Part shown: positions 1-64,000 of the stretch, piece after piece | How the letters are laid out: each line of letters begins with the position of its first letter | How positions within the stretch are numbered: position 1 is the stretch's first letter | Translations under genes and position numbers: made by a program | Notes under the pieces: generated by a model | The model's input: only the letters and a program-made list of their open reading frames with translations | The model's database searches: none | What the model was told of the DNA's origin: nothing | From: Spirochaetes bacterium GWB1_36_13 | Lineage (GTDB): Bacteria > Spirochaetota > GWB1-36-13 | Assembly (NCBI GenBank): GCA_001829155.1 | Contig: MIAO01000061.1 | Span: 31,714 to 95,713, forward strand | Direction of reading: 5' to 3' | Length of the DNA stretch: 64,000 nt

Positions 1-1436
1 TAATTGCTTAAAAAATATTCTCTTTTCCCTTTATTGATTCCGGATTCAATTTTATTGAGTCTTTCTTTTATTCTCTTATTTTCAATCTCTTTCAAAACGC
101 TCTGAGTTTTTTTTACAGCATCCTGGACATCTTTTTTTAAAAGCTCTCTGCCGTTAATTTCATTTAAAAGTGAGAAAGATAAAAGATAATCATCCAAAGC
201 TTCGCGATAATTTTCTTTTGAATATTTTTTCTGCCCTTCTTCAAAATAATTTCTGGCAGTATTTTCTTTTTCTCTTTCAATTCTTATCTTTTCAAGTTCT
301 TCACGGATATTATTGAGGTAAAGAGTAACTTTTTCTTTTTCATAATTATAATTCTTGATTTGATCAAAGAGTTTTAAAGCTCCTTCTAAATCTTTCAATT
401 TTATTTTTTCAAGAGCTTTGTTGTAATTTTCATAAAAATAAGTTTTATTTCTTTCTTCTTCAATCATTTTTTCAAGAGATTTAATTTTTTTCTCGACTTG
501 GTCGTCTTCTTTTACCATATCCAGATAATTTTTATAGTGAAAGACAGCCAGACTGTATTGTTTTTGACTCAAATAGTAATCGCCTTTTTTCAGCTGATTG
601 TAAGCTTCAACCTGCATTTCAGCTTTTAATTTCATCTCTTTATATTGATTTAATTTCTGATTTGCGTCATTGTCTTCCGGATAAAAGGCAAGGTAAGATT
701 TAATCCTATCCATGGCGAGGTTATAGTCTTTTGCTTCCAAAACAGCTTTTTCAGCTTCTTCAAAATAATATTTTTTTTCCGCAGCTTTAATTTTTATTTT
801 TAGACTAGTTTGAATTTCTTCTTTTAAAAGCCTTTTCAGCATTAAAAAATATCCTTTTGCTTCATTAAACCTTTTTTCTTGTAAAAAAGTTTCAATTCTT
901 TGAATACCTGGAAGAATATAGTCTTTTTCTATTTTTTTCTCAATCTCTTTTTCTCCCAGTTTAACCATTTCCTGTAAATTAGAATTTCCCGGGAGTTTTT
1001 CCTGAAGATCCTGCAATTTTTTTTTGGCAGTCTGTATTTCTCCCTTCTGGTATTCGCCAATAGCTTTTTTAATCTCTAAAATGCTTGAAGTATAAGCCAG
1101 ATAAGCTGTTTTATAGTTTTTATAAAGTTCTGTATCGTTTTTTTCGAAAAGAGTTAAGAGCTGATAAAACCTTAAGGCTTCACGATAATAGTGATTTTTA
1201 AGCAGTTCGTTGGTTTTGGTGACAGTAAATTCATAAAAATCAGGATATTTTTTTTTGTCAAAATAAGAAAGAAGAGCAGCATAGTTTTCAATAATCCCGA
1301 CATCTTTTTGAATCAATTCAAGCAATTCCTGATAAGCTTCCTGAAAATGCTTATTTTGAATATGAGTTTCTATATTTAAAGCAGACAGGTGTAAAGGAAT
1401 GATAAATAATGAAATAAGAATCCATTTTGCTTTAAT
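1..1436 (-). CDS. Large K/E-rich TPR/coiled-coil-like secreted protein, partial (3' end beyond window start); no canonical start codon in frame
   Basis: The minus-strand frame is open from ~1436 down to position 1 (>470 codons). It is not in the ORF track because it has no in-window stop. Its predicted N-terminus (K-I-K-A-K-W-I-L-I-S-L-F-I-I-P-L-H-L-S-A) looks like a signal peptide. The only ATG (1423-1425) is in the +1 frame and stops after 24 codons. An ATT at 1434-1436 lies 9 nt after an AAGAGG SD-like motif. Confidence 0.45.
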   Translation of the reverse strand, partial: MKAKWILISLFIIPLHLSALNIETHIQNKHFQEAYQELLELIQKDVGIIENYAALLSYFDKKKYPDFYEFTVTKTNELLKNHYYREALRFYQLLTLFEKNDTELYKNYKTAYLAYTSSILEIKKAIGEYQKGEIQTAKKKLQDLQEKLPGNSNLQEMVKLGEKEIEKKIEKDYILPGIQRIETFLQEKRFNEAKGYFLMLKRLLKEEIQTSLKIKIKAAEKKYYFEEAEKAVLEAKDYNLAMDRIKSYLAFYPEDNDANQKLNQYKEMKLKAEMQVEAYNQLKKGDYYLSQKQYSLAVFHYKNYLDMVKEDDQVEKKIKSLEKMIEEERNKTYFYENYNKALEKIKLKDLEGALKLFDQIKNYNYEKEKVTLYLNNIREELEKIRIEREKENTARNYFEEGQKKYSKENYREALDDYLLSFSLLNEINGRELLKKDVQDAVKKTQSVLKEIENKRIKERLNKIESGINKGKREYFLSN

Positions 1437-1437
1437 T

Positions 1438-2262
1438 TTAAAAAACCTCTTTCAGGAAATAAAATACAACTGCTCCAAGCGTTATCAAAGCAATCCATTT
1501 GATTAAATTTTCGGATATCAGAGGCTTGTTTTTCTTCTTTTTTTCATTTAATTCCAAGAAAATATCAAAATTTTTTTCTTTTAAAAGCTGAATCAGAACA
1601 CAAAGATGAGTTTTGGGAATAAAAAAACCGTATTTTTTAAAAATCCAATATTGAAATAAAGGATTTTTAATCAGTTTAGGTTTTAAATCAATAATACCTT
1701 TCTTTTTTAAAATTTGAATCCGTTCATAATTGGTTTTTATTTTATTCGCATCTTGAAAAGAAAAATTTCCCGTTAATTTTCTGACAAAATAAAATTTCTG
1801 GTATTTTTTTAATTTTTCACTCATCTGGAATTTCCAGAAAAGAAAAAATCTTAAACGGAAAAAAATCTTTTTATTGGAAACTAAAGTGGGAAACTTTGAG
1901 TGAAAGAGCGCTTTTTCCAGGTTGCCTTTTTTTAAATAGTAACGGCTGAGCAAAAATGAAACTGAGAAAGACTTTTTCTCAATCAGGTTTTTAATGGCAG
2001 GGAGAGAAGAATTCGGGTTTTTGAAAAGAAAAATCGAATAATAAGCATAAAGCTCAGAAATTGCAAGGGAATCTGGAAGAAGATAAAATCCTTCTTTCAG
2101 CCATTTCAGCATTTTTTTTTCTTCATTGAGTTTTTTGTATATCAGAAAAAAAAGAAGATAAACTTCTGCCCGGTAAGGATTTTTCCTTTGTTCTTTCAAA
2201 AGAAGTTTAAGTGCGGAACGGAATTTTTTCTGTTTATAGAGTTCTAATATTTTAGGAATCAT
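1438..2262 (-). CDS. Hypothetical lysine-rich protein with C-terminal transmembrane helix
   Basis: 274-aa ORF in the track. It has a C-terminal hydrophobic segment (WIALITLGAVVFYFL). No recognisable catalytic motif. Confidence 0.45.
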   Translation of the reverse strand: MIPKILELYKQKKFRSALKLLLKEQRKNPYRAEVYLLFFLIYKKLNEEKKMLKWLKEGFYLLPDSLAISELYAYYSIFLFKNPNSSLPAIKNLIEKKSFSVSFLLSRYYLKKGNLEKALFHSKFPTLVSNKKIFFRLRFFLFWKFQMSEKLKKYQKFYFVRKLTGNFSFQDANKIKTNYERIQILKKKGIIDLKPKLIKNPLFQYWIFKKYGFFIPKTHLCVLIQLLKEKNFDIFLELNEKKKKNKPLISENLIKWIALITLGAVVFYFLKEVF

Positions 2263-2355
2263 TTCATGAATCGGAATTATTTTTATAAATTAAAATTTAA
2301 CGAATAAAATTTTTTTTACCAATTATTTTTATAAGCTTCCAAAAAGGAGAAGAAG

Positions 2356-3120
2356 TTGAAAATTTATTCTTGGAATGTCAATGGAATCAGGGCGGTTGAA
2401 AAAAAGGGATTTACAGACTGGGTTTTGAAAGAAAATCCCGATATTCTCTGTCTTCAGGAAACCAAGGCAGAAGAGAAACAGCTTTCAGATAATCTGAGAG
2501 ATATTCCAGGTTATTCTTCCTATTTTCATTCCGCTGAAAGAAAAGGCTATAGCGGTGTGGCTATTTATTCAAAAATCGCCCCTATCTCAGTTTCACAAGA
2601 AATCGGCATCATGGAATTTGATTCTGAAGGAAGGATTTTGATAGCCGAGTATCAGGATTTTTTACTTTTTAATATTTATTTTCCAAACGGACAGAAAGAT
2701 GAAGTCCGGCTGGATTACAAACTCCGGTTTTATGACAGTGTTTTAAAACAGACTCTTTCCCTGATAGAAAAAGGGAAAAAAATTATTATCTGCGGAGATT
2801 TTAATACAGCTCACCGGGAAATCGATCTGGAAAATCCGAAAGCAAATGAAAAATATTCCGGTTTTCTGCCTATTGAAAGAGAATGGATCGACCGCTATCT
2901 GGAAAGCGGTTTTATTGATACTTACCGTTATTTTTATCCTGATACAGTCAAATATTCATGGTGGAGCTACCGTTTTCAGGCAAGGCTGAAAAATATAGGA
3001 TGGCGCATTGATTATCATTTGGTATCAAAAAATATGGAAGATCAAATTCAAGATGCTTTTATTTTAAATGAAGTGGAAGGATCGGATCATTGCCCTGTTG
3101 TTTTACAACTCAAAGATTGA
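2356..3120 (+). CDS. xth: Exodeoxyribonuclease III (AP endonuclease, Xth family)
   Basis: N-terminus MKIYSWNVNGIRA, then LCLQETK and a C-terminal SDHCPV motif, all typical of the ExoIII/APE1 EEP fold. TTG start at 2356 with an AAGGAGA RBS at 2345-2351. Confidence 0.9.
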   Translation: MKIYSWNVNGIRAVEKKGFTDWVLKENPDILCLQETKAEEKQLSDNLRDIPGYSSYFHSAERKGYSGVAIYSKIAPISVSQEIGIMEFDSEGRILIAEYQDFLLFNIYFPNGQKDEVRLDYKLRFYDSVLKQTLSLIEKGKKIIICGDFNTAHREIDLENPKANEKYSGFLPIEREWIDRYLESGFIDTYRYFYPDTVKYSWWSYRFQARLKNIGWRIDYHLVSKNMEDQIQDAFILNEVEGSDHCPVVLQLKD

Positions 3121-3209
3121 CTTGATTTTTTTACAAAAACTTGTTATTCTTTTTAGAAAAGTCTTTTCATTAAAAATGATAACAAAGGTAAACAATACAG
3201 GAGGTTTGA

Positions 3210-3701
3210 ATGCATAAAAACAAAATATTAGGGAGTATTTTACTTTTGACTGCTTTTTTTGTTTTTTCCGGATGTGCAAAAAAATACAACACAAATTTTA
3301 AAACACCCCCATCTGATGCCGATTTTGATCAGGTTTTTCCTGTGGAAATTGATTCATTGAAACGGGATATTACTCAAATGAGTCTTCCAAAAACGGTCTT
3401 AGGTTTTACCGCAAAATACGGTACGGGAGAAATTGAGATTTCTGTAATTCAAACCGGCAGCCCGAAAGATGCGATAGAGTTTTACAAGTCCTATATCACG
3501 CCGAAAACGAATCAAATGCCTTCAAGAATGCAGTCTTCGGTCAATCAGGAGTTTCAGATTGAAGCAACGGATCAAGAGGGACGGCTCTGGTATATCTGGA
3601 ACAACAAAAACTGGATATTTATGATCAATGCGTCCAATAAATCTTTTTTTGATAAAGCGGTTGAGGCTTTTCCTTATATCGCAAAATGGGGAAAAAAATA
3701 A
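3210..3701 (+). CDS. Hypothetical lipoprotein
   Basis: Signal peptide with lipobox (VFSGC). AGGAGG RBS upstream. Confidence 0.55.
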   Translation: MHKNKILGSILLLTAFFVFSGCAKKYNTNFKTPPSDADFDQVFPVEIDSLKRDITQMSLPKTVLGFTAKYGTGEIEISVIQTGSPKDAIEFYKSYITPKTNQMPSRMQSSVNQEFQIEATDQEGRLWYIWNNKNWIFMINASNKSFFDKAVEAFPYIAKWGKK

Positions 3702-3714
3702 GGAGGAATAAAAA

Positions 3715-4503
3715 ATGAGATCGGGAAATCCAATTTTTTCAGACAAAATGATAGAAAGAAGACTGGTAGGAAGCGGAGTCGATTCAGAGAAGATGACGGA
3801 TGCAGGCGCTGTCAATAAAACAGCGATCCTTTTACTGCTGGTTTTAGCGGGCGCTTTCTTCAGCTGGAGGCTGGCTTATGTTGATATGAGTGTCTTGGTA
3901 GGGGAGGAGGCAGGAATTTCTCTTTCTCAGATAAAGAGCGTAATGCCTCTGATGATCGGAGGTTTGATAGGAGGGCTTGTTTTTGCCCTGATCACGGTTT
4001 TTAAAGCTCAATGGTCGATGTGGACAGCGCCTTTATATGCAATCTGTGAAGGTCTTTTTCTTGGAGCTTTGTCCGGTTTTATCGAAACTCAGTATCCGGG
4101 AATTGTGATTCAGGCAGTAGGACTGACTTTCGGTGTTTTTCTTATCATGCTTGCAGCATATAAGTTTAAGTTTGTGGAAGTGACCAAAAAATTTAAAATG
4201 GGGCTATTTGCCGCAACCGGCGGAGTAGGGATTCTTTATCTGGTGAGTATAGTTTTGGGATTTTTTGGAATTCAAATTCCTTTTATCCATGAAGGAGGAC
4301 TTTTTGGAATCGCCTTTAGCACAGCTGTGGTGATTATTGCAGCGTTAAACCTGATTCTGGATTTCGATATGATTGAAAGGGGAAATCAGGAAGGATGGCC
4401 GAAATACATGGAATGGTATTCTGCTTTCGGATTAATGGTTACTTTAATCTGGCTCTATATTGAAATTTTGAGACTGCTGATGAAAATCAGGGGCAGGGAT
4501 TAA
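3715..4503 (+). CDS. Bax inhibitor-1-like (BaxI_1/YccA-like) polytopic membrane protein
   Basis: N-terminus MRSGNPIFS...GAVNKTAILLLLVLAGA followed by ~7 hydrophobic helices. This pattern is characteristic of the BaxI_1 family. GGAGGA RBS. Confidence 0.55.
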   Translation: MRSGNPIFSDKMIERRLVGSGVDSEKMTDAGAVNKTAILLLLVLAGAFFSWRLAYVDMSVLVGEEAGISLSQIKSVMPLMIGGLIGGLVFALITVFKAQWSMWTAPLYAICEGLFLGALSGFIETQYPGIVIQAVGLTFGVFLIMLAAYKFKFVEVTKKFKMGLFAATGGVGILYLVSIVLGFFGIQIPFIHEGGLFGIAFSTAVVIIAALNLILDFDMIERGNQEGWPKYMEWYSAFGLMVTLIWLYIEILRLLMKIRGRD

Positions 4504-4541
4504 TTTCAAATCAATAACAATCATTGAAAAATAAAATAATA

Positions 4542-4575
4542 AAGCCGATGATTCGAATCATCGGCTTTATTTTTA
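4542..4575. terminator. Bidirectional rho-independent terminator between convergent genes
   Basis: Perfect 13-bp hairpin AGCCGATGATTCG/CGAATCATCGGCT. It is followed by a T-run on the + strand and preceded by an A-run, so it can serve both strands. Confidence 0.65.
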
Positions 4576-6090
4576 TTATCCGCAGATTTTATTAATCACT
4601 TTTTCAGTTGCTTCAATCGCCGCTGTCAGCTGGTCGGAATGAACTCCCTTGGTTTTAAATTCTTTTCCTTCATATTCCCAGATAATAGTGGTTTGCACCA
4701 AAGCATCCGTCTTGCCTCCAGGAGGGATATTGACTTGATAGTCAATTAATTTTGGAATCTTCAGATCAACTTTTTCTGATATTTTTCGAAGCGCGTTCAT
4801 AAAAGCGTCAAAACCTCCGTCTCCAGATGCGGTCTGTTCTATAGTTTCTCCTTGAAAGTCTATCAGGATAGTAGCTACCGGCTGATGATGGAAAGAAGTG
4901 GTGATAATAAAAGAATTGATTGAAAAAACTTTTTCAGTTTCTTTGGAATCTAATATATCGTCGATAATATAAGGTAAATCTTCTACCGTAAAAGTCTGTT
5001 TTCTTTCAGAGAGTTCAATGATTTTTTTCAATACTTTATTTTTTTCAGATTCAGAGAGCTGAATATCCATTTTTTTGAGATTCTGTTCCAGATTCGCTTT
5101 TCCTGAAAGTTTTCCTAAAGCGTATTCTCTTTCTCTTCCAAATCTTTCAGGAAGAAGCTTATTTTCATAAAGTCCTCCTTTTTTATCGCCGTCTGCATGA
5201 ACTCCAGCAGTCTGGGTAAAGACATTGCTTCCGACAATTGCTTTATTCGGAGACATTCTGCTGGTAGAATAGATTTCAACTGTTTTAGAAGCTTTGTATA
5301 AAGTTTTTTCTTCTATGGAAGTGTAATATTTATCAGGAAAAAAATCTTTAATTGAAGTCACAACTTCTTCTAAAGGAGCATTTCCTGCCCGTTCTCCCAT
5401 TCCGTTTACTGTCAGGTGAAGTCCGTCAGCGCCGGCTTCTACGGCCGCAATGCAGTTTGCAGTGGCAAGACCGTAGTCGTTGTGAGGATGAAAATCGAAA
5501 AACAAGTCGGGAAACTCATTTTTTGTTTCAGAAATCAGTGAAGCAGTAAGGCTGGGATTTAATACTCCAAGTGTGTCTGGAAGCATGATTCTTTTTACTT
5601 TTCCAGCCAGATTTTTAATCATGAAAAAAACATATTCTTTGGAATGAAGCATGCCATTAGACCAGTCTTCTAGATATACATTGACATCAAAATCAAATTT
5701 TTGAGCATAATCAATTTCGCTAAGAATATCTTTTAAATGTTCTTCTCTTGTTTTTTTGATCTGGATGGTCAGGTGTTTTAAAGAACCTTTGGTGAGAAGA
5801 TTCAGGGTTTGCCCCCCGCATTCTCTGATCCAGTCGATTGATTTATGATTATCCACAAACCCCAGAATTTCAAATTTTTTAGTTTTCCCAAGATTTTGGA
5901 TCACATGCTGAATTGAGTCTCCTTCTTTTTCAGAAACTCTCGCGCTGGTCAATTCTAAACGGTCAACTTTCGTCTGGTGAAGAAGAATCTTTGCAATATT
6001 CAGTTTTTCAGAAGCGGAATAAGAGACATTGGCCATCTGTTCACCGTCTCTCAAAGTGGTGTCCATGATCTCGATTTTTTTTGGAATCAT
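4576..6090 (-). CDS. cimA: (R)-citramalate synthase / 2-isopropylmalate synthase family (CimA-like)
   Basis: DxTLRDGEQ at the N-terminus. Further motifs: SEKLNIAKxLL, NVYLEDWSNG, LPDTLGVLxP, FHxHNDY, NGxGERAGN, FTQTAGVHADGDKKG and PKLIDYxVxIPPGGKTDALV. These match the Leptospira-type citramalate synthase pattern. The cimA versus leuA assignment is by resemblance only. Confidence 0.8.
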   Translation of the reverse strand: MIPKKIEIMDTTLRDGEQMANVSYSASEKLNIAKILLHQTKVDRLELTSARVSEKEGDSIQHVIQNLGKTKKFEILGFVDNHKSIDWIRECGGQTLNLLTKGSLKHLTIQIKKTREEHLKDILSEIDYAQKFDFDVNVYLEDWSNGMLHSKEYVFFMIKNLAGKVKRIMLPDTLGVLNPSLTASLISETKNEFPDLFFDFHPHNDYGLATANCIAAVEAGADGLHLTVNGMGERAGNAPLEEVVTSIKDFFPDKYYTSIEEKTLYKASKTVEIYSTSRMSPNKAIVGSNVFTQTAGVHADGDKKGGLYENKLLPERFGREREYALGKLSGKANLEQNLKKMDIQLSESEKNKVLKKIIELSERKQTFTVEDLPYIIDDILDSKETEKVFSINSFIITTSFHHQPVATILIDFQGETIEQTASGDGGFDAFMNALRKISEKVDLKIPKLIDYQVNIPPGGKTDALVQTTIIWEYEGKEFKTKGVHSDQLTAAIEATEKVINKICG

Positions 6091-6281
6091 TGTTTCCTCT
6101 CTTTATAAACTTGACTTTGCAGTCTAATATTAGTTATTTTTTCTAACTTCTTTTTTTAAAGTTTAAAATTAAAGCATTTTAAATTTAGTCAAAAAAATCT
6201 TTGAAATAAAGACGAGAAGAATGAAAAAAAGTTGCATGTTTTTTTTAAAAAACTAATTTTCAATGTATCAAAGGAGAAAGA

Positions 6282-9200
6282 ATGCGTAAAATTTCCCAGA
6301 GCCTTATGGCAGCCCTTGTGTTTCTAGTTTGTCCCGTTTTTTTAAATGCCTCTGATTATCAGGGGAAAATTATAAAAGAAATCCATTTTTTCGGGCTTCA
6401 TAACGCAGAAGAGGATAAATTAACGCCTGCTCTTTATTTATCTCAAGGCATGGAATTTGTTGATGAAAAAGCTTCTAAAGATTTAAAGAATCTTTATGAA
6501 TTCGGATATTTTGAAAATATCAGACTGGAAATAATAGAGGAAAACGGACAGTTGACCTTAAATTATATTGTGGAAGAAAGACCCCAGATTTTTAAAATAG
6601 AGATCCGGAAAAAGAAAACTTTTGATGATGAAGACTATGAAATTATGGGGCAGTTTGAGTATAAAGCCTGGGATGAAATCAGTATTTTTGATTTTGAATA
6701 CCATGTCTTGAAAGCTGTCCAGAAAAGAAAGATGGATGAAGCAAAAAATCAGGAAGATTATGAATATATCAAGAAAGCTTATCAGAAAAATGAAGAAGAT
6801 ATGATTTATGAATTGACTTCCGATGCGGATGAAGATAAGGTCATTGAAATCTTTCAATCGATCCATTTTCAATATGAAGATCCTGAAGATGCAAGCCTTG
6901 AAATTAAACGGAAAGATATCTTAAAGTTTATGAAAAATAAGGAATGGGAGTTTTATAACCCCTATTATGTGAAAAAAGACGAAAAGAAAATTCTTGAGGA
7001 ATATGTTAAGGAAGGCTTTGCAGAGACTGAAGCCAGAACAGATGATTCGCTTCTGAAAGACAGCGGTGTCTTGGTGATTGAAATTAAGGAAGGAAAAAAA
7101 ATCAATATTCAGAAACTGGATATTCTTGGAACTGGAAATATTGATCCGGATGACTTAAAAGATACAATGGAGAAAATCAGCGAGCCGAGATATTTAGGAA
7201 TTAAAGACTACCAGCTGCCCCTTTTTGCAAATGATTTTAAAGAAGACAAAGATAAAATGATCAAATTTGCAAAGAGTCAGGGATATATGAAGTTTAAAAT
7301 TGATCAAATTTCAGTTTTAGTCAAATATTCTTTTCTTGAACTGATGGAACGCATCGGCGCTGTTTTAGAAAATGCGGATTTTGAAGGCGATAAAATAGAA
7401 ATCATTTTAGATGGATTGAAAAAAGTTTTTGAAACAGACGGGTTTAATCCTGATAAGGCTAAAATTGATTCAATATTAAAAAGCATTGCCGGGACAGATG
7501 AACAAAAAAAGGCTGTTGAAACAATTAAAACTTATATTTTTAACCGGTTAGAGCTTTTAAATAATGAAAAAACAATTCTGGAAAAAACATTGGCTGAAAA
7601 GCTGAAAATGCCGGATATTAAAATTGAGATCAAATCTGAGACTACGGTTCATCCTGAAGAAGAATCAGGATACTATCTTTCTTTCAAAATTGAAGAAGGT
7701 CCTCAATATACTTTCGGAAAGATTGAGCTTGCCGGGAATGAAAAAATAACCACCAAATCCCTTTTTGAAGGGTTTGATATGGAAGAGGGATCGGTTTATA
7801 ACGATACCAAGTTTGAAGAGTTTATGAGAAATTCTTATATGAGTTACCAAAGTAACGGTTTTTTTTATTCTAAAATCACGCCTATACCTAAAGTTGATGA
7901 AGAAAAAAAAGTTATTTCCTATGTGATTGATATTTATGAAGGGGAAAAAGTACATATTGAAAATATGTACATTATCGGGAACTCTAAGACAGAAACACCG
8001 GTGATTGACCGGGAGTTTAGAATTCGGGAAGGAGAAATTTACGACTTTTCAAAAATCTTAAGGACCCATGAACGCTTGATGAAAAGCCAGTTTTTTGCGA
8101 ATGCTGAATTTGAACCGAAAACCGGAAGTGAAGAAGGATTGATTGACCTTTTCTGGAAAGTGGAAGAGGGGAAAACAGGAATGCTGACGATGGGGGGAGG
8201 ATATGGAACCCTTTCAGGATTTACGCTGTTCGGTCAGATTTCAGAGCTTAACTTTTTAGGAAAAGGGTATAATCTTTCTTTTAGAGGCGATTACGGTCAA
8301 AAAAGCCAGAGCCTTTCCACCTCATTCGGCTCCAGATGGATCGGATATATTCCGGTCAGCTACAGTTTTTCCATCTCTTATAAATGGGCTCAGAATGATG
8401 TGATTCCTTCTTATGACCGGGATCACAATGGGCTGATCGATAAATATTATAACAACGGAAGCGGAATGAGTCTTTATAATGAAGGCGCATCTGATTTTGA
8501 TAATTATTCGGATGAAGATAGAAACGGAGATGGGATGGCTTCCAGTACAGCCGATGCTTTAGATGATGAAAGGTATTTTAAAAGCCAGAGTCTGGTTTTT
8601 GGATTAGGGTTTGGTTATTCGATCTCAGAATACTGGGGTGCGGGAGCCAGACAGTCTCTCAGTTTTTCAAAATACTATGACGCAAAAAATATTACAGTGG
8701 ATAATCTTTATGAAGATGATGAATACAGGCTTCGTACTCTTTTGAAGACTGGAAAATATGAGCCGGTTACCCAAACCGGATTTTCAGTCAGCTATGATTC
8801 AACCGATAATTATCTTACTCCAACCAAAGGAATCGTTTTTTCTCCTGATGTTACTTTTTACGGGCTTCAGGGCGGCTATAACCAGTTTATCAATTATTCA
8901 GTTGATCTTTCAGGCTATCTGACATTGAAAGAAATTAAAAAATACAAATGGAATCTGGTATGGGCAAACCACATCGGTATTTCAACTATTACCGCTTTAC
9001 CTTTTAAAAATTCTCCTAAACTCTATTCAGAAAACAGGCTGGATTTTGACGGAATTCGGGAATTAAGGGGTTGGGAAAATCAGCTTTATGACGATAAAGT
9101 AAAAGGACTGGGAAAAGTGAGTCTAGGAAGCGAACTTCGAATCCCGATACCGGGAACTCAAAACCTTTTATGGTGGGCTTTCTTTTTTGACGGTGGAAAT

Positions 9201-9416
9201 GTCAGTGATAAAGGCGGATTTGATGACCTTCCTTTAAAACTGAAAGATTTTTATTACAGTACCGGATGGGGGCTGAAAATTGAAATCCCAATGTTTCCGA
9301 TCCGCCTTTATTTTGCCAAAAGGCTGAAATGGGAAGACGGATTTTTTAAAGACCAACAGCCGGGATTAGGTCTTGGAAACTGGACATTTGTCCTCTCGAT
9401 TGCCGGATTTTTTTAG
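6282..9416 (+). CDS. bamA: Outer membrane protein assembly factor BamA (Omp85), long form with acidic insertion
   Basis: Signal peptide, a long POTRA-like N-region, and a C-terminal beta-barrel with alternating aromatic pattern. It ends in a GNWTFVLSIAGFF-type terminal motif. skp genes follow. Confidence 0.85.
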   Translation: MRKISQSLMAALVFLVCPVFLNASDYQGKIIKEIHFFGLHNAEEDKLTPALYLSQGMEFVDEKASKDLKNLYEFGYFENIRLEIIEENGQLTLNYIVEERPQIFKIEIRKKKTFDDEDYEIMGQFEYKAWDEISIFDFEYHVLKAVQKRKMDEAKNQEDYEYIKKAYQKNEEDMIYELTSDADEDKVIEIFQSIHFQYEDPEDASLEIKRKDILKFMKNKEWEFYNPYYVKKDEKKILEEYVKEGFAETEARTDDSLLKDSGVLVIEIKEGKKINIQKLDILGTGNIDPDDLKDTMEKISEPRYLGIKDYQLPLFANDFKEDKDKMIKFAKSQGYMKFKIDQISVLVKYSFLELMERIGAVLENADFEGDKIEIILDGLKKVFETDGFNPDKAKIDSILKSIAGTDEQKKAVETIKTYIFNRLELLNNEKTILEKTLAEKLKMPDIKIEIKSETTVHPEEESGYYLSFKIEEGPQYTFGKIELAGNEKITTKSLFEGFDMEEGSVYNDTKFEEFMRNSYMSYQSNGFFYSKITPIPKVDEEKKVISYVIDIYEGEKVHIENMYIIGNSKTETPVIDREFRIREGEIYDFSKILRTHERLMKSQFFANAEFEPKTGSEEGLIDLFWKVEEGKTGMLTMGGGYGTLSGFTLFGQISELNFLGKGYNLSFRGDYGQKSQSLSTSFGSRWIGYIPVSYSFSISYKWAQNDVIPSYDRDHNGLIDKYYNNGSGMSLYNEGASDFDNYSDEDRNGDGMASSTADALDDERYFKSQSLVFGLGFGYSISEYWGAGARQSLSFSKYYDAKNITVDNLYEDDEYRLRTLLKTGKYEPVTQTGFSVSYDSTDNYLTPTKGIVFSPDVTFYGLQGGYNQFINYSVDLSGYLTLKEIKKYKWNLVWANHIGISTITALPFKNSPKLYSENRLDFDGIRELRGWENQLYDDKVKGLGKVSLGSELRIPIPGTQNLLWWAFFFDGGNVSDKGGFDDLPLKLKDFYYSTGWGLKIEIPMFPIRLYFAKRLKWEDGFFKDQQPGLGLGNWTFVLSIAGFF

Positions 9417-9424
9417 GAGAAGGG

Positions 9425-9940
9425 ATGATTCGTTTTTTTGTTTTTTTCTTTTTATTTTTTCCTGTTTTTTTAAAAGCCGATATTCTCATTAAAGTCGGTG
9501 TTTTTAAAATGGAAAAAGTAGCAGAAGAATATTTGAAAGCAAAAGAACTTCGGGAAAGCTGGAATCTTTTTCTGGATAAGAAATACTATCAGCTTTCCAT
9601 TTATCAAAAAGAGTATGATTTTATTAAAAATATGAACGGGCCTTTATCCGAAAGGATCAATTTAAATAATAAACTTTTAAGCCTGAAAAAGAAAATTGCG
9701 GTTTTAGAAGAAAAAAAAAGAAAAGATTTTCTGGAACTGGAAACGCTTAAGGGAAAAGAGCTGAAAAAAGAAATTATTCTTGCGATCAAAGAAGCAAGGC
9801 GGAAAAAAGGTTTCAGCCTGATTTTTCCTGAGGAAGATTTTATTCTTTTTTATGATGAAAAAGTGGATTTTAATACTTTTCTTCTGGAAGAACTGACAGC
9901 AAGAGAAGAAGAAAGGCTAAAACAAAACACGAATGATTAA
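9425..9940 (+). CDS. skp: OmpH/Skp-family periplasmic chaperone
   Basis: Signal-peptide-like N-terminus, ~170 aa, lysine/glutamate-rich coiled coil. Position immediately after bamA. Confidence 0.6.
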   Translation: MIRFFVFFFLFFPVFLKADILIKVGVFKMEKVAEEYLKAKELRESWNLFLDKKYYQLSIYQKEYDFIKNMNGPLSERINLNNKLLSLKKKIAVLEEKKRKDFLELETLKGKELKKEIILAIKEARRKKGFSLIFPEEDFILFYDEKVDFNTFLLEELTAREEERLKQNTND

Positions 9941-9953
9941 TTTTGGGGGGAAA

Positions 9954-10469
9954 ATGAAAAAAATCACTCTGTTCTTTATTTTGACTTTTGGGCTTCCGTT
10001 GTGCCTTGGGGCGCAAAGCAGCACAACAAAAATAATAAAATTAGGATACATTGACCTTCAAAAAGTGATAAAAACTTATCCTGAAGGAAAAAAAGTCCTT
10101 GATTTTCTAAAAAATCAGAGAGATACTTATGAGAATACAAAAACTCAGATGGAAAATGATATTAAAAAACTGGAAGGCGAACTGGAATCAAAATCAAAAG
10201 AACTTTCAGAAATGCAGGTCAGGGATTATTTAGCCCAGATTGAAGCAAAAAGACAAGAGCTGGAAATCTTTATCAATAACGCCAATAAAGACCTGGAAAA
10301 GAAAGAAAAAGAAATGCTGACCCCAGTTTATCAAAAAGTTCTTGAAACAATCCGGACAGAATCGCCCAATCTTGGATTTAATTTTATTATTGACTACAAA
10401 TATGTTTTGATAGCCGATCCGGAACTGGATATTACAGAAAAAATCATTAAGATACTAGAAGGAAAATGA
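9954..10469 (+). CDS. skp: OmpH/Skp-family periplasmic chaperone (second copy)
   Basis: The MKKITLFFILTFGLPLCLGAQS signal peptide starts at an internal ATG preceded by a GGGGGG RBS (track ORF starts at 9933). Coiled-coil Skp-like body. Confidence 0.6.
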   Translation: MKKITLFFILTFGLPLCLGAQSSTTKIIKLGYIDLQKVIKTYPEGKKVLDFLKNQRDTYENTKTQMENDIKKLEGELESKSKELSEMQVRDYLAQIEAKRQELEIFINNANKDLEKKEKEMLTPVYQKVLETIRTESPNLGFNFIIDYKYVLIADPELDITEKIIKILEGK

Positions 10470-11062
10470 TCAAAAAAATTTTTTTCCTGATTTTTCTGCT
10501 TTCTCATTTCAGAATGCTTTATGCGGTAAATAATCCAAATGATCCCAAGGATCCAAAAGTAGGAACTGATGAGAAAGCGTCTTCTCAAGTTCCAAAAAAT
10601 CAAATAAAAGTCAAGGTTTTCTTTTCAGATAAAAATATAGTCTTTGAAGGAACTGCATCGATTAAAAATTTTAAAATTTTTGTCACAAGTGAAAAAAACG
10701 GGTTTGAATTTTATAAGGAATTTACTCTTGAAAATATTCAGTCTGTCAGCGTAAAAAAATGGCAGGGGTTCAAATATAAAGACAATGCTTTTGTTTTTTA
10801 TCCTTCTGAATACGAAATCAAAGATTTGAAAGGAATCTCCTTTATCTATAAAAAAAACATTCAGGAACTAAATGATTTTGTTTTAGAAACCGATCTTGGA
10901 AAAACTAAAATATTTTCCTATTTTTATGACTACTGGACTGGAAAAGAATGGGAAATGAGCAAACGGAAATCACAAGAATTATCAACCGGAGAACCGCTTC
11001 CAAAAGTAGCGGTAAAATTATTTTTTATCTCAATTTCTCAAAAAGAAGAGAAGAAGATTTAA
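10466..11062 (+). CDS. Hypothetical secreted protein
   Basis: Signal peptide MIKKIFFLIFLLSHFRMLYA. No known motif recognised. Confidence 0.45.
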   Translation: MIKKIFFLIFLLSHFRMLYAVNNPNDPKDPKVGTDEKASSQVPKNQIKVKVFFSDKNIVFEGTASIKNFKIFVTSEKNGFEFYKEFTLENIQSVSVKKWQGFKYKDNAFVFYPSEYEIKDLKGISFIYKKNIQELNDFVLETDLGKTKIFSYFYDYWTGKEWEMSKRKSQELSTGEPLPKVAVKLFFISISQKEEKKI

Positions 11063-11065
11063 AGT

Positions 11066-11449
11066 TTATTGCTTGAAGTAAATTTTTACAGCCTGTATGA
11101 TTGTTTTTGCATAATGTAAGTTCTTTTCAGCTGTTTCTGAATCTATTTCAGACATCGCATCATAATCACCAATTTGACGATCTTCAAACAATGCATGAAT
11201 AAAATTATTAAATTCTTTTGGAAATAAGCCTGTTTTGATAAATTCACGGTTAAAAGCTCCAATTGTTTGTCCATGAGATGAAAAAGTCAGGTTTTTTGAT
11301 AAAAGCAATGCTGAAATGGCATGAAAAACCGCATAATAACTTCTGGAAACAGAGTCATCGTATCTTTTATTTTCAAACTCTAATTCTGCAGTAAAAAGTT
11401 TACTATCTGATTTTTTTAATAGTGCTTGTATTTCTGTCAGTTTTTCCAT
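11066..11449 (-). CDS. HEPN-domain protein (toxin-like partner of the MNT nucleotidyltransferase)
   Basis: 127 aa. It has the HEPN (PF05168-like) helical pattern (SYYAVFHAISALL...FEDRQIGDY). It lies directly downstream of the MNT gene with a 0-nt gap. Confidence 0.7.
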   Translation of the reverse strand: MEKLTEIQALLKKSDSKLFTAELEFENKRYDDSVSRSYYAVFHAISALLLSKNLTFSSHGQTIGAFNREFIKTGLFPKEFNNFIHALFEDRQIGDYDAMSEIDSETAEKNLHYAKTIIQAVKIYFKQ

Positions 11450-11770
11450 TTATATAGAGATACCTTCTTTTCGTATATTTATAGCTATTGGCATATTTTC
11501 TCTTTTTTTCCATTCATTTTCATCATAAATAATACTTGCTAATAAAACATCGAATTGACTGAGTAATTTTACTTCCAGTTTTCTTATTTGCTCAACAATG
11601 AGAGAATCTTTATAAGCAAGTACGATCAAAAAATCATAGTCAGAGCCTTCATGAAAATCTCCTCTGGCTCGAGAACCAAAAAGAAAAAAATTTTTTAAAT
11701 TGTCCTTAAGTTCTTTTTTTAGCAGATGAGCAAAATCTTTTACAATAGAATCAAGCAAACATATCTCCAA
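11450..11770 (-). CDS. Minimal nucleotidyltransferase (MNT, Pol-beta superfamily) antitoxin-like
   Basis: GSRARGDFHEGSDYDFLIV is a GS-x-D-x-D nucleotidyltransferase motif. 106 aa. Confidence 0.75.
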   Translation of the reverse strand: MEICLLDSIVKDFAHLLKKELKDNLKNFFLFGSRARGDFHEGSDYDFLIVLAYKDSLIVEQIRKLEVKLLSQFDVLLASIIYDENEWKKRENMPIAINIRKEGISI

Positions 11771-11819
11771 TAACGGCTCTTTTTTTCAAAATTTAAAAAT
11801 TCCAAGAAGTCAGTTTGTT

Positions 11820-12035
11820 TTAATAATAAAATGATTTTTTAGGTCTGAGTTCCAGATCGTCGTCTGTGTCTTTGTTTTCATTTTCCAATTTTTTCTCAAA
11901 CGCTTCGTCCATCTCATCAAAATTTTCATGATAATAGTCTTTTTGAGGGGGCTCGTCTTTCTTTTCTTTTTTTTCTTCAGCCCAAAGAAAATTAACACAA
12001 AATAAAACTAAAAAGAAAATCAATATTTTTCTCAT
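11820..12035 (-). CDS. Small secreted acidic protein
   Basis: Internal ATG at 12035 has a GAGGAA RBS and yields the signal peptide MRKILIFFLVLFCVNFLWA. The mature part is D/E/K-rich. Confidence 0.4.
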   Translation of the reverse strand: MRKILIFFLVLFCVNFLWAEEKKEKKDEPPQKDYYHENFDEMDEAFEKKLENENKDTDDDLELRPKKSFYY

Positions 12036-12143
12036 TTTTTCCTCTGTAGTATAAGAGTCTTTATTAAATAAATATAATGAAAAATCTAAATAATAAAAAA
12101 AGAATATATTAAATTTAATGATAAAATTATTAAAGGCAATCTT

Positions 12144-13925
12144 ATGAATAAACTGAAAAAAGGAATCAAACAATTTTGTCAGTCTATAACAATCAAAAAA
12201 TATAGTTTTTTTATTGTCGGTGGAACTATTCTATCAAATTTTGTTTCGCTTTTATTTGAAAAAAATTTATTGCAAATCACAAGTGATAATTTAATTGAGC
12301 AGATGCATCTCCTTCCAATCAGTCTTAAAGTGATTAATTTTATTATTAATATTATATTTCCTTTTTCAATTCCAGTTTTTTTGATTTTGAAACATTTTAA
12401 ACCTATTTCTCTTTTTTTAAGAAAAAATCATAAGCCTATGGATTCCTATACTGCCAAAAGAATATTGAACCTTCCTTTAACCATTGGTTTTTTATCAAGT
12501 TTGGGTTGGATTATTTCTTTTGTAGGCATGAGTCTCATGCTTTATATTCTACAATCAGAAAATTATATCAATTTTGAGATTTCTCAATTTCTCATTGGAG
12601 CTCTGATTCATGATCTTATTCTTGGAAGTTTATCATTTGTTGTTTCTTTTTATTTTTTTGAATATATAAACCGAAAGATTTTTATTCCATTTTTTTTCCC
12701 AATGGGAGATATTTCCCATTACACAGGTGTTGTTAATTTATCAACTCGCACTCGGTTTGTTTTTTATTTTTTAGCTATAGTTATTTTTCCTTTTGTGATG
12801 ATATCAATTCATCTTTACGATTTTTTCTGTAATGAAAGTTCTTTTCATCTTTCTCAATTTGGAAAAACATTTTTTATCATTGCTTTATTTTTTATCATTT
12901 CAGGGTTAGTATTAACTTTTCTAATGATTAAATACTATCAAAATCCCTTAAAGGCAATGAAAAACATGACAGAAAAGATCAGGCAGGGGGATTATGAAAC
13001 AAAGATGCAGGTTGTGTCTTCAGATGAACTGGGATATCTGGGAGAAAGTTTGAATCAGATGAGCAGTCAGCTCAAAAATCAGATTACAGAAATAACCAAT
13101 ATGAATAAAAATCTCGAGTGCAAGGTCAGGGAAAGAACTCAGGAACTTGAAGAAGAAAAAAACAAGCTGAAAATCAGGAATGTTGAAATTGAAAAAGAAA
13201 TTGAAATGGCGCGTCAAATTCAAAAGTCATTAATTCCTTCGGTTGAGCCTGCTCCTCATATTGCTTCATTTTATAAGCCGATGAGTCAGGTAGGCGGAGA
13301 TTTTTACGAGTTTATTCCATTTCCGGAGGAAAATAAAATCGGATTTTTTTTAAGCGATGTTTCCGGACATGGAATTCCTGCCGCTTTTATCACATCCATG
13401 ATCAAAAGTTTTATTTTGCAGGCAGGAAATGTCAAAAAAAACCCGGCGGATTTTTTATCTTATCTCAATGAAGGGCTTTACAAGCAGACTGCGGATAATT
13501 TTATCACAGCTTTCTATGGAATTTATTCCTATGAGGATTATTCCATGATTTACGCGAATGCAGGGCACAATCCGCCTTATGTCATTCAAAAAGACAGTGT
13601 TGATTTTCTTCCGATGTTAAAAAAAGGTTTTCCGCTTGCTGTTTTTGACAATCAATTTCTTGAAATGAAAAAAACGCTTTATCAAAATAATAAATTTTTT
13701 TTTCAATCAGGCAATCGGGTCCTTCTTTATACAGACGGGCTTACCGAAACTGTCAATGACTTAAATAAAGAATACTATTTTGAAAATGAGATAGAAGAAA
13801 TATTAAAAGGCTGTTATTCCCTTTCCCCGAAATTATTCATAGAAAATCTTTATCAGAATTTAGCCCGTTTTAGGGGCAATGAGAGTTTTGAGGATGATAT
13901 TTGTATGATTTGTTTTGATGTATAA
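12144..13925 (+). CDS. Membrane sensor with HAMP-like region and PP2C-type (SpoIIE/RsbU-family) serine phosphatase domain
   Basis: N-terminal multi-TM region, then a coiled-coil/HAMP-like segment (SDELGYLGESLNQMSSQLK). C-terminal SpoIIE motifs are GGDFYEF...FFLSDVSGHGIPAA...YTDGLTE. Confidence 0.75.
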   Translation: MNKLKKGIKQFCQSITIKKYSFFIVGGTILSNFVSLLFEKNLLQITSDNLIEQMHLLPISLKVINFIINIIFPFSIPVFLILKHFKPISLFLRKNHKPMDSYTAKRILNLPLTIGFLSSLGWIISFVGMSLMLYILQSENYINFEISQFLIGALIHDLILGSLSFVVSFYFFEYINRKIFIPFFFPMGDISHYTGVVNLSTRTRFVFYFLAIVIFPFVMISIHLYDFFCNESSFHLSQFGKTFFIIALFFIISGLVLTFLMIKYYQNPLKAMKNMTEKIRQGDYETKMQVVSSDELGYLGESLNQMSSQLKNQITEITNMNKNLECKVRERTQELEEEKNKLKIRNVEIEKEIEMARQIQKSLIPSVEPAPHIASFYKPMSQVGGDFYEFIPFPEENKIGFFLSDVSGHGIPAAFITSMIKSFILQAGNVKKNPADFLSYLNEGLYKQTADNFITAFYGIYSYEDYSMIYANAGHNPPYVIQKDSVDFLPMLKKGFPLAVFDNQFLEMKKTLYQNNKFFFQSGNRVLLYTDGLTETVNDLNKEYYFENEIEEILKGCYSLSPKLFIENLYQNLARFRGNESFEDDICMICFDV

Positions 13926-13937
13926 TCTTGAGGAAAA

Positions 13938-14705
13938 ATGAAATCAGGAAGAAAAATTCACCTTGAAGGGATTATTGTTTATTCTATGAATTATGCGGAA
14001 AGTCATAAAATATTCAGAATCTTTACTCCGGATCACGGAATTGTTCCCGCAATGGCTTACGGAGCAAGAAAAATGAAAAGCAAATTCAGGGGAAAACTTG
14101 AGACTCTGAATTGGGTGGAGGGTTCGTTTTCGATTGGCAAAAATTCATTTTATATTCTCGAGGAAGTGGAAATTAAAGTTGTTTTTACTTCTGGTCTTTC
14201 CTATGAAGTTATTTGGAAAATATTTCCTTTTTTAAAGTTTATCAATCTTTCATTTTTTGAAAAAAAAGAAGAAAATATAAAGATTTTTCAAATGTTTGCT
14301 GTTTTTCTTAAGCAGCTCGATAAAGATACAGATGAAAAAAAAATGAATCTTTTAATTTACTCATTCGTAATAAAATATTTAATTATTCATTCAATTGTAA
14401 AAAATCCAAAATACTGTTCCCTCTGCGGCGAAGAAAATCAAAGTGGAATTGCCTGGAATATCAAAAACGGAATGACTGTCTGTAAAAAATGCGCCGTTCC
14501 CGAGTCGATTTACCGTTTTTTTGATCAAAATTTAAAAGAATTTTTAATAAAAATAATTTATTCTAAGTTTGAAGAGATTATATATTTAATAGTGAAAGAT
14601 GATGAACTGGAATTTTTAAGGGAAACGGTTGATTTTTTATTGTTTCATCATCTGAATAAAAAGTGGGAAGATTTTGAAATCAATGAAAATCCTTTTAATT
14701 CTTAA
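13938..14705 (+). CDS. recO: DNA repair protein RecO
   Basis: N-terminal OB-fold pattern (EGIIVYSMNYAESHKIFRIFTPDHG). C-terminal CxxC...CxxC zinc motif (CSLCGEE...CKKCA). Confidence 0.7.
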   Translation: MKSGRKIHLEGIIVYSMNYAESHKIFRIFTPDHGIVPAMAYGARKMKSKFRGKLETLNWVEGSFSIGKNSFYILEEVEIKVVFTSGLSYEVIWKIFPFLKFINLSFFEKKEENIKIFQMFAVFLKQLDKDTDEKKMNLLIYSFVIKYLIIHSIVKNPKYCSLCGEENQSGIAWNIKNGMTVCKKCAVPESIYRFFDQNLKEFLIKIIYSKFEEIIYLIVKDDELEFLRETVDFLLFHHLNKKWEDFEINENPFNS

Positions 14706-15555
14706 TCCTAGATCCGGCAGAAAAAAAGCTTTAAAAGAAAAAGCTTCTCTGGAAAATATTTTAAAAAGCAAAGGGGAAGTCCTGACTTATATTACCAATG
14801 GAAAAACAGATAACGAGGAAATTAGAAAAATAAAAAGAGAAGAACCTCTTATTCAATTGGTTGTCGCCTGCGGAGGCGATGGAACCTTGAATATGGCAAT
14901 GACTGCTTTAAGAGAATCGGATGATCTTTTGTTTATTTTTCTTCCTTACGGGACAATCAATGTTTTTGCCAGAGATAATGGCTATCTGATGAATCCGGTC
15001 AAAGCGCTCGAAAAAATTATAAATGACTGGAATGTGAAGATGATTTATCCCGGATATTCAGGGGATAGATCTTTTATTTTAATGAAAAGTATTGGTTTTG
15101 ATAGTTATCTTGTTGAAAAAGTGGAAACAAAAGGAAAAACATTAATGACTTTTTCTTATGTCATCGCTTTCCTGCAAAATATTTTAAAATATAATTTTAA
15201 AAAAAAATATAAAATTATTTTAGATGGAAAAGAAGAGCATGAAGCAAGTTTTGCGGTTGTGAGTAATTGTAAGAAATACGGAGGTTTTTTCCAATTTACC
15301 CCTCATCCTGTTTTTGATAAAGATTTTTTTTTCGTTGCGCTTTTTTCAGGAAAAAGCTTTTTAGAATTATTATTTTTTATACTGAAAGTTTTTTTTAACA
15401 GGCATATTTATTCTCCAAAAGTAAAAATATTGAAAGCGAAAAAAGTAAGAATTGAAGGGAATGGGAGAACTCAACTGGATGGAGAAATTGGATTTCATCT
15501 TCCGGTTGATATAAAAAAAGGGCGAGGAGTTTATTTTGTTTTACCGAATGAATAA
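14674..15555 (+). CDS. Diacylglycerol-kinase-family lipid kinase (DAGK_cat, YegS-like)
   Basis: LILNPRSGRKKA...VVACGGDGTLN matches the DAGK catalytic-domain glycine motif. Overlaps the recO end. Confidence 0.75.
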   Translation: MKSMKILLILNPRSGRKKALKEKASLENILKSKGEVLTYITNGKTDNEEIRKIKREEPLIQLVVACGGDGTLNMAMTALRESDDLLFIFLPYGTINVFARDNGYLMNPVKALEKIINDWNVKMIYPGYSGDRSFILMKSIGFDSYLVEKVETKGKTLMTFSYVIAFLQNILKYNFKKKYKIILDGKEEHEASFAVVSNCKKYGGFFQFTPHPVFDKDFFFVALFSGKSFLELLFFILKVFFNRHIYSPKVKILKAKKVRIEGNGRTQLDGEIGFHLPVDIKKGRGVYFVLPNE

Positions 15556-16387
15556 AAATTATTTATTTCTTTTTCTTTTATTTCTTTTTATTGGATGCGC
15601 TCAAGACGGCATCGTTTTAACTTCAACTGACTTGTATCAAGACGAAGCGCTTCAAAAGAAAACTGAATATTCTTTAAAAAGAGGAGAATACATTAAGATC
15701 TTAAAATGCAGTCAAAAAACATGCAGAGTAAGTTATGAGAAAAATATTGAAGGATATGTTGCTTTAGACAAGATTTACGGCGGGGAAGTTCAGATTGTGA
15801 CTTTTATCAAAGATACAGATGTGAAACTGAAACCCGATTTAACAGCAAAGACTCTTAAAAAAGCTGAATCGGGTGTTAAAGCGTATTTATTTGGGGAAGA
15901 TAAAATCTGGTCGTTGGTGAATCTGGGAGATGTGCAGGGGTGGGTACTTATGCAGAATCTTTTTAAGGGGGAAAGTCCCATTCGTTTGGAATCAAGTTAT
16001 GATAACACGGTTCTTCAGTGTGAGGGAGAATGGTATATTCCTTCCATTTCGGAAGAAAGGGTTTTCAGCATTGAAAAAGCATTTGATAATAATCCTTCGA
16101 CTTTTGCTATTGTTAAAATTGATTCAGAAATCGAAGTGAATGTTAAAAATATTGATTATCAAAAAGAAAATCTTGTTATTCAGTATGAACCCCAAAAAAA
16201 AATGAACTATAAGCACTTAGCTTTGCCGGAAGAAATCCTTTTGACTTACCCTTTTGAAAAACAATATAATTTAAATTCAAAAATAAGTATTGAATTAAAC
16301 GGAAATAGTTTTAAATTTAAGGTGACAAAAGCTAAAAAAGATTTAGTTTTTCTCAATAATTTTTTTATACAAAAATTAAACAAATAA
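15536..16387 (+). CDS. Hypothetical lipoprotein
   Basis: TTG start with a GAGGAG RBS 6 nt upstream. Lipobox LFIGC. Confidence 0.5.
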   Translation: MFYRMNKNYLFLFLLFLFIGCAQDGIVLTSTDLYQDEALQKKTEYSLKRGEYIKILKCSQKTCRVSYEKNIEGYVALDKIYGGEVQIVTFIKDTDVKLKPDLTAKTLKKAESGVKAYLFGEDKIWSLVNLGDVQGWVLMQNLFKGESPIRLESSYDNTVLQCEGEWYIPSISEERVFSIEKAFDNNPSTFAIVKIDSEIEVNVKNIDYQKENLVIQYEPQKKMNYKHLALPEEILLTYPFEKQYNLNSKISIELNGNSFKFKVTKAKKDLVFLNNFFIQKLNK

Positions 16388-16403
16388 TAAAAAAGGCAGT
16401 GAA

Positions 16404-17408
16404 ATGTTTAAAAAAATCTGGCTTAAGATAAAAAATATCTTTGCCGCAAAACTTCCTGCGACATCAAAACAGCAGCGGATTTTTATCAATAAACAATTGA
16501 ATCATTATGAATCAAATTATCAATTTTTTGAGACTTCAGATGCGAAAATTGCTTATTTTGTAAGAGAAGATGAAAAAAAAGAACCTAAAAAAAATGTTTT
16601 ATTTCTCCATGGAATGACGGAAGATTCTTTAAACTGGTTTTATGCAGTCGAGTATCTCTATATTAAAAGCAGTCATTACCGTTCATTTGCTTTGGATCTT
16701 CCCGGTTTTGGGCAGACACAGTTTGAAAATGAGAGTGTGATTAATCTTCACCGCTATGTAGAAATTATAAAAGAATTTTTAGATTATCATAACATTGATA
16801 AGATTAACCTTGTCGGGCATTCTCTTGGAGGACAGACAGCGGGGCTTTTTGCTTATCATTATCCGGATAGAGTTGAAAAACTGATTCTGGTTGATACCGC
16901 TGGGCTTAGGCGTTTTAATGTTCTTGCATCAGCTTTTTTTAAAGCCATGCCTGTTCCCGGAAATATGCTGAAGCAGATTTCTTATTTAGATTGGGTCAAG
17001 CTTTTATCAAATACTACAATGGTAGAAGATGAGGCTGTTTTTCGGAAGAGTTTTTATGATGTCGCAATTAAACGGAAAAATAATATTACCGAATATATTA
17101 TCACCAGAAACTATCAAAAACTCCTTCAGGACGGATTGAAAAGAGTGAGCGCTATTAAAAAGTCAATGTCAGCTATGCTGGAACCGACAACTTATATAGA
17201 TGATAAACTGCCTAAACTTTCAATCCCGATTTGTTTTCTATGGGGCGAGGAAGATAAGCTGGTACCTTTAAAATATGGAATCCAAGGTTATGATTCCATT
17301 CACTCTATGAATAAAAAGATATTTGTTTTCAAAAAAACAGGGCATTATCCTCTTCTGGAAAGGCCCAGAGACTTTGCGGAAGTTGTTTTCAACTTCTTAG
17401 AACAATAG
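16404..17408 (+). CDS. Alpha/beta-fold hydrolase
   Basis: HGMTED oxyanion region and a GHSLGG nucleophile elbow. Confidence 0.75.
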   Translation: MFKKIWLKIKNIFAAKLPATSKQQRIFINKQLNHYESNYQFFETSDAKIAYFVREDEKKEPKKNVLFLHGMTEDSLNWFYAVEYLYIKSSHYRSFALDLPGFGQTQFENESVINLHRYVEIIKEFLDYHNIDKINLVGHSLGGQTAGLFAYHYPDRVEKLILVDTAGLRRFNVLASAFFKAMPVPGNMLKQISYLDWVKLLSNTTMVEDEAVFRKSFYDVAIKRKNNITEYIITRNYQKLLQDGLKRVSAIKKSMSAMLEPTTYIDDKLPKLSIPICFLWGEEDKLVPLKYGIQGYDSIHSMNKKIFVFKKTGHYPLLERPRDFAEVVFNFLEQ

Positions 17409-17426
17409 AATGCAGGAGTAAGATTT

Positions 17427-18824
17427 ATGTTTATTGATCCAGTTTTTGGGGTAGTCGGTTTAGTGGTCGTGGTCTTGACATTTATTTTTTTAAGGCGTTT
17501 TCTTCATCTGGGGAAAATCGAGAAAATAGAAAAATTGATTGAAGAAAAAAATTTTGACAAGGCAATTGAGCCTCTTAAAAGTATGATTATTAAAGATGAT
17601 GAAAATGTTTTAGCTCATTATTATTTAGGGATTTGTTATTTTAATACCAATAATTATGAATGGGCGATTCCAGAATTTAAAAAGGTGATCCGAAACCCTG
17701 GATTTGGTAAACAGATTAAAGAGATTGAAGTAAGGGAAAAACTGGCAAAAATATATCTTCATTATAATCAGCTGGAAGAAGCTCAAAAAGAATTTTTACT
17801 CATGACACAATTGGACCCTAAAAACTATAAAAACTATTATGAAATAGCTCAGATTCTTCAAAAACAGGGGTTTTTAGACGCTGCTTTGACTTATTACCAG
17901 AAAACTCTGGAAAGAAATCCAAAACTCCCTGAAGCCTATTATAATGTGGGATTAATTTCTTATGACAAAAAAAAATACAACGATGCTCTCAGTCATTTTT
18001 CAGATGCACTAAAATATGATACTGCGCTTCATAAGGCTCATTATTATATTGGAATGATACAATATATGAATAAAAATTATGAAAAGGCTCTTGGAGAATT
18101 TGCATACAGTGAAAGAGACTCTGAGATGAGACCGAAGACGATTCTTCAAAAAGGAAAAATTTATATTGAAATGGGGCAGATGGATAGAGCCATAAATGTT
18201 TTTGACGGGTATCTGAAAAATATCAGCTCGGAAAATTCAGTAACTCTAGCAATGCATTATAATCTTGCATCAGCTTTTGAAATGAAGCGGAATATTATTT
18301 CCGCGATTGAACAATGGGAAAAGATTGTTAAAATTAAACCCAGTTATATGGATGTTCAGGATAAACTTTCCGAATACGAGCATCTTCGGGTGGATGACAG
18401 AATCAAAGACTTTATTGTCGCTTCTAAAGAAGGCTTTCAGATTATGTCGAGAAATATTGTCGAGATGTGGAATTATCAGATTATTAAAGAAGATATGCTG
18501 GATGATGAAAATATAGAGTTTCTTGCCACGGAAGCAGGTTCAAAATGGAGAAATACCAGAAAAATAAGAATCCTGATTCTCATTTCCAGAAAAAACAATA
18601 AAGTAGAAGAAAGGGAACTGGCGAATATTATTGACAATATGAAAATAAATAATACCATGAAGTCAGTTTATGTTTCTGTTTCAGGATTTACCGATAATGC
18701 GAGACAGTATGCTCAAAACAGACCTATTGATCTGATAGATAAGGAAAAAATGACAAAAGTGCTCGAACAGGCCGATATTTATGCAAAAGATAAAATTAAA
18801 AATAAATTAAGCAAAACAGAATAG
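17427..18824 (+). CDS. Membrane-anchored TPR-repeat protein with C-terminal Mrr-like restriction-endonuclease-fold (PD-(D/E)xK) domain
   Basis: N-terminal TM helix (VVGLVVVVLTFIFL). Multiple TPR-like repeats (YYLGICYF, YYNVGLISY, HYYIGMIQY). The C-terminus (FQIMSRNIVEMWNYQII...DDENIEF...SVYVSVSGFTDNARQYAQNRPIDLIDKEKM) resembles the Mrr_cat domain end (...FTxxAxxxAxxxxIxLIDG). Confidence 0.55.
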   Translation: MFIDPVFGVVGLVVVVLTFIFLRRFLHLGKIEKIEKLIEEKNFDKAIEPLKSMIIKDDENVLAHYYLGICYFNTNNYEWAIPEFKKVIRNPGFGKQIKEIEVREKLAKIYLHYNQLEEAQKEFLLMTQLDPKNYKNYYEIAQILQKQGFLDAALTYYQKTLERNPKLPEAYYNVGLISYDKKKYNDALSHFSDALKYDTALHKAHYYIGMIQYMNKNYEKALGEFAYSERDSEMRPKTILQKGKIYIEMGQMDRAINVFDGYLKNISSENSVTLAMHYNLASAFEMKRNIISAIEQWEKIVKIKPSYMDVQDKLSEYEHLRVDDRIKDFIVASKEGFQIMSRNIVEMWNYQIIKEDMLDDENIEFLATEAGSKWRNTRKIRILILISRKNNKVEERELANIIDNMKINNTMKSVYVSVSGFTDNARQYAQNRPIDLIDKEKMTKVLEQADIYAKDKIKNKLSKTE

Positions 18825-18833
18825 GGATAATAT

Positions 18834-19661
18834 ATGATCAAAAGTGACCGAACGCCTGTCTTATGGGTGTCTGAATGGCCTCTCCGTACTTTTTTTCTTT
18901 TTCATTATATTGATGATTTAAATCTTAAAAGTTCAGAAGAAAGAATGGAAATTGTCTGGGCAATTGTGAATAAAATGCTTTTGGCAAAAGATGCGGAAGT
19001 AAACCATTTTTTAGTTTCAGAAGAAATGATTTTGAAAGAAGTAGAAGAGTTAAAAAAACAAGTGGAAGTTAAATTGGCTCTTCAAACTGAAAAACTCGAA
19101 GAAGAAGACCTTTTCTTATTTGTTAAGATTGACCTTTTATCACAGCTTTTTATCAATCAGATAAAAGAAAAAATAAGAGAAGATTTAAAAGGTCGGGAAA
19201 ACGAGATTCGGGACTATTATGAAAAAGCAAATGATTTTATATTAAAAGACGCCTATCTTTTAGAAGCTTTTTCTATTGGAAAAGACAAGGAAAATCTATT
19301 GAGTGAATCTTTTTTTGACAAAGAAAAGCTCTTAAAAGAAGGAATTCAATTTAAAAAAATAGGTTATTTTGATGAAAAAATGCTTGAAGTAAAATTTCCT
19401 GAAAATTATAAAAAAATTCTTGGTAATTCTGAGAAAAAAATTATTTTAATAAGAGAAGATAATGACATTAAGCATTTTATTTATCTTTCCGGACATTATG
19501 AAGAAGTGAAAAAAGACTATGAAGAAGTTGAGGAAGATTTAAAAAATTTCTTTTTTGAACACTCTTTGGAAAATATTTTGGAAGGAATTTATGAAAACCT
19601 TCTTGAAAAATATCCAATAGAGTATAATGAAGATTTTTTTAATCATTTTTTAGGAGATTAG
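18834..19661 (+). CDS. Hypothetical acidic protein (operonic with the TPR-nuclease and REC-STAS-REC genes)
   Basis: 275 aa, E/K-rich. No recognisable motif. 9-nt gap from the upstream gene and a 1-nt gap to the downstream gene. Confidence 0.45.
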   Translation: MIKSDRTPVLWVSEWPLRTFFLFHYIDDLNLKSSEERMEIVWAIVNKMLLAKDAEVNHFLVSEEMILKEVEELKKQVEVKLALQTEKLEEEDLFLFVKIDLLSQLFINQIKEKIREDLKGRENEIRDYYEKANDFILKDAYLLEAFSIGKDKENLLSESFFDKEKLLKEGIQFKKIGYFDEKMLEVKFPENYKKILGNSEKKIILIREDNDIKHFIYLSGHYEEVKKDYEEVEEDLKNFFFEHSLENILEGIYENLLEKYPIEYNEDFFNHFLGD

Positions 19662-19662
19662 T

Positions 19663-21069
19663 ATGGTAATGTATAAAGTCCTTTTAGTGGATGAAAATAA
19701 AGAAAATATCCAGTTTTTTAAAGAAATTTTTGAGAAATGGGCGATTGACTGTATGGTAGTCAATGACATCGATAATTCTTTATTAAAGATTAATATTCTA
19801 AAACCGGACTTTATTATGATATCTTCTGATCTTCAGGTTAATTATGAAAATATTATCCAATTTCTGGCAACCAAAAACTTCAAAATCCTTCTTTATGGAA
19901 GAAAACAGGCTAGCTTGAATTGGAAACATATTGTTGGTTTTAAAGGATATCTTCCTTTTCCTTATAATGTTCTTCAGTTTAAAAATATGTTTTATTCCAA
20001 TTTAAAAAATGATTATAAAAAAGATGATAAGGAATCTCATATCGAACTGGTTATCAACGATAAAATAGGTGTTGTTGATCTAGCGGGGAAAATAACATGG
20101 GAACAAGTGCATGAACTGAAATATTCTATTATTCATTCTATTCAAAAAGATGAAATCCTTGGAATTATCTTTATTTTTCAGCAGCTTGAGAACATGGATT
20201 CAGACTTGACTGAATTGATTGAACATTCATTTAGTTTTATAAAGGATTTAAAGTTTGATTCAAAGGCGATTAAATTTTTAAGTATGGATAAAAGAATTAT
20301 TGACCTTATTCATCAAAACCCCGTCTTGCGGAAGATAGAACAGGTAAATTCTTTTGCGGAAGCTTTTTTAAGGCTTCAAAATATCAATTTAAAGGGAAAT
20401 AATCTGGGGCTGGATATTGATTTTTTAAAAGAAAATATTAAATTAGTTGAAAATGTTTATGATGAGTATGGGAATCTGATAAAAAAGGCGGGAGATATTT
20501 TTTCCAAAGAAGATATTTTTAAACTCAGAAGTGAAGGAATTACAAAAATCTATTATGCCAATGAACTTTCATATATGGGAATATCAATCGGCGATGTTTC
20601 TGAAGTCAAAAAAAATATTGAGGAAATTATTATCCGTCAGGCTGAAAATGCAAGTAATTTAGGCATTTCAGAAGAAACCCAAAAGAAGGCAAATCTCGAA
20701 GAGAAACTGGTTATTCTTGTCGAAGATGATAAGGGAAGTCAGATGCTGATAGCAAAAATACTGGACAAGCTCAAATGCAGTTATAAGATTGCTGATAATG
20801 GACGGGATGCTCTTTCTTATGCGATTCATTACAATCCTCATTTAATCATTCTGGATTTAATGATGCCGAAAATGAACGGGGTAGAGTTTGTGAAACAATA
20901 CAAGGAGCTTCGTAAAAATTTACTGGCGCCTATTATTGTAACTTCCGGTGTCAATAAACCTGAAATTATTCAATATTTATTAAAAACTAATGTAGTCAAA
21001 GATTTTATATTAAAACCTATTGTCGATTTAAAAGGTTTTGTTTTTAAAATTTTAAATTACCTTGTCTGA
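19663..21069 (+). CDS. Multi-domain regulator: degenerate N-terminal receiver, central STAS (anti-sigma-antagonist-like) domain, C-terminal CheY-like receiver
   Basis: The C-terminal REC has LVILVEDD...LIILDLMMPKMNG...LKP. The central segment (IGVVDLAGKITWEQVHELKYSI...) is STAS-like. The N-terminal segment (VLLVDENKENIQFFKEIF...FIMISSDL) is receiver-like. Confidence 0.6.
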   Translation: MVMYKVLLVDENKENIQFFKEIFEKWAIDCMVVNDIDNSLLKINILKPDFIMISSDLQVNYENIIQFLATKNFKILLYGRKQASLNWKHIVGFKGYLPFPYNVLQFKNMFYSNLKNDYKKDDKESHIELVINDKIGVVDLAGKITWEQVHELKYSIIHSIQKDEILGIIFIFQQLENMDSDLTELIEHSFSFIKDLKFDSKAIKFLSMDKRIIDLIHQNPVLRKIEQVNSFAEAFLRLQNINLKGNNLGLDIDFLKENIKLVENVYDEYGNLIKKAGDIFSKEDIFKLRSEGITKIYYANELSYMGISIGDVSEVKKNIEEIIIRQAENASNLGISEETQKKANLEEKLVILVEDDKGSQMLIAKILDKLKCSYKIADNGRDALSYAIHYNPHLIILDLMMPKMNGVEFVKQYKELRKNLLAPIIVTSGVNKPEIIQYLLKTNVVKDFILKPIVDLKGFVFKILNYLV

Positions 21070-21173
21070 AAAAATCTCAATTTTTTATAAATAAATTTTT
21101 TTTATTGACTTTTTTTCTTTATTTTTTTTATTTAAAAATTAAATTTAAAAGTTATTGATATTAAGAGGTAAAA

Positions 21174-22004
21174 ATGAGATTAAAACGGGTTGCGCTTTTA
21201 TTTTTTCTATCTTTAGTTATTTGTTCATCTTTTGTTTCGGCTGAGCAATATGATCAGAAAGAGGCTGAAATTGAAATCGATAATGCTTCAAAAGCAATAG
21301 CGGAAGCATTAAGCGATCCTAAAACAAGGGATTTTCTTCCGTTTCTATTTGGAGAATCGAAAAAATATTATGAAGAAGCCAGATATTATCTGGAAGAAGA
21401 AGAATTTGACTGGTCGGTTTATTTTTCAAAAATGTCGCAGATCATGGCTCAGGCATCTTTATACCGCGCAAAAGCGGAGCTTTTAAAATGGCAGCTAAGG
21501 GATGAAGAAATAAAGAAATGGAAAAAAACAGCGACAGCAGGTGAAAAAGGAAATCTTTATCAGGAAAAAATCAAAGCTTTGGAGCAAGAATTTCTAGAAG
21601 CAAAATTAAATCTTTTAATGGCTGAAAATAAAATGGAAAAAATGGGTAGGGTTTATATCTTGACAATCAATGATAAAGACCTTTTCATATCCGGAACCTA
21701 CGCAATCAGTGATAACGGGCAGGCTGTTTTAGATAAAGTTCTTCAGGTGCTTTCTCTTGTGCCTCAATCGAAAATTACAGTAGAGGGGCATACTGCCAAA
21801 GCAGATAAAGACAATAACGCCACCATTAAGGCCAATTCAGTCAAAGATTATTTAGTCAGGAGAAGTAAAAATCCTCTGGAAAATATCTGGATAACAGCTT
21901 ATGGAAATCAAAAACCTTTGGTTATTAATAATAAAGTTCTTCGGGGACCTGAAAATGACAGAATTGTGATCGTTTTCGAGCTGCCTGAAAAAATACATGA
22001 ATAA
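21174..22004 (+). CDS. Secreted protein with helical DUF4398-like N-domain and one degenerate OmpA-C-like domain
   Basis: Signal peptide. C-terminal ...VEGHTAKADKDNNATIKANSVKDYL...YGNQKPL...NDRIVIVFELP follows the OmpA_C scaffold. The TD Asp and RA Arg positions are substituted. Confidence 0.6.
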   Translation: MRLKRVALLFFLSLVICSSFVSAEQYDQKEAEIEIDNASKAIAEALSDPKTRDFLPFLFGESKKYYEEARYYLEEEEFDWSVYFSKMSQIMAQASLYRAKAELLKWQLRDEEIKKWKKTATAGEKGNLYQEKIKALEQEFLEAKLNLLMAENKMEKMGRVYILTINDKDLFISGTYAISDNGQAVLDKVLQVLSLVPQSKITVEGHTAKADKDNNATIKANSVKDYLVRRSKNPLENIWITAYGNQKPLVINNKVLRGPENDRIVIVFELPEKIHE

Positions 22005-22014
22005 GGAGAAAAAT

Positions 22015-22356
22015 ATGAAAATCAAACCAATCTTTGCTTTATCTTTTTTAATTATCTTTATGAGCGGGAATCTTTTTGCAGCTGTAAAAAAAAATAAACA
22101 GGACGCTGAATCAAAGGTGAAAGTAGCTGAAATCCAATACGATCAAATAAAAAAAGAAGCTCACGATATGGCGCCTAAAGAACTTTTATCTGCTGAGCAA
22201 GCACTTAAAAATGCGAAAAAAGAACTGAAAGAAGAAGAATGGCTTTATGCCTATCAGGAAGCGGATAAGGTAATGGCTTATCTTACTTTGATCCGGGCAA
22301 TTATTGAATATAAAAATGCTTTGAAAGAATATGAAAACTTTAAAAACAGCCAGTGA
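22015..22356 (+). CDS. Small secreted helical protein paralogous to the N-domains of the flanking OmpA-like proteins
   Basis: Internal ATG at 22015 with an AAGGAG RBS (track ORF starts at 21997). Signal peptide. AYLTLIRAIIEYKNALKEYE resembles ASLYRAKAELLKWQLRDEE in the neighbouring genes. Confidence 0.45.
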   Translation: MKIKPIFALSFLIIFMSGNLFAAVKKNKQDAESKVKVAEIQYDQIKKEAHDMAPKELLSAEQALKNAKKELKEEEWLYAYQEADKVMAYLTLIRAIIEYKNALKEYENFKNSQ

Positions 22357-24241
22357 CGGGGTAGCGGGTATGCAGAATAAGAAAATTAAGATCATTTTTA
22401 TCGTTTTTTTACTGTTTGCAAATATCACAATCTTTGCTGATAGAAAAAGTTCTGATGAAGTTGAAAGTGAAATTGCTCACGCTGAAAAAATGATCAAAAA
22501 AACTGAAGCATTAAAACCAGTCAAGGAATTTCCCTATGAACTGGTATTGGCAAAATATTATTTAGAAAAAGCAAAAGAGAACCTTGATGACGGAGATGAA
22601 GATATTGCAAGTTATTTTGCCGTTCTTTCAGCAATACAGGGTGAAACGGCTTATTATAAACTTCAGGCCTTTGACCTGAAATGGAAAAGAAAAGAAGAAG
22701 AATTAAAACTCTGGAAGAGTCTGGCTGCTGAAAATTCCGGAGAGATGGCAAAAGTTTACCATAAAATGGAAAAAGAAATCAGGCAGACAAAACTCGATTT
22801 CGCTGTCATAAATGCGGGTTTTGAAAATGCGGACAATGTTTTTTCCATGATGTTAAAAGATTCTGAAAATCTTATTAAAATTACTTTTTCAATTAAAGAT
22901 TCAGGAAAAATTGCTCTTTCAGAATGGTTTCAGATTTTAGCCTTAATTCCTGGGATCCAATTAAAAATTGAAAGCCATACTTCAGGGAAAGATAAAGATA
23001 ACCTTTTATCTACTGCCAAAGGAGAAGCTTTGAAAACTTATCTGATTCAGTCTGGACTTTTTAAGCCGGATCAGATTGTTCTTAATGCTTATGGTAATGA
23101 AAAGCCACTTATGAATCAAGACAAGCCTGTTAAGGGAAAAGCGAATGACCGAATTGAAATATTTTTTGAAAAAGAAAAATCTTATCATTTTATTTTTCAA
23201 GATGCGCAAATTATTAAAAAACAAAAAAAAGATTTTATTTTTAATGGTTCAGGAATGATTTTATTGAACGAATTTTTGGCAATATTTCTACTTCTTCCCG
23301 ATCCTTCCCTTTTAATTGAAGGACATACTTCAAACAAGGATCTTGAGAATTCTTCTTTGGCAAAAGCAGTTTTAATGAAAGATTATTTTATTCAGAAAAC
23401 TGGATTTGCACCTGATAAAATCAAGACAACAGGTTTTGGAGATACGAAGCCTTTGATGAACGGAAGCAAACCTGTAAAGGGGAAAAATAATGACCGAATG
23501 GTTTTATCGATTTTAGTAAAAGATAAAATTGTTTCTCTTTTGCTAAATGATTCGGAAATGATTCAAAAAGGCGGTTTTTCGGCAAGAATCAGTGAGGAAG
23601 GGAAAAAAAACCTCAATGAGCTTGTTCAAATGATTAAAAATAACGCCGTAGAGAAAGCAAGAATTAATATCGAGGGTTTTACCGACAAGTACGATAAAAA
23701 CAATTCTGAGTCCGAATTGAAGGCAAATTTGATACGCGATTATCTGGTGGAAAATGGGAAAATTCCTGTTGAAAAAACAACACTTTATCCACTCGGAAAT
23801 AAAAAACCTTTAAAAGTTGATGGAAAAGTCTTAAAAGGAGTTGATAATAACCGTGTTGAAGTTTCTTTTGCCGTAGGGAAAAAATACCTTCTCGGGATTC
23901 ATGATAATGATCTTTTTATCAAAAAATCTTTTCTGATCAGTGAAAGCGGCAAATCTTATCTTGATAAAGTACATTATCTTCTTTCTTTGATTCCAAATGC
24001 TAAAATATTGATTGAAGGTCATACTTCAGGAAATGATAAAAATAACTCTGTTTCAGAGTCAAAAGCAAGTGCGATCAGAGATTATTTTGTGAATGTCAAA
24101 AAAGTATCGGATGGGAGCATTTCTATCAAAGCTTATGGAAATTTGAAACCTATAGAAATGAACGGGGTTGAAAAAAAAGGCGCCCTCAATGACAGGGTTG
24201 TGATTATTATTGAACTTCCCAAATCGGAAGCGGAAAAATAA
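22331..24241 (+). CDS. Secreted protein with DUF4398-like N-domain and four tandem degenerate OmpA-C-like domains
   Basis: Four repeats of EGHTS(G/N)KDK(D/N)N...DYL/F...YGN.KPL...ND/NR(I/V)E/V. The likely true start is the internal M at 22370 (MQNKKIKIIFIVFLLFANITIFA signal peptide). Confidence 0.6.
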   Translation: MKTLKTASDGVAGMQNKKIKIIFIVFLLFANITIFADRKSSDEVESEIAHAEKMIKKTEALKPVKEFPYELVLAKYYLEKAKENLDDGDEDIASYFAVLSAIQGETAYYKLQAFDLKWKRKEEELKLWKSLAAENSGEMAKVYHKMEKEIRQTKLDFAVINAGFENADNVFSMMLKDSENLIKITFSIKDSGKIALSEWFQILALIPGIQLKIESHTSGKDKDNLLSTAKGEALKTYLIQSGLFKPDQIVLNAYGNEKPLMNQDKPVKGKANDRIEIFFEKEKSYHFIFQDAQIIKKQKKDFIFNGSGMILLNEFLAIFLLLPDPSLLIEGHTSNKDLENSSLAKAVLMKDYFIQKTGFAPDKIKTTGFGDTKPLMNGSKPVKGKNNDRMVLSILVKDKIVSLLLNDSEMIQKGGFSARISEEGKKNLNELVQMIKNNAVEKARINIEGFTDKYDKNNSESELKANLIRDYLVENGKIPVEKTTLYPLGNKKPLKVDGKVLKGVDNNRVEVSFAVGKKYLLGIHDNDLFIKKSFLISESGKSYLDKVHYLLSLIPNAKILIEGHTSGNDKNNSVSESKASAIRDYFVNVKKVSDGSISIKAYGNLKPIEMNGVEKKGALNDRVVIIIELPKSEAEK

Positions 24242-24258
24242 ATTTTAAATTAATAAGG

Positions 24259-24291
24259 CTGCGGATTTAACTCCGCAGTTTATTTATTTTT
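24259..24291 (+). terminator. Rho-independent terminator after the OmpA-like cluster
   Basis: CTGCGGA-TTTAAC-TCCGCAG hairpin followed by TTTATTTATTTTT. Confidence 0.7.
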
Positions 24292-24372
24292 CAAATGCTC
24301 AAATTTTTCTTCTGAATTGTTTTATCTCTGGCAAGTTATTAAATTTTTATCCTAGAAAAGGATGTATCTTGA

Positions 24373-25377
24373 ATGAATGAAATTTTTCAGACAGAAGAAG
24401 AAAGCGAACTCGAAAAAAATCTTTTATTAAGACCTGAGAGTTTTGAAAATTTTATTGGACAAAATCGGAATATTGATAATTTGAAAGTTTTTATTCAGGC
24501 TGCCAAAATGAGAAAACAGGTTTTAGATCATGTTCTTTTAAGCGGATCACCAGGACTTGGAAAAACAACTCTCGCCCGGATTATTGCCAATGAAATGAAA
24601 GGAGAGCTTGTGGCTACCAGCGCTCCAGCACTTGAAAAAACAGGGGATCTTGCGGCTGTTTTGACAGGGCTTGAAAAGGGGAGCATTCTATTTATTGATG
24701 AAATTCACCGTTTAAGACCGGCGCTTGAAGAATTGCTTTACAGCGCTATGGAAGACTTTAAGATTGATATTATGATTGGGCAGGGAGCCGGGGCAAAAAC
24801 AGTTGAACTGAATTTAAACCCTTTTACATTGATAGGGGCAACAACCCGGGCGGGAATGCTTTCCACACCTCTCCAGACCAGATTCGGGATTCAGCTCAGG
24901 CTGGAGTTTTATGAGCCGGAAGATCTTGAAAAAATTCTTGCCAAAAAAGCAGAAGTTTTAAAAATAAAAATTGCTGAAAACAGTAAAAATGAAATCTCAA
25001 AACGCTCCAGAGGAACTCCTCGAATCCTTTTAAAGCTATTAAAACGCGTGTGGGATTTCAGTATGGTTGCCGGTCAGAAAGAAATTGACATTCATATTAC
25101 CCGCAAAGCTTTAGAGAGGATGGGAATAGATGAAAACGGGCTTTCTTTAGAAGATAAAAAGATTCTTGAGATTATTGTTAAAAACTATGATGGAGGGCCT
25201 GTCGGGCTTCAAACCATAGCCATATCTATGGGAGAAAGCGAAGATGGAATTCAGGATGTTTATGAGCCTTTTTTAATTCGGGAAGGATTTATTAAAAAAA
25301 CACCCAAAGGCCGTATGACTACAGCAAAAGCCTATGAATATCTTGGTTATTCGAAAAATCAGGAAAGCTTATTTTAG
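24373..25377 (+). CDS. ruvB: Holliday junction branch migration helicase RuvB
   Basis: Walker A GSPGLGKTTLA, Walker B LFIDEIHRL, sensor regions, and a C-terminal winged-helix pattern. Confidence 0.9.
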   Translation: MNEIFQTEEESELEKNLLLRPESFENFIGQNRNIDNLKVFIQAAKMRKQVLDHVLLSGSPGLGKTTLARIIANEMKGELVATSAPALEKTGDLAAVLTGLEKGSILFIDEIHRLRPALEELLYSAMEDFKIDIMIGQGAGAKTVELNLNPFTLIGATTRAGMLSTPLQTRFGIQLRLEFYEPEDLEKILAKKAEVLKIKIAENSKNEISKRSRGTPRILLKLLKRVWDFSMVAGQKEIDIHITRKALERMGIDENGLSLEDKKILEIIVKNYDGGPVGLQTIAISMGESEDGIQDVYEPFLIREGFIKKTPKGRMTTAKAYEYLGYSKNQESLF

Positions 25378-25385
25378 AGGAAAAA

Positions 25386-27113
25386 ATGGTATCAAAGCAG
25401 TTTATTCTTAATATGATCAATAAATTTTTTCTTTTTATAGAACATTTAAGTTTTATTGTCACATTTTTTGGAATTATGCTTTTAATCACTTTTCTGACGA
25501 CTGGTTCTGAATTTCTGGTGATTCATTTTCTGGATACAATTTTTATTTTTATTATTGTGAATAAAATTATTTATGGTTTTTTTAACATTGCTTATCAAAA
25601 AGGAGTTCAAAATAAACTCACTGAACTTTTATTTGGAATCCTTCTCCTTCTTTTTTATCTGGCTATCCGTTATATTCTCGAATTGGATCTTCCTGAAGGT
25701 TTAAAAGCGGTATTTGAAAAATTTGCGATTTTTTTAAGGGCGATTACTTATTTTATTTATTTGGTAATCAATAAAGAAAAAATACTTTTCTATACTAAAA
25801 CTATCCGGTTAAATCCAGCTCAGACTTTTACTTTCGGATTTATTTTTCTCATCATGCTGGGAATCTGGCTTTTATCCCTTCCTTATGCTACTGTCAAACC
25901 GGTTGCTTTTGAGGATAGGGTTTTTATCTCGACTTCGGCAGTCTGTGTGACAGGATTGGCTACTATTGATATTAGTACCCATTTTACTCTTTTTGGGCAG
26001 TCTGTTATTCTTTTTCTGATTCAGGCAGGAGGATTGAGCATTGTTACTCTCTATAATTTTCTCCTTATCTTTTCGGGTGAAAAAATTGAATTCCGTCAAA
26101 GACGCTTTTTACTCGAACTTTTTAATCAAAAAAACTTTCAGATTCTTAAAAAACTTTTGAATATGATTATTCTTTCTACTCTTGTCATTGAGCTGATTGG
26201 CGCTTTCCTTATTTTTATTTCTATTTCCGGAATGGAAATGCCGCAAAGAATCTTTTTTTCTATTTTCCATTCTATTTCAGCATTTTGTAATGCCGGTTTT
26301 TCCACGCTTCCCGATAGTTTGATGACATATTACAGTTATTTTAATATTAATGTGATTATTATAGGCTTAATTATTGCAGGAGGAATCGGCTTCCCTGTGC
26401 TTTTTGAACTGAAAGAAAACCTCTTTAGAAGAAAAAAATATTCTTTAAATACCCGGATTATTCTGATCATGACACTTATTTTAATACTTCTGGGGACTTT
26501 TATGTTTTTTGTCGAAGAATACCATCATGCTTTGAAAGATTTAAATATTTTTGATAAATTTCTGGCGTCTTTATTTCAATCGGTAACAACCAGAACAGCC
26601 GGTTTTAATACAATTGATTTTTCAAATCTTCAGCCCACCACTTATCTTTGGACAATTGTTTTAATGTTTATCGGAGCTTCTCCCGCATCTATCGGAGGCG
26701 GACTCAAGACAACCACTTTTTTCCTCAATATTGCGCTTATCTACACGATTTTTAAAAAACAGAATCAGGAAGTTACTCTTTTTCAAAGAAAAATCAACAA
26801 TGATATTTTCCTGACAGCCGCATTTCTCTTTTTTTCAAGGGCTGGTTTTATTTTTCTTTTTACTATGGTGCTTTTTTACAACGAGACTATTGATTTGCTC
26901 AAAATTCTTTTTGAGGTTGTTTCAGCCTTTTCCACAGTAGGGCTTTCAACTGGAATTACTTCTTCTCTCAGTGTGTCAAGTAAATACATCATTGTTTTTA
27001 CCATGTTTATAGGAAGAATCGGAATCCTGAATATGCTTCATGTTTTTTCAAAAAACAAGGCGGGAGCGGAAAATAATTTTGAATATCCGGAAGGATATAT
27101 TTTAACGGAATAA
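25386..27113 (+). CDS. trkH: TrkH/KtrB-family cation (K+) transporter membrane subunit
   Basis: Polytopic membrane protein with repeated pore-loop-like GFNT / GGLKTTTF motifs. Confidence 0.7.
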   Translation: MVSKQFILNMINKFFLFIEHLSFIVTFFGIMLLITFLTTGSEFLVIHFLDTIFIFIIVNKIIYGFFNIAYQKGVQNKLTELLFGILLLLFYLAIRYILELDLPEGLKAVFEKFAIFLRAITYFIYLVINKEKILFYTKTIRLNPAQTFTFGFIFLIMLGIWLLSLPYATVKPVAFEDRVFISTSAVCVTGLATIDISTHFTLFGQSVILFLIQAGGLSIVTLYNFLLIFSGEKIEFRQRRFLLELFNQKNFQILKKLLNMIILSTLVIELIGAFLIFISISGMEMPQRIFFSIFHSISAFCNAGFSTLPDSLMTYYSYFNINVIIIGLIIAGGIGFPVLFELKENLFRRKKYSLNTRIILIMTLILILLGTFMFFVEEYHHALKDLNIFDKFLASLFQSVTTRTAGFNTIDFSNLQPTTYLWTIVLMFIGASPASIGGGLKTTTFFLNIALIYTIFKKQNQEVTLFQRKINNDIFLTAAFLFFSRAGFIFLFTMVLFYNETIDLLKILFEVVSAFSTVGLSTGITSSLSVSSKYIIVFTMFIGRIGILNMLHVFSKNKAGAENNFEYPEGYILTE

Positions 27114-27115
27114 AT

Positions 27116-27775
27116 TTACCGGTTCTTATCCACTCCATTTTTTTCACAAAGAGAGGTCACGGGGCAGGAAGAGCAAAAAGGGGAGACAGGTTTGCAAATT
27201 GTCTGACCAAAGGCAACCAAAAGAGTATTGATAAAAGGATAAATTTTTTCCGGAAGTTTATCCATCAGTGCAAATTCTGTTTTTTCAGGAGTATCGGTTT
27301 TTACAATTCCCAATCTATTACTGATACGGTGAACATGAATATCAACACACACTGCGGGTTTTTTATATCCTAGTGAAAGAACCAGATTGGCTGTTTTTCT
27401 TCCGACTCCTTTAAATTTCAGGAGTTCATCCAAATTGTCCGGGACTTTTCCTTGATAATCTTTGATAATTTGAAAACTGATTTCATGGATTGTTTTCGCT
27501 TTATTCTTATAAAATCCCACAGGATAAATCAGTTTTTCAAGTTCTGGAAGGGGAATGGAAAGTATTTTTTCAGGCGTATCCCCTTTATTAAAAAGAGAAT
27601 GTACTGCTTTTGTTGTCACTTCGTCTTTGGTACGAAGACTTAAAAGGGTAGCAATGAGAATCCGATAAGGAGATTCTCCCATTTCAGCCATAAAAGAAAG
27701 AACAGGGGGATTCCATAAAGGATAGTTTTTCTCTAAAATCGAAAGGACTTGAATAAAAGAGTCCGGAGTTATCAT
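27116..27775 (-). CDS. nth: Endonuclease III (DNA glycosylase/AP lyase, HhH-GPD with 4Fe-4S cluster)
   Basis: HhH motif LKFKGVGRKTANLV. C-terminal CxxxxxxCxxCxxxxxC (CKPVSPFCSSCPVTSLC). Confidence 0.85.
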   Translation of the reverse strand: MITPDSFIQVLSILEKNYPLWNPPVLSFMAEMGESPYRILIATLLSLRTKDEVTTKAVHSLFNKGDTPEKILSIPLPELEKLIYPVGFYKNKAKTIHEISFQIIKDYQGKVPDNLDELLKFKGVGRKTANLVLSLGYKKPAVCVDIHVHRISNRLGIVKTDTPEKTEFALMDKLPEKIYPFINTLLVAFGQTICKPVSPFCSSCPVTSLCEKNGVDKNR

Positions 27776-27782
27776 AAAAAAA

Positions 27783-28163
27783 TCAGACTTTTTTTCTATT
27801 TGAAGAGAAATAACAGTTATGCTGGTTAATTTTTCTCATTAAGGCAGGACTAAAAACTTTTAATAAAAATTTCTGACTATTCATAACAACCACAGTTAAA
27901 AGGCTCATAAAAGCAAAACTGTAAATAATATAAGTCAAAATAGTCAATGTTGTGCCAAATTGTTTTACTCCCAAAGAGCTGTAGAGAAAGATTCCTGAAA
28001 CAATAAAAATAGTCATAAGAGACAAAGCTAAAATCTTGAGTATATTTTTACGGGATTCTTTTTTGTTAATTTTATAAGCTACATTGCTGTAAATATCATT
28101 TTGATATTCCACAGACCTGTATTTTCGCCCCATTCTGTTTAAAAGTTCATCTAAATGGTCCAT
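27783..28163 (-). CDS. Small membrane protein, putative anti-sigma factor (by position)
   Basis: Overlaps the 3' end of the ECF sigma gene. Two TM helices. Confidence 0.35.
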   Translation of the reverse strand: MDHLDELLNRMGRKYRSVEYQNDIYSNVAYKINKKESRKNILKILALSLMTIFIVSGIFLYSSLGVKQFGTTLTILTYIIYSFAFMSLLTVVVMNSQKFLLKVFSPALMRKINQHNCYFSSNRKKV

Positions 28164-28699
28164 TTTCCTAATCCCCGTTTTTTTAATTTTTCTTTCAGTA
28201 AATCTTTTCCCCTTTTAATCAGGGATTTAATTGTATTGGTCTTTATTCCGCTCACTTCAGCAATCTCATCATAAGAAAACTGCTCAAAAAAATACATAAT
28301 CAAAGGAAGTTGATATTTATCTTTCAGCGCCTTTAATTCTTCCCAGAGAGTTTTATAAATTTCTTTTTCAAAAATTTCTTCATTTTTTTCAAAAAAAAAA
28401 TCTTTTACTTCCTGTCTTTTTTTTAAAAAGCTTTTTTGCTGTTTTAAATAATCTATTCCCATATAATAGGCAATATGAATCAGCCAGGCTCTAAAACTTT
28501 CCTTTTTTTTCAGCTCTTTTATTTTATAAAAAACCTTGATCCAAACTTCCTGTATGAGATCATCCAGATCTGAGGGATTATTAGAAAATCTCAAAAGGAC
28601 TCTATAAACCAAAGCATTGTACTGTTTTATGAGTGGTTCTAAAGCTTCTTTATGACCATTTATTAAAGCTTCAATCCATTCAATTTCATTTTCTATCAC
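28151..28699 (-). CDS. ECF-type RNA polymerase sigma-70 factor
   Basis: Region 2 (LIQEVWIKVF...AWLIHIAYY) and region 4 HTH (SYDEIAEVSGIKTNTIKSLIKRG). Confidence 0.8.
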   Translation of the reverse strand: MIENEIEWIEALINGHKEALEPLIKQYNALVYRVLLRFSNNPSDLDDLIQEVWIKVFYKIKELKKKESFRAWLIHIAYYMGIDYLKQQKSFLKKRQEVKDFFFEKNEEIFEKEIYKTLWEELKALKDKYQLPLIMYFFEQFSYDEIAEVSGIKTNTIKSLIKRGKDLLKEKLKKRGLGKWTI

Positions 28700-29105
28700 T
28701 ACTCACCTTATTACTTAATAGATAAGAAAGAATAATAGCAATTCCAATTCCCAGGGGAAGACCGCCTGCTAAAAGTTCAAATCCGTAAGCTTTGTTTATT
28801 AAAAATACAATCGTGATCACTAATCCTGAAAATGCTATGATAAAACCTGTAACAATAAATATGAGATTCCAATTCAAATTCATTGGCTTGTAAATTCCTT
28901 TTTCGATTAAAAGCATTTTTTGTTTGTGAAAAAAGTAAAAAAGGGAAAGAAATAAAAGAGAGCCGAATAACACTCCAATAATGGGAACAATGGAAAGGAT
29001 AATTTGAGAGGCTTCAGATGGAAGACTGCCTTTTTCAATTATTTTTGCCAGTTCTGAAAGAGTTTTAGGGCTTAAATCCACTGATGTTTCTGAAATCAAA
29101 TCCAT
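28686..29105 (-). CDS. Small membrane protein (first gene of the ECF sigma operon)
   Basis: 139 aa with hydrophobic helices. Overlaps the sigma gene start. Confidence 0.4.
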   Translation of the reverse strand: MDLISETSVDLSPKTLSELAKIIEKGSLPSEASQIILSIVPIIGVLFGSLLFLSLFYFFHKQKMLLIEKGIYKPMNLNWNLIFIVTGFIIAFSGLVITIVFLINKAYGFELLAGGLPLGIGIAIILSYLLSNKVSSDRK

Positions 29106-29156
29106 TAGATTCTCCTTATCTTTTAAGATAATAAATTTAATAAAAATCCTACACTA

Positions 29157-30026
29157 TTAATGAAATAATTCACTTTTTTTAGTTAAAATATTCCATTTAT
29201 ACTCAATGTAATGTTTAATCATTTTTTTTAATTCTTCATCAATATTCTTAAATCTGGACTGAATGGCAAGATATTCATCGATCTTAGAAAAATCCGGTTT
29301 ATTTTGAATATGATAAGTATTATTTTCAAATTCATAAATCGGAAAAACTCCTGATTCAGCAGCCAGACGGGAAATCTTTACTGAATATTTTTCAGCATAA
29401 CCTTGACCAGTAGGACAGGGAGAAAAAATATGAAGAACAGAAGGTCCATCGGTTGAAACAGCTTTTTTTACTTTATTTTCAAGATCTTCCGGAAATGCAA
29501 TTGTGGCAGATGCGGCATAAGGAACATTATGAGCGGCGATAATTTCTAAAAAGTCTTTTTTAGGCTGTTCTTTCAGATTGGGTGAAGGAGTCGTGGTAGT
29601 TTCTGTAAAAAGAGGGGTTGCAGACGATCTTTGAACCCCTGTATTCATATAAGCTTCATTGTCATAACAAATATATGTGAAGGGAAGGTTTCTTTCCAAA
29701 GCGCCTGAAAGAGACTGAAGACCTATATCAAAAGTCCCTCCATCCCCGGCCCAGACAATGACCCGGAAATCTTTTTCTTTCTTTGACATGAGTGCGTAAT
29801 GGATCCCTGTAGCCATAGCGCTTCCAGCGGCAAATGCAGAGTGGACTGCCGGGAAATTTAAAGTTCTGTATGGATAAGGTCCTGCGATCACTGACCAGCA
29901 GGAGGCAGGAATCACCATTACTGTTTTCTCAGGAAAATGTCTGGAAGCAAGATTCATGGCTATTGTTGCTCCGCATCCTGCACAAGCTTGATGCCCGCTA
30001 TTTATTCTAGGATTTTTAAGGTACAT
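29157..30026 (-). CDS. porB: 2-oxoacid:ferredoxin oxidoreductase beta-subunit-like TPP-binding protein (PorB/KorB family)
   Basis: CAGCG motif near the N-terminus, a GDGG TPP-binding motif (VWAGDGGTFDIG), and a PorB-like C-terminal tail. No alpha subunit is adjacent. Confidence 0.65.
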   Translation of the reverse strand: MYLKNPRINSGHQACAGCGATIAMNLASRHFPEKTVMVIPASCWSVIAGPYPYRTLNFPAVHSAFAAGSAMATGIHYALMSKKEKDFRVIVWAGDGGTFDIGLQSLSGALERNLPFTYICYDNEAYMNTGVQRSSATPLFTETTTTPSPNLKEQPKKDFLEIIAAHNVPYAASATIAFPEDLENKVKKAVSTDGPSVLHIFSPCPTGQGYAEKYSVKISRLAAESGVFPIYEFENNTYHIQNKPDFSKIDEYLAIQSRFKNIDEELKKMIKHYIEYKWNILTKKSELFH

Positions 30027-30194
30027 AAAAATTCCTTGTTATTTTTTGATTTAAAAAAATTGAATCTTATATAAAGACGCAAAATTAAAAAAAAAGTTGC
30101 AATAATTTTTAAAAAAAATTTAAGGAAAATAAAATTGACCGAAAATCTAAATTGGAGTAAGGAAATTCCGAAACCAATAAAAAGGAAGAATCAG

Positions 30195-31040
30195 ATGCAG
30201 ACTTTAAAAAACAATCTGAGTAAAGCCAAAGAACTTCTGAATACAGGAAGTTATGATGAAGCCATTTCTCTTTATCAGGATATTCAAAAAGAAGACAGTG
30301 AAAATAAAGCTGTTTTTATGGGGCTGGGAAAAGCGTATCTTGAAAAAGAAATGTGGGAAGAATCTCTCTATTCTTTTCTAAGAGCAGAGGTTTTAAATCC
30401 TTCGGTAGAAGTTTATCTTTCTATCGGAATTTTGTTTTATAAAAAGAAAAACTACAGAAAATCAATTGAATATTATGAAAAAGCGGAAATTCAGAAAAGC
30501 GGAATGTTTGAAATATATTGGAACAAAGCTTTAGCGTATGAAAAATTAAAAATGCTCAAAGAAGCTGTTTTCTCTTTTATTCAAGCTTATGAAACTAATC
30601 CGAAAAGTGAGCTTGCCAGAAAAATTGCGCCTATGGCATTGGAAGCAAAACTTTTTCAAGAAGCAGTTCGTTTTTACCGTATTCTGATCCAGAAAGAAGA
30701 GCATTCGCTTTATTATGCTGAGTTAGGTCTGGCTTATATGGAGCTTGGAAACTATGAAGAAAGTAAAAAAGCTTATCAGAAAGCAAAAGAATTATCAAAA
30801 CTTTCAGGAAAATATCCAAAAATAGATGACTTGACATTTGATGATTTTATCGATCAATACCCTGATTTAGAAAATCAAATTGAAAATACGATTCAAAAAA
30901 TTGAAAAAGGGATGGCAGAATACCATGATTATTTTGATCTTGGAAATATGCTTTTTATAAAAGGCGATTATCAGAAATCAGCCGATCATTTCAAACAAGC
31001 CCGGGATATTTATGTTCATAAACTCCTTTTAAGATTATAA
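30195..31040 (+). CDS. TPR-repeat protein
   Basis: Repeated AxxxYxxA TPR-like motifs. The start is taken at the ATG with an AAGGAAG RBS (track ORF starts at TTG 30135). Confidence 0.55.
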   Translation: MQTLKNNLSKAKELLNTGSYDEAISLYQDIQKEDSENKAVFMGLGKAYLEKEMWEESLYSFLRAEVLNPSVEVYLSIGILFYKKKNYRKSIEYYEKAEIQKSGMFEIYWNKALAYEKLKMLKEAVFSFIQAYETNPKSELARKIAPMALEAKLFQEAVRFYRILIQKEEHSLYYAELGLAYMELGNYEESKKAYQKAKELSKLSGKYPKIDDLTFDDFIDQYPDLENQIENTIQKIEKGMAEYHDYFDLGNMLFIKGDYQKSADHFKQARDIYVHKLLLRL

Positions 31041-31043
31041 TTT

Positions 31044-31073
31044 AAACTGAATGGGGATTTTCCCCTTTCAGTT
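31044..31073. terminator. Bidirectional terminator hairpin between convergent genes
   Basis: AAACTGAATGGGGA-TTT-TCCCCTTTCAGTTT forms a 13-bp stem with one mismatch. A/T runs flank both sides. Confidence 0.65.
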
Positions 31074-31705
31074 TAAAGGTAATTGAAAATTTCGAAGAGG
31101 TGGGAAATAACAATCTGATCTTTTCCAAATTCCTCGATAAATCTTTCTTTTTTAAAGATTCCTTCGATCGCAATAAAAGGAATATCGCTTGCTTTTGATC
31201 TTTGACCGTCTTTAATTGAATCCCCGATAAAAAGAATTTCATCTTTCTTTAAACCGGTTTTTTTGATAAAATAGTCAAAATGGGCTTTTCCTTTTTCAAA
31301 GTTCTTTTTATGCCCCATAATGAGTTCAAATTTAATACTTTCTTTTTCAAGAATCTTTTCAATAACATGAGGGTAATTTCCGGATGAAATTGCCAGAATG
31401 TAATTTTTTTTGTTTAATTCCGTTAAAACATTTCGAATTTCTTCATGAAATCCATCGTCTAAACGGGAATCCAGTTTTTTGGTCTCAAATTCATAGACTA
31501 CTTCGTTATTTAATTTTCCATTTGGCATAATGATTTCAATCTGTTTCTCAAAAGCGATCCCTGATGTTTCTATATAAAGTTTTTCACCTTCTTCAACAGA
31601 AATTTGTGGATAATACTGATGAAGGAGTTTTCCGGCCAGAATCCTGAAATCATCCATAGTATCGATAAGAGTGCCATCAAAATCAAAAATAATCCCTTTG
31701 ATCAT
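31073..31705 (-). CDS. HAD-superfamily hydrolase
   Basis: Motif I FDFDGTLIDT at the N-terminus. Motif IV GDSxxD (FIGDSIKDG). Confidence 0.75.
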   Translation of the reverse strand: MIKGIIFDFDGTLIDTMDDFRILAGKLLHQYYPQISVEEGEKLYIETSGIAFEKQIEIIMPNGKLNNEVVYEFETKKLDSRLDDGFHEEIRNVLTELNKKNYILAISSGNYPHVIEKILEKESIKFELIMGHKKNFEKGKAHFDYFIKKTGLKKDEILFIGDSIKDGQRSKASDIPFIAIEGIFKKERFIEEFGKDQIVISHLFEIFNYL

Positions 31706-31751
31706 TTAAAACTCCATAAATAATAACAAAGCGTTCAAAAGAACGCTGATA

Positions 31752-32075
31752 TTATGATTTTTGATAATAGTAATAAGCGTTGATATCTGTCCATCTTGGT
31801 TTTCCAGGTTCATTCAGTTTCATTTTTAAAGTATCGCCGTCTAATTCAAAGATCCCTAAAACCTCGCCCTTTCCTCCGTCACCATAAGTGTGTTCAGTTA
31901 CTTGAATATCTATTTCATGAGGAGTAACACTTTCATTTGTTTTAAAAGTTCCTGAAAACTTAACATTGTACATGGGAAGTTCGCCGTTAAAACTTCCATT
32001 TTCCCTGAATTCATAACTGAACCCTGCCAACACTCCAACAGTAATCTGCCATTTTCCTATAATTTTAGATGCCAT
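31752..32075 (-). CDS. Small hypothetical protein (lipocalin-like beta-rich?)
   Basis: 107 aa. Starts MASKIIGKWQIT with a GxW motif. Higher GC than surrounding DNA. Confidence 0.4.
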   Translation of the reverse strand: MASKIIGKWQITVGVLAGFSYEFRENGSFNGELPMYNVKFSGTFKTNESVTPHEIDIQVTEHTYGDGGKGEVLGIFELDGDTLKMKLNEPGKPRWTDINAYYYYQKS

Positions 32076-32228
32076 AAATCCTCCTGAAAAATTTTCTTAA
32101 AATTTTGAAAGCACTATTAAAAATATAATATTTTGTAAAATAAGGGAAAAAAAATATAAAAAAATATTTTAGGAAATGAAAAAATAGGTTAAATTTTTAG
32201 AACTTATTTAAAAAATAAAGGAAATAAC

Positions 32229-32915
32229 ATGCTCCCGATAAAAGGAATTCGTGCTCTTTCTCTCATTGATTATCCAAAACACCTTTCAGCAGTTCTTTTT
32301 CTGGGCGGATGTAATTTTAAATGTCCTTTCTGCCATAATTATGATTTAGCTGTTTATCCTGAAAAAATGGAAAATCTGGATGAAAACTCTGTTTTTTCTG
32401 AACTGGAAAGAAGAAAAAAAATACTGGAAGCTGTTGTTATTACAGGGGGAGAGCCTCTTCTTTATCCTGAAGTGATTGCTTTTATTGCTCAAATTAAAAA
32501 AATGGGATATCTTGTAAAGGTAGATACAAACGGCTATACACCTGAGCTGCTTGAAAAAGTGATTGAAACGGGAAGTGTTGATTTTATTTCCATGGATATT
32601 AAAACAGCGCTTGAGACTGAAAAATATTCAAAAGCTGCCGGCATAAAAGTAGATATAGAAAAAATCAAACAATCAATCCAAATACTTTTGAAAAATCAGG
32701 TAGAATATGAATTCCGTACAACTTGGATTTCAAAATTTGTGAGTTTTGAAGATATTTTGCAAATTTGTTCTTTTATTTTACCCGCTCAAGCTTATTATAT
32801 CCAGCAGGCTAATGAGGGTCTTGAAGAATTTCAGGGACCTGAAATCAGGGAAATTGAAAAAAAATCTTTAATCATCAAGGAGAAATTTAAAGATTTTAAT
32901 TTATTTATCCGTTAA
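32229..32915 (+). CDS. Radical SAM activating-enzyme-family protein (NrdG/QueE/PflA-like)
   Basis: GGCNFKCPFCHN is a CxxxCxxC radical-SAM cluster motif in the glycyl-radical-activase context. 228 aa. Confidence 0.65.
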   Translation: MLPIKGIRALSLIDYPKHLSAVLFLGGCNFKCPFCHNYDLAVYPEKMENLDENSVFSELERRKKILEAVVITGGEPLLYPEVIAFIAQIKKMGYLVKVDTNGYTPELLEKVIETGSVDFISMDIKTALETEKYSKAAGIKVDIEKIKQSIQILLKNQVEYEFRTTWISKFVSFEDILQICSFILPAQAYYIQQANEGLEEFQGPEIREIEKKSLIIKEKFKDFNLFIR

Positions 32916-32950
32916 TTTCATGGAATAAGACTTATCTCAAGGATATTGAT

Positions 32951-33691
32951 TTGCCTGTAATTTTAGCACTTATTTTGATTTTCAGCGGATGTTCTTCAGA
33001 AAAAAAAGAAGAAAAAAAGATTACTCTCTATCAATCTGATCTTTATTATCATAATCTTGTTGTACCGATTAAAAGAGTCTGGCTTTTAAACGCTTCAAAA
33101 GAGCAGTACCGGAATAAAAAACTTGCCTTTCAGCAGGTGGAACTGCAGTTTGAATATTCAAAAGAAAACTATGAACTTCTAAAAGAAATAGAAGAAAAAG
33201 ATTATCTGATTCAAGAAAAAATGACAAAAATGCTTTCTTGGGTTTTGGATGAAGAAGTGGATACGAAAGAGAAAAAAAGCCGGTTTGAAAATCAGATACG
33301 AGATGAAATAAACAGCGGGCTTGAAAAAGGAAAAATCCTTAAAGTGACTATTTTATCTAAAAAACCTGTTTTAAATATTTATTCTTTCGGAACCTTGCTT
33401 TTTAAGCTGAAAGTCAGAAATTCTTCTTCTATTGTCATAGTCCGATTAGAAATCGGAATCGGCTATGGTAAAAACCGCGATGAAATGATTGAGGAAATTG
33501 TTTCCCGTGATCTTCAGATTAAAGATTTAATTTTTACTCTGATGAGTTCTAAGTATTATGACGATATTGATTCAGTGGATAAGCTGAACGCATTGAAAAT
33601 TGATATTTTAAATATTTTTAATTCAGTTCTCAGTTCAGGTGTTATTGAAGAAGTCTATTTTCTGGATTTTAATCAAAATAAAATGAATTGA
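32951..33691 (+). CDS. FliL-like protein with lipoprotein-type signal (paralog of fliL)
   Basis: Lipobox IFSGCSS. The C-terminal half (LEIGIGYGKNRDEMIEEIVSRDLQIKDLIFTLMSSKYYDDIDS...ILNIFNSVLSSGVIEEVYFLDF) parallels the FliL family pattern. Confidence 0.5.
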   Translation: MPVILALILIFSGCSSEKKEEKKITLYQSDLYYHNLVVPIKRVWLLNASKEQYRNKKLAFQQVELQFEYSKENYELLKEIEEKDYLIQEKMTKMLSWVLDEEVDTKEKKSRFENQIRDEINSGLEKGKILKVTILSKKPVLNIYSFGTLLFKLKVRNSSSIVIVRLEIGIGYGKNRDEMIEEIVSRDLQIKDLIFTLMSSKYYDDIDSVDKLNALKIDILNIFNSVLSSGVIEEVYFLDFNQNKMN

Positions 33692-33815
33692 TTTTATACT
33701 TTCACCTTCTATTTGAAAATCACACTAAGTTATTATTATATTTAAGAGCAAAATCTCATTTTATAAATTCAGAATCAGCCGATATATGAATTTAACGATA
33801 TACCGGGAGGGGCGA

Positions 33816-34373
33816 ATGGCAGAAGAATTAAATGACGAAGAATCAAAAGAAGAAGGCGGGATATCCGAACAGCCGTCCGGAGGCTTTTTATCAAAAGGAA
33901 TTGTAAAAATATTAATGATAGTAGCTTCCTTTCTGGTAGGTGTTATCCTTATGGTTTTAGTTTCTAATATTGTTTTTAATATCAGGGAAAAAGGTTCTCA
34001 AAAAGAGGAAGAAGTAATCTGGTCTCCGGGTGTAACCCCAAAAAAGCCTGCTTACCAGACTCTGGGGCTTGATCCTTTTAAAATTAATTTAAACGATCCG
34101 ACAGGGACGATGCCTGGAATACTCCAGCTTGAAATTGCCCTTGCGTATGAAAAAAATAATGTTAAACTTCAGACTGAACTATTAGACAGGAAACTTCAAA
34201 TCCGTGATAAAATCATTACGCTTTTATCATCAAAAACTTATGAAGATCTGAATACTCCTGATAAAATAGCTGACTTAAAAAAACAGATCAAAAATCAAAT
34301 CAATACCCTTTTAATGGAAGGAATTATTGAAGAAATCTATGTATCTAGTTTTGATGTGATTACACGGACTTAA
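33816..34373 (+). CDS. fliL: Flagellar basal-body-associated protein FliL
   Basis: Single TM, then the FliL pattern (FKINLND...LQLEIALAY...IRDKIITLLSSKTYEDL...IIEEIYVSSFDV). The ATG at 33816 has a GGGAGGGG RBS. Immediately upstream of fliM. Confidence 0.75.
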   Translation: MAEELNDEESKEEGGISEQPSGGFLSKGIVKILMIVASFLVGVILMVLVSNIVFNIREKGSQKEEEVIWSPGVTPKKPAYQTLGLDPFKINLNDPTGTMPGILQLEIALAYEKNNVKLQTELLDRKLQIRDKIITLLSSKTYEDLNTPDKIADLKKQIKNQINTLLMEGIIEEIYVSSFDVITRT

Positions 34374-34401
34374 TAAGGAATAATCAAAAAGGGTTTTTAA
34401 T

Positions 34402-35523
34402 ATGAATGATGCTCTTTCTCAAAGTGAAATAGACGCTCTTTTAACAGTGGTTACCAGTAATGAAGGAAGTGGGGGAGCTCTTGGCGGCGGTGGAGGCGGT
34501 GACTCCAGCGGATTTGATTTAGGCAGTCTTGGAGATCTTTCCTCGATACTCAATTCCGGCGGCGGCGGTGATTTCACTCCTCATTATGAAAAAAGCAAAA
34601 AAGTCAAGATGTATGACTTTAAAAGACCGGATAAATTTTCAAAAGATCAAATTCGTACTCTTCAAATGATCCATGAAACTTTTGCCCGTCTGACAACAAC
34701 TTCTTTGTCTGCTCAGCTTCGGCTTCTTGTTCATGTCCATGTGGCTGCGGTAGAACAGCTGACTTACGAAGAGTTTGTCCGTTCCCTACCAAACCCGTCC
34801 ACTCTAGCCATGATTAACATGGAGCCTCTGAAAGGAAGCAGTATTTACGAAATGGACCCTACTGTTACATTTACAATGATAGACCGTCTTTTTGGCGGTA
34901 CAGGTGCGGCTATTAAATTGAACCGTGAATTGACAGATATAGAAAGTACAGTTATTGAAACAATTATTGTCCGTATTTTGAATAATTTAAGAGAAGCATG
35001 GGCAAATGTCATCGATCTTCGTCCAAGGCTTGGAAACATTGAAACCAATCCTCAGTTTGCTCAGATTGTACCTCCTAATGACATGGTCGTTTTGATTACT
35101 TTTGAAACCAAAATAGGCGATGTGGAAGGAATGACCAATTTTTGTATTCCATATATTACCATTGAGCCGATTATTTCAAAACTGAGCGCCCAGTACTGGT
35201 ATTCAAGTGTCAGAAAAGGACTCACTCAGGAAAACTTCAATATTATTAAAGACAATCTGGTAGATGCGAATATCGATGTCAGCGCTGAACTGGGTGAAAC
35301 GGAAATTACCCTGAAAGAAGCGTTGGAATTGAACCCTGGAGATGTGGTAAGGCTTTCAGGGCATAAAATATCAAGCGATATTCTTCTGAAAATCGGAAAA
35401 AAACCTAAATTCAAATGTAAACCCGGGATTTTTGGAAAAAGAATAGCGGTTCAGGTAATCGATAATTATGACAAAGGCGGAATATTAACTCTTGAAGATC
35501 TCATGAAAGGAGGAGAAAAATAA
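34402..35523 (+). CDS. fliM: Flagellar motor switch protein FliM
   Basis: N-terminal CheY-binding LSQSEIDALL motif. Middle domain (GTGAAIKLNRELTDIE), and a C-terminal FliN-like region. Confidence 0.9.
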   Translation: MNDALSQSEIDALLTVVTSNEGSGGALGGGGGGDSSGFDLGSLGDLSSILNSGGGGDFTPHYEKSKKVKMYDFKRPDKFSKDQIRTLQMIHETFARLTTTSLSAQLRLLVHVHVAAVEQLTYEEFVRSLPNPSTLAMINMEPLKGSSIYEMDPTVTFTMIDRLFGGTGAAIKLNRELTDIESTVIETIIVRILNNLREAWANVIDLRPRLGNIETNPQFAQIVPPNDMVVLITFETKIGDVEGMTNFCIPYITIEPIISKLSAQYWYSSVRKGLTQENFNIIKDNLVDANIDVSAELGETEITLKEALELNPGDVVRLSGHKISSDILLKIGKKPKFKCKPGIFGKRIAVQVIDNYDKGGILTLEDLMKGGEK

Positions 35524-36605
35524 TGGGTGGAAACGGATTATCTCAAAATGAAATAGATGCGCTTTTAGGAACAGTCGATGATGATATATTAAGCTCCGGT
35601 TCCGGTAATGAAATGAATCTTTCTTTTGAAAATGTCAATCAAAATATCAATATTGGAAAAGATAAAAAGGATATTGAAGATATTAACCAATTTATTAATA
35701 ATGCCCTGCTTTCAGGAATTGGTGTTATTGGTGATTTGACTGAAACAAACGCAAATGTATTTGGCGCCAAGTCGCTTTTTAAAGATTCTGATCAGGTAGT
35801 GACTTCAGTGAAGGGCAAGGCTGTTACCGTAGGGATGAGAACCAGGGGAATCTTAAACGGGGAACTTCTTTTAATTTTTGAAGAAAAAGGAATTCTTGCT
35901 CTTGCTGATAAAATGCTGGGGCAGGAAGGAAATACTCTGACTGATATTGTTGTCAATACGCTGGGTGAAAGTTTCAGTAAGTTTTTTAAAGAAATATTTA
36001 ACTGGATTAAAAAATCCTATAATCAAACCGTGGATGGCGATATTCCAAAAATAAATATTTATGATAATCCGATTGATATTGAATTTTCATCTAAACAGGC
36101 TGTAGAAGTCTCTTTCTCCATCAGATTGGATAATAAAGACATTAATTGTATTCTTGCGGTTCCAGCGACAATGGCAAAGGAAATTTTAAACCTTGCCTTA
36201 AAGGGCGGAAAAGAAGAATCCAGTTTTCAGAATAAAGAAAAATCATCTTCGCAGGAAAAAAACAAGCAGATTGATGCCCGTCCCGTTCAATTCAGCCGTC
36301 TGGATGAGTCAAACAACAAACTTCCTTTGGGAAATATTGAAATCCTTTTAGATGTATCGATGCAGGTAACGGTTGAACTGGGACGGACAAAAATGAGAAT
36401 CCGTGAAATCTTGGGATTGGGGGAAGGTTCTATCATAGAGCTTCAGAAACTGGCAGGCGAGCCGGTTGATATCCTGGTCAATCAAAAACTGATTGCAAAA
36501 GGCGAGGTTGTTGTCATTGATGAATATTTTGGAGTCCGAATTACTGAAATTATCAATACAACGGAAATGCTGGGTCTTATGAGTCCTCAAGAAGAAGGTA
36601 TGTAA
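35523..36605 (+). CDS. fliY: Flagellar motor switch protein FliY/FliN (CheC-like N-region plus FliN C-domain)
   Basis: N-terminal LSQNEIDALL. C-terminal FliN/SpoA domain (LLDVSMQVTVELGRTKMRIREILGLGEGSIIEL...KGEVVVID). Confidence 0.8.
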   Translation: MGGNGLSQNEIDALLGTVDDDILSSGSGNEMNLSFENVNQNINIGKDKKDIEDINQFINNALLSGIGVIGDLTETNANVFGAKSLFKDSDQVVTSVKGKAVTVGMRTRGILNGELLLIFEEKGILALADKMLGQEGNTLTDIVVNTLGESFSKFFKEIFNWIKKSYNQTVDGDIPKINIYDNPIDIEFSSKQAVEVSFSIRLDNKDINCILAVPATMAKEILNLALKGGKEESSFQNKEKSSSQEKNKQIDARPVQFSRLDESNNKLPLGNIEILLDVSMQVTVELGRTKMRIREILGLGEGSIIELQKLAGEPVDILVNQKLIAKGEVVVIDEYFGVRITEIINTTEMLGLMSPQEEGM

Positions 36606-36613
36606 TAAAAATT

Positions 36614-38059
36614 ATGGAAAAAGGAAAAGAGCTTACGGTAGAAATAAAGGAAATGAGTCCTTATGGAGTCGGTGTTGCCTATTTAAATTCGGGGATACAG
36701 GTAGAGGTTCCAAAAACATATAAAAATGAAAAGGTTCAGATAGAGCTTTTAGAAAAAATCAGGGATCGTTTTCCTGAAATCTGGACTGCGGTATTAAAAA
36801 AAATAATTGAACCTTCAAAGGAAAGAGTGGTTTCTTACTGCCAGCATTCTGAGGTATGTCAGGGATGCCATCTGGATACTATTCAATATGAAAATCAAGT
36901 TGCTTTTAAAAAAGAATGGGCAAAAAGTTTTTTTGACGGCGCTGAAATTAATTTTATTGAAGCAGAAAAATTTTTAGGTTACAGAAACAGCTCTACTTTT
37001 ATTTTAAAAAAAAAAGAAGAAGAGTTGGAGATAGGTTTTTTTCACAAGGGACGCTTTGTTCATATTGTAGATTGTCCTACCTGTCCTGAGATTTTTACAA
37101 AGATCAATAAAACTCTTTCCAGACTGGTAAAAGAGCAGCCTATTTCAATTTACGAACCGGAACAAAACAAAGGCTTTATTAAAGCTGTTTCTTATAAGTA
37201 CAGTTTTTCTGAAAACAAGGTAATGGTCATCTTTCATACAAAAAATACATTTTTTAAGCATAAAGAATTTATTCAGGCTTTGAAGAATGAACATCCTGAA
37301 ATTGTTTCCGTTTATCAGAAAAAAGAAGACGATAAAGAAGGACGGAAAACATTTAAGGAAAAAAAAGCCTTAATAGAAAAAATTGACGGAGATTTTTATT
37401 TAGTAGATGTTTTCCCGAATTTAAACTTAAAGTTTCAAATTACGGCCGAAAGTAATTTTTCTCCCAATCTTTTTCAAAAAGAAAAAATTTATCAGTCTAT
37501 TATTCAGGCTTTTCAATTTAAAGGGCATGAAAAACTTTTGGATCTTTTTTCAGGAAGCGGGCTTTTCAGCATTGCAGCTTCAAAAAATGTAAAAATGGTT
37601 TTTGGTATTGAAAAAGATTTAAGCGGAATGAATGAAGGTGTTTTTAACGCAAAACTCAACCGGCTGGAAAATACTCTTTTTATTTCAAAGAGAATAGAAA
37701 AAATTAAAGAACTGAAAGATATTGCAAAAGAAGAGTTTCAGGCGTTAATCATTCAGATGCCTTTTAACAAACCCCTTCATAACGAACTCATGGAATTTCT
37801 GGAAGAAAAAAATATTGAAAAAATAGTTCTGGTTTCAATTTTTCCTGAAAATTTAAAAATAGAAATTAAAAAATTCAAGGAAATGGGATATAGTGTTTCT
37901 CAAATTCAAGTTTTTGATATCTTGCCGGAAACTTATCATATTGAAAGTGTTGTAATCTTTCAGAAAAAGAAAAAAATTACCAGAAAAATAAATAAAAATC
38001 AAAAATCTGAAGAAAAAACTCAAACCAATAAAAAAATTGTCATTAGAGCAAAAAAATAA
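36614..38059 (+). CDS. rlmD: TRAM-domain SAM-dependent RNA (uracil-5)-methyltransferase (RlmD/RumA family)
   Basis: N-terminal TRAM OB-fold. A Cys cluster (CQHSEVCQGCH). SAM motif LDLFSGSGLFSIAAS. Lysine-rich C-terminal tail. Confidence 0.7.
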   Translation: MEKGKELTVEIKEMSPYGVGVAYLNSGIQVEVPKTYKNEKVQIELLEKIRDRFPEIWTAVLKKIIEPSKERVVSYCQHSEVCQGCHLDTIQYENQVAFKKEWAKSFFDGAEINFIEAEKFLGYRNSSTFILKKKEEELEIGFFHKGRFVHIVDCPTCPEIFTKINKTLSRLVKEQPISIYEPEQNKGFIKAVSYKYSFSENKVMVIFHTKNTFFKHKEFIQALKNEHPEIVSVYQKKEDDKEGRKTFKEKKALIEKIDGDFYLVDVFPNLNLKFQITAESNFSPNLFQKEKIYQSIIQAFQFKGHEKLLDLFSGSGLFSIAASKNVKMVFGIEKDLSGMNEGVFNAKLNRLENTLFISKRIEKIKELKDIAKEEFQALIIQMPFNKPLHNELMEFLEEKNIEKIVLVSIFPENLKIEIKKFKEMGYSVSQIQVFDILPETYHIESVVIFQKKKKITRKINKNQKSEEKTQTNKKIVIRAKK

Positions 38060-38063
38060 AAAA

Positions 38064-38095
38064 GCGGGAAGAATAATCCCGCCGCTTATTTTTTA
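38064..38095. terminator. Bidirectional rho-independent terminator
   Basis: GCGGGA-AGAATAA-TCCCGC hairpin. Flanked by an A-run upstream and a T-run downstream. Confidence 0.6.
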
Positions 38096-38114
38096 AGAAA
38101 GAAGTTGAATACTT

Positions 38115-38480
38115 TTAAGAGAAAGAAGCAAGCGCTTCGCTTTCACTGTCAAAAATATCAAAGAAACTTGTCAATTTTGTCAGTTCAAAGACTTTCTTTA
38201 CGGAAGCGTAAACATTAATAATTTTGAGCGCTCCGCCGACTTTTTTGAGATTGGAAAGACTAGAAATTAAAACTCCAATTCCAGAACTATCGATGTAGCT
38301 TACTTTTTCGAGATTAATGATGATTTGTCTTTTTTCCTCATCAATGAGCTGTTTGATAGTGTCCTTGATATCTGGAGCATTATAAAGGTCAATTTCTCCA
38401 TTGATATCAAGAAGGATTACTCCTCCATCCTCTCTTCTATTGATTTCCATAAGACCTTCCTCCTTGGTTAAATTAAGCAA
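38115..38480 (-). CDS. Anti-sigma-factor antagonist (STAS domain, SpoIIAA/RsbV-like)
   Basis: 121 aa with the ...VILLDINGEIDLYNAPDIK...SYIDSSGIGVLI... STAS pattern, including the conserved phospho-Ser context DSSG. Confidence 0.8.
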   Translation of the reverse strand: MLNLTKEEGLMEINRREDGGVILLDINGEIDLYNAPDIKDTIKQLIDEEKRQIIINLEKVSYIDSSGIGVLISSLSNLKKVGGALKIINVYASVKKVFELTKLTSFFDIFDSESEALASFS

Positions 38481-38589
38481 TTACAAATATATTAAATAAT
38501 TGTTATTTATAAAAATTTTCTTTTATAAATTCGGTATTTTAATCTCTATAATTTAAAATTATAGTTTAAAACATTATAAAAAATAAAAA

Positions 38590-38609
38590 TTGACCCCTTA
38601 TAAAGTCAA
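38590..38609. promoter_or_regulatory. TTGAC-N10-GTCAA inverted repeat upstream of the STAS gene / downstream of the peptidase gene
   Basis: TTGACCCCTTATAAAGTCAA. On the minus strand it is followed by T-runs, so it could be a weak terminator for the peptidase gene. It also lies in the promoter region of the STAS gene. Confidence 0.3.
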
Positions 38610-38629
38610 ATTTATTTTAAAAAATACAT

Positions 38630-39814
38630 TTATTGTAAAAATTCATTCCACTCAGTGTCAGCAGAAAACTCAATTCCGGAATACCCCCCAAGGTACTGAT
38701 TACTGTTAATTCCTATGCTTCTATATTCTGTTTTTCCGTTTCTCCATCCCTGAATCACAACCTGGTTTAAACTTGCAATTAGGGTTTCCTTGTAGGGATA
38801 AGATGATTGTTTAATGAATTCATAAAAATCTTTAAACGAGTTATCTAAAGTAGGAATAGAATCAGAGGTAAAAAGTGTTTTTTGAGCTGTTTTATTGGCG
38901 GAATTATTGCTCCATGTGATGAAATCTTGTAAACTTCCCTGACTGGATGAGCTTATATCAAGATTATTTAAATCATAAACATTTAAAGAAACATTACTGG
39001 TTTGACTATAGGTCTCCTGATAGGATAAAACGGCGGTAAGGGTATAGTCCAAAGGTCGCCGGTAAGAGTCTTTGAATCGGGTCAGAAATTTTTTATAATT
39101 CCATCCAGTGCCGGGAACCAGGTTTGGGGAAGCAATAAAAAGAGAAGTGAGTCCGTTTTTCTTAAAAGACCAGAGTGTTTCAAGTGTTCCTTGAATACAG
39201 GCATCAAATGCGACAACAGTTAAATTTTTTGTACTTAAAGTTTGAGCGATTAAATCATTTGCCAGATATCCGCTGGAAAGCCCATTGTCTGTGTCATCGT
39301 CCATTCCTTTGACCGTGCTTTTATAGCCATCCGCATGTCCCCAAAGGATTAAAGCATAATAATCAGTTGGATAGTTTGTTTTCCCAAAATCGACGAAATC
39401 TGAAAGAGTAGAAGCGGAAAGCATATTGACTTCTGTATTGGAAATATTTTGAACAATATTATAACCGCCGATGGTTGCAGTCAGGTATTCTGAAACAATA
39501 TCGGAAGTATTGTTTGGGTCGTATTTGATTTTTAACAGTTTGGTATAAGCTCCTGATCGATCCCATAACACGATGATGTTGATTTCATCTTCCAAATCAA
39601 CTCCTTCCAATTCGTTAATATCGAAATAGGTATAATCATGAAGGCTGTTGTCTCCATTCATATAAACCATAATTGTCCATGTTTTTTTCTGATATTTTCC
39701 GCTGGTAAATGCATCTGAATAAAAAGTTTTATCCTGAGATGTCTGCATACAGCCTGTAAAAAGAAAAAAAAGTGAAAAGATGAAACTATATTTTTTTAAA
39801 GATTTATTGAACAT
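38630..39814 (-). CDS. Clostripain-like (C11 family) cysteine peptidase lipoprotein
   Basis: Lipobox LFTGC. IMVYMNGDNSL, a His in ILWGHADGY, and a Cys in VVAFDACIQG fit the C11 His/Cys dyad context. Confidence 0.5.
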   Translation of the reverse strand: MFNKSLKKYSFIFSLFFLFTGCMQTSQDKTFYSDAFTSGKYQKKTWTIMVYMNGDNSLHDYTYFDINELEGVDLEDEINIIVLWDRSGAYTKLLKIKYDPNNTSDIVSEYLTATIGGYNIVQNISNTEVNMLSASTLSDFVDFGKTNYPTDYYALILWGHADGYKSTVKGMDDDTDNGLSSGYLANDLIAQTLSTKNLTVVAFDACIQGTLETLWSFKKNGLTSLFIASPNLVPGTGWNYKKFLTRFKDSYRRPLDYTLTAVLSYQETYSQTSNVSLNVYDLNNLDISSSSQGSLQDFITWSNNSANKTAQKTLFTSDSIPTLDNSFKDFYEFIKQSSYPYKETLIASLNQVVIQGWRNGKTEYRSIGINSNQYLGGYSGIEFSADTEWNEFLQ

Positions 39815-39929
39815 TTTATTCCTCCGAAAAAATTTCTCACTTTTCAGTACAATTTTTAGTGAGATATTTATTAAATTTAACTTAAAATAATAAACAATCT
39901 AATTTTTTTTAATAGAAAGGAGAAGAATC

Positions 39930-40904
39930 ATGACAGAGGATATTCAGAAGTTAAACGAAAAAGTTTCAGAAAAAAAAGCCGTCATTTCTTCGATTAAAAG
40001 TGAAATAGCACGAATCATTGTAGGACAGGATTATATGGTCGAGAGAATCCTGATTGGTCTTTTCACGGATGGGCATATTCTATTGGAAGGAGTTCCAGGG
40101 CTTGCTAAAACTCTTTCAGTGGAAACGACTGCAAAAGTGATCGGGAGTTCTTTTAAAAGGATTCAGTTTACCCCGGATCTTCTTCCGGCAGACATACTGG
40201 GAACCGAAGTTTATTACCAGAAAACAGGCGAATTTGTCACCAAAAAAGGACCTGTTTTTCATAATGTCATTTTGGCAGATGAAATCAACCGCGCTCCTGC
40301 GAAAGTGCAGTCTGCGCTTTTAGAAGCGATGCAGGAAAAACAAGTTACTTTGGGAAGCCAGACTTATTATCTTGAAAAACCTTTTATTGTTTTAGCTACC
40401 CAAAATCCTCTTGAACAAGAAGGCACCTATCCGCTTCCAGAGGCTCAGCAGGATCGTTTTATGATGAAATTAAAGGTTCAATATCCAAAAAAGGAAGAAG
40501 AAAAGCAAATTTTGAACCGGCTGACCGAAGGGGTTAAAATTGAAAACATTCCGTTGAAAAAAATAATCGGCAATAAAGATATTCTTGAAATCCGTGAAAT
40601 TGTCAGAAGTATTTATATAGATGATAATTTAAAAAATTATATTTTGGATATTGTTTTTAAAACGCGTGAAAAATCAGATTATATCCAATATGGTGTTTCT
40701 CCGAGAGCTTCTTTAAATCTTGTCATGGCATCCAAGGGAAAAGCTTTTATCGAGGGGCGGGGATATGTGGTTCCGGATGATATTAAAGCCGTAGTTTACG
40801 ATATTTTAAGACACAGGCTTTTACTCAGCTATGAAGCTGAAGCTGAAGGCATGAGTGTGGAAGAAGTGATTGCCGGTATTCTTGAGAAAATCAAGCTGAT
40901 TTAA
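39930..40904 (+). CDS. moxR: MoxR-family AAA+ ATPase
   Basis: Walker A GVPGLAKT, Walker B ILADEINRA, sensor motifs. ~324 aa, typical MoxR size. Confidence 0.85.
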   Translation: MTEDIQKLNEKVSEKKAVISSIKSEIARIIVGQDYMVERILIGLFTDGHILLEGVPGLAKTLSVETTAKVIGSSFKRIQFTPDLLPADILGTEVYYQKTGEFVTKKGPVFHNVILADEINRAPAKVQSALLEAMQEKQVTLGSQTYYLEKPFIVLATQNPLEQEGTYPLPEAQQDRFMMKLKVQYPKKEEEKQILNRLTEGVKIENIPLKKIIGNKDILEIREIVRSIYIDDNLKNYILDIVFKTREKSDYIQYGVSPRASLNLVMASKGKAFIEGRGYVVPDDIKAVVYDILRHRLLLSYEAEAEGMSVEEVIAGILEKIKLI

Positions 40905-40936
40905 CTCGAAATTATTAAGAAAAAGGAAAAAATGAC

Positions 40937-41752
40937 ATGCTTCCAAAAGAGATGATTCAAAAAATAAGAAAGATTGAAATTCAATCCAACCAGCTTGTTG
41001 AAGAAGTCTTTTCAGGAAAATATCATTCCCTTTTTAAGGGAAATGGTCTTGAATTCCAGGATATCAGAGAATACGCCTTTGGGGATGATATCAGGAGCAT
41101 CGACTGGAAAGTAACGGCAAAATATTCTAAACCTTATATTAAACAATACAAGGAAGAGAGAGAGCTCAATCTTTTTCTTCTGATCGATATGTCTTCCTCC
41201 ACATTTTTTGGGCGGAAAAAAGAGTTTATATCCGAGATAGCGGCTACTTTGGCATTTTCAGCTGTCAAAAACAATGACAAGGTCGGCGCTGTGATTTTTA
41301 CGGATAAGGTAGAAAAATTGATACCGTCCAAAAAAGGAAAAAAGCACGCTCTTTCAATTATCGCATCGATTCTGAATACTGAACCGCAAAGTAAGAAAAC
41401 CGATATTCAAGAAGTGCTTCGTTTTTTTAAAACTTTTGAAAAAAAGCGGAGCATCGTCTTTCTGATATCTGATTTTTTTGATAAAGACTATGAAAAAGAA
41501 GCGGCTGTAACGGCTCAAAAACATGATCTGATTTTAATCCGAGTGATGGAAAAAGCGGAACAAAAACTCCCTAAGGGCGCTATTTTCAGTTTCCAGGATA
41601 TGGAAACAGGAGAGGAAATTGTTTTAGATAACCTGAAAAATGAAATCCCTTTGAAGCTGGATTTGAAGTTTAAAAACTTTATCGAAATTGAAACTGAACA
41701 AGATTTTGTCAAACCTCTTTCGATTTTTTTCAAGCGCAGGAGAAGAAAATGA
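40937..41752 (+). CDS. DUF58-family protein (vWA-like, MoxR partner)
   Basis: FRGNGLEFQDIREYAFGDDIRSIDWK is the DUF58 signature. Follows moxR. Confidence 0.7.
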   Translation: MLPKEMIQKIRKIEIQSNQLVEEVFSGKYHSLFKGNGLEFQDIREYAFGDDIRSIDWKVTAKYSKPYIKQYKEERELNLFLLIDMSSSTFFGRKKEFISEIAATLAFSAVKNNDKVGAVIFTDKVEKLIPSKKGKKHALSIIASILNTEPQSKKTDIQEVLRFFKTFEKKRSIVFLISDFFDKDYEKEAAVTAQKHDLILIRVMEKAEQKLPKGAIFSFQDMETGEEIVLDNLKNEIPLKLDLKFKNFIEIETEQDFVKPLSIFFKRRRRK

Positions 41753-42501
41753 AATTTTTCTTTTTTGTTTTGTTTTGTTTCTTTTCATTTTCTTTATGGG
41801 CGGGAGAAAAAGATTTTTATATCGGAGATCAGATAAAGTTGATTGTTTGTTCCAATAGCTTGACTAAAAGTGTTTTATCTGAAAAATTGAAAGATTTTAA
41901 TGTGGATAAAATTGAAAGACAAGAGGCAGGCTGCTGGCTCGTTTATTTCAGGAGTTTTGAGACTGGGAAAAAAGAGATCGAGATCGGAGATAAAAAAATT
42001 ATTTTTGAAATTAAATCAGTTTTAAATGAATTTGAAAGAAAAGATATTTTTGATATTCAAGATGATATTGAAAATGCGGTTGAAAAACCGGATTTTCCTT
42101 TTCCTTTGACGATTTTGACCGCCTTTTTGATTGTTTTTACAGCGGTTTTTATTCTAAAAAGAAAAAAGTTAAAAAAGGAATCTTTAAAAACAGCGATAGA
42201 TTTTTTCAATGAGGTAATTCATAAAATACAGCCCGAATCTTTTTTTGAGGATTTAACTCTTGCGTTTAAAATTTATGTAGAGAAAAAATTTAATGTCAGA
42301 ATCCTTGGAAAAACATCACTTGAAATTATCGGGGAAGCAAAGAAAATTGAACAGCTCAAGGAAAGCAGGGAAAAATTGAAAAAATGGCTTGATTTTCTTG
42401 ATCTTTGTAAATATGCCCGTTATAAAGCATCAAAAGAGCAGATGGAAGAACGAATTGAAGATTTAAAAGCTTTTGTCAATGAATGGGAAAGGGGGGCATA
42501 A
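41749..42501 (+). CDS. Hypothetical membrane protein of the Bat operon
   Basis: Signal peptide plus one internal TM helix. 4-bp overlap with the upstream gene. Position between the DUF58 gene and batA. Confidence 0.45.
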   Translation: MKFFFFVLFCFFSFSLWAGEKDFYIGDQIKLIVCSNSLTKSVLSEKLKDFNVDKIERQEAGCWLVYFRSFETGKKEIEIGDKKIIFEIKSVLNEFERKDIFDIQDDIENAVEKPDFPFPLTILTAFLIVFTAVFILKRKKLKKESLKTAIDFFNEVIHKIQPESFFEDLTLAFKIYVEKKFNVRILGKTSLEIIGEAKKIEQLKESREKLKKWLDFLDLCKYARYKASKEQMEERIEDLKAFVNEWERGA

Positions 42502-43473
42502 ATGTTCCAATTTCTGAATTGGTATTTTTTATTTTTAATCCCGATTTTTCTGATTTTGTTTTTTAGAAAAAAAAAGGAAAAAAGTATTTTATTTTCCAGC
42601 CTGGCGCTGATAAAAAAAATGGGATATAAAAAAACTTATAAACATAAAATAGAAAGGGTTTTTATTTTTCTCGGGATTTCTTTTTTATTGATAGCTCTGG
42701 CTCGCCCGCAGTCTTTAAAGAAAAATCAAAACCGTGAAAGATACGGTGTGGATATTCTGCTTTCTTTAGATGTTTCAGGAAGCATGGAATCGATTGATTT
42801 TAAGCCGAATAGGTTGGAAGCAGCAAAAAAAGTAATTCAAAACTTCATCACTAAAAGATCGGATGACCGAATCGGTCTGGTGATTTTTTCAGGAACAGCC
42901 TATACAAAAATACCGCTTACTTTAGATTACCAAGTGATAAAAAAAACAGTTGAGCAGGTTTCCACAAACGATGTCAATAAAGAAGGAACTGCTATCGGAA
43001 TGGGAATTGCGGTTGCTTTAAACAGGCTTAATAAAAGAGAAACCAAGACTAAAATTATTATTCTGGTAACGGACGGAGACAACAATACCGGGATGATTAC
43101 TCCTGAAACAGCGATGGAACTGGCTAAAGAAATGAAGGTTAAAATATATACGGTAGGAGTGGGAAGCGATCAGACTGTTATTCCGGTTCAAAATGCTTTT
43201 GGAGGAATTTCCTATCAGAGGATCCAAGGCGGATTAAACGAAGAACTTTTGAAAAAAACAGCTTCTTTAACGGGCGGAAAATATTACCGGGCAGTGGATG
43301 AAGCCAAACTGAAAGAAATTTTTGATGAAATTGACCGTCTGGAACGGAGTAAAATTGAAGTTAAAGATTTTTTTAATTTTGAAGAACATTTTTACAAATG
43401 GATCTGGGCAGGGCTTATTTTTTTAATTTTAGGCATTCTGCTCAAAGAACTGATATTTATAAAAATTCCTTAA
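42502..43473 (+). CDS. batA: BatA-like vWA-domain membrane protein
   Basis: Two N-terminal TM helices. vWA MIDAS (DVSGSM). C-terminal TM. Confidence 0.75.
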   Translation: MFQFLNWYFLFLIPIFLILFFRKKKEKSILFSSLALIKKMGYKKTYKHKIERVFIFLGISFLLIALARPQSLKKNQNRERYGVDILLSLDVSGSMESIDFKPNRLEAAKKVIQNFITKRSDDRIGLVIFSGTAYTKIPLTLDYQVIKKTVEQVSTNDVNKEGTAIGMGIAVALNRLNKRETKTKIIILVTDGDNNTGMITPETAMELAKEMKVKIYTVGVGSDQTVIPVQNAFGGISYQRIQGGLNEELLKKTASLTGGKYYRAVDEAKLKEIFDEIDRLERSKIEVKDFFNFEEHFYKWIWAGLIFLILGILLKELIFIKIP

Positions 43474-43482
43474 GGAAAACGG

Positions 43483-44445
43483 ATGGAATGGGGTAATTTA
43501 AAAGACAGCATTGCTTTTGCCGGTATCTTGGCGGCAATCTTTTTATTTATTTTTGGTTTTAAAAAAAGAAAAGAAATTATTGAAATGATTCGTTTTAAAG
43601 TGGATGTCCATAATCAGTTTTTTAAAAAAACTCTTATGGTCAGCGGGCTTTTTTTTATAACGCTGTCTTTATTAGATCCAAAAATTTTAACCGGCTTTAT
43701 TCCAATCAAGGAAAAAGGTCTGGATATTTACTTCCTGATTGATGTTTCCAAAAGCATGCTTTCTGAAGATGTGAAACCGAACCGTCTGGAAAGGGTCAAG
43801 CAAAGTATTTTAGAGCTTCTGGATCTGCTTCCCGGAGACAGGGTGGGTTTGATTCCCTTTGCCTCCGACGCTTATATTCAGCTGCCTCTGACAGATGATT
43901 ATGAAATGGTTAAGATGTTTTTAGATTCAGTGGATACCGAAATGATGGGCGGCGGCGGAACCAATATCGCAAAAGCGCTGGAAATCTCAAAAGACTCTTT
44001 TGAAAATGCGGGAAACGGAGAGAGGGTTTTGATTTTATTCAGCGATGGAGAAGAACATAATGAGGAAGCTTTGAAAGCGGCGAAAAAACTCTCTAAAATC
44101 AGAATTTATACTCTCGGTGTTGGAAGTTTGGAAGGGAGTTTGATACCGGAACTGGATCGAAACGGGAACAAAATCGGGTTTAAAAAAGATTCTGAAGGAA
44201 ATTATATTACTTCGAAAATCAATTTAAAGCTTTTAAATGATTTGGCCTTGTCTGCTTCGGGAAGGTCTTATACTCTTTCTCTGGCAGGAAATGAGATTCA
44301 TTTGCTATATGATGAGCTGGAATTTTTAAAAAGAGGGGAAAAGAAAGAAAGCCAGTCTAAAGATTATTTCAGGCTTTATCAGTTTTTTCTGGGTTTTGGA
44401 ATTTTATTATTTTTACTCGGGTATTTTTATGAAAGCAAGTCTTAA
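43483..44445 (+). CDS. batB: BatB-like vWA-domain membrane protein
   Basis: N-terminal TMs. vWA MIDAS (DVSKSM...GGGGTNI). C-terminal TM. Confidence 0.75.
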   Translation: MEWGNLKDSIAFAGILAAIFLFIFGFKKRKEIIEMIRFKVDVHNQFFKKTLMVSGLFFITLSLLDPKILTGFIPIKEKGLDIYFLIDVSKSMLSEDVKPNRLERVKQSILELLDLLPGDRVGLIPFASDAYIQLPLTDDYEMVKMFLDSVDTEMMGGGGTNIAKALEISKDSFENAGNGERVLILFSDGEEHNEEALKAAKKLSKIRIYTLGVGSLEGSLIPELDRNGNKIGFKKDSEGNYITSKINLKLLNDLALSASGRSYTLSLAGNEIHLLYDELEFLKRGEKKESQSKDYFRLYQFFLGFGILLFLLGYFYESKS

Positions 44446-45292
44446 AATAGTGATTTTTTCAGGTATTTTTTTATTGAGCGCCTGTATGACAGATTCTGAA
44501 AAACTCTATCAGGCGATGAAAAGCGGAAATAATGCTTTTGAGGCAAAAAATTATCAGGGCGCAATAAAAGAATACAGTGATGGTCTGGAAGACAATAAAG
44601 AAAATACTGCTTTGATGTACAATATTGCATCTTCATATTATATGGCAAAAGATTATCAGAAAGCAGCTTCCTGGTATCAAAAAGTGATCTCTGCGAAAGG
44701 TTTGAAAGGTGCCGGAGATTCATTGAAAAGGGCAGGGGATGAAGAAAAAAAGCCTGAAGACAAAATTAATAAATATAAAGAAGCTCTTTCTTATTATCAA
44801 AAAGCCATTGTTTTGGATGAGAATGACAAGAAAATTAAATTTAATTATGAATGGGTGAAAAAACTGGTTGAAGACTTGGAAAAAAACAATCAGAACCAGC
44901 AAAATCAGGACCAAAAAGACAATAAAGAAAAAGATCAAAATAAGGAAAATCAGAAAAACGATCAAAAAAACAATCAGGATCAGAATAAAAATCAGGAAGA
45001 TAATAAAAAAGAAAATCAAGAGCAGAAAGATCAAAATAAAGAAAATCAGAAAAATGATCAGCAAAAAAACAATCAAAATCAAGAGAATGGTGAAGAGAAG
45101 AACCAGCAGGAAAATCAAGATGAGAAAAAAGAAGAGCAGGGAAAGCAGACTCAGGATGAAAAAGAAATGGATAAGAAAAAAGCTGAAGCTCTTCAAATTC
45201 TTGAAAGTTTGAAACAGAATGAAAAAGATGATTTAAAAAACAATGTAAAAATAATACGAAAACAAAAAAATCCGGAAGGAAAAGACTGGTAA
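44429..45292 (+). CDS. batC: BatC-like TPR lipoprotein with N/Q/K/E-rich low-complexity C-terminal region
   Basis: Start at the internal ATG, giving MKASLKIVIFSGIFLLSAC with a lipobox. TPR-like repeats, then ~100 aa of N/Q/D/K/E low complexity. Confidence 0.6.
   Translation: MKASLKIVIFSGIFLLSACMTDSEKLYQAMKSGNNAFEAKNYQGAIKEYSDGLEDNKENTALMYNIASSYYMAKDYQKAASWYQKVISAKGLKGAGDSLKRAGDEEKKPEDKINKYKEALSYYQKAIVLDENDKKIKFNYEWVKKLVEDLEKNNQNQQNQDQKDNKEKDQNKENQKNDQKNNQDQNKNQEDNKKENQEQKDQNKENQKNDQQKNNQNQENGEEKNQQENQDEKKEEQGKQTQDEKEMDKKKAEALQILESLKQNEKDDLKNNVKIIRKQKNPEGKDW
44886..45135 (+). repeat. Imperfect tandem repeat / low-complexity DNA inside batC
   Basis: A ~50-bp unit AAAGATCAAAATAA(G/A)GAAAATCAGAAAAA(C/T)GATCA...AACAATCA occurs at ~44930 and ~45026, with related AAAATCAGGA units between. 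It encodes the NQ/KE-rich segment. Confidence 0.5.
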
Positions 45293-45295
45293 GAG

Positions 45296-46942
45296 GTGAA
45301 AATGAAAAAATTATTTTTAATTTTTCTTATTTTAAATACAGGAGTTTTTGCTAAAAATGTAACCGTTACCCTTCAATCCGAAATGAAGGAAATGACTTTA
45401 AAAGATACTTTTACGCTGACTTTAAGCGTAGAAAATTTAGAAGATATTGATGATATAAAAATAGACGGAATAGAAAATTTTAGAATTTTAACGAGAAATA
45501 CTTCAACTCAAATCCGCTCCTTTAATTTTAACATGGTGAGTGTCCGGGAATATAACTTTATTGTGCTGCCCAAAAAAAAGGGAGAGTTTTTCTTGAAAGG
45601 GACTGTAGTTTCAAACGGGAAAAAGATTTACAGTAATAATTTAAAAATTCTTGTCAAAGACGGCACAGGAAATAGTTATCAACAGGGGAGTTCTGGCAAA
45701 GAACTTTATATTGAAACCCAGTTTAGAAAAACAAAACTTTATTTTGGAGAAAAAACCGTTCTTACCTATGATCTTTATTCCCGTCTCAGAGTAGAAAATA
45801 TCGGGTTGGAAGATGAGATTAAGTTTGACAATTTTATATCCAAGCAGGTGGATTCAAGAAGTTTTAAAGGTCAGTATGTGACTTTGAACGGAGTTCAATA
45901 CGCTAAATATGAGCTTGGGCACTATATTCTTCAGGCAGTGAAAACAGGCAGATTTAAACTTCCTTCTTATCAGTTTCAAGTCAATGCTTTAGTGGATGAA
46001 GGTTTTTTTGGAACATCAAAACCTTTTTTTCCGGCCACACAGGAAAAGGAAATTGAGATTCTTCCTGCTTTGGATGAGAAAGGGAATATTTTTAAAGGAA
46101 TTATAGGAAAAATTAAAATAGAAAAAGAACTTTCCAAGCTTTCAATTCAATATGGAGAGTCGGTCACTTTAAAAATTCATATTCAGGGGAACGCAAATCT
46201 TGATGGAATTTCAAAACTGATTGATAAAACCATAGATGGATTTAAAATTTATGAATATGAAAAAAATAAATCTGAAAGTATTCAGAGTGGAAACTACTCG
46301 GCTGAAAAATCATTTGAAATTATCATTATTCCTGAAAAAAACGGGGAAGTAGCGTTTCCGTCCCTGTCTATTCCTTATTTTGATACAGAAAAAGGAAAAG
46401 TGGAAACAGCAGTTATTCCTTCTTTCAAAATTGAAGTAAAGGGAAAAAGCGAGGAGAGTAAAAATTCTTCTTTGGGAGAAAAGACAGTCGTAATGCTTGA
46501 AAAACCACTCAAAGCCGCTGACTCTGATGAAAAAGGATACTGGATTGTAAAACTTCCGAAAAAATTAACTCTGATCATTTTAATTGTAATTATTCTAGGA
46601 AGTGTTTTATGGTATTTTATTTTTCAATATCAATTGATTCAGAAATTTTATAAAAGTAAAAAAATAAAAAATATAGAGATTGAAATTAAGAAAGGGAGTT
46701 CTCCTGAGCAGGTTTATTTTGTTTTGGAACTGATGCTGAAAGAATTTTATAACATTACCTTGAAAACTCTGGATAAAAAAGAGATTGAAAATCAATTTAT
46801 CGAACACCCTGAAATCATGAATCAAATTTTAACTCTGATTGATTATATTGAAAAAAAGAAATATGGGTTTGTTGAAACAGAAATAAATCTTTCTTTCAAA
46901 CTCAATCAGCTTTTTGAATTATTAAAATCAGGAAAGAAATAA
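45296..46942 (+). CDS. batD: BatD-like protein (signal peptide, large periplasmic region, C-terminal TM)
   Basis: 548 aa. Signal peptide. A TM near the C-terminus (LTLIILIVIILGSVLWYFIF). Last gene of the Bat operon. Confidence 0.6.
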   Translation: MKMKKLFLIFLILNTGVFAKNVTVTLQSEMKEMTLKDTFTLTLSVENLEDIDDIKIDGIENFRILTRNTSTQIRSFNFNMVSVREYNFIVLPKKKGEFFLKGTVVSNGKKIYSNNLKILVKDGTGNSYQQGSSGKELYIETQFRKTKLYFGEKTVLTYDLYSRLRVENIGLEDEIKFDNFISKQVDSRSFKGQYVTLNGVQYAKYELGHYILQAVKTGRFKLPSYQFQVNALVDEGFFGTSKPFFPATQEKEIEILPALDEKGNIFKGIIGKIKIEKELSKLSIQYGESVTLKIHIQGNANLDGISKLIDKTIDGFKIYEYEKNKSESIQSGNYSAEKSFEIIIIPEKNGEVAFPSLSIPYFDTEKGKVETAVIPSFKIEVKGKSEESKNSSLGEKTVVMLEKPLKAADSDEKGYWIVKLPKKLTLIILIVIILGSVLWYFIFQYQLIQKFYKSKKIKNIEIEIKKGSSPEQVYFVLELMLKEFYNITLKTLDKKEIENQFIEHPEIMNQILTLIDYIEKKKYGFVETEINLSFKLNQLFELLKSGKK

Positions 46943-47007
46943 TTTTTTTGCTGTATTTTTTTTGATAACTTTTTTAGATAAAGTAAAGATTTATTATATT
47001 TTATACC

Positions 47008-47802
47008 ATGTTGTTCAATAAAAAATTAAAAAAACTATTTTTTATTTTTTTTCTGGTATCAGGAGTTCAATTTTCTTTTGCTCAAAATATTGAGCAGCCA
47101 GAATCTATAATAGACACTTTTGATATTTCTAAAAATTTAAAAATTATTTATTATGATTTTGAGCAGAGTGTAGAAAAAATTAAAACAACTGCTCAAACTC
47201 CGGCTTCATTGTTTTTAAAAATGCTGTTGACAAAACGGTTTTATAATGTAAAAATTGTTTCTACACCTGAAACTCTTTTTGAAAATCAAAAACTTTTGAA
47301 AAACAAAGAAAATAAAATGGAAAATAATCTTTCTTTTCCGCTGGCTTCTTATCTGGTTTTGATTTCTAAAAAGAAAACTGCTTCAGAAAATAGTGAATTT
47401 ATTCCCATCCATGGCAATCCGGTTAAAATTGTCAGTTCTGGAAAAAAATTAAAGGTAGTCGTTGTTTTAAAAGGCTCGGATTCAATTACTCCAGAACAGG
47501 ATGTGGAATCGTATGCGATTGTTTATCTTGATAAAAATAAAATCGGAATTACAGAGCAGAAACTTCTTTCCCAGCCGAAAACCCTTGAATTTGAAGTAAG
47601 CTATGAAAAACACCTTTTGAAATTGGAAATTTATATTCAAAATAATTATAGAAAAGCCTGGACCCGGCTCAAAAATATTGAACAGCCGCCTCAAAAATAC
47701 TTTGTGCCTCAGGAAGGAGTGGATGTGCTTTATCTTTTAATCACCTATTCTCCGGATGATAAATTAAATCGCTATACCTTTGAAGGGAGTTTTAATAAAT
47801 AA
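47008..47802 (+). CDS. Hypothetical secreted protein
   Basis: Signal peptide LFFIFFLVSGVQFSFA. No motif recognised. Confidence 0.4.
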   Translation: MLFNKKLKKLFFIFFLVSGVQFSFAQNIEQPESIIDTFDISKNLKIIYYDFEQSVEKIKTTAQTPASLFLKMLLTKRFYNVKIVSTPETLFENQKLLKNKENKMENNLSFPLASYLVLISKKKTASENSEFIPIHGNPVKIVSSGKKLKVVVVLKGSDSITPEQDVESYAIVYLDKNKIGITEQKLLSQPKTLEFEVSYEKHLLKLEIYIQNNYRKAWTRLKNIEQPPQKYFVPQEGVDVLYLLITYSPDDKLNRYTFEGSFNK

Positions 47803-47807
47803 TTTTA

Positions 47808-48656
47808 TTGCAAAAAAGCAAGGAGCAGGAATTGGACAGGAATGGTTTAGAAAAACAATGTCTTGAAGTCAGAAGACTGATTGTTAAAAGTGTTTATGAG
47901 GCAGGTTCGGGGCATCCCGGAGGTTCTTTATCAGGAGTAGAGCTTCTTACCACTCTTTTTGAAAATTTTTTAAAATTTGATCCGAAAAATCCAAAATCAG
48001 ACTCCAGAGATTATTTTATTCTTTCAAAAGGACACTGTGCTCCTCTTCTTTATTCTATCATGGCTTTCAAAGGCTATTTCCCGGTGGAGGAACTGAAAAC
48101 ACTCAGAAAACTGGGTTCAAGGCTTCAGGGGCATCCTGATGCTTTAAAACTGCCCGGCATTGAAGTTTCAACAGGTTCTTTAGGACAGGGGTTCGGAGTA
48201 GCGGCAGGAATTGCGCTTTCTTTGAAAATAGACAAAAAAGTAAATAAAGTCTATGCTCTTTTGGGAGACGGGGAACTTCAGGAAGGAACTGTTTGGGAAA
48301 CTGCCATGGCGGCAAGCCATTTTAAACTGGATAATTTCTGTGCTGTGATTGACTCCAATAAATTTCAGATCGATGGAAGCGTTGAAACTGTAATGGGCGT
48401 TGAACCGATTAAACAGAAATTTGAGAGTTTTGGCTGGGAATGCGTTCAAATCAACGGTCATGATTTAAAACAAGTAGATGAAGCCTATCAGGCTTTTTTA
48501 AGCCATAAAAGCGGGAAACCTTTTTTAATTGTCGCGGATACACTGAAGGGAAAGGGAGTCTCCTTTATGGAAAATACCGAGAAATTTCATGGAAAAGCGC
48601 CAAGCCCGGAAGAATTTGAAAAAGCTATGATTGAATTGGGAGAAAAAGCATTATGA
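47808..48656 (+). CDS. tktA: Transketolase, N-terminal (TPP-binding) subunit
   Basis: GSGHPGGSLS and GDGELQEG TPP motifs. An alternative TTG start at 47835 has an AAGGAG RBS. Confidence 0.85.
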   Translation: MQKSKEQELDRNGLEKQCLEVRRLIVKSVYEAGSGHPGGSLSGVELLTTLFENFLKFDPKNPKSDSRDYFILSKGHCAPLLYSIMAFKGYFPVEELKTLRKLGSRLQGHPDALKLPGIEVSTGSLGQGFGVAAGIALSLKIDKKVNKVYALLGDGELQEGTVWETAMAASHFKLDNFCAVIDSNKFQIDGSVETVMGVEPIKQKFESFGWECVQINGHDLKQVDEAYQAFLSHKSGKPFLIVADTLKGKGVSFMENTEKFHGKAPSPEEFEKAMIELGEKAL

Positions 48657-49588
48657 AAAAATATCTTGCTTTAAGAGAAATATACGGACAAAAACTGGTT
48701 GAGCTGGGAAAAAATGATGAAAATATTTTTGTAATGGATGCGGATTTATCAGGGTCAACACGAACGGTTCTTTTTAAGAATCAGTTTCCTGACCGTCATT
48801 TTAATATGGGAATTGCTGAATGCAATATGCTTCTTTTTGCAGCAGGAGCCGCTATCAGCGGTAAAACTGTTTTTGCCAGTTCTTTTGCTATGTTTGAAAC
48901 AGGAAGAGCCTGGGAGATTATCAGAAATACCATTGCCCACGACAACCTGAATGTTAAGATTGTATCTACCCATGCGGGGATTTCAGTCGGTGAAGACGGT
49001 TATTCCCATCAGGCAAATGAAGATATAGCTTTAATGCGCGCTATTCCGAATATGCAGGTTTTATGCCCTGCGGATGCTTTAGAAACAGGCGCTATGATAG
49101 AATATGCCGCTGAAACAAAGGGTCCGATGTATATTCGTTTGAGCCGTGAAACTTTTCCGGTGTTGTTTCAGGAAGAATCGTATTCTTTTACCCCGAACCA
49201 GGCAAAAGTATTAAAAGACGGAAAGGATGTAACCTTAATTGCCTGCGGCAGAATGGTGGATTTTGCCCTTGAAGCTTCTCATAAACTTGAAGACGAGAAA
49301 ATATCTGTGCGTGTTTTAAATGCTTCGTCTATTAAACCGATGGATAGTGAAGCAATTATAGAATCAGCCCGAAAAACTAAATTAATCATTACCTGTGAAG
49401 AGCATAGTATTATCGGCGGTCTTGGAAGCGCTGTGATTGAACTTCTTTCAGATAGTTATCCGGTAAAAGTGATTCGAATGGGATTAAAAGATGTTTTTGG
49501 ACAGTCGGGGAAACCTCAAGAATTGTTCAAATTTTACGAACTCTCAACCGAAGATATTATCAAAACAGTAAAAGAAAATTTGCAATAA
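48653..49588 (+). CDS. tktB: Transketolase, C-terminal (pyrimidine-binding and C-terminal domain) subunit
   Basis: The FNMGIAECNM pyrimidine-binding motif. 4-bp overlap with the N-terminal subunit gene. Confidence 0.85.
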   Translation: MKKYLALREIYGQKLVELGKNDENIFVMDADLSGSTRTVLFKNQFPDRHFNMGIAECNMLLFAAGAAISGKTVFASSFAMFETGRAWEIIRNTIAHDNLNVKIVSTHAGISVGEDGYSHQANEDIALMRAIPNMQVLCPADALETGAMIEYAAETKGPMYIRLSRETFPVLFQEESYSFTPNQAKVLKDGKDVTLIACGRMVDFALEASHKLEDEKISVRVLNASSIKPMDSEAIIESARKTKLIITCEEHSIIGGLGSAVIELLSDSYPVKVIRMGLKDVFGQSGKPQELFKFYELSTEDIIKTVKENLQ

Positions 49589-49716
49589 GTCAGGACTGAT
49601 TTTCTGATTCTTTTTATTATTTTAATAAATACTTTAAAAATAACTTGATTTTTTTTAGTATTTATTTTTTATATAAAGAATCATTCTTGATTTCATCGTA
49701 AAAAAAGGAGCAGATC

Positions 49717-51768
49717 ATGGTTAATCTGAGTACAGGGTACAAGAAGTTATTAAAAGAATTTATTTATAATCCTTCTTATTCTAATATCCTTCTTTTTATT
49801 CAGGAAAACTCTCCCGTTAATCTTGAAAAACTGAAAGAAAAATACGATGAACAAGAAATGAAACTGGTTATGAAATATCTTATCGATAATGAGCTTGTCT
49901 CAAGGGATGGAAATGATTTTTCTTTTACCCCTTCATCCATCTATACTTATTTTGATGTTTTTCTTGAAAACTTTAAACTGGCAAAAGGAATTTTTTATGA
50001 TCAAGTCAGAAGTAATTTTGAACAAAAAGCTTTTAATACAATTATTTTAAAAGACCGGCTTAATGAAACTTTTGAAAACTTGAATAAATATTCAAGAATT
50101 GCGGCTAAATTTAAAAGTTATTATAAAAAAGAAGACCTTTATAAAAAATCGGCTCTTCTGGCTTTTGATGAAATCAATGCTGATGCTCTTGAAGTTTATG
50201 AAGTAGATGGAACTCAATTTAAAATGGTCGCTTTTAAATATCGGGAAACCCCTACTTTTTCTCAGACCGAAGAAGAACTGAAACATTTAAACAATCTGGT
50301 TAAAATCAGGGAACCTTTGATTATGAATAATCCTCAGAATGATTCTATTCGTGAAAAAAAGATTTTTGCTATCTTTCCTTTGCTGGAAGAAGAAGGCGGG
50401 GAGAAAAAACTTTCCAATATTCTTTTATTCGGCTTTGACAACCGAAAAGTTTCCATGATTAAAGATCACATCTTGGAGCTTTTAGACGGATTTACTTTGA
50501 ATTTCCGCTTGACTCTTAAAACGGTTAAAATGATCCAGATTCTCGAAGATAAAGTCAATCAAAGAACCAGTGAATTAAAATCAGCAAATAATCAGCTGAA
50601 AGAAATCAACCGCGAGATTGATGAAAAAAATAAAGAGAAAATCAAAGAGATCGGAATTGCTGCCAATATTCAAAGAACGGTAGTGCCGGACCCTAAAAAA
50701 ATACCAAAAATCGGACCTTTAAATCTGGGCGCGAGCTGGGTGGCGATGCCTCTTAAAATGAAGGGGCTGGATAAAGAAAAAGCGAATGTAAAAGAAGTAG
50801 CAGGGGATTTTTATAACTACTACAAGGTGAATGACGATGAAATTGGAATTGTGATTGCAGATGCATCCGGGCACGGAATTCCTGCCGCTCTTTTGACCAT
50901 GATGGCGAGTGCGGCGTTTTCTTTTAATTCCAGAAAAGGCGGCACTACCGCAGATATCTGTGAGAGAGCCAATAAAGAGATCCATAGAGCGATCGGGGAT
51001 ATCGGGTATTATCTGACTGTTTTTTATCTGAAAGTCAATCTGGTGACACTGGATGTTGAGTTTACCAATGCTGGGCACCACTATGCGATTGTTTATAGGA
51101 GAGAGACAGGAGTCATCGAACACTGGAACAGTGAAGGATTTTTCATTGGAGCTTTTGCGGACGCCGCTTATGGTTATGGAAGAAGCAAGCTTTATCCGGG
51201 GGATAAAGTGGTGATGTACACAGACGGTTTTGATGAATCCAGAAACTCAGAGGGAGAATTCTTCGGAGAAGAAAGAATTGATAATTTCACGATTGAAAAT
51301 AAAGATGTTCATTGCAAGGATTTTGCGGATATGCTTTTTAACTATGTCAACGAATTCTGTAATTTTGCGCCGGGATGGGACGACCGAACTCTTGTGGTTA
51401 TTGATGTGAATCCGGATGGTACGGTAGATGTAGCCAATAATAAATCCAAAAACATCATGGTGGAAAACATGATGACTTATCTGAATAAAAAAGAATATAA
51501 CAACGCTGAAAAAGAAGTCTTGAAATACATTGAGCACCATGGGGAAAATTCTGAAATTCTCCTTCATTTGGGCGATGTCTATTATCTTCAGGGAATGTTT
51601 AATAAAGCGGAAGCCGCTTTCCAAAAAGCCCGAAAAGCTGATCCAAAAGACCCGCGGCCTCTCCAGGGATTGACAAAGGTAGCCAATGCGACTGAAGACT
51701 ATACAGGAGCGGCAGAATACAGTCAGGAAGCAACCCGCCTTGCCCTGATTCAGAAAAAAAAGAAATAG
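49717..51768 (+). CDS. PP2C-type (SpoIIE/RsbU-family) serine phosphatase with C-terminal TPR repeats
   Basis: GDFYNYY...IVIADASGHGIPAA...YTDGFDE SpoIIE motifs. C-terminal TPR-like repeats (YYLQGMFNKAEAAFQKA). Confidence 0.7.
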   Translation: MVNLSTGYKKLLKEFIYNPSYSNILLFIQENSPVNLEKLKEKYDEQEMKLVMKYLIDNELVSRDGNDFSFTPSSIYTYFDVFLENFKLAKGIFYDQVRSNFEQKAFNTIILKDRLNETFENLNKYSRIAAKFKSYYKKEDLYKKSALLAFDEINADALEVYEVDGTQFKMVAFKYRETPTFSQTEEELKHLNNLVKIREPLIMNNPQNDSIREKKIFAIFPLLEEEGGEKKLSNILLFGFDNRKVSMIKDHILELLDGFTLNFRLTLKTVKMIQILEDKVNQRTSELKSANNQLKEINREIDEKNKEKIKEIGIAANIQRTVVPDPKKIPKIGPLNLGASWVAMPLKMKGLDKEKANVKEVAGDFYNYYKVNDDEIGIVIADASGHGIPAALLTMMASAAFSFNSRKGGTTADICERANKEIHRAIGDIGYYLTVFYLKVNLVTLDVEFTNAGHHYAIVYRRETGVIEHWNSEGFFIGAFADAAYGYGRSKLYPGDKVVMYTDGFDESRNSEGEFFGEERIDNFTIENKDVHCKDFADMLFNYVNEFCNFAPGWDDRTLVVIDVNPDGTVDVANNKSKNIMVENMMTYLNKKEYNNAEKEVLKYIEHHGENSEILLHLGDVYYLQGMFNKAEAAFQKARKADPKDPRPLQGLTKVANATEDYTGAAEYSQEATRLALIQKKKK

Positions 51769-51820
51769 CCAAAACTTGTTTTTCTGAAATATAATTATTA
51801 AATTTAAATGGTTCAATTTA

Positions 51821-51894
51821 GGGCTCATAGCTCAGTTGGTTAGAGCGGATGACTCATAATCATTAGGTCGGAGGTTCAAGTCCTCCTGGGCCCA
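51821..51894 (+). tRNA. tRNA with CAU anticodon (elongator tRNA-Met, or tRNA-Ile2 if lysidinylated); no encoded CCA
   Basis: A 74-nt cloverleaf traced by hand. The acceptor stem is GGGCTCA/TGGGCCC (7 bp, one G-U). D-arm GCTCAGTTGGTTAGAGC. Anticodon loop CTCATAA with U33-CAU-A37. T-arm GGAGGTTCAAGTCCTCC. The G1-C72 pair argues against an initiator. Confidence 0.85.
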
Positions 51895-51996
51895 TTTTTC
51901 ATTAAAACAATCTAGAATCTCTTCATTTTTTGAAGCTTTTAATATTAAGTAGTCAGGCTGTCGATTATTGAAAACTATTTCCATCAATCGTCTTGT

Positions 51997-52158
51997 TATA
52001 CTGAAATAATTTTAAATTGCAAAAAAACGACTCCTTTCTGTCATTCCCGCGAAGGCGGGAATCTATTGACAATAAGTGTTTTAAATTAAAGATTCCGGTC
52101 TTTTGCAAGCAAAAACCGGAATGACAATTTTGCATTTTATATTCAGTTATTGTATATA
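51997..52158 (+). repeat. MITE-like palindromic repeat, copy A
   Basis: Shares 5' TATACTGAAAT(A/G)ATTTTAAATTGCAAAAAA and 3' GACAATTTTGCATTTTATATTCAGTT termini and the GTCATTCC...GGAATGAC core with copies B and C. Confidence 0.75.
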
Positions 52159-52351
52159 TCATTGATATTTGTAAGTTGATCAGAAAGTGTCATTGTCTTT
52201 TCTGATGCAATCTTTCATAGTTTTGTTTTGCTCATTAATCGAAGCCATGCGGTCACTGAGCACAGCCGAAGTGACACCTCGACTCCGCTCGGTGTCCGAG
52301 TTCATTTAAATAATAATCGACAGCCTGAATAGTTATTTGAAAACTTTTTTA

Positions 52352-52514
52352 TATACTGAAATGATTTTAAATTGCAAAAAATCCATGTCATTCCCCGGCT
52401 TGACCGGGGAATCTATTGAGCAAGATAATCAATTTACTGGATTGTCCGGTCAAGCCGGACAATGACAATTTTGGGTTGAAAATATTTGCAATTTAAATTC
52501 AATTATGTATATAC
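52352..52514 (+). repeat. MITE-like palindromic repeat, copy B (diverged core with compensatory hairpin changes)
   Basis: Same termini as copy A. The core hairpin is CCCCGGCTTGACCGGGG instead of CCCGCGAAGGCGGG. The second arm GTCCGGTCAAGCCGGAC is the reverse complement of the first. Confidence 0.75.
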
Positions 52515-52651
52515 AATTGTGAGACATATCAAGCAAAAAAGGTATCTAAAATGAAATATAACTTTTCTTTAATAGATGGAAAAACATTTGTACATCCAAA
52601 AACATCTGAAAACCCACTCCTCTCCAGTAAAACCAGAGAGGAAAAAAGATT

Positions 52652-55216
52652 TTATTTTACTACAAAATTGACTAATTTATTAGGGACAAAAATTTCCTTC
52701 ACAATCGTTTTGCCTTCCATATGTTTGGAAACTGCTTCTTTTGCTTTTGCAATAATCGCCTCTTTTGGAGCATCCACCGGCATATCCAGATTGGCTCTGA
52801 GTTTTCCATTGACCTGAACCACAATTTTTACTTCGTTGTCGATCAGGAAAGACTCATTGTGAGACGGCCAGGAAAGCTCATGAATGGATTGGCTTTTTTC
52901 AGATAAAACGGAATAAAGCTCTTCTGAAATATGAGGTGCGATCGGAAAGAGGAGGCGGAGAAGGATCAGAGTTCCTTCTTTTAAGATTTTTTTATCTTCA
53001 TTGTTTTCAGGCTGAAAAGAAGTCAGATGGTTTAAATATTCCATCAGAAAGGCAATTCCTGTGTTGAACCGGTATTCTACTGTAAAATCTTCCGTTACTT
53101 TCTTAATGGTTTTATGGATGATTTTATTGATTTCAGCCCCGGATTTAGAGAGGTTTTCCAGTTTCAGGGTTTTCGGGTCAATATTTTTTAATTCTTCAAA
53201 ATTCTTTAAGGCTAGTTGAAAAATTCTTCTTAAAAATCGGGCAGCGCCTTCGATTCCGGTATCGCTCCATTCCAAATCTTTTTCCGGCGGGGCTGCAAAA
53301 AGCATAAAAACCCGGACTGTGTCGGCGCCGTATTTTTTCACCATTTCATCGGGATCGATACCGTTTTTCTTGGATTTCGACATTTTATCCACTTTCACAG
53401 TCAGTTCAGCCTGACAGTGAGGGCATTTTCCGTTATCTGTCTCAGAAGGCGGGATATATCCATGAGTTTTGCAGTGAAAAGAGTGGGCTACCACCATCCC
53501 TTGGGTAAGAAGTCTTTTAAAAGGTTCATCTGAATCCACCAAACCCAAATCCCGCATCACCTTGTGAAAAAATCGGGAGTAGAGAAGGTGCATCACAGCA
53601 TGCTCAATTCCGCCCACATACTGATCTACGCTCATCCAATAATTTCCTTCTGTTTTCTCAAAAGGGGCACTCTCGCATTTCGGAGAAGCGAAGCGGGCAT
53701 AATACCAGGATGAATCCACAAAAGTATCCATAGTATCGGTCTCTCTTCTGGCGTGGCTGCTTCCGCAGACAGGACAGGTCACATTCATAAAGGCTTTAGA
53801 GGTGGCAAGAGGGTTTCCTCCCTTTGAAAAATCCACATCTTCAGGCAAAATCACGGGAAGGTTTTCCAGTTTTTCAGGAACAATTCCGCATTTATCACAG
53901 TAAATCATCGGAATTGGGGTGCCCCAGTATCTTTGGCGGGATAGGAGCCAGTCTTTCAGGCGGTAATTGACTGTTTTGGTTCCGATCCCGATTTCTTCTG
54001 CTTTTTCGATGATTTTTTCAATCGCTGTTTTATTGTCAAGCCCTGAAAAATCAGAAGAATCGGTCAAAATTCCTTCTCCTGTATAGGCTTCTTTCATTTC
54101 AGAGACAGAAAGCTCGGTTCCCTTCGGCTGGATTACAACTTTGATCGGGAGATTGTATTTTTTTGCAAAGAGAAAGTCTCTCTGGTCGTGGGCAGGAACG
54201 CACATAACCGCGCCCGTGCCGTATTCCATCAAGACAAAATCAGCGGCGTAGAGAGGCGTTTTTTCGCCTGTAAAAGGGTGAGTCACATATTCTCCGGTAA
54301 AAACGCCGTTTTTATCCACACCTTCCGCTGTCCGCTCTATTTTGCTCTCTTTCTTGACTTTTTCGACAAAATTTTTCAGTTCAATATTTTCCGGTTTTTT
54401 TTCAAGGATTTTTTTAATCACGGGGTGCTCAGGAGCAACTGCCATATAGGTAACGCCGAAAATAGTATCGGGACGAGTGGTGAAAATAGGAAGGTCTTCA
54501 TTGTTCCATTTAAAATCAGCCTGAAGCCCGATTGATTTACCGATCCAGTTTTTCTGCATGGAAAGAACCCGTTCCGGCCATCCGCCTTCCAGTTCTTTAT
54601 GCCCTTCTAAAAGTTCTTCCGCGTATTGGGTGATTTTAAAATACCACTGGGAGAGTTCTTTCGGTTCCACTTCGCTCCCGCATCTCCAGCACTGACCGTC
54701 TTCCACCTGCTCATTGGCAAGAACAGTCTGACATTTTTCGCACCAGTTCACGGTTCCTTCTTTTTTTTCCACCAAGCCTTTTTTGAGCATTTTTAAAAAC
54801 AGCCACTGATTCCATTTATAGTAATCGGGTTTACAGGTAGCGATTTCCCTTTCCCAGTCGTAGGAAATTCCGATTTTCTGGATTTGGGACTTCATATTTT
54901 CAATGTTTTGAAAGGTCCATTTTGCGGGGTGAATCCCGTTGTCGATGGCTGCATTTTCAGCAGGGAGCCCGAAAGCGTCCCATCCGCCTGGATTCATCAC
55001 ATTAAACCCCTGGAGCCTCTTGATTCTGGAGATGACATCCCCAATGGTATAAACCCTCACATGCCCCATGTGAAGCTTTCCGGAAGGGTAGGCAAACATC
55101 ATTAAAACATAAAATTTTTCTTTTTCTTGATCTAGAACGGCTTTGGAATAATTTTTTTCTTCCCAGAGTTTTTGCCATTTTTTCTCTATTTCCCAGAATT
55201 GGTATTCTTTTTCCAT
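52652..55216 (-). CDS. leuS: Leucine--tRNA ligase
   Basis: HMGH (class I HIGH motif variant), a CP1 editing domain, and KMSKS. 854 aa. Confidence 0.95.
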
Positions 55217-55324
55217 GATTAAGCCTCTTTATCAAAATTTTCACTCATAAAAAATAATAAAAAAAAACTTTTTTTTTAAAAAGAGTGAAACATTTTTGGA
55301 TTAAAAAAGAATACTCTATCGATA

Positions 55325-55474
55325 TATACTGAAATGATTTTAAATTGCAAAAAAAAGACCCCTTCCGGTCATTCCCGCGAAGGCGGGAATCTATTGACAA
55401 TAAGTGTTTTAATTTTTTTTGCAAGCAAAATCTGAAATGACAGTTTTGCATTTTATATTCAGTTGTGTATAATA
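55325..55474 (+). repeat. MITE-like palindromic repeat, copy C (A-type core, partly degraded 3' arm)
   Basis: Near-identical to copy A through GTCATTCCCGCGAAGGCGGGAATCTATTGACAATAAGTGTTTTAA. There is a deletion in the second hairpin. Confidence 0.75.
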
Positions 55475-55556
55475 AAAAAAATAAAAAAATTTGTTTCAGA
55501 TTTTTTCTCGTTATATTTTATTTTTGTTAAGCTATCATTTAAGGAAGTAAATAAGA

Positions 55557-56687
55557 GTGACATTATTAAAAGGAAAATACGGCGAAGCAAAAATTTTTGC
55601 ATCTATGATTGAAGAAGAAGCGGTTGAGCAGATCAAAACTTTTTTGGATCATCAGGCGTTTGAAGGTTCTTCTATTGCAGTGATGCCGGATGTGCACAGC
55701 GGAAAAGGAAGCGTGGTCGGGTTTACGATGACAGCCAATGAATTTGTGATCCCCAATATTATCGGGGTCGATATCGGTTGCGGGGTTTTGGCATACCGTT
55801 TGGGAAAAATTGAGTTTCAGTTTGATGAACTGGATCGGTTTATCCGAAGAAGGATTCCATTCGGCTTTGAAGTCAATTCAAGTCTTCCGGATTCGCTCCC
55901 TTCCCTTTTTCCAAAAAAAATAAAGAAAATAACTGATAAAATCAGTTTGAATTATGAAAAAGTACTTTGTTCTATCGGATCATTAGGAGGAGGCAACCAC
56001 TATATAGAAATAGATCAGGAAGAAGAAAGCGGAGAGTACTGGCTCGTTATTCACAGCGGATCAAGAAATTTCGGGCTTCAGACAGCCAATTATCATCAAA
56101 AAAAAGCAAAAGAGTATAGTTTTAAAAAAAATCTGAAACTTCCGAAAGATCTGGAATACCTGCCTTTAAAAGAAGGAGGGGAAGAGTATCTGGAAGACAT
56201 GAAGACAGCCCAGGAACTGGCTCATTTAAACCGGATGGAGATGGCGGGGAGGATTGTCAGAGATTTTTTTAATCTGAAAGAAGAAAATCTTGAAAAAATT
56301 GAATCCATTCATAATTATATCAATTTTAAGGATAAAATCATCCGTAAGGGCGCTATTTCCGCTTATTCCGGCGAAGACTTGATTATTCCTTTAAATATGA
56401 GAGACGGAGCGATTCTTGGCAAGGGGAAGGGAAAAGAATCCTGGAATTTTTCCGCCCCCCATGGAGCTGGAAGGGTTTTATCCCGCACCAAGGCAAAGAA
56501 AAACATTTCTTTGAAAGATTATTATGAATCGATGAAGGGTGTCTGGAGCAGCTGCGTGAGTTTCAAAACACTCGATGAATCGCCTTTTGCCTACAAATCT
56601 TCAGATTCTATCATTAAAAATATTGAAGATTCTGTGGAAATTCAGAAGATTATCAAGCCTGTTTATAATTTCAAGGCAGAAAGTTGA
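55557..56687 (+). CDS. rtcB: RNA-splicing ligase RtcB
   Basis: GTG start with an AAGGAAG RBS. Motifs AVMPDVHSGKGS, CGV, GGNHY, HSGSRN and APHGAGR (metal-binding His/Cys and nucleophilic His). Confidence 0.85.
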   Translation: MTLLKGKYGEAKIFASMIEEEAVEQIKTFLDHQAFEGSSIAVMPDVHSGKGSVVGFTMTANEFVIPNIIGVDIGCGVLAYRLGKIEFQFDELDRFIRRRIPFGFEVNSSLPDSLPSLFPKKIKKITDKISLNYEKVLCSIGSLGGGNHYIEIDQEEESGEYWLVIHSGSRNFGLQTANYHQKKAKEYSFKKNLKLPKDLEYLPLKEGGEEYLEDMKTAQELAHLNRMEMAGRIVRDFFNLKEENLEKIESIHNYINFKDKIIRKGAISAYSGEDLIIPLNMRDGAILGKGKGKESWNFSAPHGAGRVLSRTKAKKNISLKDYYESMKGVWSSCVSFKTLDESPFAYKSSDSIIKNIEDSVEIQKIIKPVYNFKAES

Positions 56688-56806
56688 GAGTTTTTTGAAT
56701 TAAAATTAAAAATATTTAGAATTAAAGAGGGATTTTGAATAAATTTAATTATTATTATAATTATTTATTTTTTCAAGAAATAATATGAAAAAAATTGGAG
56801 TTTTTT

Positions 56807-57898
56807 GTGGAAGATATTAAGAATATGACAAAAAAAGGATATGAACTTTTAAAAAAAGGGGATATATCTGGAGCGTATAGAGAATTTAAACTGGCATATG
56901 AATTTGAACCTGAAAATACTTATGTTTTGGTTGGGCTGGGAGAGTCTTTAAGAAAGCAGAAGAAATTTCATGATGCATTGAAATTTTATTCAAAAGCACA
57001 CGAGATTGAACCTCAAAACCGTTTTGCGATGCTGGGGATCGGTGATTCCTACCGGGGATTGAAAGAACGGGATAAAGCTTTAGCGATCTGGTTGAAATAT
57101 GTTAAAACCAATCCCAACGATTATTCAATTACCACAAGAATAGCCGACGCTTATAAACAGGTGGGAGACAACGCTTTGGCAGAAGAGTATTATGATAAAG
57201 CGCTTGAAATTAATGTGAATAATAAATTTGCTCTCATGGGAATGGGGGATCTTTATTACAAACAGGGAAAATACAGTATGGCGACGGTTTACTGGGAAAA
57301 ACTCCTGAAAATAGAACCCAATCTTGTCAATATTTTGACGATGGTGGGAAATATCTATAGAAAAAAGAAGGCTTTTGAAGATGCGGTTCGTTTTTATAGA
57401 AGAACTTTGGAGCTGGAACCCAGCAATGCTTATGCGACTTTTGGGATTGCGGATTGTTTGAGAGGACTTCAGCAATATGAGGAAGCGATAGAGTATTATG
57501 AAAAAATGAAAAAACTGGACTCTGAAAATCCAAAAATATGGACCCGCCTAGGGGATTGTTATATTAATGTGAAACGCTTAAAAGACGCGGAAAAAGCCTA
57601 TCGGACTGGGCTTTCTGTCAATGCTGGAAAATACGGATGGTATGGAATCGCAAAAGTAAAAGAACTGGAAGGGAAACCTGAAGAAGCTTTAAAAATTTTA
57701 AAACAGCTGGCTGAACAGGAACCGGAAGAAGAAAGAAGCTATCTGGATATTCTTTCCATTCTTTTCACATATTATCCTGAACAGGTTAAAGATTTTATTG
57801 ATGAAACTCTGAAAAAATTTCCTGATTTTAAAAATTTAAATCATGCTTACAGCAACATGATGATGAAACAGTTTGAAAAAAATGTGGAAATCATTTAA
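56807..57898 (+). CDS. TPR-repeat protein
   Basis: About 8 TPR units (…AxxxYxKALEIxPxN…). GTG start with a GGAG RBS (track ORF starts at TTG 56795). Confidence 0.6.
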   Translation: MEDIKNMTKKGYELLKKGDISGAYREFKLAYEFEPENTYVLVGLGESLRKQKKFHDALKFYSKAHEIEPQNRFAMLGIGDSYRGLKERDKALAIWLKYVKTNPNDYSITTRIADAYKQVGDNALAEEYYDKALEINVNNKFALMGMGDLYYKQGKYSMATVYWEKLLKIEPNLVNILTMVGNIYRKKKAFEDAVRFYRRTLELEPSNAYATFGIADCLRGLQQYEEAIEYYEKMKKLDSENPKIWTRLGDCYINVKRLKDAEKAYRTGLSVNAGKYGWYGIAKVKELEGKPEEALKILKQLAEQEPEEERSYLDILSILFTYYPEQVKDFIDETLKKFPDFKNLNHAYSNMMMKQFEKNVEII

Positions 57899-58994
57899 TT
57901 TCAAAAAAGAACCCGGAAGTATTTTAGCTTTTTTCTTTCTTCTTTTATTTGGAAGTGTTTGCTTTTTTTTCCCTTTTAGTTTATTTTCAGACTGGGTTTC
58001 TGTTGCTCTTTTACTTGGAATAATGATAGGCGGACTCTTTTTTTTATCTCCGTCTGTTCCTGTTTTTTTTATTGTACTCGTTTTTTCTTTTTCACTTAAT
58101 TATCAGGTAACTTCCGTTATTCCTTTGAGGTATAATCATTTATTTGATTTTTTGATTCAGTGGGGACTTTTTTTCTGGGGACTTGAAATCGGTTCTTATT
58201 TAAAAAAAAGCGCCCATTCTTATTCTGCCCATATCTCAAAATTGTTTTACATTCTCTTATTAGGAGGGTTTGTTTTTCTATTTTTTGAAGATTGGAAAAC
58301 ATCTTTACTGATTGCTGTTTTATTAAGCTCATACTCTTTTTTTTACCGTTCTTCTTTTCAAATTAAAAATAATTTTATCTCTTATCTTCTTTTTTTGATT
58401 CTGATTCCTTTATTTTTCGGCTTTATCTGGGGAGTGAAAATATTTATCATTTTTTTGACCATTTTTTTGATCTATAGTGTTTATGAGATCTTTTTTACTA
58501 AAAAAATCAAAAAATCCATGATGATTTTTATCATTTCATTTCTTTCCGTCTTTATTTCCTATTCTTTTTCTTCTTTTCCTGTTTTTTTGGCAGGAATCTT
58601 TGCAGGAAAACTTTTTTATCCGAGAAATGAAAGGCTCAATGAAAATAATCTTTCATATTTATTTAAAGCTTTGTTAATGATTTTGTTTTTTATCAGGATA
58701 AAGTTCATAATCTTTGATATTTTAATTTCTTTTATGATTGTTTTATTGATTCTTTTTATTCATTTGTCAACAGGAAAACGATTTCCAGATGAAAGGGAAG
58801 GGAGGCTTTCTTTAGAACTTTCTTTTTCTTTTTTAATTCTATCCATTCCTTTTCAAGGAAGCAATATTATTTTACTTGTTTTGTTTTTTGAAACAGCTTT
58901 AGCCGTTTTAGGAGAGAGTAAAAAAGGTTTCTTATCTCTTTTTCATTCAATAAAAAAAGAAAGGAAAAATAAACTAGAAAACCTGCCGCGGTAA
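57873..58994 (+). CDS. Polytopic integral membrane protein, unknown function
   Basis: 373 aa, ~10 hydrophobic helices, F/L/I-rich. Overlaps the murJ 3' end convergently. Confidence 0.45.
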   Translation: MKKMWKSFNFKKEPGSILAFFFLLLFGSVCFFFPFSLFSDWVSVALLLGIMIGGLFFLSPSVPVFFIVLVFSFSLNYQVTSVIPLRYNHLFDFLIQWGLFFWGLEIGSYLKKSAHSYSAHISKLFYILLLGGFVFLFFEDWKTSLLIAVLLSSYSFFYRSSFQIKNNFISYLLFLILIPLFFGFIWGVKIFIIFLTIFLIYSVYEIFFTKKIKKSMMIFIISFLSVFISYSFSSFPVFLAGIFAGKLFYPRNERLNENNLSYLFKALLMILFFIRIKFIIFDILISFMIVLLILFIHLSTGKRFPDEREGRLSLELSFSFLILSIPFQGSNIILLVLFFETALAVLGESKKGFLSLFHSIKKERKNKLENLPR

Positions 58995-60423
58995 GTAAAG
59001 GCAATCGGTAAATATTTGAAAGAGAAATGTTTTTAAGAATTTCAATAGTAAAGAAAAAAGCGCTTCCGGCTATGATACTCTTTGATACGGAAAGAAAAAA
59101 AGATTTATAATGCATTTTGTTTTTTCTCTGAAATAAAAGAAAAGCAATCAATACATTGGCTAAAGTAGCGATTGTAATAGCAATTGGAATGGCTTTAATA
59201 CCCATGCTGTCTATCTGAAATTTCATAAAAAAATAATTGATCAAAAGAGAAATAATGCTTCCTGCCAGAGGATAGTAAAATAGTTTGAGTCCTTGAAATC
59301 CCCGGTTTACAATAGTCAAAAGACCGAAAAAAAGAATCCCGGGACTGAAATAGACTAAAATCAGACCAATATCCTGAACCGCTTTGGCTGATACCTTGCC
59401 GCTGCCGATTCCTAAGAAAACTAAAATATCTTTATAGATAAAACTGCTGATTTCATGCCCCAACTGAAGGAAAAGAAGGGTAAAGGGAAAAAGAATGAGA
59501 AAAATAAAACGGAGGCTGTCGGTATAAATAATTTCAATGTTTTTTTTGTTTTCTTTCGCAATCGCCGGGAGGACAACGGTAGAAATTCCACTGATAAAAA
59601 CGGATAAAACAAGCTGAATGACAATAAAAGCCTTTTCAAAAACAGTATTTCCTCCCTCAATCGATGAAGAAAAAATATTTGAAACAATCCGATTAATCTG
59701 AAAAACAGCCATACTGAAAGCAACAGGAAAAAAAGATTTAAAAAAGATTTTGATATTATCATCTATTTTAAAATTAAAACGGAACGAGTATTTTTTTCTC
59801 CATAAAGATGGAAACTGAATCACAAAACTAACGGCGCTGCTGATTAAGAATGCGATTGCAAGAGAATCAATGCCGAGTTTATCTTGAAAAAAGAAAAGAA
59901 AGACAAGAAAAGCAATATTTCCAAAAAACTGACTGATAGCAGGGGTAAAATAATTTTCCCAAGTATTTAAAATTCCCATGATAATGCCTGAAAGCGAGAT
60001 AAATACAAGAAAAGGCATCATATAATAGGTTAAAATAACGACAGTATGAAGTGTAGAAGGGTTTTTATGAATCAAGGACAGGTATTCGGGAGCAAAAAAA
60101 ATTCCAATGCCTGTTAATATCAGCGAAATAATAAAAAGAAAAGACGAGACTTGATTGGCAAAACGAATCCCGTTTTCCCTGTTTTTTGAAGCAATGGATG
60201 CAAATAAAGAGACAAAAACAGCTGAAAAAGCGCCTTCTCCCAGTAAATTCCTGAAAGCATTCGGAATTTTACTGGCTGAAATAAATGCGTCCAGTTCCCA
60301 GCCCGCGCCGAAAAGATAAAGAGAATACTGTTCTCTCACCATTCCGAGAACACGCGAAAGAATAACAGCAAAACTGATAATCAGAGAGGCTTTTAAAAAA
60401 AGTTTTTTATGTGACTGGTTCAA
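58867..60423 (-). CDS. murJ: Lipid II flippase MurJ (MviN family)
   Basis: 518 aa with 14-helix MOP-superfamily topology. N-terminus ...ILSRVLGMVREQ...FGAG typical of MurJ. Confidence 0.8.
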   Translation of the reverse strand: MNQSHKKLFLKASLIISFAVILSRVLGMVREQYSLYLFGAGWELDAFISASKIPNAFRNLLGEGAFSAVFVSLFASIASKNRENGIRFANQVSSFLFIISLILTGIGIFFAPEYLSLIHKNPSTLHTVVILTYYMMPFLVFISLSGIIMGILNTWENYFTPAISQFFGNIAFLVFLFFFQDKLGIDSLAIAFLISSAVSFVIQFPSLWRKKYSFRFNFKIDDNIKIFFKSFFPVAFSMAVFQINRIVSNIFSSSIEGGNTVFEKAFIVIQLVLSVFISGISTVVLPAIAKENKKNIEIIYTDSLRFIFLILFPFTLLFLQLGHEISSFIYKDILVFLGIGSGKVSAKAVQDIGLILVYFSPGILFFGLLTIVNRGFQGLKLFYYPLAGSIISLLINYFFMKFQIDSMGIKAIPIAITIATLANVLIAFLLFQRKNKMHYKSFFLSVSKSIIAGSAFFFTIEILKNISLSNIYRLPLLTAAGFLVYFSFLFLLNEKEIRNLFYSLLKRLKLFQKTKQVK

Positions 60424-60438
60424 TATTATTTTTCCTGA

Positions 60439-60843
60439 CTATATCACAAGATAATGAACATATTTTTTAAGATAGGAATCAATTTTAATGATAACATAAA
60501 TAATTCTTTTTTTATTGCTTTCCTGAATTTCGAATTTTTCTATTTCATGAGAAAGAAAATGAAAAAAACGGCGGAAAAGCATAAGTTCTTCTTTCAGAAG
60601 CCTTGCCTTGTCTTTTGCTAGAAGATCATTTAACAGCAGATATTTTTTAATGTTTTTTGCAAATTCTCCGCTGTAAAAAGAAGCCACTTCATTGCACATT
60701 TCAATATAGGTCTCAATTGAAATATCTTTTTCAGCTTCAATAGGGATTACTTCCTGAAGGTACATTTGTTCGGTGGTAGAAAGTCTTTCTTTGAAGAAAA
60801 AATTCTGAATAAGAGTTTCAATAAGATCTTTATGACTTTCCAC
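60439..60843 (-). CDS. Hypothetical protein
   Basis: 134 aa, no motif recognised. Between murJ and lspA. Confidence 0.4.
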   Translation of the reverse strand: MESHKDLIETLIQNFFFKERLSTTEQMYLQEVIPIEAEKDISIETYIEMCNEVASFYSGEFAKNIKKYLLLNDLLAKDKARLLKEELMLFRRFFHFLSHEIEKFEIQESNKKRIIYVIIKIDSYLKKYVHYLVI

Positions 60844-60852
60844 ATTTCACCT

Positions 60853-61380
60853 TTATGCTTTTAATTTCTTTTTATTCTCGAAAAAAAAAGTATAGATAAT
60901 AAGTAAAATTACTCCAACTGTTATAAAACTGTCGGCGATGTTGAAGAAAAACCAGCGGTAATTCCCAAAACCGATATCAATAAAATCGACCACTCTTCCG
61001 TAAAAAAGCTCAAATTTTCCGTAATAAATAATATTTCCAAAAAGTCTTTCCAGAATGTTTCCGAGCGCTCCTCCCAGAATAAAGTAAAGCGATGTCCTGT
61101 AAAGAGGTCTATTCCCTTGTCTGATAAGAAAAATAATAAAAGCGACTGCAGAAAGAGTAATGATTGTGAAAACTACATTTTTCAGAATAGAGGTATGGGC
61201 GATATCGGAAAAAATACCAAATGCGATCCCCGCATTTTCAACGAAACTGAATTTGAGAAAACTTCCGAGAATATTTTTGCTTTCACCGATTTGAAAGCTG
61301 GATTTAACTAGTTTTTTAGAAATAAGATCAATTAAAATAATAATAGATGGAGTAAAATATTGGAAAAATTTTGATTTCAA
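60853..61380 (-). CDS. lspA: Lipoprotein signal peptidase (signal peptidase II)
   Basis: Four TM helices. Conserved NxGxAFG (VENAGIAFGIF) and FNIAD motifs. Confidence 0.85.
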   Translation of the reverse strand: MKSKFFQYFTPSIIILIDLISKKLVKSSFQIGESKNILGSFLKFSFVENAGIAFGIFSDIAHTSILKNVVFTIITLSAVAFIIFLIRQGNRPLYRTSLYFILGGALGNILERLFGNIIYYGKFELFYGRVVDFIDIGFGNYRWFFFNIADSFITVGVILLIIYTFFFENKKKLKA

Positions 61381-61605
61381 AGGAACCTCTTTCTAAGTTT
61401 ATTATTTGAGAATTAAATTTAAATATATTTATTTATTAAAAAAAACAATTCAAAAAATTATCAGAAAATGTCATTTTTATAAGAAATTTTAAGGATTCTT
61501 TCTTTTCGATTTATCAAAAAATCTCTCTATTTTATAAAAAGATTCCACTCTTTTTTTATGAATTTCGTTAAATTTTAATCACTCATTTTTTTTGGAGAGA
61601 ATCTA

Positions 61606-62961
61606 TTGAGCCGCTTTTACCAGTTATTGAAAGATGAAACTGTATTAATCGCCGGAGCCAATTCAAAAACAGGAAAAGCTCTGGCAAAATACTTTTCAGA
61701 TATGAAAATCAAATTTACCGTTTCAGATTTAAAAATAGATGCGGCTGCGTCTGATTTTTTTCAGTCTCTGTCTCATCCTCCGAAAATTGTTTATGCTGGT
61801 TCCCAGACGGAAGAACAGTTTTCCGGTGTGAACCGTATTGTTATTTCCCCGGGGGTTCCGAGAAGCGCGGCTTTTTTAAAAAAAGCCTGTGAATCCGGAA
61901 TTCCGGTTGATTCGGAAATAAGCCTTGCCGCCAGAATCATAGAAGAGGAAGGAGTTGATTTAATCGGAATTACAGGCACAGACGGGAAATCGACAACTTC
62001 AGCCCTGACAGCCCATCTGCTGTCAAAAAAATATAAAACTTTTTTATTGGGAAATTTTGGAGAACCTTTTATCAGCGGTCTTTCTTCTATCAAAAGAGGG
62101 GATAAGGTTGTTCTTGAGTTAAGCAGTTATCAGCTGGAAGATGGAGAAAAATACCATTTAAACGCGGCGGCTCTTTTAAATATTGCTCCGGATCACTTAA
62201 ATAGATATCCGGGCATGAAAGAATACCGCGTAGCAAAAGAAAAAATATTTATCAATCAGAATGAAAATGATCTGGCTGTCTTAAATAAGGATCAGGAATA
62301 TTTTGAAAGATGGAAAAATCTGACTCGGGCAAAATTACTCACTCTTTCCTTAAAGGGGGAAGCGGATATTTATTTTCAAGATGAATGGATTTATTTTAAA
62401 GGGAAAAAGTGGATTTCTCAAAATGAGATCCCGTTAAAAGGTCTTCATAACATAGAAAATATTATGACAGGAGCCGCTTTTGCTTCTTTTTATCAAATGA
62501 CCTCTGATGAGATTCGAAATGCTGTCCTTGAGTTTAAGGGATTATCTCACAGATGCGAAAGCGCTGGAGAAAAAAACGGGATTCACTTTATCAATGACAG
62601 TAAGGCAACCACTGTTCAGGCTGTCATGAAAGCGCTTTCCTGCGCTGAGAAAGGGATTGTCCTGATTCTGGGGGGAAGCGATAAAAACCTTGATTTCAGT
62701 GAGTTAAATCCATATTTTTCTGGAAAAGTCAAAAAAATTATCTGTTATGGGGAAACAGGAAAAAAAATATCGGAAATGATTTGTTTTGAAAACAAGGAAA
62801 TTGTTTATCCTTTTGATGAGGCTGTCTTAAAAGCTTTTCAAAGCGCCGTTTCCGGAGATACGGTTCTTCTTTCTCCCGGGTGCGCCAGTTTTGATCAATT
62901 CAAATCTTTTGAAGAAAGGGGAGAGCGCTTTAAATATCTGGTAAAAAATCATGCAGAATAA
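61606..62961 (+). CDS. murD: UDP-N-acetylmuramoyl-L-alanine--D-glutamate ligase
   Basis: GITGTDGKST P-loop, and Mur ligase middle and C-terminal domains. Followed by ftsW. Confidence 0.9.
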   Translation: MSRFYQLLKDETVLIAGANSKTGKALAKYFSDMKIKFTVSDLKIDAAASDFFQSLSHPPKIVYAGSQTEEQFSGVNRIVISPGVPRSAAFLKKACESGIPVDSEISLAARIIEEEGVDLIGITGTDGKSTTSALTAHLLSKKYKTFLLGNFGEPFISGLSSIKRGDKVVLELSSYQLEDGEKYHLNAAALLNIAPDHLNRYPGMKEYRVAKEKIFINQNENDLAVLNKDQEYFERWKNLTRAKLLTLSLKGEADIYFQDEWIYFKGKKWISQNEIPLKGLHNIENIMTGAAFASFYQMTSDEIRNAVLEFKGLSHRCESAGEKNGIHFINDSKATTVQAVMKALSCAEKGIVLILGGSDKNLDFSELNPYFSGKVKKIICYGETGKKISEMICFENKEIVYPFDEAVLKAFQSAVSGDTVLLSPGCASFDQFKSFEERGERFKYLVKNHAE

Positions 62962-64000
62962 AAAAATAGATTATTGGCTCGTTTTTATCTATTTCTTTTT
63001 GATTAGTTTAAGTATTCTATTGATTTATAGTACTACTTATAATTTTTCAGTTTTAAAAAACAAGGATCCTTATTTTTTTTTCAAGAGACACCTTGCCGGA
63101 ATTGGACTTTCTATTTTTTCTCTTGTTTTTTTTATATTTGTCCCGCTTGAAAAAATAAGAAAAAAACTGCCTTTTTTTATGATAGGTATTATTATTGCTT
63201 TGATCCTGACTTTTTTCCCTGTCCTTGGAAAAGAGGCTGGGGGCGCCAGCCGATGGCTCAATCTAGGTGTTTTTTCCTTTCAGCCTTCTGAAATTGCTAA
63301 ATTAATCATTGTCATTTACTTGGCTTCAGTTCTTGAGAGAAATCAGGAATATTTAAAAACTTATTATAAAGCTACTTTAGCGCCGCTGATGATGTGTTTT
63401 ATTATTTCAGGTATTATTCTTTTTCAAAAAGATTTTTCTACTACTTCTTTTCTCGTATTGCTTACTTTTATTATTCTTTATACAGCAGGATCAAAATTTA
63501 TTTATCTCTTGCTTTCTTTTTTAAGCACGCTGCCGATTCTTCTTCCTTTTGTTTTTACTTCAGGATACCGAATGGAAAGAGTGAAAATGCTCATAGGATT
63601 TGATGAAAATCCTCATCTTTCCTATCAGCTTTTTCAATCAGTCGAAGCCTTTAAACGGGGGGGAGCATTCGGCACAGGGCTGGGAAAAGGGGTGAAAAAC
63701 ATTCCCTATATTTTTAATGACTTCATATTTTCTGCAGTGGGGGAAGAAATCGGTCTGATAGGCTCTCTGATTATTCTTTTTCTTTTCCTTTTCTTGTGGC
63801 AGAGAGGGAATCTTATTGCCAGGCAGTACCCTGAAAAAAGTTTTCAATCGGTTCTTGCCTATGGTATTACCATTCTTCTGATTTTTCAGATGCTTATGAA
63901 TGTCGGAGTCAGCCTTGCGCTTATTTTCCCGACTGGAATCACTCTTCCTTTTTTAAGTTACGGGAGAACCTCTTTAATTGTCTCCTCTATCGGCATCGGG
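62951..64000 (+). CDS. ftsW: Cell division protein FtsW (SEDS family), partial (3' end beyond window)
   Basis: ATG at 62951 overlaps the murD stop. Polytopic, with SEDS-like motifs (FQPSEIAKL, RGGAFGTGLG). The frame is open to the window end. Confidence 0.8.
   Translation, partial: MQNKKIDYWLVFIYFFLISLSILLIYSTTYNFSVLKNKDPYFFFKRHLAGIGLSIFSLVFFIFVPLEKIRKKLPFFMIGIIIALILTFFPVLGKEAGGASRWLNLGVFSFQPSEIAKLIIVIYLASVLERNQEYLKTYYKATLAPLMMCFIISGIILFQKDFSTTSFLVLLTFIILYTAGSKFIYLLLSFLSTLPILLPFVFTSGYRMERVKMLIGFDENPHLSYQLFQSVEAFKRGGAFGTGLGKGVKNIPYIFNDFIFSAVGEEIGLIGSLIILFLFLFLWQRGNLIARQYPEKSFQSVLAYGITILLIFQMLMNVGVSLALIFPTGITLPFLSYGRTSLIVSSIGIG

Follow-up and report, generated by a model that had tools for sequence, protein, structure and literature searches.

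A membrane-anchored TPR protein carrying an Mrr-like domain without canonical catalytic residues, encoded in a lineage-specific gene block of Spirochaetota

The window analysed here, a stretch of 64,000 nt from Spirochaetes bacterium GWB1_36_13, contains a co-directional, tightly packed string of plus-strand genes starting at position 12144. Seven of these genes, in the order RecO, lipid kinase, lipoprotein, alpha/beta hydrolase, TPR-Mrr, SurA-like chaperone, and orphan regulator, make up a conserved block, and the TPR-Mrr gene is the core of the finding. The features of the locus are as follows.

12144..13925, plus strand: HAMP-SpoIIE (PP2C) phosphatase heading the gene string (Pfam SpoIIE E 2.3e-38, with HAMP)
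13938..14705, plus strand: RecO, first gene of the seven-gene block (RecO_N E 5.6e-15; syntenic in four lineages, 27-41% identity)
14674..15555, plus strand: YegS/DAGK-type lipid kinase (DAGK_cat E 5.6e-20, with YegS_C; syntenic, 43-49% identity)
15536..16387, plus strand: lipoprotein with a lipobox-like N-terminus (FIGC) in the translation (syntenic, 28-39% identity)
16241..16270, plus strand: sigma-70-like promoter match, TTGACT-18-TATAAT, 11/12, inside the 3′ end of the lipoprotein gene and upstream of the hydrolase
16404..17408, plus strand: alpha/beta-fold hydrolase, 334 aa, with a GHSLGG nucleophile elbow in the translation
17427..18824, plus strand: TM-TPR-inactive-Mrr-like protein (TPR-Mrr), 465 aa
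17442..17492, plus strand: hydrophobic transmembrane segment of TPR-Mrr, residues 6-22, predicted N-out, C-in
17553..18335, plus strand: TPR domain, residues 43-303, about eight helix pairs, containing the family signature NQLEEAQKEFLL
18336..18425, plus strand: highly conserved linker, DVQxKLxxYxxLRxDDxxKDF, with invariant V310, K313, L314, Y317, D324, and K327
18426..18758, plus strand: Mrr_cat-like domain of PD-(D/E)xK fold, residues 334-444, without the canonical catalytic residues
18834..19661, plus strand: acidic protein, 275 aa, of SurA/PrsA/PpiD-like chaperone fold, without a signal peptide
19663..21069, plus strand: orphan response regulator, 468 aa (REC-like ~1-117, STAS-like ~122-230, conserved middle ~245-340, canonical REC 348-453)
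21070..21173, no strand: intergenic gap, 104 nt, 9.6% GC, preceding OmpA-family genes

The four plus-strand reading frames from the hydrolase to the regulator were confirmed at these coordinates with gaps of 18, 9, and 1 nt, but the sequence-only reading had also allowed for overlaps, which occur at none of these three junctions and are found upstream instead, between RecO and the lipid kinase (32 nt) and between the lipid kinase and the lipoprotein. That reading had confined the operon to 16404-21069; the gap downstream is indeed AT-rich, but the left edge is arbitrary, as the string begins at 12144 and the conserved block at RecO. The SpoIIE phosphatase gene ends 12 nt ahead of RecO and lies outside the block, and none of three sister lineages (L011/L098, L093, L095) has a SpoIIE gene upstream of RecO. 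The promoter-like match is the best in the region, from a scan of consensus matches only, which gave 64 sites where shuffles predict 53.5; no terminator was predicted in the gap at 21070-21173, and the first strong plus-strand terminator was predicted at 24256-24281. Co-transcription of the seven genes is probable, at least for part of the block. The region has an even GC content, with no compositional anomaly. Downstream come genes of the OmpA family; upstream are OmpH/Skp genes and, at a distance of 5.6 kb, a HEPN/nucleotidyltransferase pair. Across its 64 kb, the window has a pair of SpoIIE genes plus one separate STAS gene. The alpha/beta hydrolase call was upheld (Abhydrolase_1 E 1e-28), with only generic NCBIfam matches far under the cut-offs, and the lipoprotein has a weak, sub-threshold Pfam match to SH3_3 (E 3e-4).

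The TPR-Mrr gene is preceded, 8 nt upstream, by an AGGAG Shine-Dalgarno-like motif, and its product matches Pfam TPR_2 at E 5e-29. In the AF2 model (pLDDT 88.9), an N-terminal helix spanning residues 5-39 is followed by about eight TPR-like helix pairs up to residue 303 and by a C-terminal core at 334-417 with the order alpha-beta-beta-beta-alpha-beta. Lysine and arginine are absent before the transmembrane segment in all 39 homologues compared, while the 15 residues after it carry a mean of 3.6 K+R; by the positive-inside rule, this charge distribution would put both the TPRs and the Mrr-like domain on the cytoplasmic side, in an N-out/C-in topology. The model and the charge distribution together support the earlier proposal of membrane anchoring through an N-terminal helix with TPRs following.

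The same proposal assigned the C-terminus to an Mrr-like nuclease fold from motif resemblance (FQIM...YQII, DDENIEF, and SGFTDNARQYAQNRPIDLIDKEKM, all of them present in the translation), and this assignment proved genuine. Residues 340-444 match Mrr_cat (PF04471) at 37.5 bits against a 21-bit Pfam threshold, and the family profile aligns in hhalign to the catalytic domain of E. coli EcoKMrr with 97.1% probability (E 6e-11, 123 columns); fold searches with the full-length model were dominated by TPR matches. The catalytic D/E/K residues that such a fold would lead one to expect did not materialise, with the canonical D...(E/Q)xK positions unconserved among 111 family sequences. Mrr K219 corresponds to S387, in a column of Y/L/S/F/M/T/V/I with lysine in 0/111; Mrr Q217 corresponds to L385, where the eight commonest residues (R/V/L/I/W/K/H/Y) include neither E nor Q; and Mrr D203 falls beside E364, in a column that is acidic in 50/111 (~45%). 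A different set is conserved, comprising E369 (103/111), W374 (100/111), R388 (107/111), K406 (104/111), and R432 (109/111), with R432-P433 also among the conserved residues. Judged from this alignment, the domain has lost its canonical catalytic residues, and it is on account of this loss that it is read as probably a binding module rather than a phage-defence nuclease. An active site may conceivably have migrated, in which case the candidate residues would be E369 together with D324/D328 and either K406 or R388.

EcoKMrr, a type IV restriction endonuclease, is homologous in fold, shares an SGFT...A...A segment with TPR-Mrr, and has an arginine directly behind the catalytic lysine, R220, aligned to R388, but it retains the D...QxK residues that the TPR-Mrr family lacks. 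Unlike EcoKMrr, the family has its own KWRN insertion between strands 2 and 3, a transmembrane helix and TPRs in place of the N-terminal winged-helix DNA-recognition domain, and a distribution that is core-like rather than patchy. The N-terminal domain of RPB5 has a PD-(D/E)xK fold and, like NA-iREase1 (PF22722) and RecC, exemplifies inactive domains of this fold that serve for binding or sensing; TPR-Mrr shares with them a catalytically empty fold inside a larger non-nuclease protein. Direct similarity to two of these is not significant (19 bits against a threshold of 27 for PF22722; E 0.23 for the RPB5 N-terminal region), and TPR-Mrr has no NACHT/STAND ATPase. RecC is an inactive homologue of RecB (PMC3424549). 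In the open-access literature searched, no report was found of an Mrr-like domain fused to a transmembrane helix and TPRs.

Relatives of TPR-Mrr were found with a single peptide pattern in at least 333 species-level genomes. Among the best 80 species-level loci, which were inspected, almost all belong to Spirochaetota (Brevinematales, Treponema, Spirochaetales, and Alkalispirochaeta), and some MAGs hold two copies (L017 and L060; L021 and L023). The usual downstream genes elsewhere encode a metallophosphoesterase and a ParB-like protein, in a stable synteny with MutL, XseAB, and two other TPR genes close by; in 18 Treponema-type loci, a GAF-SpoIIE/STAS/RsbW-like trio follows the TPR-Mrr operon. 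The family is spread across Spirochaetota and appears to be of housekeeping type, while the block arrangement seen here is lineage-specific. The block neighbours are missing from 79 of the 80 best loci, so the suggested co-occurrence of TPR-Mrr, acidic protein, and regulator genes fails outside one narrow clade, and these genes are largely not co-conserved in other genomes. Four diverged lineages, each with its own flanking genes, retain the seven-gene block, and within it TPR-Mrr is the most conserved gene, at 64-69% identity between lineages versus 27-51% for its six neighbours.

The acidic character noted earlier for the 275-aa protein was borne out (62 D+E versus 40 K+R, pI 4.8). Its fold resembles those of the chaperones SurA, PrsA, PpiD, and Leptospira LIC12922, and PpiD-YfgM (8zht) is among its structural neighbours. 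Unlike those chaperones, it has neither a signal peptide nor a lipobox, and is therefore predicted to be cytoplasmic, and no Pfam match to Rotamase was found. The family is very small and fast-evolving, with eight relatives, the distant ones adjoining RecO and MlaE at loci that have no TPR-Mrr gene.

The regulator had been described as REC-STAS-REC. Its C-terminal receiver can be called with confidence (Response_reg E 1.4e-19; D355, D356, D398, S428, and K451 are invariant), the remainder less so. The N-terminal receiver is weakly detectable (14 bits in Pfam; E 0.0025 in hhalign against the protein's own C-terminal receiver), and the STAS-like region stays under the Pfam threshold, at 18.4-19.7 bits versus 22.6. 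Only three other homologues exist, and every one whose contig was examined adjoins a TPR-Mrr gene in the same clade.

These observations are best explained, at a rough probability of 55%, by an inner-membrane TPR scaffold with a non-catalytic Mrr-like binding domain, of housekeeping type and spread across Spirochaetota. The single N-terminal helix would serve as the inner-membrane anchor, the roughly eight cytoplasmic TPR pairs would form a protein-docking scaffold, and the Mrr-like domain, with its conserved E369, KWRN loop, R388, K406, and R432, would act as a binding module. Its ligand would most likely be a nucleic acid or a phosphorylated ligand, and could also be a protein partner.

An unlikely alternative holds that TPR-Mrr is a membrane sensor or docking platform whose output passes through the regulator in partner switching or a phosphorelay, with the upstream HAMP-SpoIIE phosphatase possibly acting on the STAS-like domain. 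The sequence-only reading had offered a related idea, in which a nuclease-fold domain had been turned into a DNA- or nucleotide-binding sensor in a partner-switching pathway. This idea fits in part better than defence does: such reuse agrees with the loss of the catalytic residues, but the partner-switching link is weak. The regulator gene follows the acidic gene at a distance of 1 nt, it encodes a canonical phospho-accepting receiver, those of its three relatives whose contigs were examined adjoin TPR-Mrr, and its STAS-like region aligns to SpoIIAA (1auz) over 97 residues at E 0.023, but that region is under the Pfam threshold, scores 0.4% probability in hhalign against spirochaete STAS proteins, and has S, A, S, and R in four homologues at the position of SpoIIAA S58, so that the serine is unconserved. 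A SpoIIE gene heads the string, and the Treponema-type trio offers a second association, but the three sister lineages lack the upstream SpoIIE, the block contains no RsbW-type or histidine kinase, and two independent co-occurrences amount to two events, not 19. Genes of this kind are densely spread in this genome, as the 64 kb window with its two SpoIIE genes and its separate STAS gene shows, and such adjacency would be expected fairly often by chance.

It is quite unlikely that TPR-Mrr is instead a LapB/YfgM-like adaptor coordinating envelope or lipid biogenesis or proteolysis, with the Mrr-like domain in the role of the LapB C-terminal domain and the SurA-like protein as client chaperone. 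LapB consists of an N-terminal transmembrane helix, cytoplasmic TPRs, and a small C-terminal globular domain. TPR-Mrr matches it in gross architecture and predicted topology, and both LapB (YciM) and YfgM have, as here, a single N-terminal transmembrane helix followed by TPRs. Nearby genes encode a lipid kinase, a lipoprotein, a hydrolase of esterase-like type, and a protein of SurA/PpiD-like fold, with the OmpA family represented downstream and OmpH/Skp upstream, and the adjoining PpiD-like gene, whose product has PpiD-YfgM among its structural neighbours, recalls the YfgM-PpiD pair. However, LapB models score at most 46 bits against cut-offs of 363-474, a generic TPR similarity, and neither a rubredoxin domain nor linkage to lpxC/ftsH is present. 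The TPRs of YfgM are periplasmic whereas those of TPR-Mrr are predicted to be cytoplasmic, and the chaperone-like neighbour has no signal peptide or anchor and has distant relatives beside RecO and MlaE without TPR-Mrr. In other spirochaetes, the envelope genes are not kept as neighbours; the partners there are the metallophosphoesterase and the ParB-like protein, with DNA-repair genes close by.

An active membrane-tethered nuclease serving as a defence or abortive-infection effector, the leading idea of the sequence-only reading, is very improbable and largely refuted: the Mrr_cat fold, weak PADLOC matches in the C-terminal half of the domain (type IV methyl-directed REase, 17.6 bits; PDC-S02, 24.5 bits), and the HEPN/nucleotidyltransferase pair favour it, but the catalytic positions are unconserved (the K position is lost in 111/111), PADLOC gives no system-level match, no plasmid or phage relatives of the domain were found, composition is unremarkable, the suggested partners are not conserved together with it, and its wide spread across Spirochaetota in stable housekeeping synteny runs directly counter to the patchiness usual for defence genes.

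TPR-Mrr represents a genuine family that has yet to be characterised and most likely works as a non-catalytic scaffold; the chaperone-like protein and the regulator are lineage-specific additions that may dock on or regulate it.

TPR-Mrr lies in a closely spaced run of plus-strand genes, four of which the sequence-only reading had described as an operon. All four open reading frames were recovered as described, with spacings of 18, 9 and 1 nt:

12144-13925, + strand: HAMP-SpoIIE (PP2C) phosphatase, heading the gene string
16404-17408, + strand: gene 1, alpha/beta hydrolase, 334 aa
17427-18824, + strand: gene 2, TPR-Mrr, 465 aa
18834-19661, + strand: gene 3, acidic protein, 275 aa
19663-21069, + strand: gene 4, regulator, 468 aa

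The overlaps that had been allowed for do not occur at the junctions of genes 1-4; they lie further upstream (RecO/DAGK and DAGK/lipoprotein). The left edge drawn at 16404 is arbitrary, as the tightly packed plus-strand string starts at 12144 with the phosphatase gene, followed by genes for RecO, a YegS/DAGK-type lipid kinase, and a lipoprotein. Genes 2 and 4 each have an AGGAG-type ribosome-binding motif in front of them, and the best promoter-like sequence (16241-16270, 11/12), a consensus match only, sits just 5′ of the hydrolase gene. The AT-rich gap 3′ of the regulator gene (21070-21173, 104 nt, GC 9.6%) contains no predicted terminator, and the first strong plus-strand terminator is at 24256-24281, 3′ of OmpA-family genes. 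A tRNA was the sole match in an Rfam scan of the window, and GC content is even throughout the region.

Three overlapping genes at 21174-24241 encode proteins of 276 aa (with an OmpA domain), 119 aa, and 636 aa, the last of which has, by eye, about four OmpA-like repeats and an N-terminal helical region in common with the 276-aa protein; RuvB (~24.4 kb) and TrkH lie beyond the terminator. On the other side, at 6282-10469, a 1044-aa open reading frame (possibly BamA) precedes two OmpH/Skp genes, and the block is thus flanked by envelope-biogenesis genes. Between the OmpH/Skp and SpoIIE genes, on the strand opposite to the block, is a toxin-antitoxin-like pair of HEPN and nucleotidyltransferase (MNT-type) genes (11066-11449 and 11450-11770, both minus strand), the only mobile or defence-like element nearby. 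The lipid-kinase gene is intact in the window (14674-15555) and in ENA assemblies (290-293 aa) but split into pieces of 187 and 98 aa in NCBI assembly GCA_003527435.1 (L002:5247-6123); the versions of one MAG probably differ here by assembly or by a frameshift.

TPR-Mrr is labelled in databases only as a 'tetratricopeptide repeat protein'. Pfam gives strong TPR matches and, at residues 340-444, a match to Mrr_cat (PF04471), the catalytic domain of Mrr, at 37.5 bits against a gathering threshold of 21; the inactive restriction endonuclease model NA-iREase1 reaches a sub-threshold 19 bits. In hhalign, the C-terminal domain of the family, taken as a profile, matches the catalytic domain of EcoKMrr, the E. 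coli type IV restriction endonuclease, over 123 columns with 97.1% probability (E 6e-11), so the Mrr-like PD-(D/E)xK fold originally assigned from motifs was called correctly. Searching PDB with this domain, by sequence and by profile, returned nothing significant, the best matches being a designed protein (E 0.15) and the N-terminal region of RPB5 (E 0.23). In an AF2 model based on 39 homologues (mean pLDDT 88.9), a long helix at the N-terminus (5-39) leads into about eight TPR-like pairs of helices, which extend to residue 303; two short helices then link these to an alpha-beta-beta-beta-alpha-beta core at 334-417 (H334-347, E350-357, E362-369, E381-387, H395-407, E412-417; pLDDT ~87-91), followed by an alpha-beta unit and a C-terminal helix. 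Where EcoKMrr carries an N-terminal Mrr_N domain, TPR-Mrr has a transmembrane helix and TPRs, and Pfam found no match to this DNA-recognition domain.

None of the 39 homologues has Lys or Arg on the N-terminal side of the hydrophobic segment, and the 15 residues after it contain a mean of 3.6 Lys+Arg; by the positive-inside rule, this charge bias would place the TPR and Mrr-like parts in the cytoplasm. The best-supported reading is that TPR-Mrr would be a housekeeping TPR scaffold, anchored in the inner membrane and facing the cytoplasm, whose end is a catalytically dead Mrr-like domain that may bind some ligand. A fair rival is an envelope adaptor of the LapB/YfgM type, as an N-terminal transmembrane helix with cytoplasmic TPRs, a topology deduced from charge bias, is LapB-like and the neighbours in this clade are of envelope type. 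Yet specific similarity to LapB or YfgM is lacking, with LapB models scoring at most 45.7 bits against NCBIfam cut-offs of 363-474, and LapB/YciM ends in a rubredoxin-type zinc domain whereas TPR-Mrr has its Mrr-like domain there.

That the domain is dead is indicated by the residues at its active-site positions. The catalytic residues of Mrr, which we take to be D203, Q217, and K219, were compared with TPR-Mrr by hhalign: D203 (in GGID) falls at a one-residue gap adjoining E364, while Q217, K219, and R220 pair with L385, S387, and R388, respectively. Among 111 non-redundant family sequences, the S387 column contains no Lys (0/111; Y31, L27, S22, F14, M6, T3, V3, I2), the eight commonest residues in the L385 column (R45, V18, L12, I7, W7, K5, H5, Y2) include neither Glu nor Gln, and the E364 column is acidic in 50/111 (45%). 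The D...(E/Q)xK positions are therefore not kept. Kept instead are E369 (103/111), R388 (107/111), K406 (104/111), R432 (109/111), P433 (108/111), and W374 (100/111), the last inside a family-specific KWRN insertion, and a linker, DVQxKLxxYxxLRxDDxxKDF, is close to invariant. This pattern is more in keeping with a binding surface than with a two-metal nuclease site, though a relocated (migrated) active site is possible.

When the window's neighbouring genes were compared with 80 TPR-Mrr loci by tblastn, they were present in the closest one alone (L011). Targeted look-ups extended this to four diverged lineages (the window, L011/L098, L093/L094, and L095), all with a block of seven genes encoding RecO, the lipid kinase, the lipoprotein, the hydrolase, TPR-Mrr, the acidic protein, and the regulator. 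The flanks differ in all four, with SpoIIE, a phosphatase-thioredoxin-PBP group, an unrelated minus-strand gene, or a ClpB-like gene upstream and OmpA, an unrelated gene, RecJ, or trigger factor downstream. Because it is kept in diverged lineages with differing flanks, the block is a genuine unit under selection within this clade, and it is absent from the other loci compared. The four genes originally grouped are thus co-conserved within the clade, but the unit comprises seven heterogeneous genes and does not extend beyond it. TPR-Mrr is the most constrained gene of the block.

Identity of block proteins in the other lineages to the window protein
RecO: 27-41%
Lipid kinase: 43-49%
Lipoprotein: 28-39%
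Hydrolase: 43-51%
TPR-Mrr: 64-69%
Acidic protein: 27-36%
Regulator: 43-49%

The acidic protein matches no Pfam or NCBIfam family. A word-indexed homologue search returned no relatives, and an exhaustive HMMER search found only eight, of equal length and 25-34% identical. Its fold combines the SurA/PrsA/PpiD chaperone module with a parvulin-like domain, and Cj1289/PEB4, PrsA, and PpiD follow the top matches as further fold relatives; Pfam gave no Rotamase match even at E 10. Neither the protein nor its homologues have a signal peptide, for which there is no room in the window since the open reading frame begins 9 nt past the preceding stop codon, and the protein has no membrane anchor. It is read as a SurA-like protein of chaperone fold that is probably cytoplasmic. 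The two relatives most distant from it occur in a DnaB-MlaE-RecO-acidic order (L091:3254-5715 and L092:4317-6798), with no TPR-Mrr gene in the retrieved DNA (up to 6 kb on each side), so the link to RecO may be older than that to TPR-Mrr. The gene between MlaE and the acidic gene at these loci (273-279 aa) resembles, by eye, a divergent RecO, with CxxC...CxxC motifs and an NPF C-terminus as in the window RecO.

Other spirochaetes have a different arrangement. A metallophosphoesterase gene lies immediately 3′ of TPR-Mrr at 48-50 of 83 loci, in Treponema and Spirochaetales, at a median distance of 10 nt as measured from tblastn match end to open reading frame start. Overlapping it is a gene for a 305-aa ParB-like protein with a GGxYFVRDGNHR motif (DGNHR), whose best annotated relative is a Tsukamurella plasmid 'ParB' (E 2e-27) and whose only Pfam match is a sub-threshold DUF4032. 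PDB searches with the Treponema metallophosphoesterase and ParB-like protein returned no matches. At 18 of these 48-50 loci, a trio encoding GAF-SpoIIE, STAS, and RsbW-like proteins comes next downstream; L031:9866-15556 is a representative locus, and L029, L039, L041, L054, and others are alike. The TPR-Mrr/metallophosphoesterase/ParB-like arrangement is apparently the principal conserved operon of the family; no description of it was found.

Upstream, two more TPR proteins adjoin TPR-Mrr, divergently in Spirochaetales and on the same strand in Brevinematales: a secreted protein of ~250 aa with a signal peptide and a protein of ~650 aa with a transmembrane helix, coiled coil, and TPRs. Beyond them lie MutL (40 loci) and XseA/XseB. 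Their adjacency to TPR-Mrr outlasted the change in orientation, as at L007:5104-7943 (minus strand) and L022:7363-9943 (plus strand). Orthology of these TPR genes to FlcA (flagellar collar) or BatC was rejected, with scores of 22-76 bits against cut-offs of 175-300 reflecting generic TPR similarity.

The regulator was originally described as REC-STAS-REC. Its C-terminal REC is canonical (E 1.4e-19), with D355, D356, D398, S428, and K451 invariant, but residues ~122-230 are STAS-like at only 18.4-19.7 bits against a Pfam threshold of 22.6, and the N-terminal ~117 residues are weakly receiver-like; the architecture is thus plausible, though verified only in part. The STAS-like region aligns with SpoIIAA (1auz) over 97 residues (E 0.023), while hhalign against spirochaete STAS proteins was negative (probability 0.4%). 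The column at SpoIIAA S58 reads S, A, S, and R in four regulator homologues, so that a phosphorylatable Ser is not kept, and the most conserved part of the protein is a middle region (~245-340) without domain assignment. The regulator family has three other members, all in this clade, which adjoin TPR-Mrr wherever the contig was examined.

A role for TPR-Mrr in a partner-switching pathway, the second idea of the sequence-only reading, has weak support. SpoIIE- and STAS-type genes do lie near TPR-Mrr in two independent arrangements, but this recurrence was down-weighted as backing because two SpoIIE genes and a further, unlinked STAS gene occur within the same 64 kb. Furthermore, the block is without an RsbW-type kinase: no HATPase_c_2 protein is encoded within 12144-24241, and tblastn of a Treponema RsbW-like protein found no match in the window. 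The SpoIIE gene at 12144-13925 adjoins the block in the window but is not kept there in three sister lineages. Partner-switching parts are dense in this genome. The stand-alone STAS gene (38130-38453, minus strand) encodes a protein 47-49% identical to the Treponema STAS 3′ of the TPR-Mrr operon, and the second SpoIIE gene (~50545-51408, plus strand) is followed directly by a TPR-like stretch (51415-51738) and a tRNA (51821-51894).

When GTDB was scanned with each species represented by one genome, TPR-Mrr relatives turned up in at least 333 species-level genomes. The best 80 of these are nearly all Spirochaetota and include Brevinematales, Treponema (with T. berlinense), Spirochaetales, Alkalispirochaeta, Gracilinema, and Spirochaeta africana; several of these sequences are complete chromosomes. 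This distribution is core-type and accompanied by stable synteny, unlike the patchy pattern of defence genes. Two MAGs have two TPR-Mrr paralogues on different contigs (L017 and L060 in UBA6919; L021 and L023 in CAJXGR01), so either the family is not strictly single-copy or the bins are mixed. PADLOC matched no defence-system model, yielding only partial hits of 14.6-24.5 bits, and tblastn (E 0.01) found no plasmid or phage relatives of the Mrr-like domain, which together with the uniform GC content speaks against a role in defence. With catalytic residues lost, a core-type distribution, and partners not co-conserved outside the clade, the defence or abortive-infection reading is unsupported.

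The most likely ligand of the scaffold would be nucleic acid or a phosphorylated ligand, an assignment rated low and based on guilt by association across related genomes. It is suggested by the conserved basic residues, by the candidate partners of most spirochaetes (metallophosphoesterase and ParB-like protein), and by the DNA-repair genes that recur nearby (MutL, XseAB, RecJ, RecO, and RuvB). A more specific proposal, to which we give a probability of about 0.15, is that TPR-Mrr may be the membrane-anchoring, DNA-recognising subunit of an undescribed spirochaete-specific DNA-membrane system. In most Spirochaetia, its partners would be the metallophosphoesterase and ParB-like (DGNHR) proteins, whose genes are tightly linked or overlapping, and the system would serve, for example, chromosome tethering or segregation, or DNA end processing. 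In the window lineage, rewiring would have linked the system to a SurA-like chaperone of the cytoplasm and to a REC/STAS-like/REC regulator.

The components are of known kinds, including TPR scaffolds, inactive PD-(D/E)xK domains, SurA-like folds, and receivers; a phylum-wide family joining a transmembrane helix, TPRs, and a dead Mrr domain was undescribed in the open-access literature searched. If the scaffold reading is right, a false lead is removed, as TPR-Mrr would not be a defence system, and the case cautions that an Mrr_cat match with a signalling gene nearby does not make one. A conserved, uncharacterised family would also be flagged throughout the spirochaetes, the phylum to which the Treponema lineage belongs. 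The testable hypothesis is that a membrane-anchored cytoplasmic TPR scaffold uses a dead restriction-enzyme fold as its binding head, with candidate partners by neighbourhood being the metallophosphoesterase and ParB-like protein in most spirochaetes and the SurA-like protein and orphan regulator in this lineage. Though not the defence system first proposed, TPR-Mrr would be a useful lead for spirochaete cell biology.

What the first reader, a model, noticed from the sequence alone, without database searches (positions are those of the whole stretch)
21174..24241. Three-gene cluster of secreted DUF4398-like proteins with 1, 0 and 4 tandem degenerate OmpA-C-like domains
The genes are 21174-22004, 22015-22356 and 22331-24241. 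They overlap, share paralogous helical N-domains, and sit between a promoter-like AT-rich region and a strong terminator.

All five OmpA-like repeats keep the scaffold (GHT..D..N...DYL...YGN.KPL...NDR.E). However, the peptidoglycan-contacting Asp of the canonical TD motif is mostly replaced by S or A, and the Arg of the RA motif by K or N. The domains may therefore bind a ligand other than the m-DAP peptide stem, or serve as non-binding structural repeats.

A single polypeptide with four tandem OmpA-like domains is uncommon.
Basis: partly seen in the sequence, partly recalled or inferred. Interest (0 to 1): 0.55.

Follow-up and report, generated by a model that had tools for sequence, protein, structure and literature searches.

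The report
Spirochete operon of atypical wall-binding proteins
An uncultured groundwater spirochete carries a conserved three-gene operon for exported proteins built from a small helical bundle and one, zero or four copies of an OmpA-type cell-wall-binding domain whose usual ligand-contact residues are replaced in a conserved way, which is a new variant of a known kind and not a new kind of system.

Summary
Three co-directional genes (21174-22004, 22015-22356, 22370-24241) encode signal-peptide proteins with 1, 0 and 4 Pfam-significant OmpA-like domains, and a strong terminator follows. With the best-supported start codons the genes do not overlap.

The organism is an uncultured Spirochaetia MAG. 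The same cluster recurs in five lineages with different neighbours, always with four repeats.

Across 21 repeats:
- The canonical Asp survives once.
- The canonical Arg is always Lys, never Asn.
- The loop between them is 3-4 residues shorter.
- NRR becomes N[D/N/E]R.
- An Asp three residues downstream is invariant.

This is a conserved, remodelled pocket, not decay. About 21 single-domain relatives share the signature. Other tandem OmpA arrays (up to 7 domains) are mostly canonical.

The N-domains of genes 1 and 3 are clear paralogues. Gene 2 and the gene-1 N-domain both model as three-helix bundles that best match the DUF4398 crystal structure, but Pfam DUF4398 scores stay below threshold.

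Spirochete precedents exist: Tp0624, BpiP, and DUF4398/helical + LysM proteins.

The most likely role is a multivalent periplasmic wall-binding scaffold adapted to non-DAP peptidoglycan. This is unproven.

The parts
21070..21173 (+). AT-rich spacer (9.6% GC) upstream of gene 1. It holds the gene-1 RBS AAGAGGT. A promoter here is possible but not demonstrated.
   Evidence: Sequence; GC. The promoter scan found no site here and no excess over shuffles.
21174..22004 (+). Gene 1, 276 aa. It comprises a signal peptide (about residues 1-23, ...FVSA|EQ), a DUF4398-like three-helix bundle plus a long helix (about residues 24-155), and one Lys-type OmpA-like domain.
21648..21989 (+). OmpA-like domain of gene 1 (residues about 159-272), with motif GHTA-KAD-KDNNATI-KA ... 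NDR.
   Evidence: Pfam OmpA residues 171-253; local HMM; key positions A/K/DR with a 10-residue loop.
22015..22356 (+). Gene 2, 113 aa: a signal peptide followed by a stand-alone three-helix bundle (DUF4398-like fold). It has no OmpA-like domain.
22370..24241 (+). Gene 3, 623 aa from the preferred start (the ORF opens at 22331). It comprises a signal peptide (...ITIFA|DRK), a g1-like helical N-domain (about 22439-22837), and four contiguous Lys-type OmpA-like domains.
   Evidence: g1 aligns with g3 residues 1-273, E 2e-39. Domain limits.
22838..23176 (+). Gene 3 OmpA-like repeat 1 (SHTS-GKD...KG...NDR).
23177..23518 (+). Gene 3 OmpA-like repeat 2 (GHTS-NKD...KA...NDR).
23528..23878 (+). Gene 3 OmpA-like repeat 3 (GFTD-KYD...KA...NNR). 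It is the only repeat of 21 that keeps the canonical Asp; its orthologs have Ala or Ser.
23882..24220 (+). Gene 3 OmpA-like repeat 4 (GHTS-GND...KA...NDR). It is the repeat closest to the gene-1 domain (45% identity).
24256..24291 (+). Intrinsic terminator: a 10-bp stem (5 G-C pairs), a 6-nt loop and a T-rich tail. It separates the cluster from ruvB (24373-25377).
   Evidence: fold energy -14.7 kcal/mol.

Best explanation
This is a self-contained operon of an uncultured Spirochaetia bacterium. It encodes three Sec-exported, non-lipidated periplasmic proteins assembled from two modules.

Module 1 is a DUF4398-like three-helix bundle, present in all three proteins. In genes 1 and 3 a long helix follows it.

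Module 2 is a distinct 'Lys-type' subtype of the OmpA-like peptidoglycan-binding domain, present once in gene 1 and four times in gene 3.

**Shown**
- The domain composition.
- Paralogy of g1 with the first 273 residues of g3.
- Conservation of the cluster and of the altered motif.
- Fold assignments for the gene-1 and gene-2 models.

**Inferred**
- The OmpA-like domains still bind a cell-wall ligand non-covalently, through a remodelled pocket. Lys takes the place of the Arg that normally clamps the DAP carboxylate. The canonical Asp is lost, an invariant Asp sits three residues later, and the loop is 3-4 residues shorter.
- This pocket is suited to a non-DAP stem peptide. L-ornithine type is the most likely, as in most spirochetes.
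- The four tandem copies give avidity.
- The helical bundles mediate assembly of the three proteins with each other or with an envelope partner, giving a multivalent periplasmic wall-binding scaffold or tether.
For: **Domains**
- Pfam OmpA is significant, with 1 and 4 stretches.

**Organism**
- The identical proteins are NCBI 'Spirochaetia bacterium' hypotheticals.
- A Borrelia_P83 gene neighbours the cluster in a relative.

**Cluster conservation**
- The cluster is kept as 270-276 / 110-115 / 610-623 aa in five lineages with unrelated flanks.

**Altered pocket is under selection**
- Lys 21/21, Asp at +3 21/21, canonical Asp 1/21, first Arg of NRR 0/21, loop of 10-11 against 14 residues.
- Identity within a repeat position is 35-50%, against 24-38% between positions.
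- The same signature occurs in about 21 single-domain proteins with the g1 architecture.

**Canonical chemistry**
- In canonical domains the Asp, Asn and Arg side chains hold the DAP residue, and the Arg makes a bidentate salt bridge to its carboxylate (PMC7192894).

**Spirochete precedents**
- In Tp0624 the Asp is Ala and no DAP binding is seen. Most spirochetes have L-ornithine in place of DAP (PMC5104382).
- In BpiP the Asp is Glu or Ala, and it binds Borrelia peptidoglycan but not DAP or Lys peptidoglycan (PMC8092773).

**Helical module**
- g1N against g3N gives E 8e-30.
- Leptospira LipL71 is DUF4398 + LysM (PMC5406399).
- A g2-like small gene is adjacent to g1-like genes in the wider family.
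Against: - There are no binding data of any kind.
- The peptidoglycan chemistry of this MAG is unknown. No murE or DAP-pathway gene was seen among the window genes scanned.
- No canonical OmpA-like protein of the same genome was available for comparison.
- Known ornithine-wall binders keep the Arg (BpiP R330, and Tp0624), so Arg to Lys is not explained by the precedent.
- None of the three proteins has an obvious membrane anchor: no conserved lipobox Cys, no barrel, no TM segment beyond the signal peptide. What would be tethered to the wall is therefore unknown.
- One ortholog repeat (P0008 repeat 2: GVSS...VDQ) is clearly more degenerate, as expected if some copies are only structural.
- Hetero-assembly through the helical bundles is pure inference.
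Confidence: 0.5

Rival explanations
1. The OmpA-like copies have lost ligand binding and serve only as structural spacer or oligomerisation modules. The proteins form a periplasmic scaffold that does not touch peptidoglycan.
For: - Two of the three canonical ligand-contact side chains are gone: Asp in 20/21 and Arg in 21/21.
- The loop that forms the outer wall of the pocket is shortened.
- P0008 repeat 2 has drifted further.
- Tp0624 shows no DAP binding (PMC5104382).
Against: - The replacements are invariant, not variable: Lys 21/21, Asp +3 21/21, and Asn-x-Arg kept in 19/21.
- The signature is shared by about 21 distant single-domain relatives.
- Decay would give scatter at these positions.
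- Lys keeps the positive charge of Arg.
Confidence: 0.2
2. These are ordinary DAP-type peptidoglycan anchors. Lys substitutes functionally for Arg and the +3 Asp for the canonical Asp, so nothing about the ligand has changed.
For: - The fold and most scaffold residues are conserved.
- Charge is conserved at both positions if the Asp has simply moved.
- Leptospira, a spirochete, has DAP peptidoglycan (PMC5104382, PMC8092773).
Against: [quoted passage not shown]
- Among 274 domains outside the core cluster family in the best hits, Arg is present in 242. All 21 Lys cases belong to this same protein family.
- Other tandem arrays are mostly canonical Asp/Arg with the 14-residue spacing, so the change is a family trait and not neutral drift.
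Confidence: 0.15
3. They are accessory parts of the periplasmic flagellar apparatus: a stator- or ring-associated wall anchor of the MotB/MotY/FlgT kind.
For: - The best PDB sequence hits of g1 and g3 are MotB-type periplasmic domains (6ysf, E 1e-10).
- NCBIfam gives weak MotY, MotB and MotS hits.
- The fliL-fliL-fliM-fliN genes lie about 9 kb downstream in the window.
Against: - All NCBIfam scores are far below the family cut-offs (for example MotY 76.5 against 400) and cover only the OmpA part.
- There is no N-terminal TM/plug and no motA neighbour.
- The cluster is flanked by unrelated genes in every lineage and is never next to flagellar genes.
- A terminator, ruvB, and several genes on the opposite strand separate it from the fli genes.
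Confidence: 0.05

Closest known systems
Treponema pallidum Tp0624 domain 3 (PDB 5jir), a divergent spirochetal OmpA-like domain
   Different: Tp0624 keeps the Arg and the LSxxRA helix start at nearly normal spacing (TAD(x)6[E/Q]xxLSxxRA). Here the Arg is always Lys, the Asp sits at +3, and the loop is 3-4 residues shorter. Tp0624 has different N-terminal domains (D1-D2), has one OmpA-like domain, and is not in a three-gene cluster.
Borrelia burgdorferi BpiP / BB_0167 (PDB 3oon)
   Different: BpiP keeps Arg330 and the motif MHELSEKRARAIGNYL. It has a single domain, no DUF4398-like module, and stands as a separate transcription unit.
DUF4398 + OmpA architecture, seen here in P0076 (a protein with a GC-A lipobox-like N-terminus); the stand-alone DUF4398 protein PA2901 (PDB 4fm3)
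   Same: The order of modules is the same as in gene 1: an N-terminal three-helix DUF4398-type bundle, a coiled segment, then a C-terminal OmpA-like domain. The g3 profile retrieves P0076 over positions 30-267, and P0076 scores DUF4398 44.2 and OmpA 91.7 bits. 4fm3 is the best helical-fold match of both models. From my own recollection, not tested here: Pseudomonas aeruginosa LptF (PA3692) forms an operon with the small protein PA3691, which would resemble the g2 + g1 pairing.
   Different: P0076 has the canonical GHTD...KRA...NRRVE motif with the 14-residue spacing and an N-terminal Cys. The proteins here have SPase-I-type signal peptides, fall below the Pfam DUF4398 threshold, and carry the Lys-type pocket. 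The NCBIfam LptF and PA1041 models match only the OmpA part and score far below their cut-offs.
Borrelia BB0323 (N-domain PDB 6rjw) and Leptospira LipL71/LruA (DUF4398 + LysM)
   Different: The wall-binding module there is LysM, which binds the glycan, not an OmpA-like domain, which binds the stem peptide. They are single genes without tandem arrays. The similarity is at fold or architecture level only (12% identity).
Other tandem OmpA-like arrays (for example P0019 with 7 domains, P0086 with 5, P0014 and P0032 with 3)
   Same: Several OmpA-like domains lie in one polypeptide.
   Different: Their domains are mostly canonical Asp/Arg/NRR with the 14-residue spacing; some copies depart from it, such as Asp to Ala in P0019 domain 6 and in P0028. 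None has Lys at the Arg position. They lack the g1-like N-domain match and are not shown to sit in this cluster.

Membership tests
OmpA family, C-terminal OmpA-like domain (Pfam PF00691) | Sequence score above Pfam's gathering threshold (27.2 bits) | tested here: met
   g1 scores 42.6 bits with 1 stretch; g3 scores 138.9 bits with 4 stretches. Orthologs P0006, P0009 and P0008 also pass.
OmpA family, C-terminal OmpA-like domain (Pfam PF00691) | The beta/alpha OmpA-like fold | tested here: met
OmpA family, C-terminal OmpA-like domain (Pfam PF00691) | Ligand-contact motif TD(x)7NxxLSxxRA with Asp, Asn and Arg (PMC5104382, PMC7192894) | tested here: not met
   Asp is kept in 1/5 window repeats (1/21 in the family). 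Arg is kept in 0/21 and is always Lys. The Asp-to-Arg spacing is 10-11 residues instead of 14. NRR is N[D/N/E]R.
OmpA family, C-terminal OmpA-like domain (Pfam PF00691) | Non-covalent binding to peptidoglycan | not testable with these tools
   This needs sacculus pull-down or ITC with muropeptides.
DUF4398 (Pfam PF14346) | Sequence score above the gathering threshold (27.9 bits) | tested here: not met
   g3 scores 18.1 bits, g2 13.0 bits, and g1 has no hit. Relatives score 14.7-20.6 bits at the same N-terminal position; only the distant canonical relative P0076 passes, at 44.2 bits. hhalign of the N-domain profile to the P0076 N-domain gives only P 0.03.
DUF4398 (Pfam PF14346) | Three-helix bundle fold as in the DUF4398 crystal structure PA2901 (4fm3) | tested here: met
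Tp0624/BpiP-type divergent spirochetal OmpA-like domains | Canonical Asp replaced while the Arg of LSxxRA is retained at near-normal spacing | tested here: not met
   The Asp is replaced, which is shared. But the Arg is Lys in 21/21 and the loop is shortened. The motifs of the precedents come from PMC5104382 and PMC8092773.
Pal-type peptidoglycan-associated lipoproteins | Lipobox with an invariant Cys at the signal-peptide cleavage site | tested here: not met
   The conserved cleavage region is [FL]FA|D[RK]K with no conserved Cys. The Cys in window g1 (LVIC) is absent at that position in its orthologs. NCBIfam Pal scores 66 against a cut-off of 125.
MotB/PomB stator subunits | N-terminal transmembrane helix with plug, and an adjacent motA | tested here: not met
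   There are only cleavable signal peptides. No motA lies next to the cluster in any lineage. NCBIfam MotB and MotS scores are far below their cut-offs.

The most novel reading that the evidence does not exclude
The Lys-type, short-loop OmpA-like domain (HT[SA]xxD...K[AG]...N[DN]R) is a previously unrecognised specificity class of this widespread wall-binding fold. It would be tuned to a non-DAP (L-ornithine-type or otherwise modified) stem peptide or to another envelope polymer of uncultured Spirochaetota. Genes 1-3 would assemble through their DUF4398-like bundles into one heteromeric, pentavalent periplasmic tether.
Probability: 0.3. Interest if true: 0.6.

Novelty: new variant of a known kind. 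Interest (0 to 1): 0.42.

Why it matters
OmpA-like domains are the main non-covalent link between membranes, motors or secretion machines and the cell wall. Their Asp/Asn/Arg pocket is treated as diagnostic of binding to DAP-type peptidoglycan.

Spirochetes mostly lack DAP, and how their envelope proteins hold the wall is poorly understood. Only two divergent examples (Tp0624, BpiP) have been studied.

A family with a different but strictly conserved pocket (Lys for Arg, a displaced Asp, a shorter loop), arrayed four times in one protein, would give a sequence signature for a second solution to wall binding. It would also give a natural multivalent reagent for non-DAP peptidoglycan.

The practical weight is limited. 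All members come from uncultured organisms and nothing is known about phenotype.

Tried and rejected
1. The reference-genome scan (GTDB species representatives) with the g3 alignment returned only an unrelated OmpA domain in Zobellia.
2. The metagenome scan with g3 patterns found nothing. With g2 patterns it found one short contig, L011.
3. The AFDB fold library was not available, so DUF4398-annotated predicted structures could not be surveyed.
4. A PDB sequence search with the g2 profile found only designed coiled coils. There is no sequence-level link to 4fm3.
5. hhalign of g2 against the g3 N-domain (E 0.18) and of the N-domain profile against the single true DUF4398 domain in hand (P 0.03) was not significant. 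The g2 link rests on fold, on g1N (E 0.0015), and on a bridging homolog L017s (E 3e-6 to g2, 2e-4 to g1N+g3N).
6. I looked for a second, canonical OmpA-like protein or murE/DAP genes in the window to infer wall chemistry and found none.
7. The lipoprotein reading of gene 1 (LVIC) was rejected because the Cys is not conserved.
8. A flagellar role was rejected on context.
9. Tan et al. 2017 (PMC5563150), on the BpiP structure, is not held.
Full report
**1. What is at the coordinates**

Three + strand ORFs occupy 21174-24241.

- **Gene 1** (21174-22004, 276 aa) follows an AAGAGGT ribosome-binding site.
- **Gene 2** is best started at 22015. It has an AGGAG site 6 nt upstream, and the 113-aa protein as NCBI holds it, DHW82_08725, starts at this codon.
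- **Gene 3** opens at 22331, but Met14 (22370) aligns with Met1 of the ortholog and lies directly before the hydrophobic signal sequence.

With these starts the genes are separated by 10 and 13 nt and do not overlap.

The 104-bp spacer upstream has 9.6% GC. The promoter scan called no site in it and found no excess of promoter-like sites over shuffles.

A 10-bp-stem hairpin (-14.7 kcal/mol) with a T-run at 24256-24291 ends the cluster before ruvB.

All three products begin with a basic, then hydrophobic, then small-residue N-terminus. The orthologs share the cleavage-like motif [FL]FA|D[RK]K and have no conserved Cys. I therefore read them as SPase-I exported periplasmic proteins, not lipoproteins. 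This was read by eye, not by a predictor.

**2. The domains**

Pfam OmpA (PF00691) is significant in gene 1 (one stretch) and gene 3 (four stretches). Gene 2 has none. A local HMM places the domains at residues 159-272 of gene 1 and four contiguous units in gene 3, and finds no other OmpA-like ORF in the 64-kb window.

Gene 1 aligns end to end with residues 1-273 of gene 3 (30.6% identity, E 2e-39). Its OmpA-like domain is closest to repeat 4 (45% identity). Gene 3 is therefore a gene-1-like protein with three more domains.

The helical N-domains of genes 1 and 3 are homologous beyond doubt (hhalign 99.8%, E 8e-30).

Gene 2 is only weakly linked by sequence: E 0.0015 to g1N in the expected register, and 0.18 to g3N. 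Other evidence supports the link:

- A small protein from the wider family (L017s) bridges both groups: E 3e-6 to the gene-2 family and 2e-4 to the g1/g3 N-domain profile.

Pfam DUF4398 itself stays below its threshold of 27.9 bits in every cluster member (13-20.6 bits). It passes only in a distant canonical relative, P0076 (44.2 bits), that the gene-3 profile retrieves. 'DUF4398-like' is thus supported at the level of fold and remote similarity, not formal membership.

**3. The ligand-contact residues**

In canonical domains the motif is TD(x)7NxxLSxxRA (PMC5104382). [quoted passage not shown]

HMMER alignments to solved domains (MotB 6ysf, Pal 2hqs, OprF 5u1h, others) and MAFFT alignments with Pal, OmpA, OprF and P0076 agree.

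| Position | Window repeats | Family (21 repeats, five lineages) |
|---|---|---|
| Canonical Asp | A, S, S, D, S | kept in 1/21 |
| Canonical Arg | Lys in all five | Lys 21/21 |
| Asp three residues after the canonical position | present in all five | 21/21 |
| First Arg of NRR | D or N | never Arg (D 14, N 6, E 1) |
| Residues between the two contact positions | 10-11 | 10-11, against 14 in canonical domains |

'R replaced by K or N' should read 'always K'.

The replacement pattern is conserved, not scattered. Each repeat position is more similar to its orthologs (35-50%) than to the other positions (24-38%). So the four-domain array is older than the lineage splits and each copy is maintained. 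One ortholog copy (P0008 repeat 2, GVSS...VDQ) has drifted further.

**4. Distribution**

The identical gene-1 and gene-2 proteins are NCBI hypotheticals of a 'Spirochaetia bacterium' MAG. The window comes from a groundwater metagenome contig.

A word-indexed search of 5.8 billion proteins found one gene-3 relative. An exhaustive HMMER search of 1.84 billion cluster representatives found only three full-length gene-3-like representatives, and 6 proteins in total at E <= 1e-30.

The three-gene cluster recurs in five lineages: the window, L001/L010, L008/L009, L012-14 and L004-7.

- The products measure 270-276, 110-115 and 610-623 aa.
- In the four lineages I aligned, gene 3 has four repeats. 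L012-14 was judged by its length and its 85% identity to the L008 protein.
- The flanking genes are unrelated, which marks a self-contained module.
- L004 has an extra gene-2-like gene upstream.
- No relative was found among GTDB species representatives with the patterns used.

**5. Is a four-domain array unusual?**

Among the best 150 hits, a set biased toward multi-domain proteins by the four-domain query, the domain counts are:

| OmpA-like domains | Proteins |
|---|---|
| 1 | 52 |
| 2 | 73 |
| 3 | 20 |
| 4 | 4 (three are the gene-3 family) |
| 5, 6, 7 | 1 each |

Arrays are uncommon but not unique. Those other arrays are mostly canonical Asp/Arg/NRR with the 14-residue spacing, and none has Lys at the Arg position.

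Conversely, about 21 single-domain proteins of roughly 250 aa share the Lys/short-loop/[D/N]R signature and the gene-1 architecture. Some carry Arg at the canonical Asp position. The named ones are from 'Spirochaetes bacterium' or 'bacterium' MAGs.

In three such loci a gene-2-like small gene lies immediately upstream.

The basic unit therefore appears to be a two-gene module: a small DUF4398-like protein plus a protein with a DUF4398-like domain, a coiled segment and a Lys-type OmpA-like domain. The window's clade has added a third gene with a four-fold array of the Lys-type domain.

**6. Mechanism**

Shown: composition, paralogy, conservation, and fold of genes 1 and 2.

Inferred: the domains keep a functional but remodelled pocket.

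Most spirochetes have L-ornithine in place of DAP (PMC5104382, PMC8092773), and two spirochete OmpA-like proteins with a replaced Asp are documented:

- Tp0624 has TAD, keeps the Arg, and shows no DAP binding (PMC5104382).
- BpiP has Glu or Ala for Asp, keeps the Arg, and binds Borrelia peptidoglycan but not DAP- or Lys-type walls (PMC8092773).

Ornithine lacks the side-chain carboxylate that the Arg clamps. A pocket that gives up the bidentate Arg and repositions the acidic residue is therefore chemically plausible for such a wall. However, both precedents keep the Arg, so this is not a copy of a known solution.

Tandem copies would add avidity.

The DUF4398-like bundle fused to a wall-binding module recurs in spirochete envelope proteins. 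The BB0323 N-domain is the top fold match of gene 2, and LipL71 is DUF4398 + LysM (PMC5406399). The constant pairing with a stand-alone bundle protein suggests hetero-assembly.

None of this is tested. The wall chemistry of the MAG is unknown, no membrane anchor is evident, and model coordinates could not be inspected.

**7. Comparison and verdict**

The proteins are members of the OmpA-like superfamily by score and fold. They fail the family's ligand-contact motif. They work most like the divergent spirochetal wall binders (Tp0624, BpiP) and resemble the DUF4398 + OmpA architecture seen in P0076. They are not members of the Pal, MotB, Tp0624 or LptF families.

The finding is real, conserved, and a new variant of a known kind: a Lys-type OmpA-like subtype, here uniquely arrayed four-fold in a conserved three-gene operon. 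Interest is moderate.

Noticed in passing
L004:9430-14886 and L012:6143-11680: In two of the five lineages the cluster is followed directly by a giant gene (1,818 and 1,845 aa) rich in CarboxypepD_reg-type repeats. The window has ruvB there instead, and no ORF of that kind.
   Followed up: partly
L004:5729-6067: There is an extra gene-2-like small gene (K0, 112 aa) upstream of gene 1 in one lineage. That lineage therefore has four genes (small, g1, small, g3).
   Followed up: partly
L015:4637-5762, L016:346-1471, L017:4433-5538: The wider family forms a two-gene module: a 115-116-aa gene-2-like protein (hhalign E 7e-5 and 3e-6 for the two tested, L015 and L017) lies 11-13 nt upstream of a ~250-aa gene-1-like protein with the Lys-type OmpA-like domain. 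In L017 a 325-aa multi-pass membrane-looking protein follows.
   Followed up: partly
P0012, P0013, P0017, P0022, P0024, P0025, P0097 (hits): Several single-domain relatives carry Arg (or Lys in P0021 and P0056) at the position of the canonical Asp (GHTR.RDR.N...K). This reverses the charge in the pocket.
   Followed up: no
L012:474-2195 (- strand): A Borrelia_P83 (PF05262) family gene lies next to the cluster in one lineage. This is a further spirochete and envelope marker.
   Followed up: no
window 32951-36605: There are two fliL genes followed by fliM and a fliN/fliY-type gene. A radical-SAM gene lies upstream where motA/motB might be expected from my own recollection of spirochete motility operons. 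No MotB is in the window.
   Followed up: partly
window 39930-46942: A Bat/MoxR-type operon is present: MoxR AAA ATPase (39930-40904), VWA protein (42502-43473) and BatD-like protein (45296-46942), with further ORFs between them.
   Followed up: no
window 19663-21069: The gene directly upstream of the cluster encodes a 468-aa protein with a C-terminal receiver domain, a second weaker receiver-like stretch, and a weak STAS-like match. It is not conserved next to the cluster in other lineages. The window also holds HAMP-SpoIIE (12144-13925) and SpoIIE-TPR (49717-51768) proteins.
   Followed up: no
window 6282-9416: A 1,044-aa Omp85/POTRA (BamA-type) protein confirms a diderm envelope for this organism.
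   Followed up: no

Follow-up and report, generated by a model that had tools for sequence, protein, structure and literature searches.

MITEs (non-autonomous DNA transposons) with TA duplications and repeats that fold into hairpins are both well known. The Correia (NEMIS) MITEs of Neisseria are ~100 to 155 bp long and non-coding, with terminal inverted repeats (TIRs) of ~24 to 26 nt that start with TATA, and a terminal TA with target-site duplication. They could form a long stem-loop, carry putative promoters that point outward from their ends, and occur in size variants distinguished by an internal block. Also small, with terminal repeats and a TA target, are RUP of Streptococcus pneumoniae and further MITEs linked to IS630, and the IS630/Tc1-mariner elements (such as ISY100) are a family known for TA targets. 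Hairpin repeats of the NTS/SRM class (GTC-ATTCC...GGAAT-C), which include dRS3 of Neisseria, are bound and cut on single-stranded DNA by GIY-YIG nucleases of the Ssn type, and SsnA recognizes the hairpin motif as single-stranded DNA, not as RNA (PMC11893778). Ssn homologues have been described as mainly occurring in Pseudomonadati. Finally, the REPINs of REPIN-RAYT systems consist of two inverted palindromic units (REPs) with a short spacer, and are found between genes in tens of copies.

The element described here, from an uncultured spirochaete, shares the Correia features listed above. However, its TIR (TACTGAAATRATTTTAAATTGCAAAA) is unrelated to that of Correia (TATAGTGGATTAACAAAAATCAGGAC; consensus TATAG(C/T)GGATTAACAAAAATCAGGAC), with only the initial TATA in common, and the host belongs to a different phylum. 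Correia also carries an IHF site and not NTS-type hairpins; the NTS/dRS3 hairpins of Neisseria are separate repeats and not Correia cargo. Like RUP, the element is small and uses a TA target, but whereas the insertion sequence matching RUP (IS630-Spn1) is known, none with ends matching the spirochaete element was found in the ~0.5 Mb sampled, in plasmids or in GTDB species genomes. Its two hairpins have the same inverted-pair arrangement as NTS-x-NTS. Unlike those repeats, this pair is enclosed by 27-nt TIRs with a TA duplication and appears to move as one unit, and it occurs in a spirochaete with no ssn gene in the sampled ~0.5 Mb. The likeness to REPINs extends to sequence, since the Neisseria REPIN master sequence ATTCCCGCGCAGGCGGGAATC is one base away from hairpin 1 of the element. 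REPINs, in contrast, have neither TIRs outside the REPs nor a TA duplication, and no RAYT (Y1) was present among the families listed near the copies.

Results

The window, by which we mean the whole 64-kb stretch of DNA that was analyzed, contains three copies of the element (A, B and C) in the same orientation, as an earlier note on this DNA had reported. The 28-nt 5′ terminus TATACTGAAATGATTTTAAATTGCAAAA is present at 51997, 52352 and 55325 with 0 or 1 mismatch (shuffled sequences give an expectation of 0), and there is no further match within the window. The limits given in the earlier note were right to within 3 nt and are revised here to 51997-52156/8 for copy A, 52352-52511 for copy B and 55325-55471 for copy C (Table 1). 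The termini of each copy do form imperfect inverted repeats, of ~27 nt; at most loci, the three window copies included, the 3′ end and the reverse-complemented 5′ terminus differ at 5 or 6 of 28 positions, and the terminal arms of copy B are 84% complementary over 32 nt. The element is non-coding, and only short spurious ORFs cross the copies. The surrounding DNA, previously put at ~30% GC, was measured locally at 38 to 39%.

Table 1. Positions of the element copies and associated features within the 64-kb window
Feature	Start	End	Strand	Remarks
Repeat X, left part, terminal repeat TCAGGCTGTCGATTATTG	51946	51996	+	Second dispersed repeat, interrupted by copy A
MITE copy A, A-type subfamily	51997	52158	+	Includes the TA duplication at its flanks plus an additional TA; nested inside repeat X
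Copy A, 5′ TIR TACTGAAATAATTTTAAATTGCAAAA	51999	52024	+	TA at 51997-51998 is the target-site duplication
Copy A, hairpin 1	52039	52066	+	Exact SRM match; 2 mismatches to NTS consensus; stem of 8 bp, loop GAAG
Copy A, hairpin 2	52091	52125	-	Minus strand GTCATTCCGG...CCGGAATC; SRM-like inverted partner of hairpin 1
Copy A, 3′ TIR TTTTGCATTTTATATTCAGTTATTGTA	52128	52154	+	TA at 52155-52156 is the duplication; extra TA at 52157-52158
Repeat X, right part	52159	52335	+	
MITE copy B, B-type subfamily	52352	52511	+	TA to TA
Copy B, hairpin 1 TGTCATTCCCCGGCTTGACCGGGGAATCTAT	52386	52416	+	Exact SRM pattern match
Copy B, hairpin 2	52440	52466	-	Hairpin 1 inverted, with compensated changes at two stem positions (ATTGTCCGG/CCGGACAAT)
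Copy B, 3′ TIR	52485	52509	+	
MITE copy C, decayed A-type	55325	55471	+	Divergent leuS-rtcB intergenic region; ~12 nt of hairpin 2 deleted
Copy C, hairpin 1	55367	55394	+	NTS-like, 2 mismatches; fails strict SRM only at the base before GTC
Copy C, hairpin 2 remnant	55416	55441	-	Left arm missing
Promoter-like site TTTGCA-17-TATAAT (10/12)	55445	55473	+	3′ terminal repeat plus flank; faces rtcB, 84 nt upstream; consensus match only

Copy A interrupts a second dispersed repeat, here called repeat X. A comparison of three filled and nine empty paralogous copies of X identified the target-site duplication as TA. The nine empty copies read ...cttgt/cttct-TA-tcattgat, while the filled copy at locus L021 reads ...cttgt-TA-TACTGAAAT...CTGTA-TA-tcattgat. 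The junctions of copy A are the same as those at L021, plus one extra TA, and the third copy of X (L007) is filled at the same TA by a different subtype. No direct repeat longer than TA was found in 27 flank pairs. Judged by these paralogous empty X sites, on which the TA duplication rests, the element inserts at TA, duplicates it and can nest within another repeat. Insertion polymorphism between two assemblies was not found; a search with joined flanks matched only the paralogous empty X sites. Relatives offered no usable orthologous loci, and hence no orthologous empty sites, because the nearest LeuS homologues are only 62 to 68% identical and lie on contigs without shared synteny.

As the earlier note had anticipated, the element recurs elsewhere in the genome, as a family of ~45 to 50 unique copies dispersed across numerous contigs of a single MAG; copies so many and so scattered rule out a local duplication. 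Scanning a metagenome for the 5′ terminus returned 47 loci. The terminus is present in 50 unique copies, 31 of them full-length, almost all from the uncultured groundwater organism represented by the Rifle MAG “Spirochaetes bacterium GWB1_36_13,” and proteins at the copy-bearing loci bear the same MAG name as LeuS of the window. The element is ~120 to 185 bp long, with measured lengths of 122 to 183 bp that lie well inside the bound of ~300 bp for bacterial MITEs. A full copy consists of TA, a TIR of 26 to 27 nt, a linker, hairpin 1, an AT-rich spacer of ~26 nt, hairpin 2 (inverted), a linker, the second TIR and TA, and the element ends are TACTGAAAT...TTGCAAAA. Nearly all full copies are intergenic (29 of 31 overlap no ORF of at least 120 aa), often within 100 nt of a gene end and in mixed orientation relative to neighboring genes. 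There are at least two subfamilies, an older A and a younger B, together with chimeras (L039, with an A-type hairpin 1 and a B-type right half), deletion derivatives (L020, L021 and L025) and a nested module in L013.

The 25-nt 5′ terminus gave 0 matches in 185,579 GTDB species genomes (a collection without the MAG itself), and in a plasmid collection the terminal repeats had no match, only the NTS hairpin being matched (in Neisseria, Legionella and Sphingomonas). The terminal repeats thus provide no link to a named IS family and, going by these sequence collections, the family was not seen outside the lineage of GWB1_36_13.

The hairpins described in the earlier note are present, but not all are intact, because in copy C the left arm (~12 nt) of hairpin 2 is missing. 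Hairpin 1 is GTCATTCCCGCGAAGGCGGGAATC in both copies A and C, and the hairpins of copy B are CCCCGGCTTGACCGGGG and GTCCGGTCAAGCCGGAC. Predicted single-strand DNA folds were far more stable than those of shuffled sequences (-28.8 kcal/mol, z -6.1, for A; -39.7, z -10.2, for B; -27.4, z -7.0, for C). Using published motif definitions and GTC/C determinants (PMC11893778), we searched for the SRM pattern HGTCWYN(0-2)YYVSBRHN(0-5)WNVSBRGN(0-2)RNCYNB. Hairpin 1 matches it exactly in copies A and B (0.04 matches expected in shuffles), copy C fails at one position, and hairpin 1 of A and C matches the NTS consensus with 2 mismatches. Each of the four hairpins of A and B retains the 3 nt GTC in front of its palindrome and the C behind it, and in the predicted folds each is a single-stranded DNA hairpin with GTC upstream and C downstream. 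In 309 kb of the genome, 21 of 26 strict SRM matches lie inside the MITE. By these motif matches, the two hairpins of the element belong to the NTS/SRM class. They are inverted and lie 26 nt apart, within the 130 bp that bounds the two inverted REPs of a REPIN.

More than 120 GTDB species genomes, spread over many phyla, contain the exact 24-mer of hairpin 1, and 79 of 150 occurrences have an inverted partner no more than 200 nt away. This inverted architecture without outer repeats is common in other phyla. GIY-YIG genes adjoin the 24-mer in seven loci, and are flanked by it in L122 and L128. An Ssn-type GIY-YIG gene (cd10448) was not found by tblastn in ~0.5 Mb, comprising the window and loci L001 to L051 and amounting to part of the genome.

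The differences between copies A and B had been read as compensatory changes produced by selection on structure. Instead, A and B represent two subfamilies whose hairpin modules differ entirely, in length as well, so these differences are alternative modules and not RNA covariation. Within subfamilies, both members of a stem pair had changed in only 1 of 23 A-type pairs and 1 of 53 B-type pairs, most stem substitutions break pairs, and the covariation terms are positive (that is, unfavorable). No Rfam family reached threshold for the element copies. Copy B does align end to end with WsnRNA46 (RF02625, Wolbachia sRNA 46), in a match that takes in the GTCAT ends of the two hairpins as well as the AATTGATTAT motif of the spacer, but its score of 42.1 bits (E ~1e-7) falls short of the gathering score of 65.3, so that copy B does not qualify as a member. 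The likeness is most probably due to an SRM-doublet repeat common to both and not to a common RNA gene.

Discussion

The picture of a MITE-like mobile repeat family put forward in the earlier note is borne out by the dispersed copies, terminal inverted repeats, TA duplication and intergenic location of the element. We therefore consider it probable that the three repeats are copies of a MITE, as the filled and empty X copies in particular argue, with the hairpin doublet as cargo or a co-opted module and with movement by a TA-specific transposase acting in trans. Duplication of a TA target on insertion is also what a MITE derived from an IS630/Tc1-mariner element should show. Given this target, movement would be of the cut-and-paste type, catalyzed by a TA-specific DDE transposase of the IS630/Tc1-mariner kind that is supplied in trans and recognizes the terminal repeats. 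We can only infer such an enzyme, since no transposase, ssn or RAYT gene was present in the ~0.5 Mb sampled. A self-comparison of 0.37 Mb revealed no IS-sized repeat that could be an autonomous partner. Among the Pfam families listed for 113 ORFs within 1.5 kb of copies, a listing that leaves out families matched only once, DDE, Y1 and GIY-YIG were absent and the genes were ordinary host genes, as were those listed for 10 ORFs adjoining truncated copies. A MITE family also explains why short-read contigs stop inside or just beyond copy B, breaking the assembly near leuS in this groundwater spirochaete, and the annotation of spurious small ORFs near leuS (peptides with DSRLRGND, IPAKAGI or SFPRRRES).

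At locus L033, a PD-(D/E)XK “Rpn/TIGR01784” gene is flanked by two copies at 10 nt, and other such genes lie near copies in L019 and L038.

Genes of this kind were considered as a source of the mobilizing enzyme, an idea that we rejected as unsupported because five further loci, retrieved for three close homologues, have no flanking copy.

The hairpins are the best-conserved segments of the element (0.96 to 1.0, against 0.74 to 0.89 elsewhere), which suggests that their sequence, beyond structure alone, may be maintained; subfamily structure or gene conversion could also account for this. Under the MITE explanation, the doublet would fold when the DNA becomes single-stranded. An alternative is that mobility is itself driven by the hairpins on single-stranded DNA, the inverted doublet being the active part, moved in REPIN-like fashion by a RAYT or processed by an Ssn-type GIY-YIG enzyme, with the outer repeats a conserved extension. 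This would fit a core in which two inverted SRM-like hairpins retain both GTC and C and are so highly conserved, the doublets that lack outer repeats in other phyla, the GIY-YIG genes flanked by the 24-mer, and the fact that the same Neisseria 21-mer has been treated as a REPIN that goes with a group-2 RAYT. We nonetheless regard it as unlikely. REPINs and NTS doublets have not been reported with a TA duplication or 27-nt TIRs, both of which are conserved here in ~50 copies, and the searches described above were negative, both for GIY-YIG by tblastn in ~0.5 Mb and for GIY-YIG and Y1 among the families listed near the copies. Moreover, L020, L021 and the L025 mini-copy have lost one or both hairpins and still keep both termini.

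Rather unlikely, too, is a true hybrid, in which a TA-duplicating MITE serves as the vehicle that spreads target hairpins of the Ssn type through a spirochaete genome or, in a stronger form, in which a hairpin-specific single-strand enzyme and not a DDE transposase moves the element with its terminal repeats and TA duplication. If either were true, it would join two repeat systems described separately so far (MITEs and NTS/SRM-Ssn), and would point to a way in which target sites of nucleases, with an effect on recombination or DNA uptake, come to lie beside genes.

The copies might instead persist as host-exapted regulatory elements, supplying outward promoters, terminators or mRNA-processing hairpins. 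Correia provides a precedent, as it has putative promoters in divergent orientation and its transcripts have been proposed to be processed by RNase III, and the intergenic position of the copies, often close to gene ends, is in keeping with this. TTGACA-like motifs had earlier been proposed as outward promoters; the internal TTGACA belongs to none of the promoter-like pairs in the scan. A/C-type copies have just one good consensus match, TTTGCA-17-TATAAT, which lies at the 3′ end of copy C between the divergent leuS and rtcB, and through which copy C may provide rtcB with a promoter. However, such sites are consensus matches only, and most of the 20 found by the scan (8.6 expected) fall outside the elements. 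The mixed orientation of the copies also speaks against a regulatory role, which we find quite improbable as the explanation of the family. Because it accounts for neither origin nor spread, it is at best an addition to the MITE explanation. As for a structured non-coding RNA gene family with stems maintained by compensatory mutation, the strong predicted folds, the subthreshold likeness of copy B to WsnRNA46 and the intact yet different hairpins of A and B hardly offset the lack of an Rfam match, the rarity of double changes, the loss of a hairpin in copy C and several other copies, the transposon-like termini and TA duplication, and the recognition of the motif by SsnA as single-stranded DNA (PMC11893778), so that this reading is largely refuted already and extremely improbable.

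The element that we describe as a probable MITE is a modest variation on known elements and introduces no new principle. It does add a spirochaete to the hosts of NTS/SRM hairpins, which have been described recently, and here they would travel as an internal module of a MITE with TIRs and a TA duplication and not as bare doublets. It thereby offers a concrete system in which to ask if hairpins of this kind act as selfish cargo, as cofactors in transposition or as sites useful to the host.

Window copies and dispersal of the family

The three same-orientation repeats around tRNA-Met and leuS (copies A, B and C in the table) are real. The 28-nt 5′ terminus TATACTGAAATGATTTTAAATTGCAAAA begins each of them with 0 to 1 mismatch and has no further match in the window, where the shuffle expectation is 0. 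As the earlier note had it, the termini are imperfect inverted repeats: the 3′ end differs from the reverse complement of the 5′ end at 5 to 6 of 28 positions in all three copies and in most other loci, and the terminal arms of copy B are 84% complementary over 32 nt. The copies are built around two GC-rich hairpins, hairpin 2 being inverted relative to hairpin 1. Copies A and C both contain GTCATTCCCGCGAAGGCGGGAATC exactly, and folding energies as single-stranded DNA are far beyond those of shuffles (A, −28.8 kcal/mol, z −6.1; B, −39.7, z −10.2; C, −27.4, z −7.0). The hairpins were said to be kept intact, but in copy C ca. 12 nt are deleted and the left arm of hairpin 2 is gone. GC around the copies is 38 to 39%, not the ca. 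30% reported before. Two mechanically called ORFs crossing the MITEs encode ...SIDSRLRGNDRK...; they are translations of the hairpin, and a likely origin of spurious "hypothetical proteins" in annotations.

Coordinates of the MITE copies, their surroundings and related features in other loci
Feature	Locus	Position	Strand	Remark
tRNA-Met(CAT)	window	51821-51894		
Repeat X	window	51946-51996 plus 52159-52335		split by copy A
ORF, 65 aa	window	51965-52162	-	crosses MITE
Copy A	window	51997-52158	+	A-type
Copy B	window	52352-52511	+	B-type
WsnRNA46 match	window	52369-52486	-	in copy B
leuS	window	52652-55216	-	own terminator at 52617-52643
ORF, 68 aa	window	55245-55451	-	crosses MITE
Copy C	window	55325-55471	+	decayed A-type
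Promoter-like site	window	55445-55473		faces rtcB
rtcB	window	55557-56687		
Repeat X, examples	L007; L013; L028; L045	9259-9455; 9577-9793; 423-635; 4456-4662		
PD-(D/E)XK gene	L033	193-1424		"Rpn/TIGR01784 putative transposase"
PD-(D/E)XK paralogues	L019; L038	4287-5198; 55-573 and 1727-2638		near MITE copies
Other palindromic repeat	L019; L038	4030-4130, 5190-5252; 620-680, 1440-1560		flanks PD-(D/E)XK genes
GIY-YIG gene, 95 aa	L122; L128	5162-5515; 2610-2969		between inverted exact 24-mers; unrelated phyla

LeuS of the window shares 100% identity with LeuS of the MAG "Spirochaetes bacterium GWB1_36_13" from Rifle groundwater. Scanning JGI metagenome contigs for 23 nt of the 5′ terminus gave 47 loci. 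Because proteins encoded in three of them carry the same MAG name, almost all of the loci come from elsewhere in this genome or population. De-duplication left 50 unique copies that have the 5′ terminus; 31 of these are full length and end in the canonical 3′ terminus, and 29 of the 31 lie clear of every ORF of at least 120 aa. Two further metagenome datasets also contain copies, at 90 to 91% identity to copy A (L032 775-926, Ga0209416; L033, Ga0116156). The terminus had no match in a scan of 185,579 species genomes, and the nearest LeuS relatives are 62 to 68% identical and lack synteny. Three of the four short-read leuS contigs (L001 to L004; ENA and Logan) end inside copy B, and the fourth ends 24 nt past it in a second dispersed repeat, X, which is the typical behavior of a high-copy repeat.

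Target site and mobilization

Copy A is nested in repeat X, which is ca. 225 bp long, is bounded by terminal inverted repeats different from those of the MITE (TCAGGCTGTCGATTATTG), contains a palindrome rich in GC (GGTCACTGAGC..GCCGAAGTGAC), and is present in at least 14 copies in the sampled loci. Nine empty X copies read ...cttgt/cttct-TA-tcattgat; the filled copy in L021 reads ...cttgt-TA-TACTGAAAT...CTGTA-TA-tcattgat, and the one in the window reads identically apart from one extra TA. This delimits the element proper as TACTGAAAT...GTA, with TA duplicated. No direct repeat longer than TA was found in 27 flank pairs, the flanks being AT/TA-rich. A third filled X copy (L007) holds a B-type element at the same TA, and three copies filled at one TA make X a preferred target.

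A MITE is defined by terminal repeats, TA duplication and dispersal such as these, and the earlier reading of the repeats as mobile elements is borne out. TA duplication is a hallmark of IS630/Tc1-mariner-type transposition, and we infer mobilization of this type, by which the MITE would be moved in trans. No IS-sized repeat that might be the autonomous partner was found in 0.37 Mb. Neither DDE transposase, RAYT nor GIY-YIG was present among Pfam families with more than one match in 113 ORFs lying within 1.5 kb of copies, or in 10 ORFs beside cut-off copies, and tblastn gave no GIY-YIG match in ca. 0.5 Mb.

A PD-(D/E)XK gene in L033 has same-orientation MITE copies 10 nt away on both sides, and paralogues lie near copies in L019 and L038. 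The L033 gene and its counterpart in GWB1_36_13 share only 82% identity. The linkage to the MITE looks coincidental, as five loci (L174 to L178) of three close homologues lack flanking copies. A different GC-rich palindromic repeat, AACTCACCCCCT...AGAGGGGG...ATGAGTT, flanks PD-(D/E)XK genes in L019 and L038; several mosaic palindromic modules seem to be abundant in this genome.

Subfamilies and the "compensatory" changes

Copies A and B belong to two subfamilies, A-type and B-type. Median pairwise identity is higher in B-type (0.965; n = 8) than in A-type copies (0.87; n = 16), indicating that B is younger. The family is mosaic: rearranged forms include a chimera joining a B-type right half to an A-type hairpin 1 (L039), deletion derivatives (L020, L021, a 61-bp mini-copy in L025 and window copy C) and copies with an extra nested module (L013, L026 and L041). 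The 3′ end is noncanonical in L011, L016, L025 (9337-9488), L035 (3253-3420), L040 and L050, and likewise in L014, L037 and L047. Alternative 3′ termini joined to the MITE 5′ half are GGCGGTCATTTTATAATCAGTTTA.TATAG or TTTTTAGAACT.CC.TATA; this sharing of a 5′ half by differing termini points to recombination between different MITE families.

The A/B differences had been attributed to selection on secondary structure, as for a structured RNA. The hairpins of the two types are, however, whole modules unlike in both length and sequence. Within subfamilies, RNAalifold gave double changes in 1 of 23 pairs (A) and 1 of 53 (B), unfavorable covariation terms, and stem substitutions that mostly break pairs, all of which argue against that attribution. 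The sole clear compensated difference lies within B, where hairpin 2 is hairpin 1 inverted, GT/AC having replaced CC/GG in a single event that is fixed in all B copies. Column identity peaks in the hairpins (A, 0.96; B, 0.99 to 1.0; linkers, 0.74 to 0.90; spacer, 0.87 to 0.92; 3′ terminal repeat, 0.89 to 0.96). Together, these patterns fit sequence-specific recognition of DNA hairpins rather than selection on RNA structure.

The hairpins as NTS/SRM motifs

The hairpins resemble NTS/SRM (Ssn-related motif), a published hairpin target of GIY-YIG Ssn nucleases. Each, in its own orientation, reads GTC-ATTCC...GGAAT-C, and none of the four A- and B-type hairpins has lost GTC or C. The degenerate SRM is matched exactly by hairpin 1 in both A and B (shuffle expectation, 0.04), and A and C have two mismatches to the 28-nt Neisseria NTS consensus CGTCATTCCCGCGMAVGCGGGAATCYRG, within which the classical dRS3 repeat falls (PMC11893778). 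SsnA, a small GIY-YIG nuclease, binds and cuts NTS as single-stranded DNA only, not as RNA or double-stranded DNA; the C immediately following the palindrome matters most for binding and the three bases preceding the palindrome for cleavage, and altering the sequence with the hairpin retained abolishes activity (PMC11893778).

Among the matches listed, the exact hairpin-1 24-mer occurs in over 120 genomes of different species (Bacteroidota, several proteobacterial classes, Chloroflexota, Planctomycetota, Patescibacteria, Nitrospirota and also Rickettsia), has an inverted partner within 200 nt in 79 of 150 occurrences (median spacer, 40 nt), and mostly lacks an extended outer inverted repeat. 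A small GIY-YIG gene lies beside or between 24-mer modules in seven loci. A 95-aa GIY-YIG gene with inverted exact 24-mers on both sides, found in unrelated phyla (L122 and L128; also L081, L132, L161, L129 and L130), is the published NTS-ssnA-NTS unit (PMC11893778). Copy B also aligns, spacer motif AATTGATTAT included, with Rfam WsnRNA46 of Wolbachia, at 42 bits against a threshold of 65 (E about 1e-7). Wolbachia is listed among SRM-rich genera (PMC11893778), and the alignment suggests that the WsnRNA46 family is built on an SRM-doublet repeat.

Relation to known elements

Correia and RUP-type MITEs share TA duplication, terminal repeats and inferred trans-mobilization with this MITE, but their ends are unrelated, which places it outside both families; its core belongs to the NTS/SRM (REPIN-like) class. 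TTGACA-like motifs had been put forward as outward promoters, yet internal TTGACA lies in none of the promoter-like pairs scanned. The best A/C-type site, TTTGCA-17-TATAAT, is composed of the copy C 3′ terminal repeat plus flank and, as a consensus match only, resembles the promoters proposed at the ends of Correia elements.

We found no description of SRM doublets enclosed in a MITE with terminal repeats and TA duplication, and the paper on Ssn does not mention MITEs. The element is a variation on kinds already known. Its copies break up assemblies of the GWB1_36_13 MAG, and since 21 of the 26 strict SRM matches in 309 kb of this spirochaete are MITE hairpin 1, the motif spreads here nearly wholly as MITE cargo.

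Follow-up and report, generated by a model that had tools for sequence, protein, structure and literature searches.

Two probable nested MITEs between tRNA-Met and leuS in an uncultured groundwater spirochaete

Among TA-targeting MITEs that derive from elements of the IS630/Tc1-mariner type, Correia and RUP are the usual examples. In plant genomes, nested insertions, in which one MITE resides within another, are common. Prokaryotic MITEs have been defined as elements, typically shorter than 500 bp, that possess TIRs of 4-30 bp and flanking direct repeats, occupy AT-rich intergenic sites, and form stable stem-loops (PMC10969869). Coxiella QMITE2, the Neisseria Correia elements, and pneumococcal RUP exemplify the group (PMC10969869). 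A 5'-ANT-3' duplication is common to bacterial IS5 and eukaryotic Pangu transposons (Han et al., PMC4482050).

Here, we focus on an intergenic region of GWB1_36_13, a groundwater MAG that is phylogenetically isolated. The region lies in a 64-kb stretch of DNA, which we call the window; positions refer to the window, and L numbers denote other contigs or loci. We explain the odd structure of this region as two nested MITEs. Specifically, the DNA at 51954-52327 is very probably a copy of a non-autonomous, non-coding DNA transposon of ~202-214 nt, called MITE-2, that is split by a second element, called MITE-1. Both appear to be new, that is, previously undescribed families of a well-known kind of element. 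The value of the finding lies in annotation and assembly, and no new kind of biological system is revealed.

In its architecture, MITE-2 resembles described prokaryotic MITEs: dozens of dispersed intergenic copies exist in an AT-rich genome, and the interior of the element folds strongly. Every structural hallmark of a MITE is present, namely, length, TIRs, flanking repeats, copy number, non-coding content, AT-rich intergenic location, and stem-loops. Unlike described prokaryotic MITEs, MITE-2 has no sequence similarity to annotated records (plasmid collection, Rfam). Like IS5 and Pangu (PHIS), MITE-2 has a putative 3-nt ANT duplication in which N varies between copies and is matched within a copy; the duplication is the single trait that links them, and MITE-2 sites carry an extra T...A context (TANTA). 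MITE-1, for its part, is like the MITEs of the IS630/Tc1-mariner type: it is ~160 nt long, it has imperfect TIRs and internal hairpins, and TA is duplicated on insertion. The combination of the two is reminiscent of plant nested MITEs in that MITE-1 interrupts MITE-2 and intact paralogues represent the empty site. Unlike in plants, both partners are bacterial, and the same TA of MITE-2 has been hit independently in two copies, that of the window and that of L104, and a different TA has been hit once, in L116.

The intergenic region and its inverted repeat

The region is bounded by a SpoIIE/TPR phosphatase gene (49717-51768, + strand) and by leuS (52652-55216, - strand). Between them lie, in order, tRNA-Met(CAT), a left repeat arm, a repeat called copy A, a GC-rich "island," a right repeat arm, and a repeat called copy B. 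On the reading preferred here, the features are as follows.

51821-51894, + strand: tRNA-Met (CAT), called by ARAGORN and by Rfam RF00005 (73.9 bits); a neighbor gene, outside MITE-2
51951-51953, no strand: left target duplication of MITE-2, AGT, with T before it
51954-51998, + strand: left part of MITE-2, with the left TIR CAGGCTGTCGATTATT at 51954-51969 and the target TA of the nested insertion at 51997-51998
51999-52156, + strand: MITE-1 copy A, a 158-nt palindromic element inside MITE-2, with TA duplicated at 51997-51998 and 52157-52158
52159-52327, + strand: right part of MITE-2, the "island," 169 nt, with the right TIR AATAATCGACAGCCTG at 52312-52327
52180-52305, - strand: 41-codon ORF, judged non-coding; a chance open frame through the MITE interior
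52250-52298, no strand: GC-rich imperfect palindrome, a 20-pair hairpin that is a conserved subterminal module of MITE-2; the window copy is a weakened CACAG variant
52328-52330, no strand: right target duplication of MITE-2, AAT, with A after it
52354-52511, + strand: MITE-1 copy B, a separate insertion 27 nt to the right of MITE-2

An earlier note on this DNA had called attention to a perfect 15-bp inverted repeat around the island. The repeat is exact: TCAGGCTGTCGATTA occupies 51953-51967, and 52314-52328 is its precise reverse complement. These are the sole two matches to the 15-mer and its reverse complement in the 64-kb window when up to 2 mismatches are allowed, and 0.03 are expected by chance. 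The repeat is also longer than first noted, extending to 17 perfect base pairs (51953-51969 and 52312-52328) and to 22 of 24 matching positions (51946-51969 and 52312-52335). The note was likewise correct about the high GC content of the island relative to this genome (a peak of 0.57 in 60-nt windows, at 52230-52289, versus 0.336 for the whole window, which is itself below the mean of 0.367 for the other fetched contigs of the same organism). The 0.57 peak is slightly above the values of nearby coding regions (0.40-0.55). Repeat copies A and B are confirmed, and the window contains a third at ~55328-55471, upstream of leuS. The nested stems that had been described within the island do pair, but they are parts of one long imperfect hairpin at 52250-52298.

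MITE-2 copies, ends, and target sites

The query used to scan JGI metagenome contigs joined the repeat arm to five inner bases, made degenerate to suit both arms (TCAGGCTGTCGATTATTRWWWA). It matched 74 loci, nearly all of them in two datasets; a rough estimate of the matches expected by chance is ~1. Exact proteins from one locus in each dataset (two loci) are named Spirochaetes bacterium GWB1_36_13 at NCBI and, therefore, the scanned loci are other parts of the same genome or population. At the level of the exact pattern, MITE-2 occurs in only three datasets of the JGI collection, two of which carry GWB1_36_13 proteins. At many of the scanned loci, a forward and a reverse match are spaced ~180 nt apart. 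Because the arms recur as paired ends at many loci, they are the TIRs of a multi-copy element, MITE-2.

A census of the scanned loci yielded ~100 similar intervals with 103 distinct ends, as judged by outward flanks. Thirty-three distinct copies, including the one in the window, are complete, and among these, 202 nt (9 copies) and 214 nt (4 copies) are the most common lengths. MITE-2 is thus dispersed, with at least 50 copies in this uncultured groundwater spirochaete. The TIR is CAGGCTGTCGATTATT, 16-17 bp, and its 16-nt columns are invariant in 28 aligned copies. None of the 33 complete copies lies inside a long open frame; all are intergenic, and their flanks are very AT-rich (~80-90% A+T). 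Both orientations occur, orientation here being that in the stored contig sequences rather than that relative to flanking genes. The left part of the window copy is colinear with the intact 214-nt copies L145, L146, L129, and L166. Its right part is 92-96% identical to 214-nt-subfamily copies (L129, L166, L109, L161, L116, L145, L146, and L139) and 83-90% identical to copies in other subfamilies. A BLAST search of PLSDB plasmids with a 214-nt MITE-2 copy gave no match. Ten matches to the 17-mer were present in viral contigs; all were single and unpaired, and they were judged to be chance.

The flanks of the copies reveal a pattern. Across the 103 distinct ends, the four positions directly before CAGG are T (73/103), A (102/103), N, and T (102/103), such that outside CAGG...CCTG, the sequence reads T-A-N-T on the left and A-N-T-A on the right. 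The ANT triplet is the same on both sides in 23 of the 33 complete copies, versus 34% expected from base composition (p = 2.5e-5). The simplest reading is that MITE-2 makes a 3-nt ANT duplication in a TANTA target, which, because the A and the T are invariant, is indistinguishable by sequence from a 1-nt N duplication inside TANTA. The window copy's own duplication is imperfect, AGT on the left versus AAT on the right, with two of three positions alike. A joined-flank search among the fetched loci found no empty-site allele for any MITE-2 insertion.

What moves these elements can be proposed from their target sites. The ANT/TANTA target suggests that this genome has, or once had, an IS5-type transposase. 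Specifically, and on the strength of the ANT duplication, an IS5-family (PHIS-superfamily) DDE transposase making a 3-nt staggered cut would move, or would once have moved, MITE-2 in trans. For MITE-1, we infer a TA-targeting transposase (IS630/Tc1-mariner-like). An autonomous IS with MITE-2 TIRs was not found in ~0.67 Mb of this genome. No pair of TIRs 0.6-4 kb apart (up to 3 mismatches) encloses a gene; such pairs reflect either adjacent MITE copies or ends that are unmatched. Lone TIRs in L158, L107, L128, L157, and L164 were considered as IS ends and rejected, as they belong to truncated or MITE-1-disrupted copies. An all-against-all BLASTP comparison of 470 ORFs (at least 150 aa) identified no multi-copy gene.

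A MITE-1 insertion inside MITE-2

Comparison with intact paralogues accounts for the internal structure of the window copy. The intact 214-nt copies (L145, L146, L129, and L166) read ...CATCAATCTTCTTCT-TA-TCATTGATATTTG..., and the window reads ...CATCAATCGTCTTGT-TA-[158 nt copy A]-TA-TCATTGATATTTG...; that is, CTTGT is present rather than the CTTCT of the intact copies, followed by TA and then TCATTG. In silico deletion of 51999-52158, which removes copy A and one TA, leaves exactly 214 nt that are colinear over their full length with L145, L146, L129, and L166. Therefore, copy A is a MITE-1 inserted at a TA inside MITE-2, with duplication of the TA. The boundaries of copy A are ambiguous by 2 nt in either direction because of runs of TA. 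It is owing to this insertion that the spacing of the MITE-2 ends is stretched from 214 to 374 nt and that the right 169 nt appear to be an "island." We propose an order of events in which MITE-2 inserted at a TANTA site 59 nt downstream of tRNA-Met, duplicating ANT, and the 158-nt MITE-1 copy A later inserted at a TA inside MITE-2, duplicating TA.

The nesting is not peculiar to this locus. MITE-1 has inserted into MITE-2 at least three times independently, in the window, in L116, and in L104, with intact MITE-2 copies as paralogous empty sites. The L116 insertion is at a different TA from that in the window and is in the opposite orientation. At L104:7865-8230, a B-type MITE-1 occupies the same TA as that at window 51997-52158 (T-TA-TCATTGATA) in a different MITE-2 subfamily. 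The TA hit in both the window and L104 may be a local insertion hotspot inside MITE-2. Other disrupted MITE-1/MITE-2 combinations exist in L107 and L158.

MITE-1 is also abundant in its own right: 672 kb of this organism's other contigs contain 46 intervals. The element is ~150-165 nt long and has imperfect TIRs (TACTGAAAT...CAGTT.TGTATA), two internal hairpins (GTCATTCCC...GGGAATC), and a TA duplication. Copy B and the third copy, copy C (52354-52511 and 55328-55471), bracket leuS in the same orientation. On the - strand of copy B, 52369-52486 resembles the Wolbachia sRNA WsnRNA46 (Rfam RF02625) with a score of 42.1 bits (E 3e-7), below the gathering score of 65.3. The match suggests that WsnRNA46, too, may be a palindromic repeat with a relationship to the MITE-1 type. 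Finally, a B-type MITE-1 at L158:2640-2665 carries an extra segment, CATACTTCGACTCTGCTCAGTAC, in its second hairpin that resembles the MITE-2 hairpin arm CACTTCGGCTCCGCTCAGTGAC, which hints that MITE-1 and MITE-2 may have exchanged a hairpin module.

Repeats of this kind explain why short-read assemblies break at this locus and at dozens of others in this spirochaete. Contigs end inside repeats at 52328 (L081), at 51979 (L088 and L089), and at 52013 (L087); L082, L083, and L084 end inside MITE-1 copy B; and among JGI contigs, 15 or more terminate within a MITE-2 copy. Assemblies of the same population nonetheless bear out the window sequence: L086 agrees with it through 51768-52478, and the only mismatch is at 51189, in the upstream gene. 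A further contig, L085 (ERZ27254732 k141_190693), follows the window through MITE-1 copy A (L085:12224-12520 versus window 51940-52240); in place of the island there then come a different 492-aa ORF and a short-chain dehydrogenase gene. In the right half of the MITE, L085 differs from the window at five sites (one 1-nt deletion, three substitutions, and one 1-nt insertion). We considered L085 as an alternative allele of the island and rejected that reading; probably, the assembler jumped between two MITE-1 copies or the two copies recombined.

The LeuRS encoded in the window and that of GWB1_36_13 are 100% identical; beyond this organism, relatives are distant. Among 5.8 billion proteins, the nearest other LeuRS relatives are 68%, 67%, and 66% identical, and contigs of GTDB-representative genomes contain no LeuRS above 55% identity. 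The closest of these relatives (68% and 67%) show no synteny at the leuS 3' end, with different genes downstream. Two MITE families, with their ends and target sites, are thus defined in a lineage whose nearest LeuRS is 68% identical.

Hairpin, open frames, and alternative readings

The GC-rich hairpin is present in every complete copy aligned and is nearly invariant across subfamilies, whereas the center of the element is variable. In the window copy, the folding energy is -21.3 kcal/mol (z -2.6) for the + strand and -29.0 kcal/mol (z -4.1) for the - strand. The hairpin in consensus copies reaches -33 to -35 kcal/mol (z ~-6), and z ranges from -2.6 to -6.3 over the copies. Taken as a whole, the 172-nt island shows no unusual structure on the + strand (z -0.75) and a moderate degree of structure on the - strand (z -2.46). 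In an alignment of 21 distinct copies, 94.7% of the hairpin cells are paired.

Such stability and near invariance could mean that it is the hairpin that functions, as a small structured RNA gene or a cis-regulatory RNA, with the MITE as its carrier; stable stem-loops are indeed a known feature of MITE transcripts, which can be exapted (PMC10969869). The earlier note had offered a small structured ncRNA and suggested an Rfam search, but with Rfam 15, tRNA alone reached the gathering score in the window region, and a permissive search of that region and of a consensus copy returned only sub-threshold hairpin look-alikes (miRNA models, and WsnRNA46 on copy B). The substitution pattern also argues against an RNA. 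Compensatory changes were found at none of the 20 hairpin pairs, covariation is no higher than in shuffles, two adjacent positions are unpaired in 8 of 20 distinct copies (the window's CACAG variant among them), and one C.A/U.G position favors opposite strands in different subfamilies. The hairpin lacks a downstream T-run and hence does not qualify as an intrinsic terminator, and leuS has its own terminator-like hairpin (52643-52617) right after its stop codon. Given, moreover, that the hairpin is dispersed in 50 or more copies lying both ways round in the stored contigs, we consider an RNA gene quite improbable. A small protein fares worse still. The 41-codon minus-strand frame exists as the note had described it, and the frame is open in the 214-nt subfamily; the note's preference for structure over the ORF was nonetheless right, as the ORF is not conserved and has no protein relatives. 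Specifically, the ATG is ATT in the 202-nt (main) subfamily, frame-shifting indels separate the subfamilies, no Shine-Dalgarno sequence lies upstream, and an exact look-up in public assemblies shows no gene call for the ORF. A phmmer search of 1.84 billion representatives gave only three matches, at E 1e-4 or weaker, and no family. We give the protein reading virtually no weight.

The two remaining alternatives concern the arms rather than the interior. An exact 17-bp inverted repeat around a few hundred base pairs of intergenic DNA with promoter-like hexamers, with assembly breaks near the arms, is what one would see if a site-specific recombinase inverted the 342 bp enclosed by the arms, thereby turning, for example, a promoter. 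The arms, however, are not private to this locus: the same arms flank ~200 nt at 32 or more other loci, with target-site duplications, and the long spacing here exists only because MITE-1 inserted. No recombinase or integrase is found in the Pfam annotation of called genes in the window at ~39.9-62.7 kb, and the sole independent contig that spans the segment, L086, is in the same orientation as the window. The breaks themselves are misplaced, as the Logan contigs stop at 51979, which is 10 nt beyond the arm's inner edge, and the branch point of an inversion is expected elsewhere; exact contig ends were therefore dropped as evidence for inversion, the break points lying off the inner edges of the arms. 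An invertible switch is accordingly very improbable. Nor does the tRNA gene, which lies 59 nt upstream, hold up as an explanation. The note had called the site after the tRNA a classic integration hotspot and had considered an attachment-site scar or a core left over from a larger mobile element. Of the 32 other complete copies, none adjoins a tRNA; tRNA genes are present at just two of those 32 loci, in both cases more than 2.5 kb away from the copy. Because the copies elsewhere are not near tRNAs and are all intergenic, the adjacency to tRNA-Met is incidental. The flank is a 3-nt ANT duplication and not a copy of the tRNA 3' end (51860-51894), no direct repeat of which is present downstream; no integrase appears in the Pfam annotation of the neighboring called genes; and TIRs with a 3-nt duplication are typical of DDE transposition. 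There is hardly any chance that the locus is an att-site scar or the remnant of an integrative element targeting tRNA-Met. The note was correct in seeing a mobile element; that element, however, is a complete 214-nt MITE rather than a remnant, and the 15-bp repeat belongs to its own TIRs. One partial MITE-2 copy, L138:3610-3673, lies ~94 nt from a tRNA-Ala gene.

The nested MITEs, then, are the preferred reading, and the hairpin would be kept either because the copies are young or because transposition requires it in cis, rather than because it is an RNA gene. The hairpin is better conserved than the center of the element, so some function beyond the youth of the copies is conceivable. A functional cis-module, either a subterminal site that an unusual transposase needs for binding or for recognizing the hairpin, or an RNA stabilizer or processing site spread to more than 50 intergenic regions, strikes us as unlikely, albeit worth keeping in mind. 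If the hairpin did stabilize or direct processing of RNA, those regions of this deep-branching spirochaete would share a post-transcriptional handle.

Two minor observations concern genes near the locus. Public gene calls include a 48-51-aa "protein" that runs antisense to tRNA-Met and into the left end of MITE-2 (..FNNRQPDY..), an ORF that is almost certainly spurious. Its positions are as follows.

Window 51832-51987, - strand: 48-51-aa antisense call
L085:12116-12268: the same call
L088:6654-6800: the same call
L089:2966-3112: the same call

In addition, a 61-nt stretch is 72% identical between window positions 13333-13393 and 50837-50897, the latter inside the SpoIIE/PP2C phosphatase gene (49717-51768). 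The two genes that contain it may be paralogous and have a conserved motif in common.
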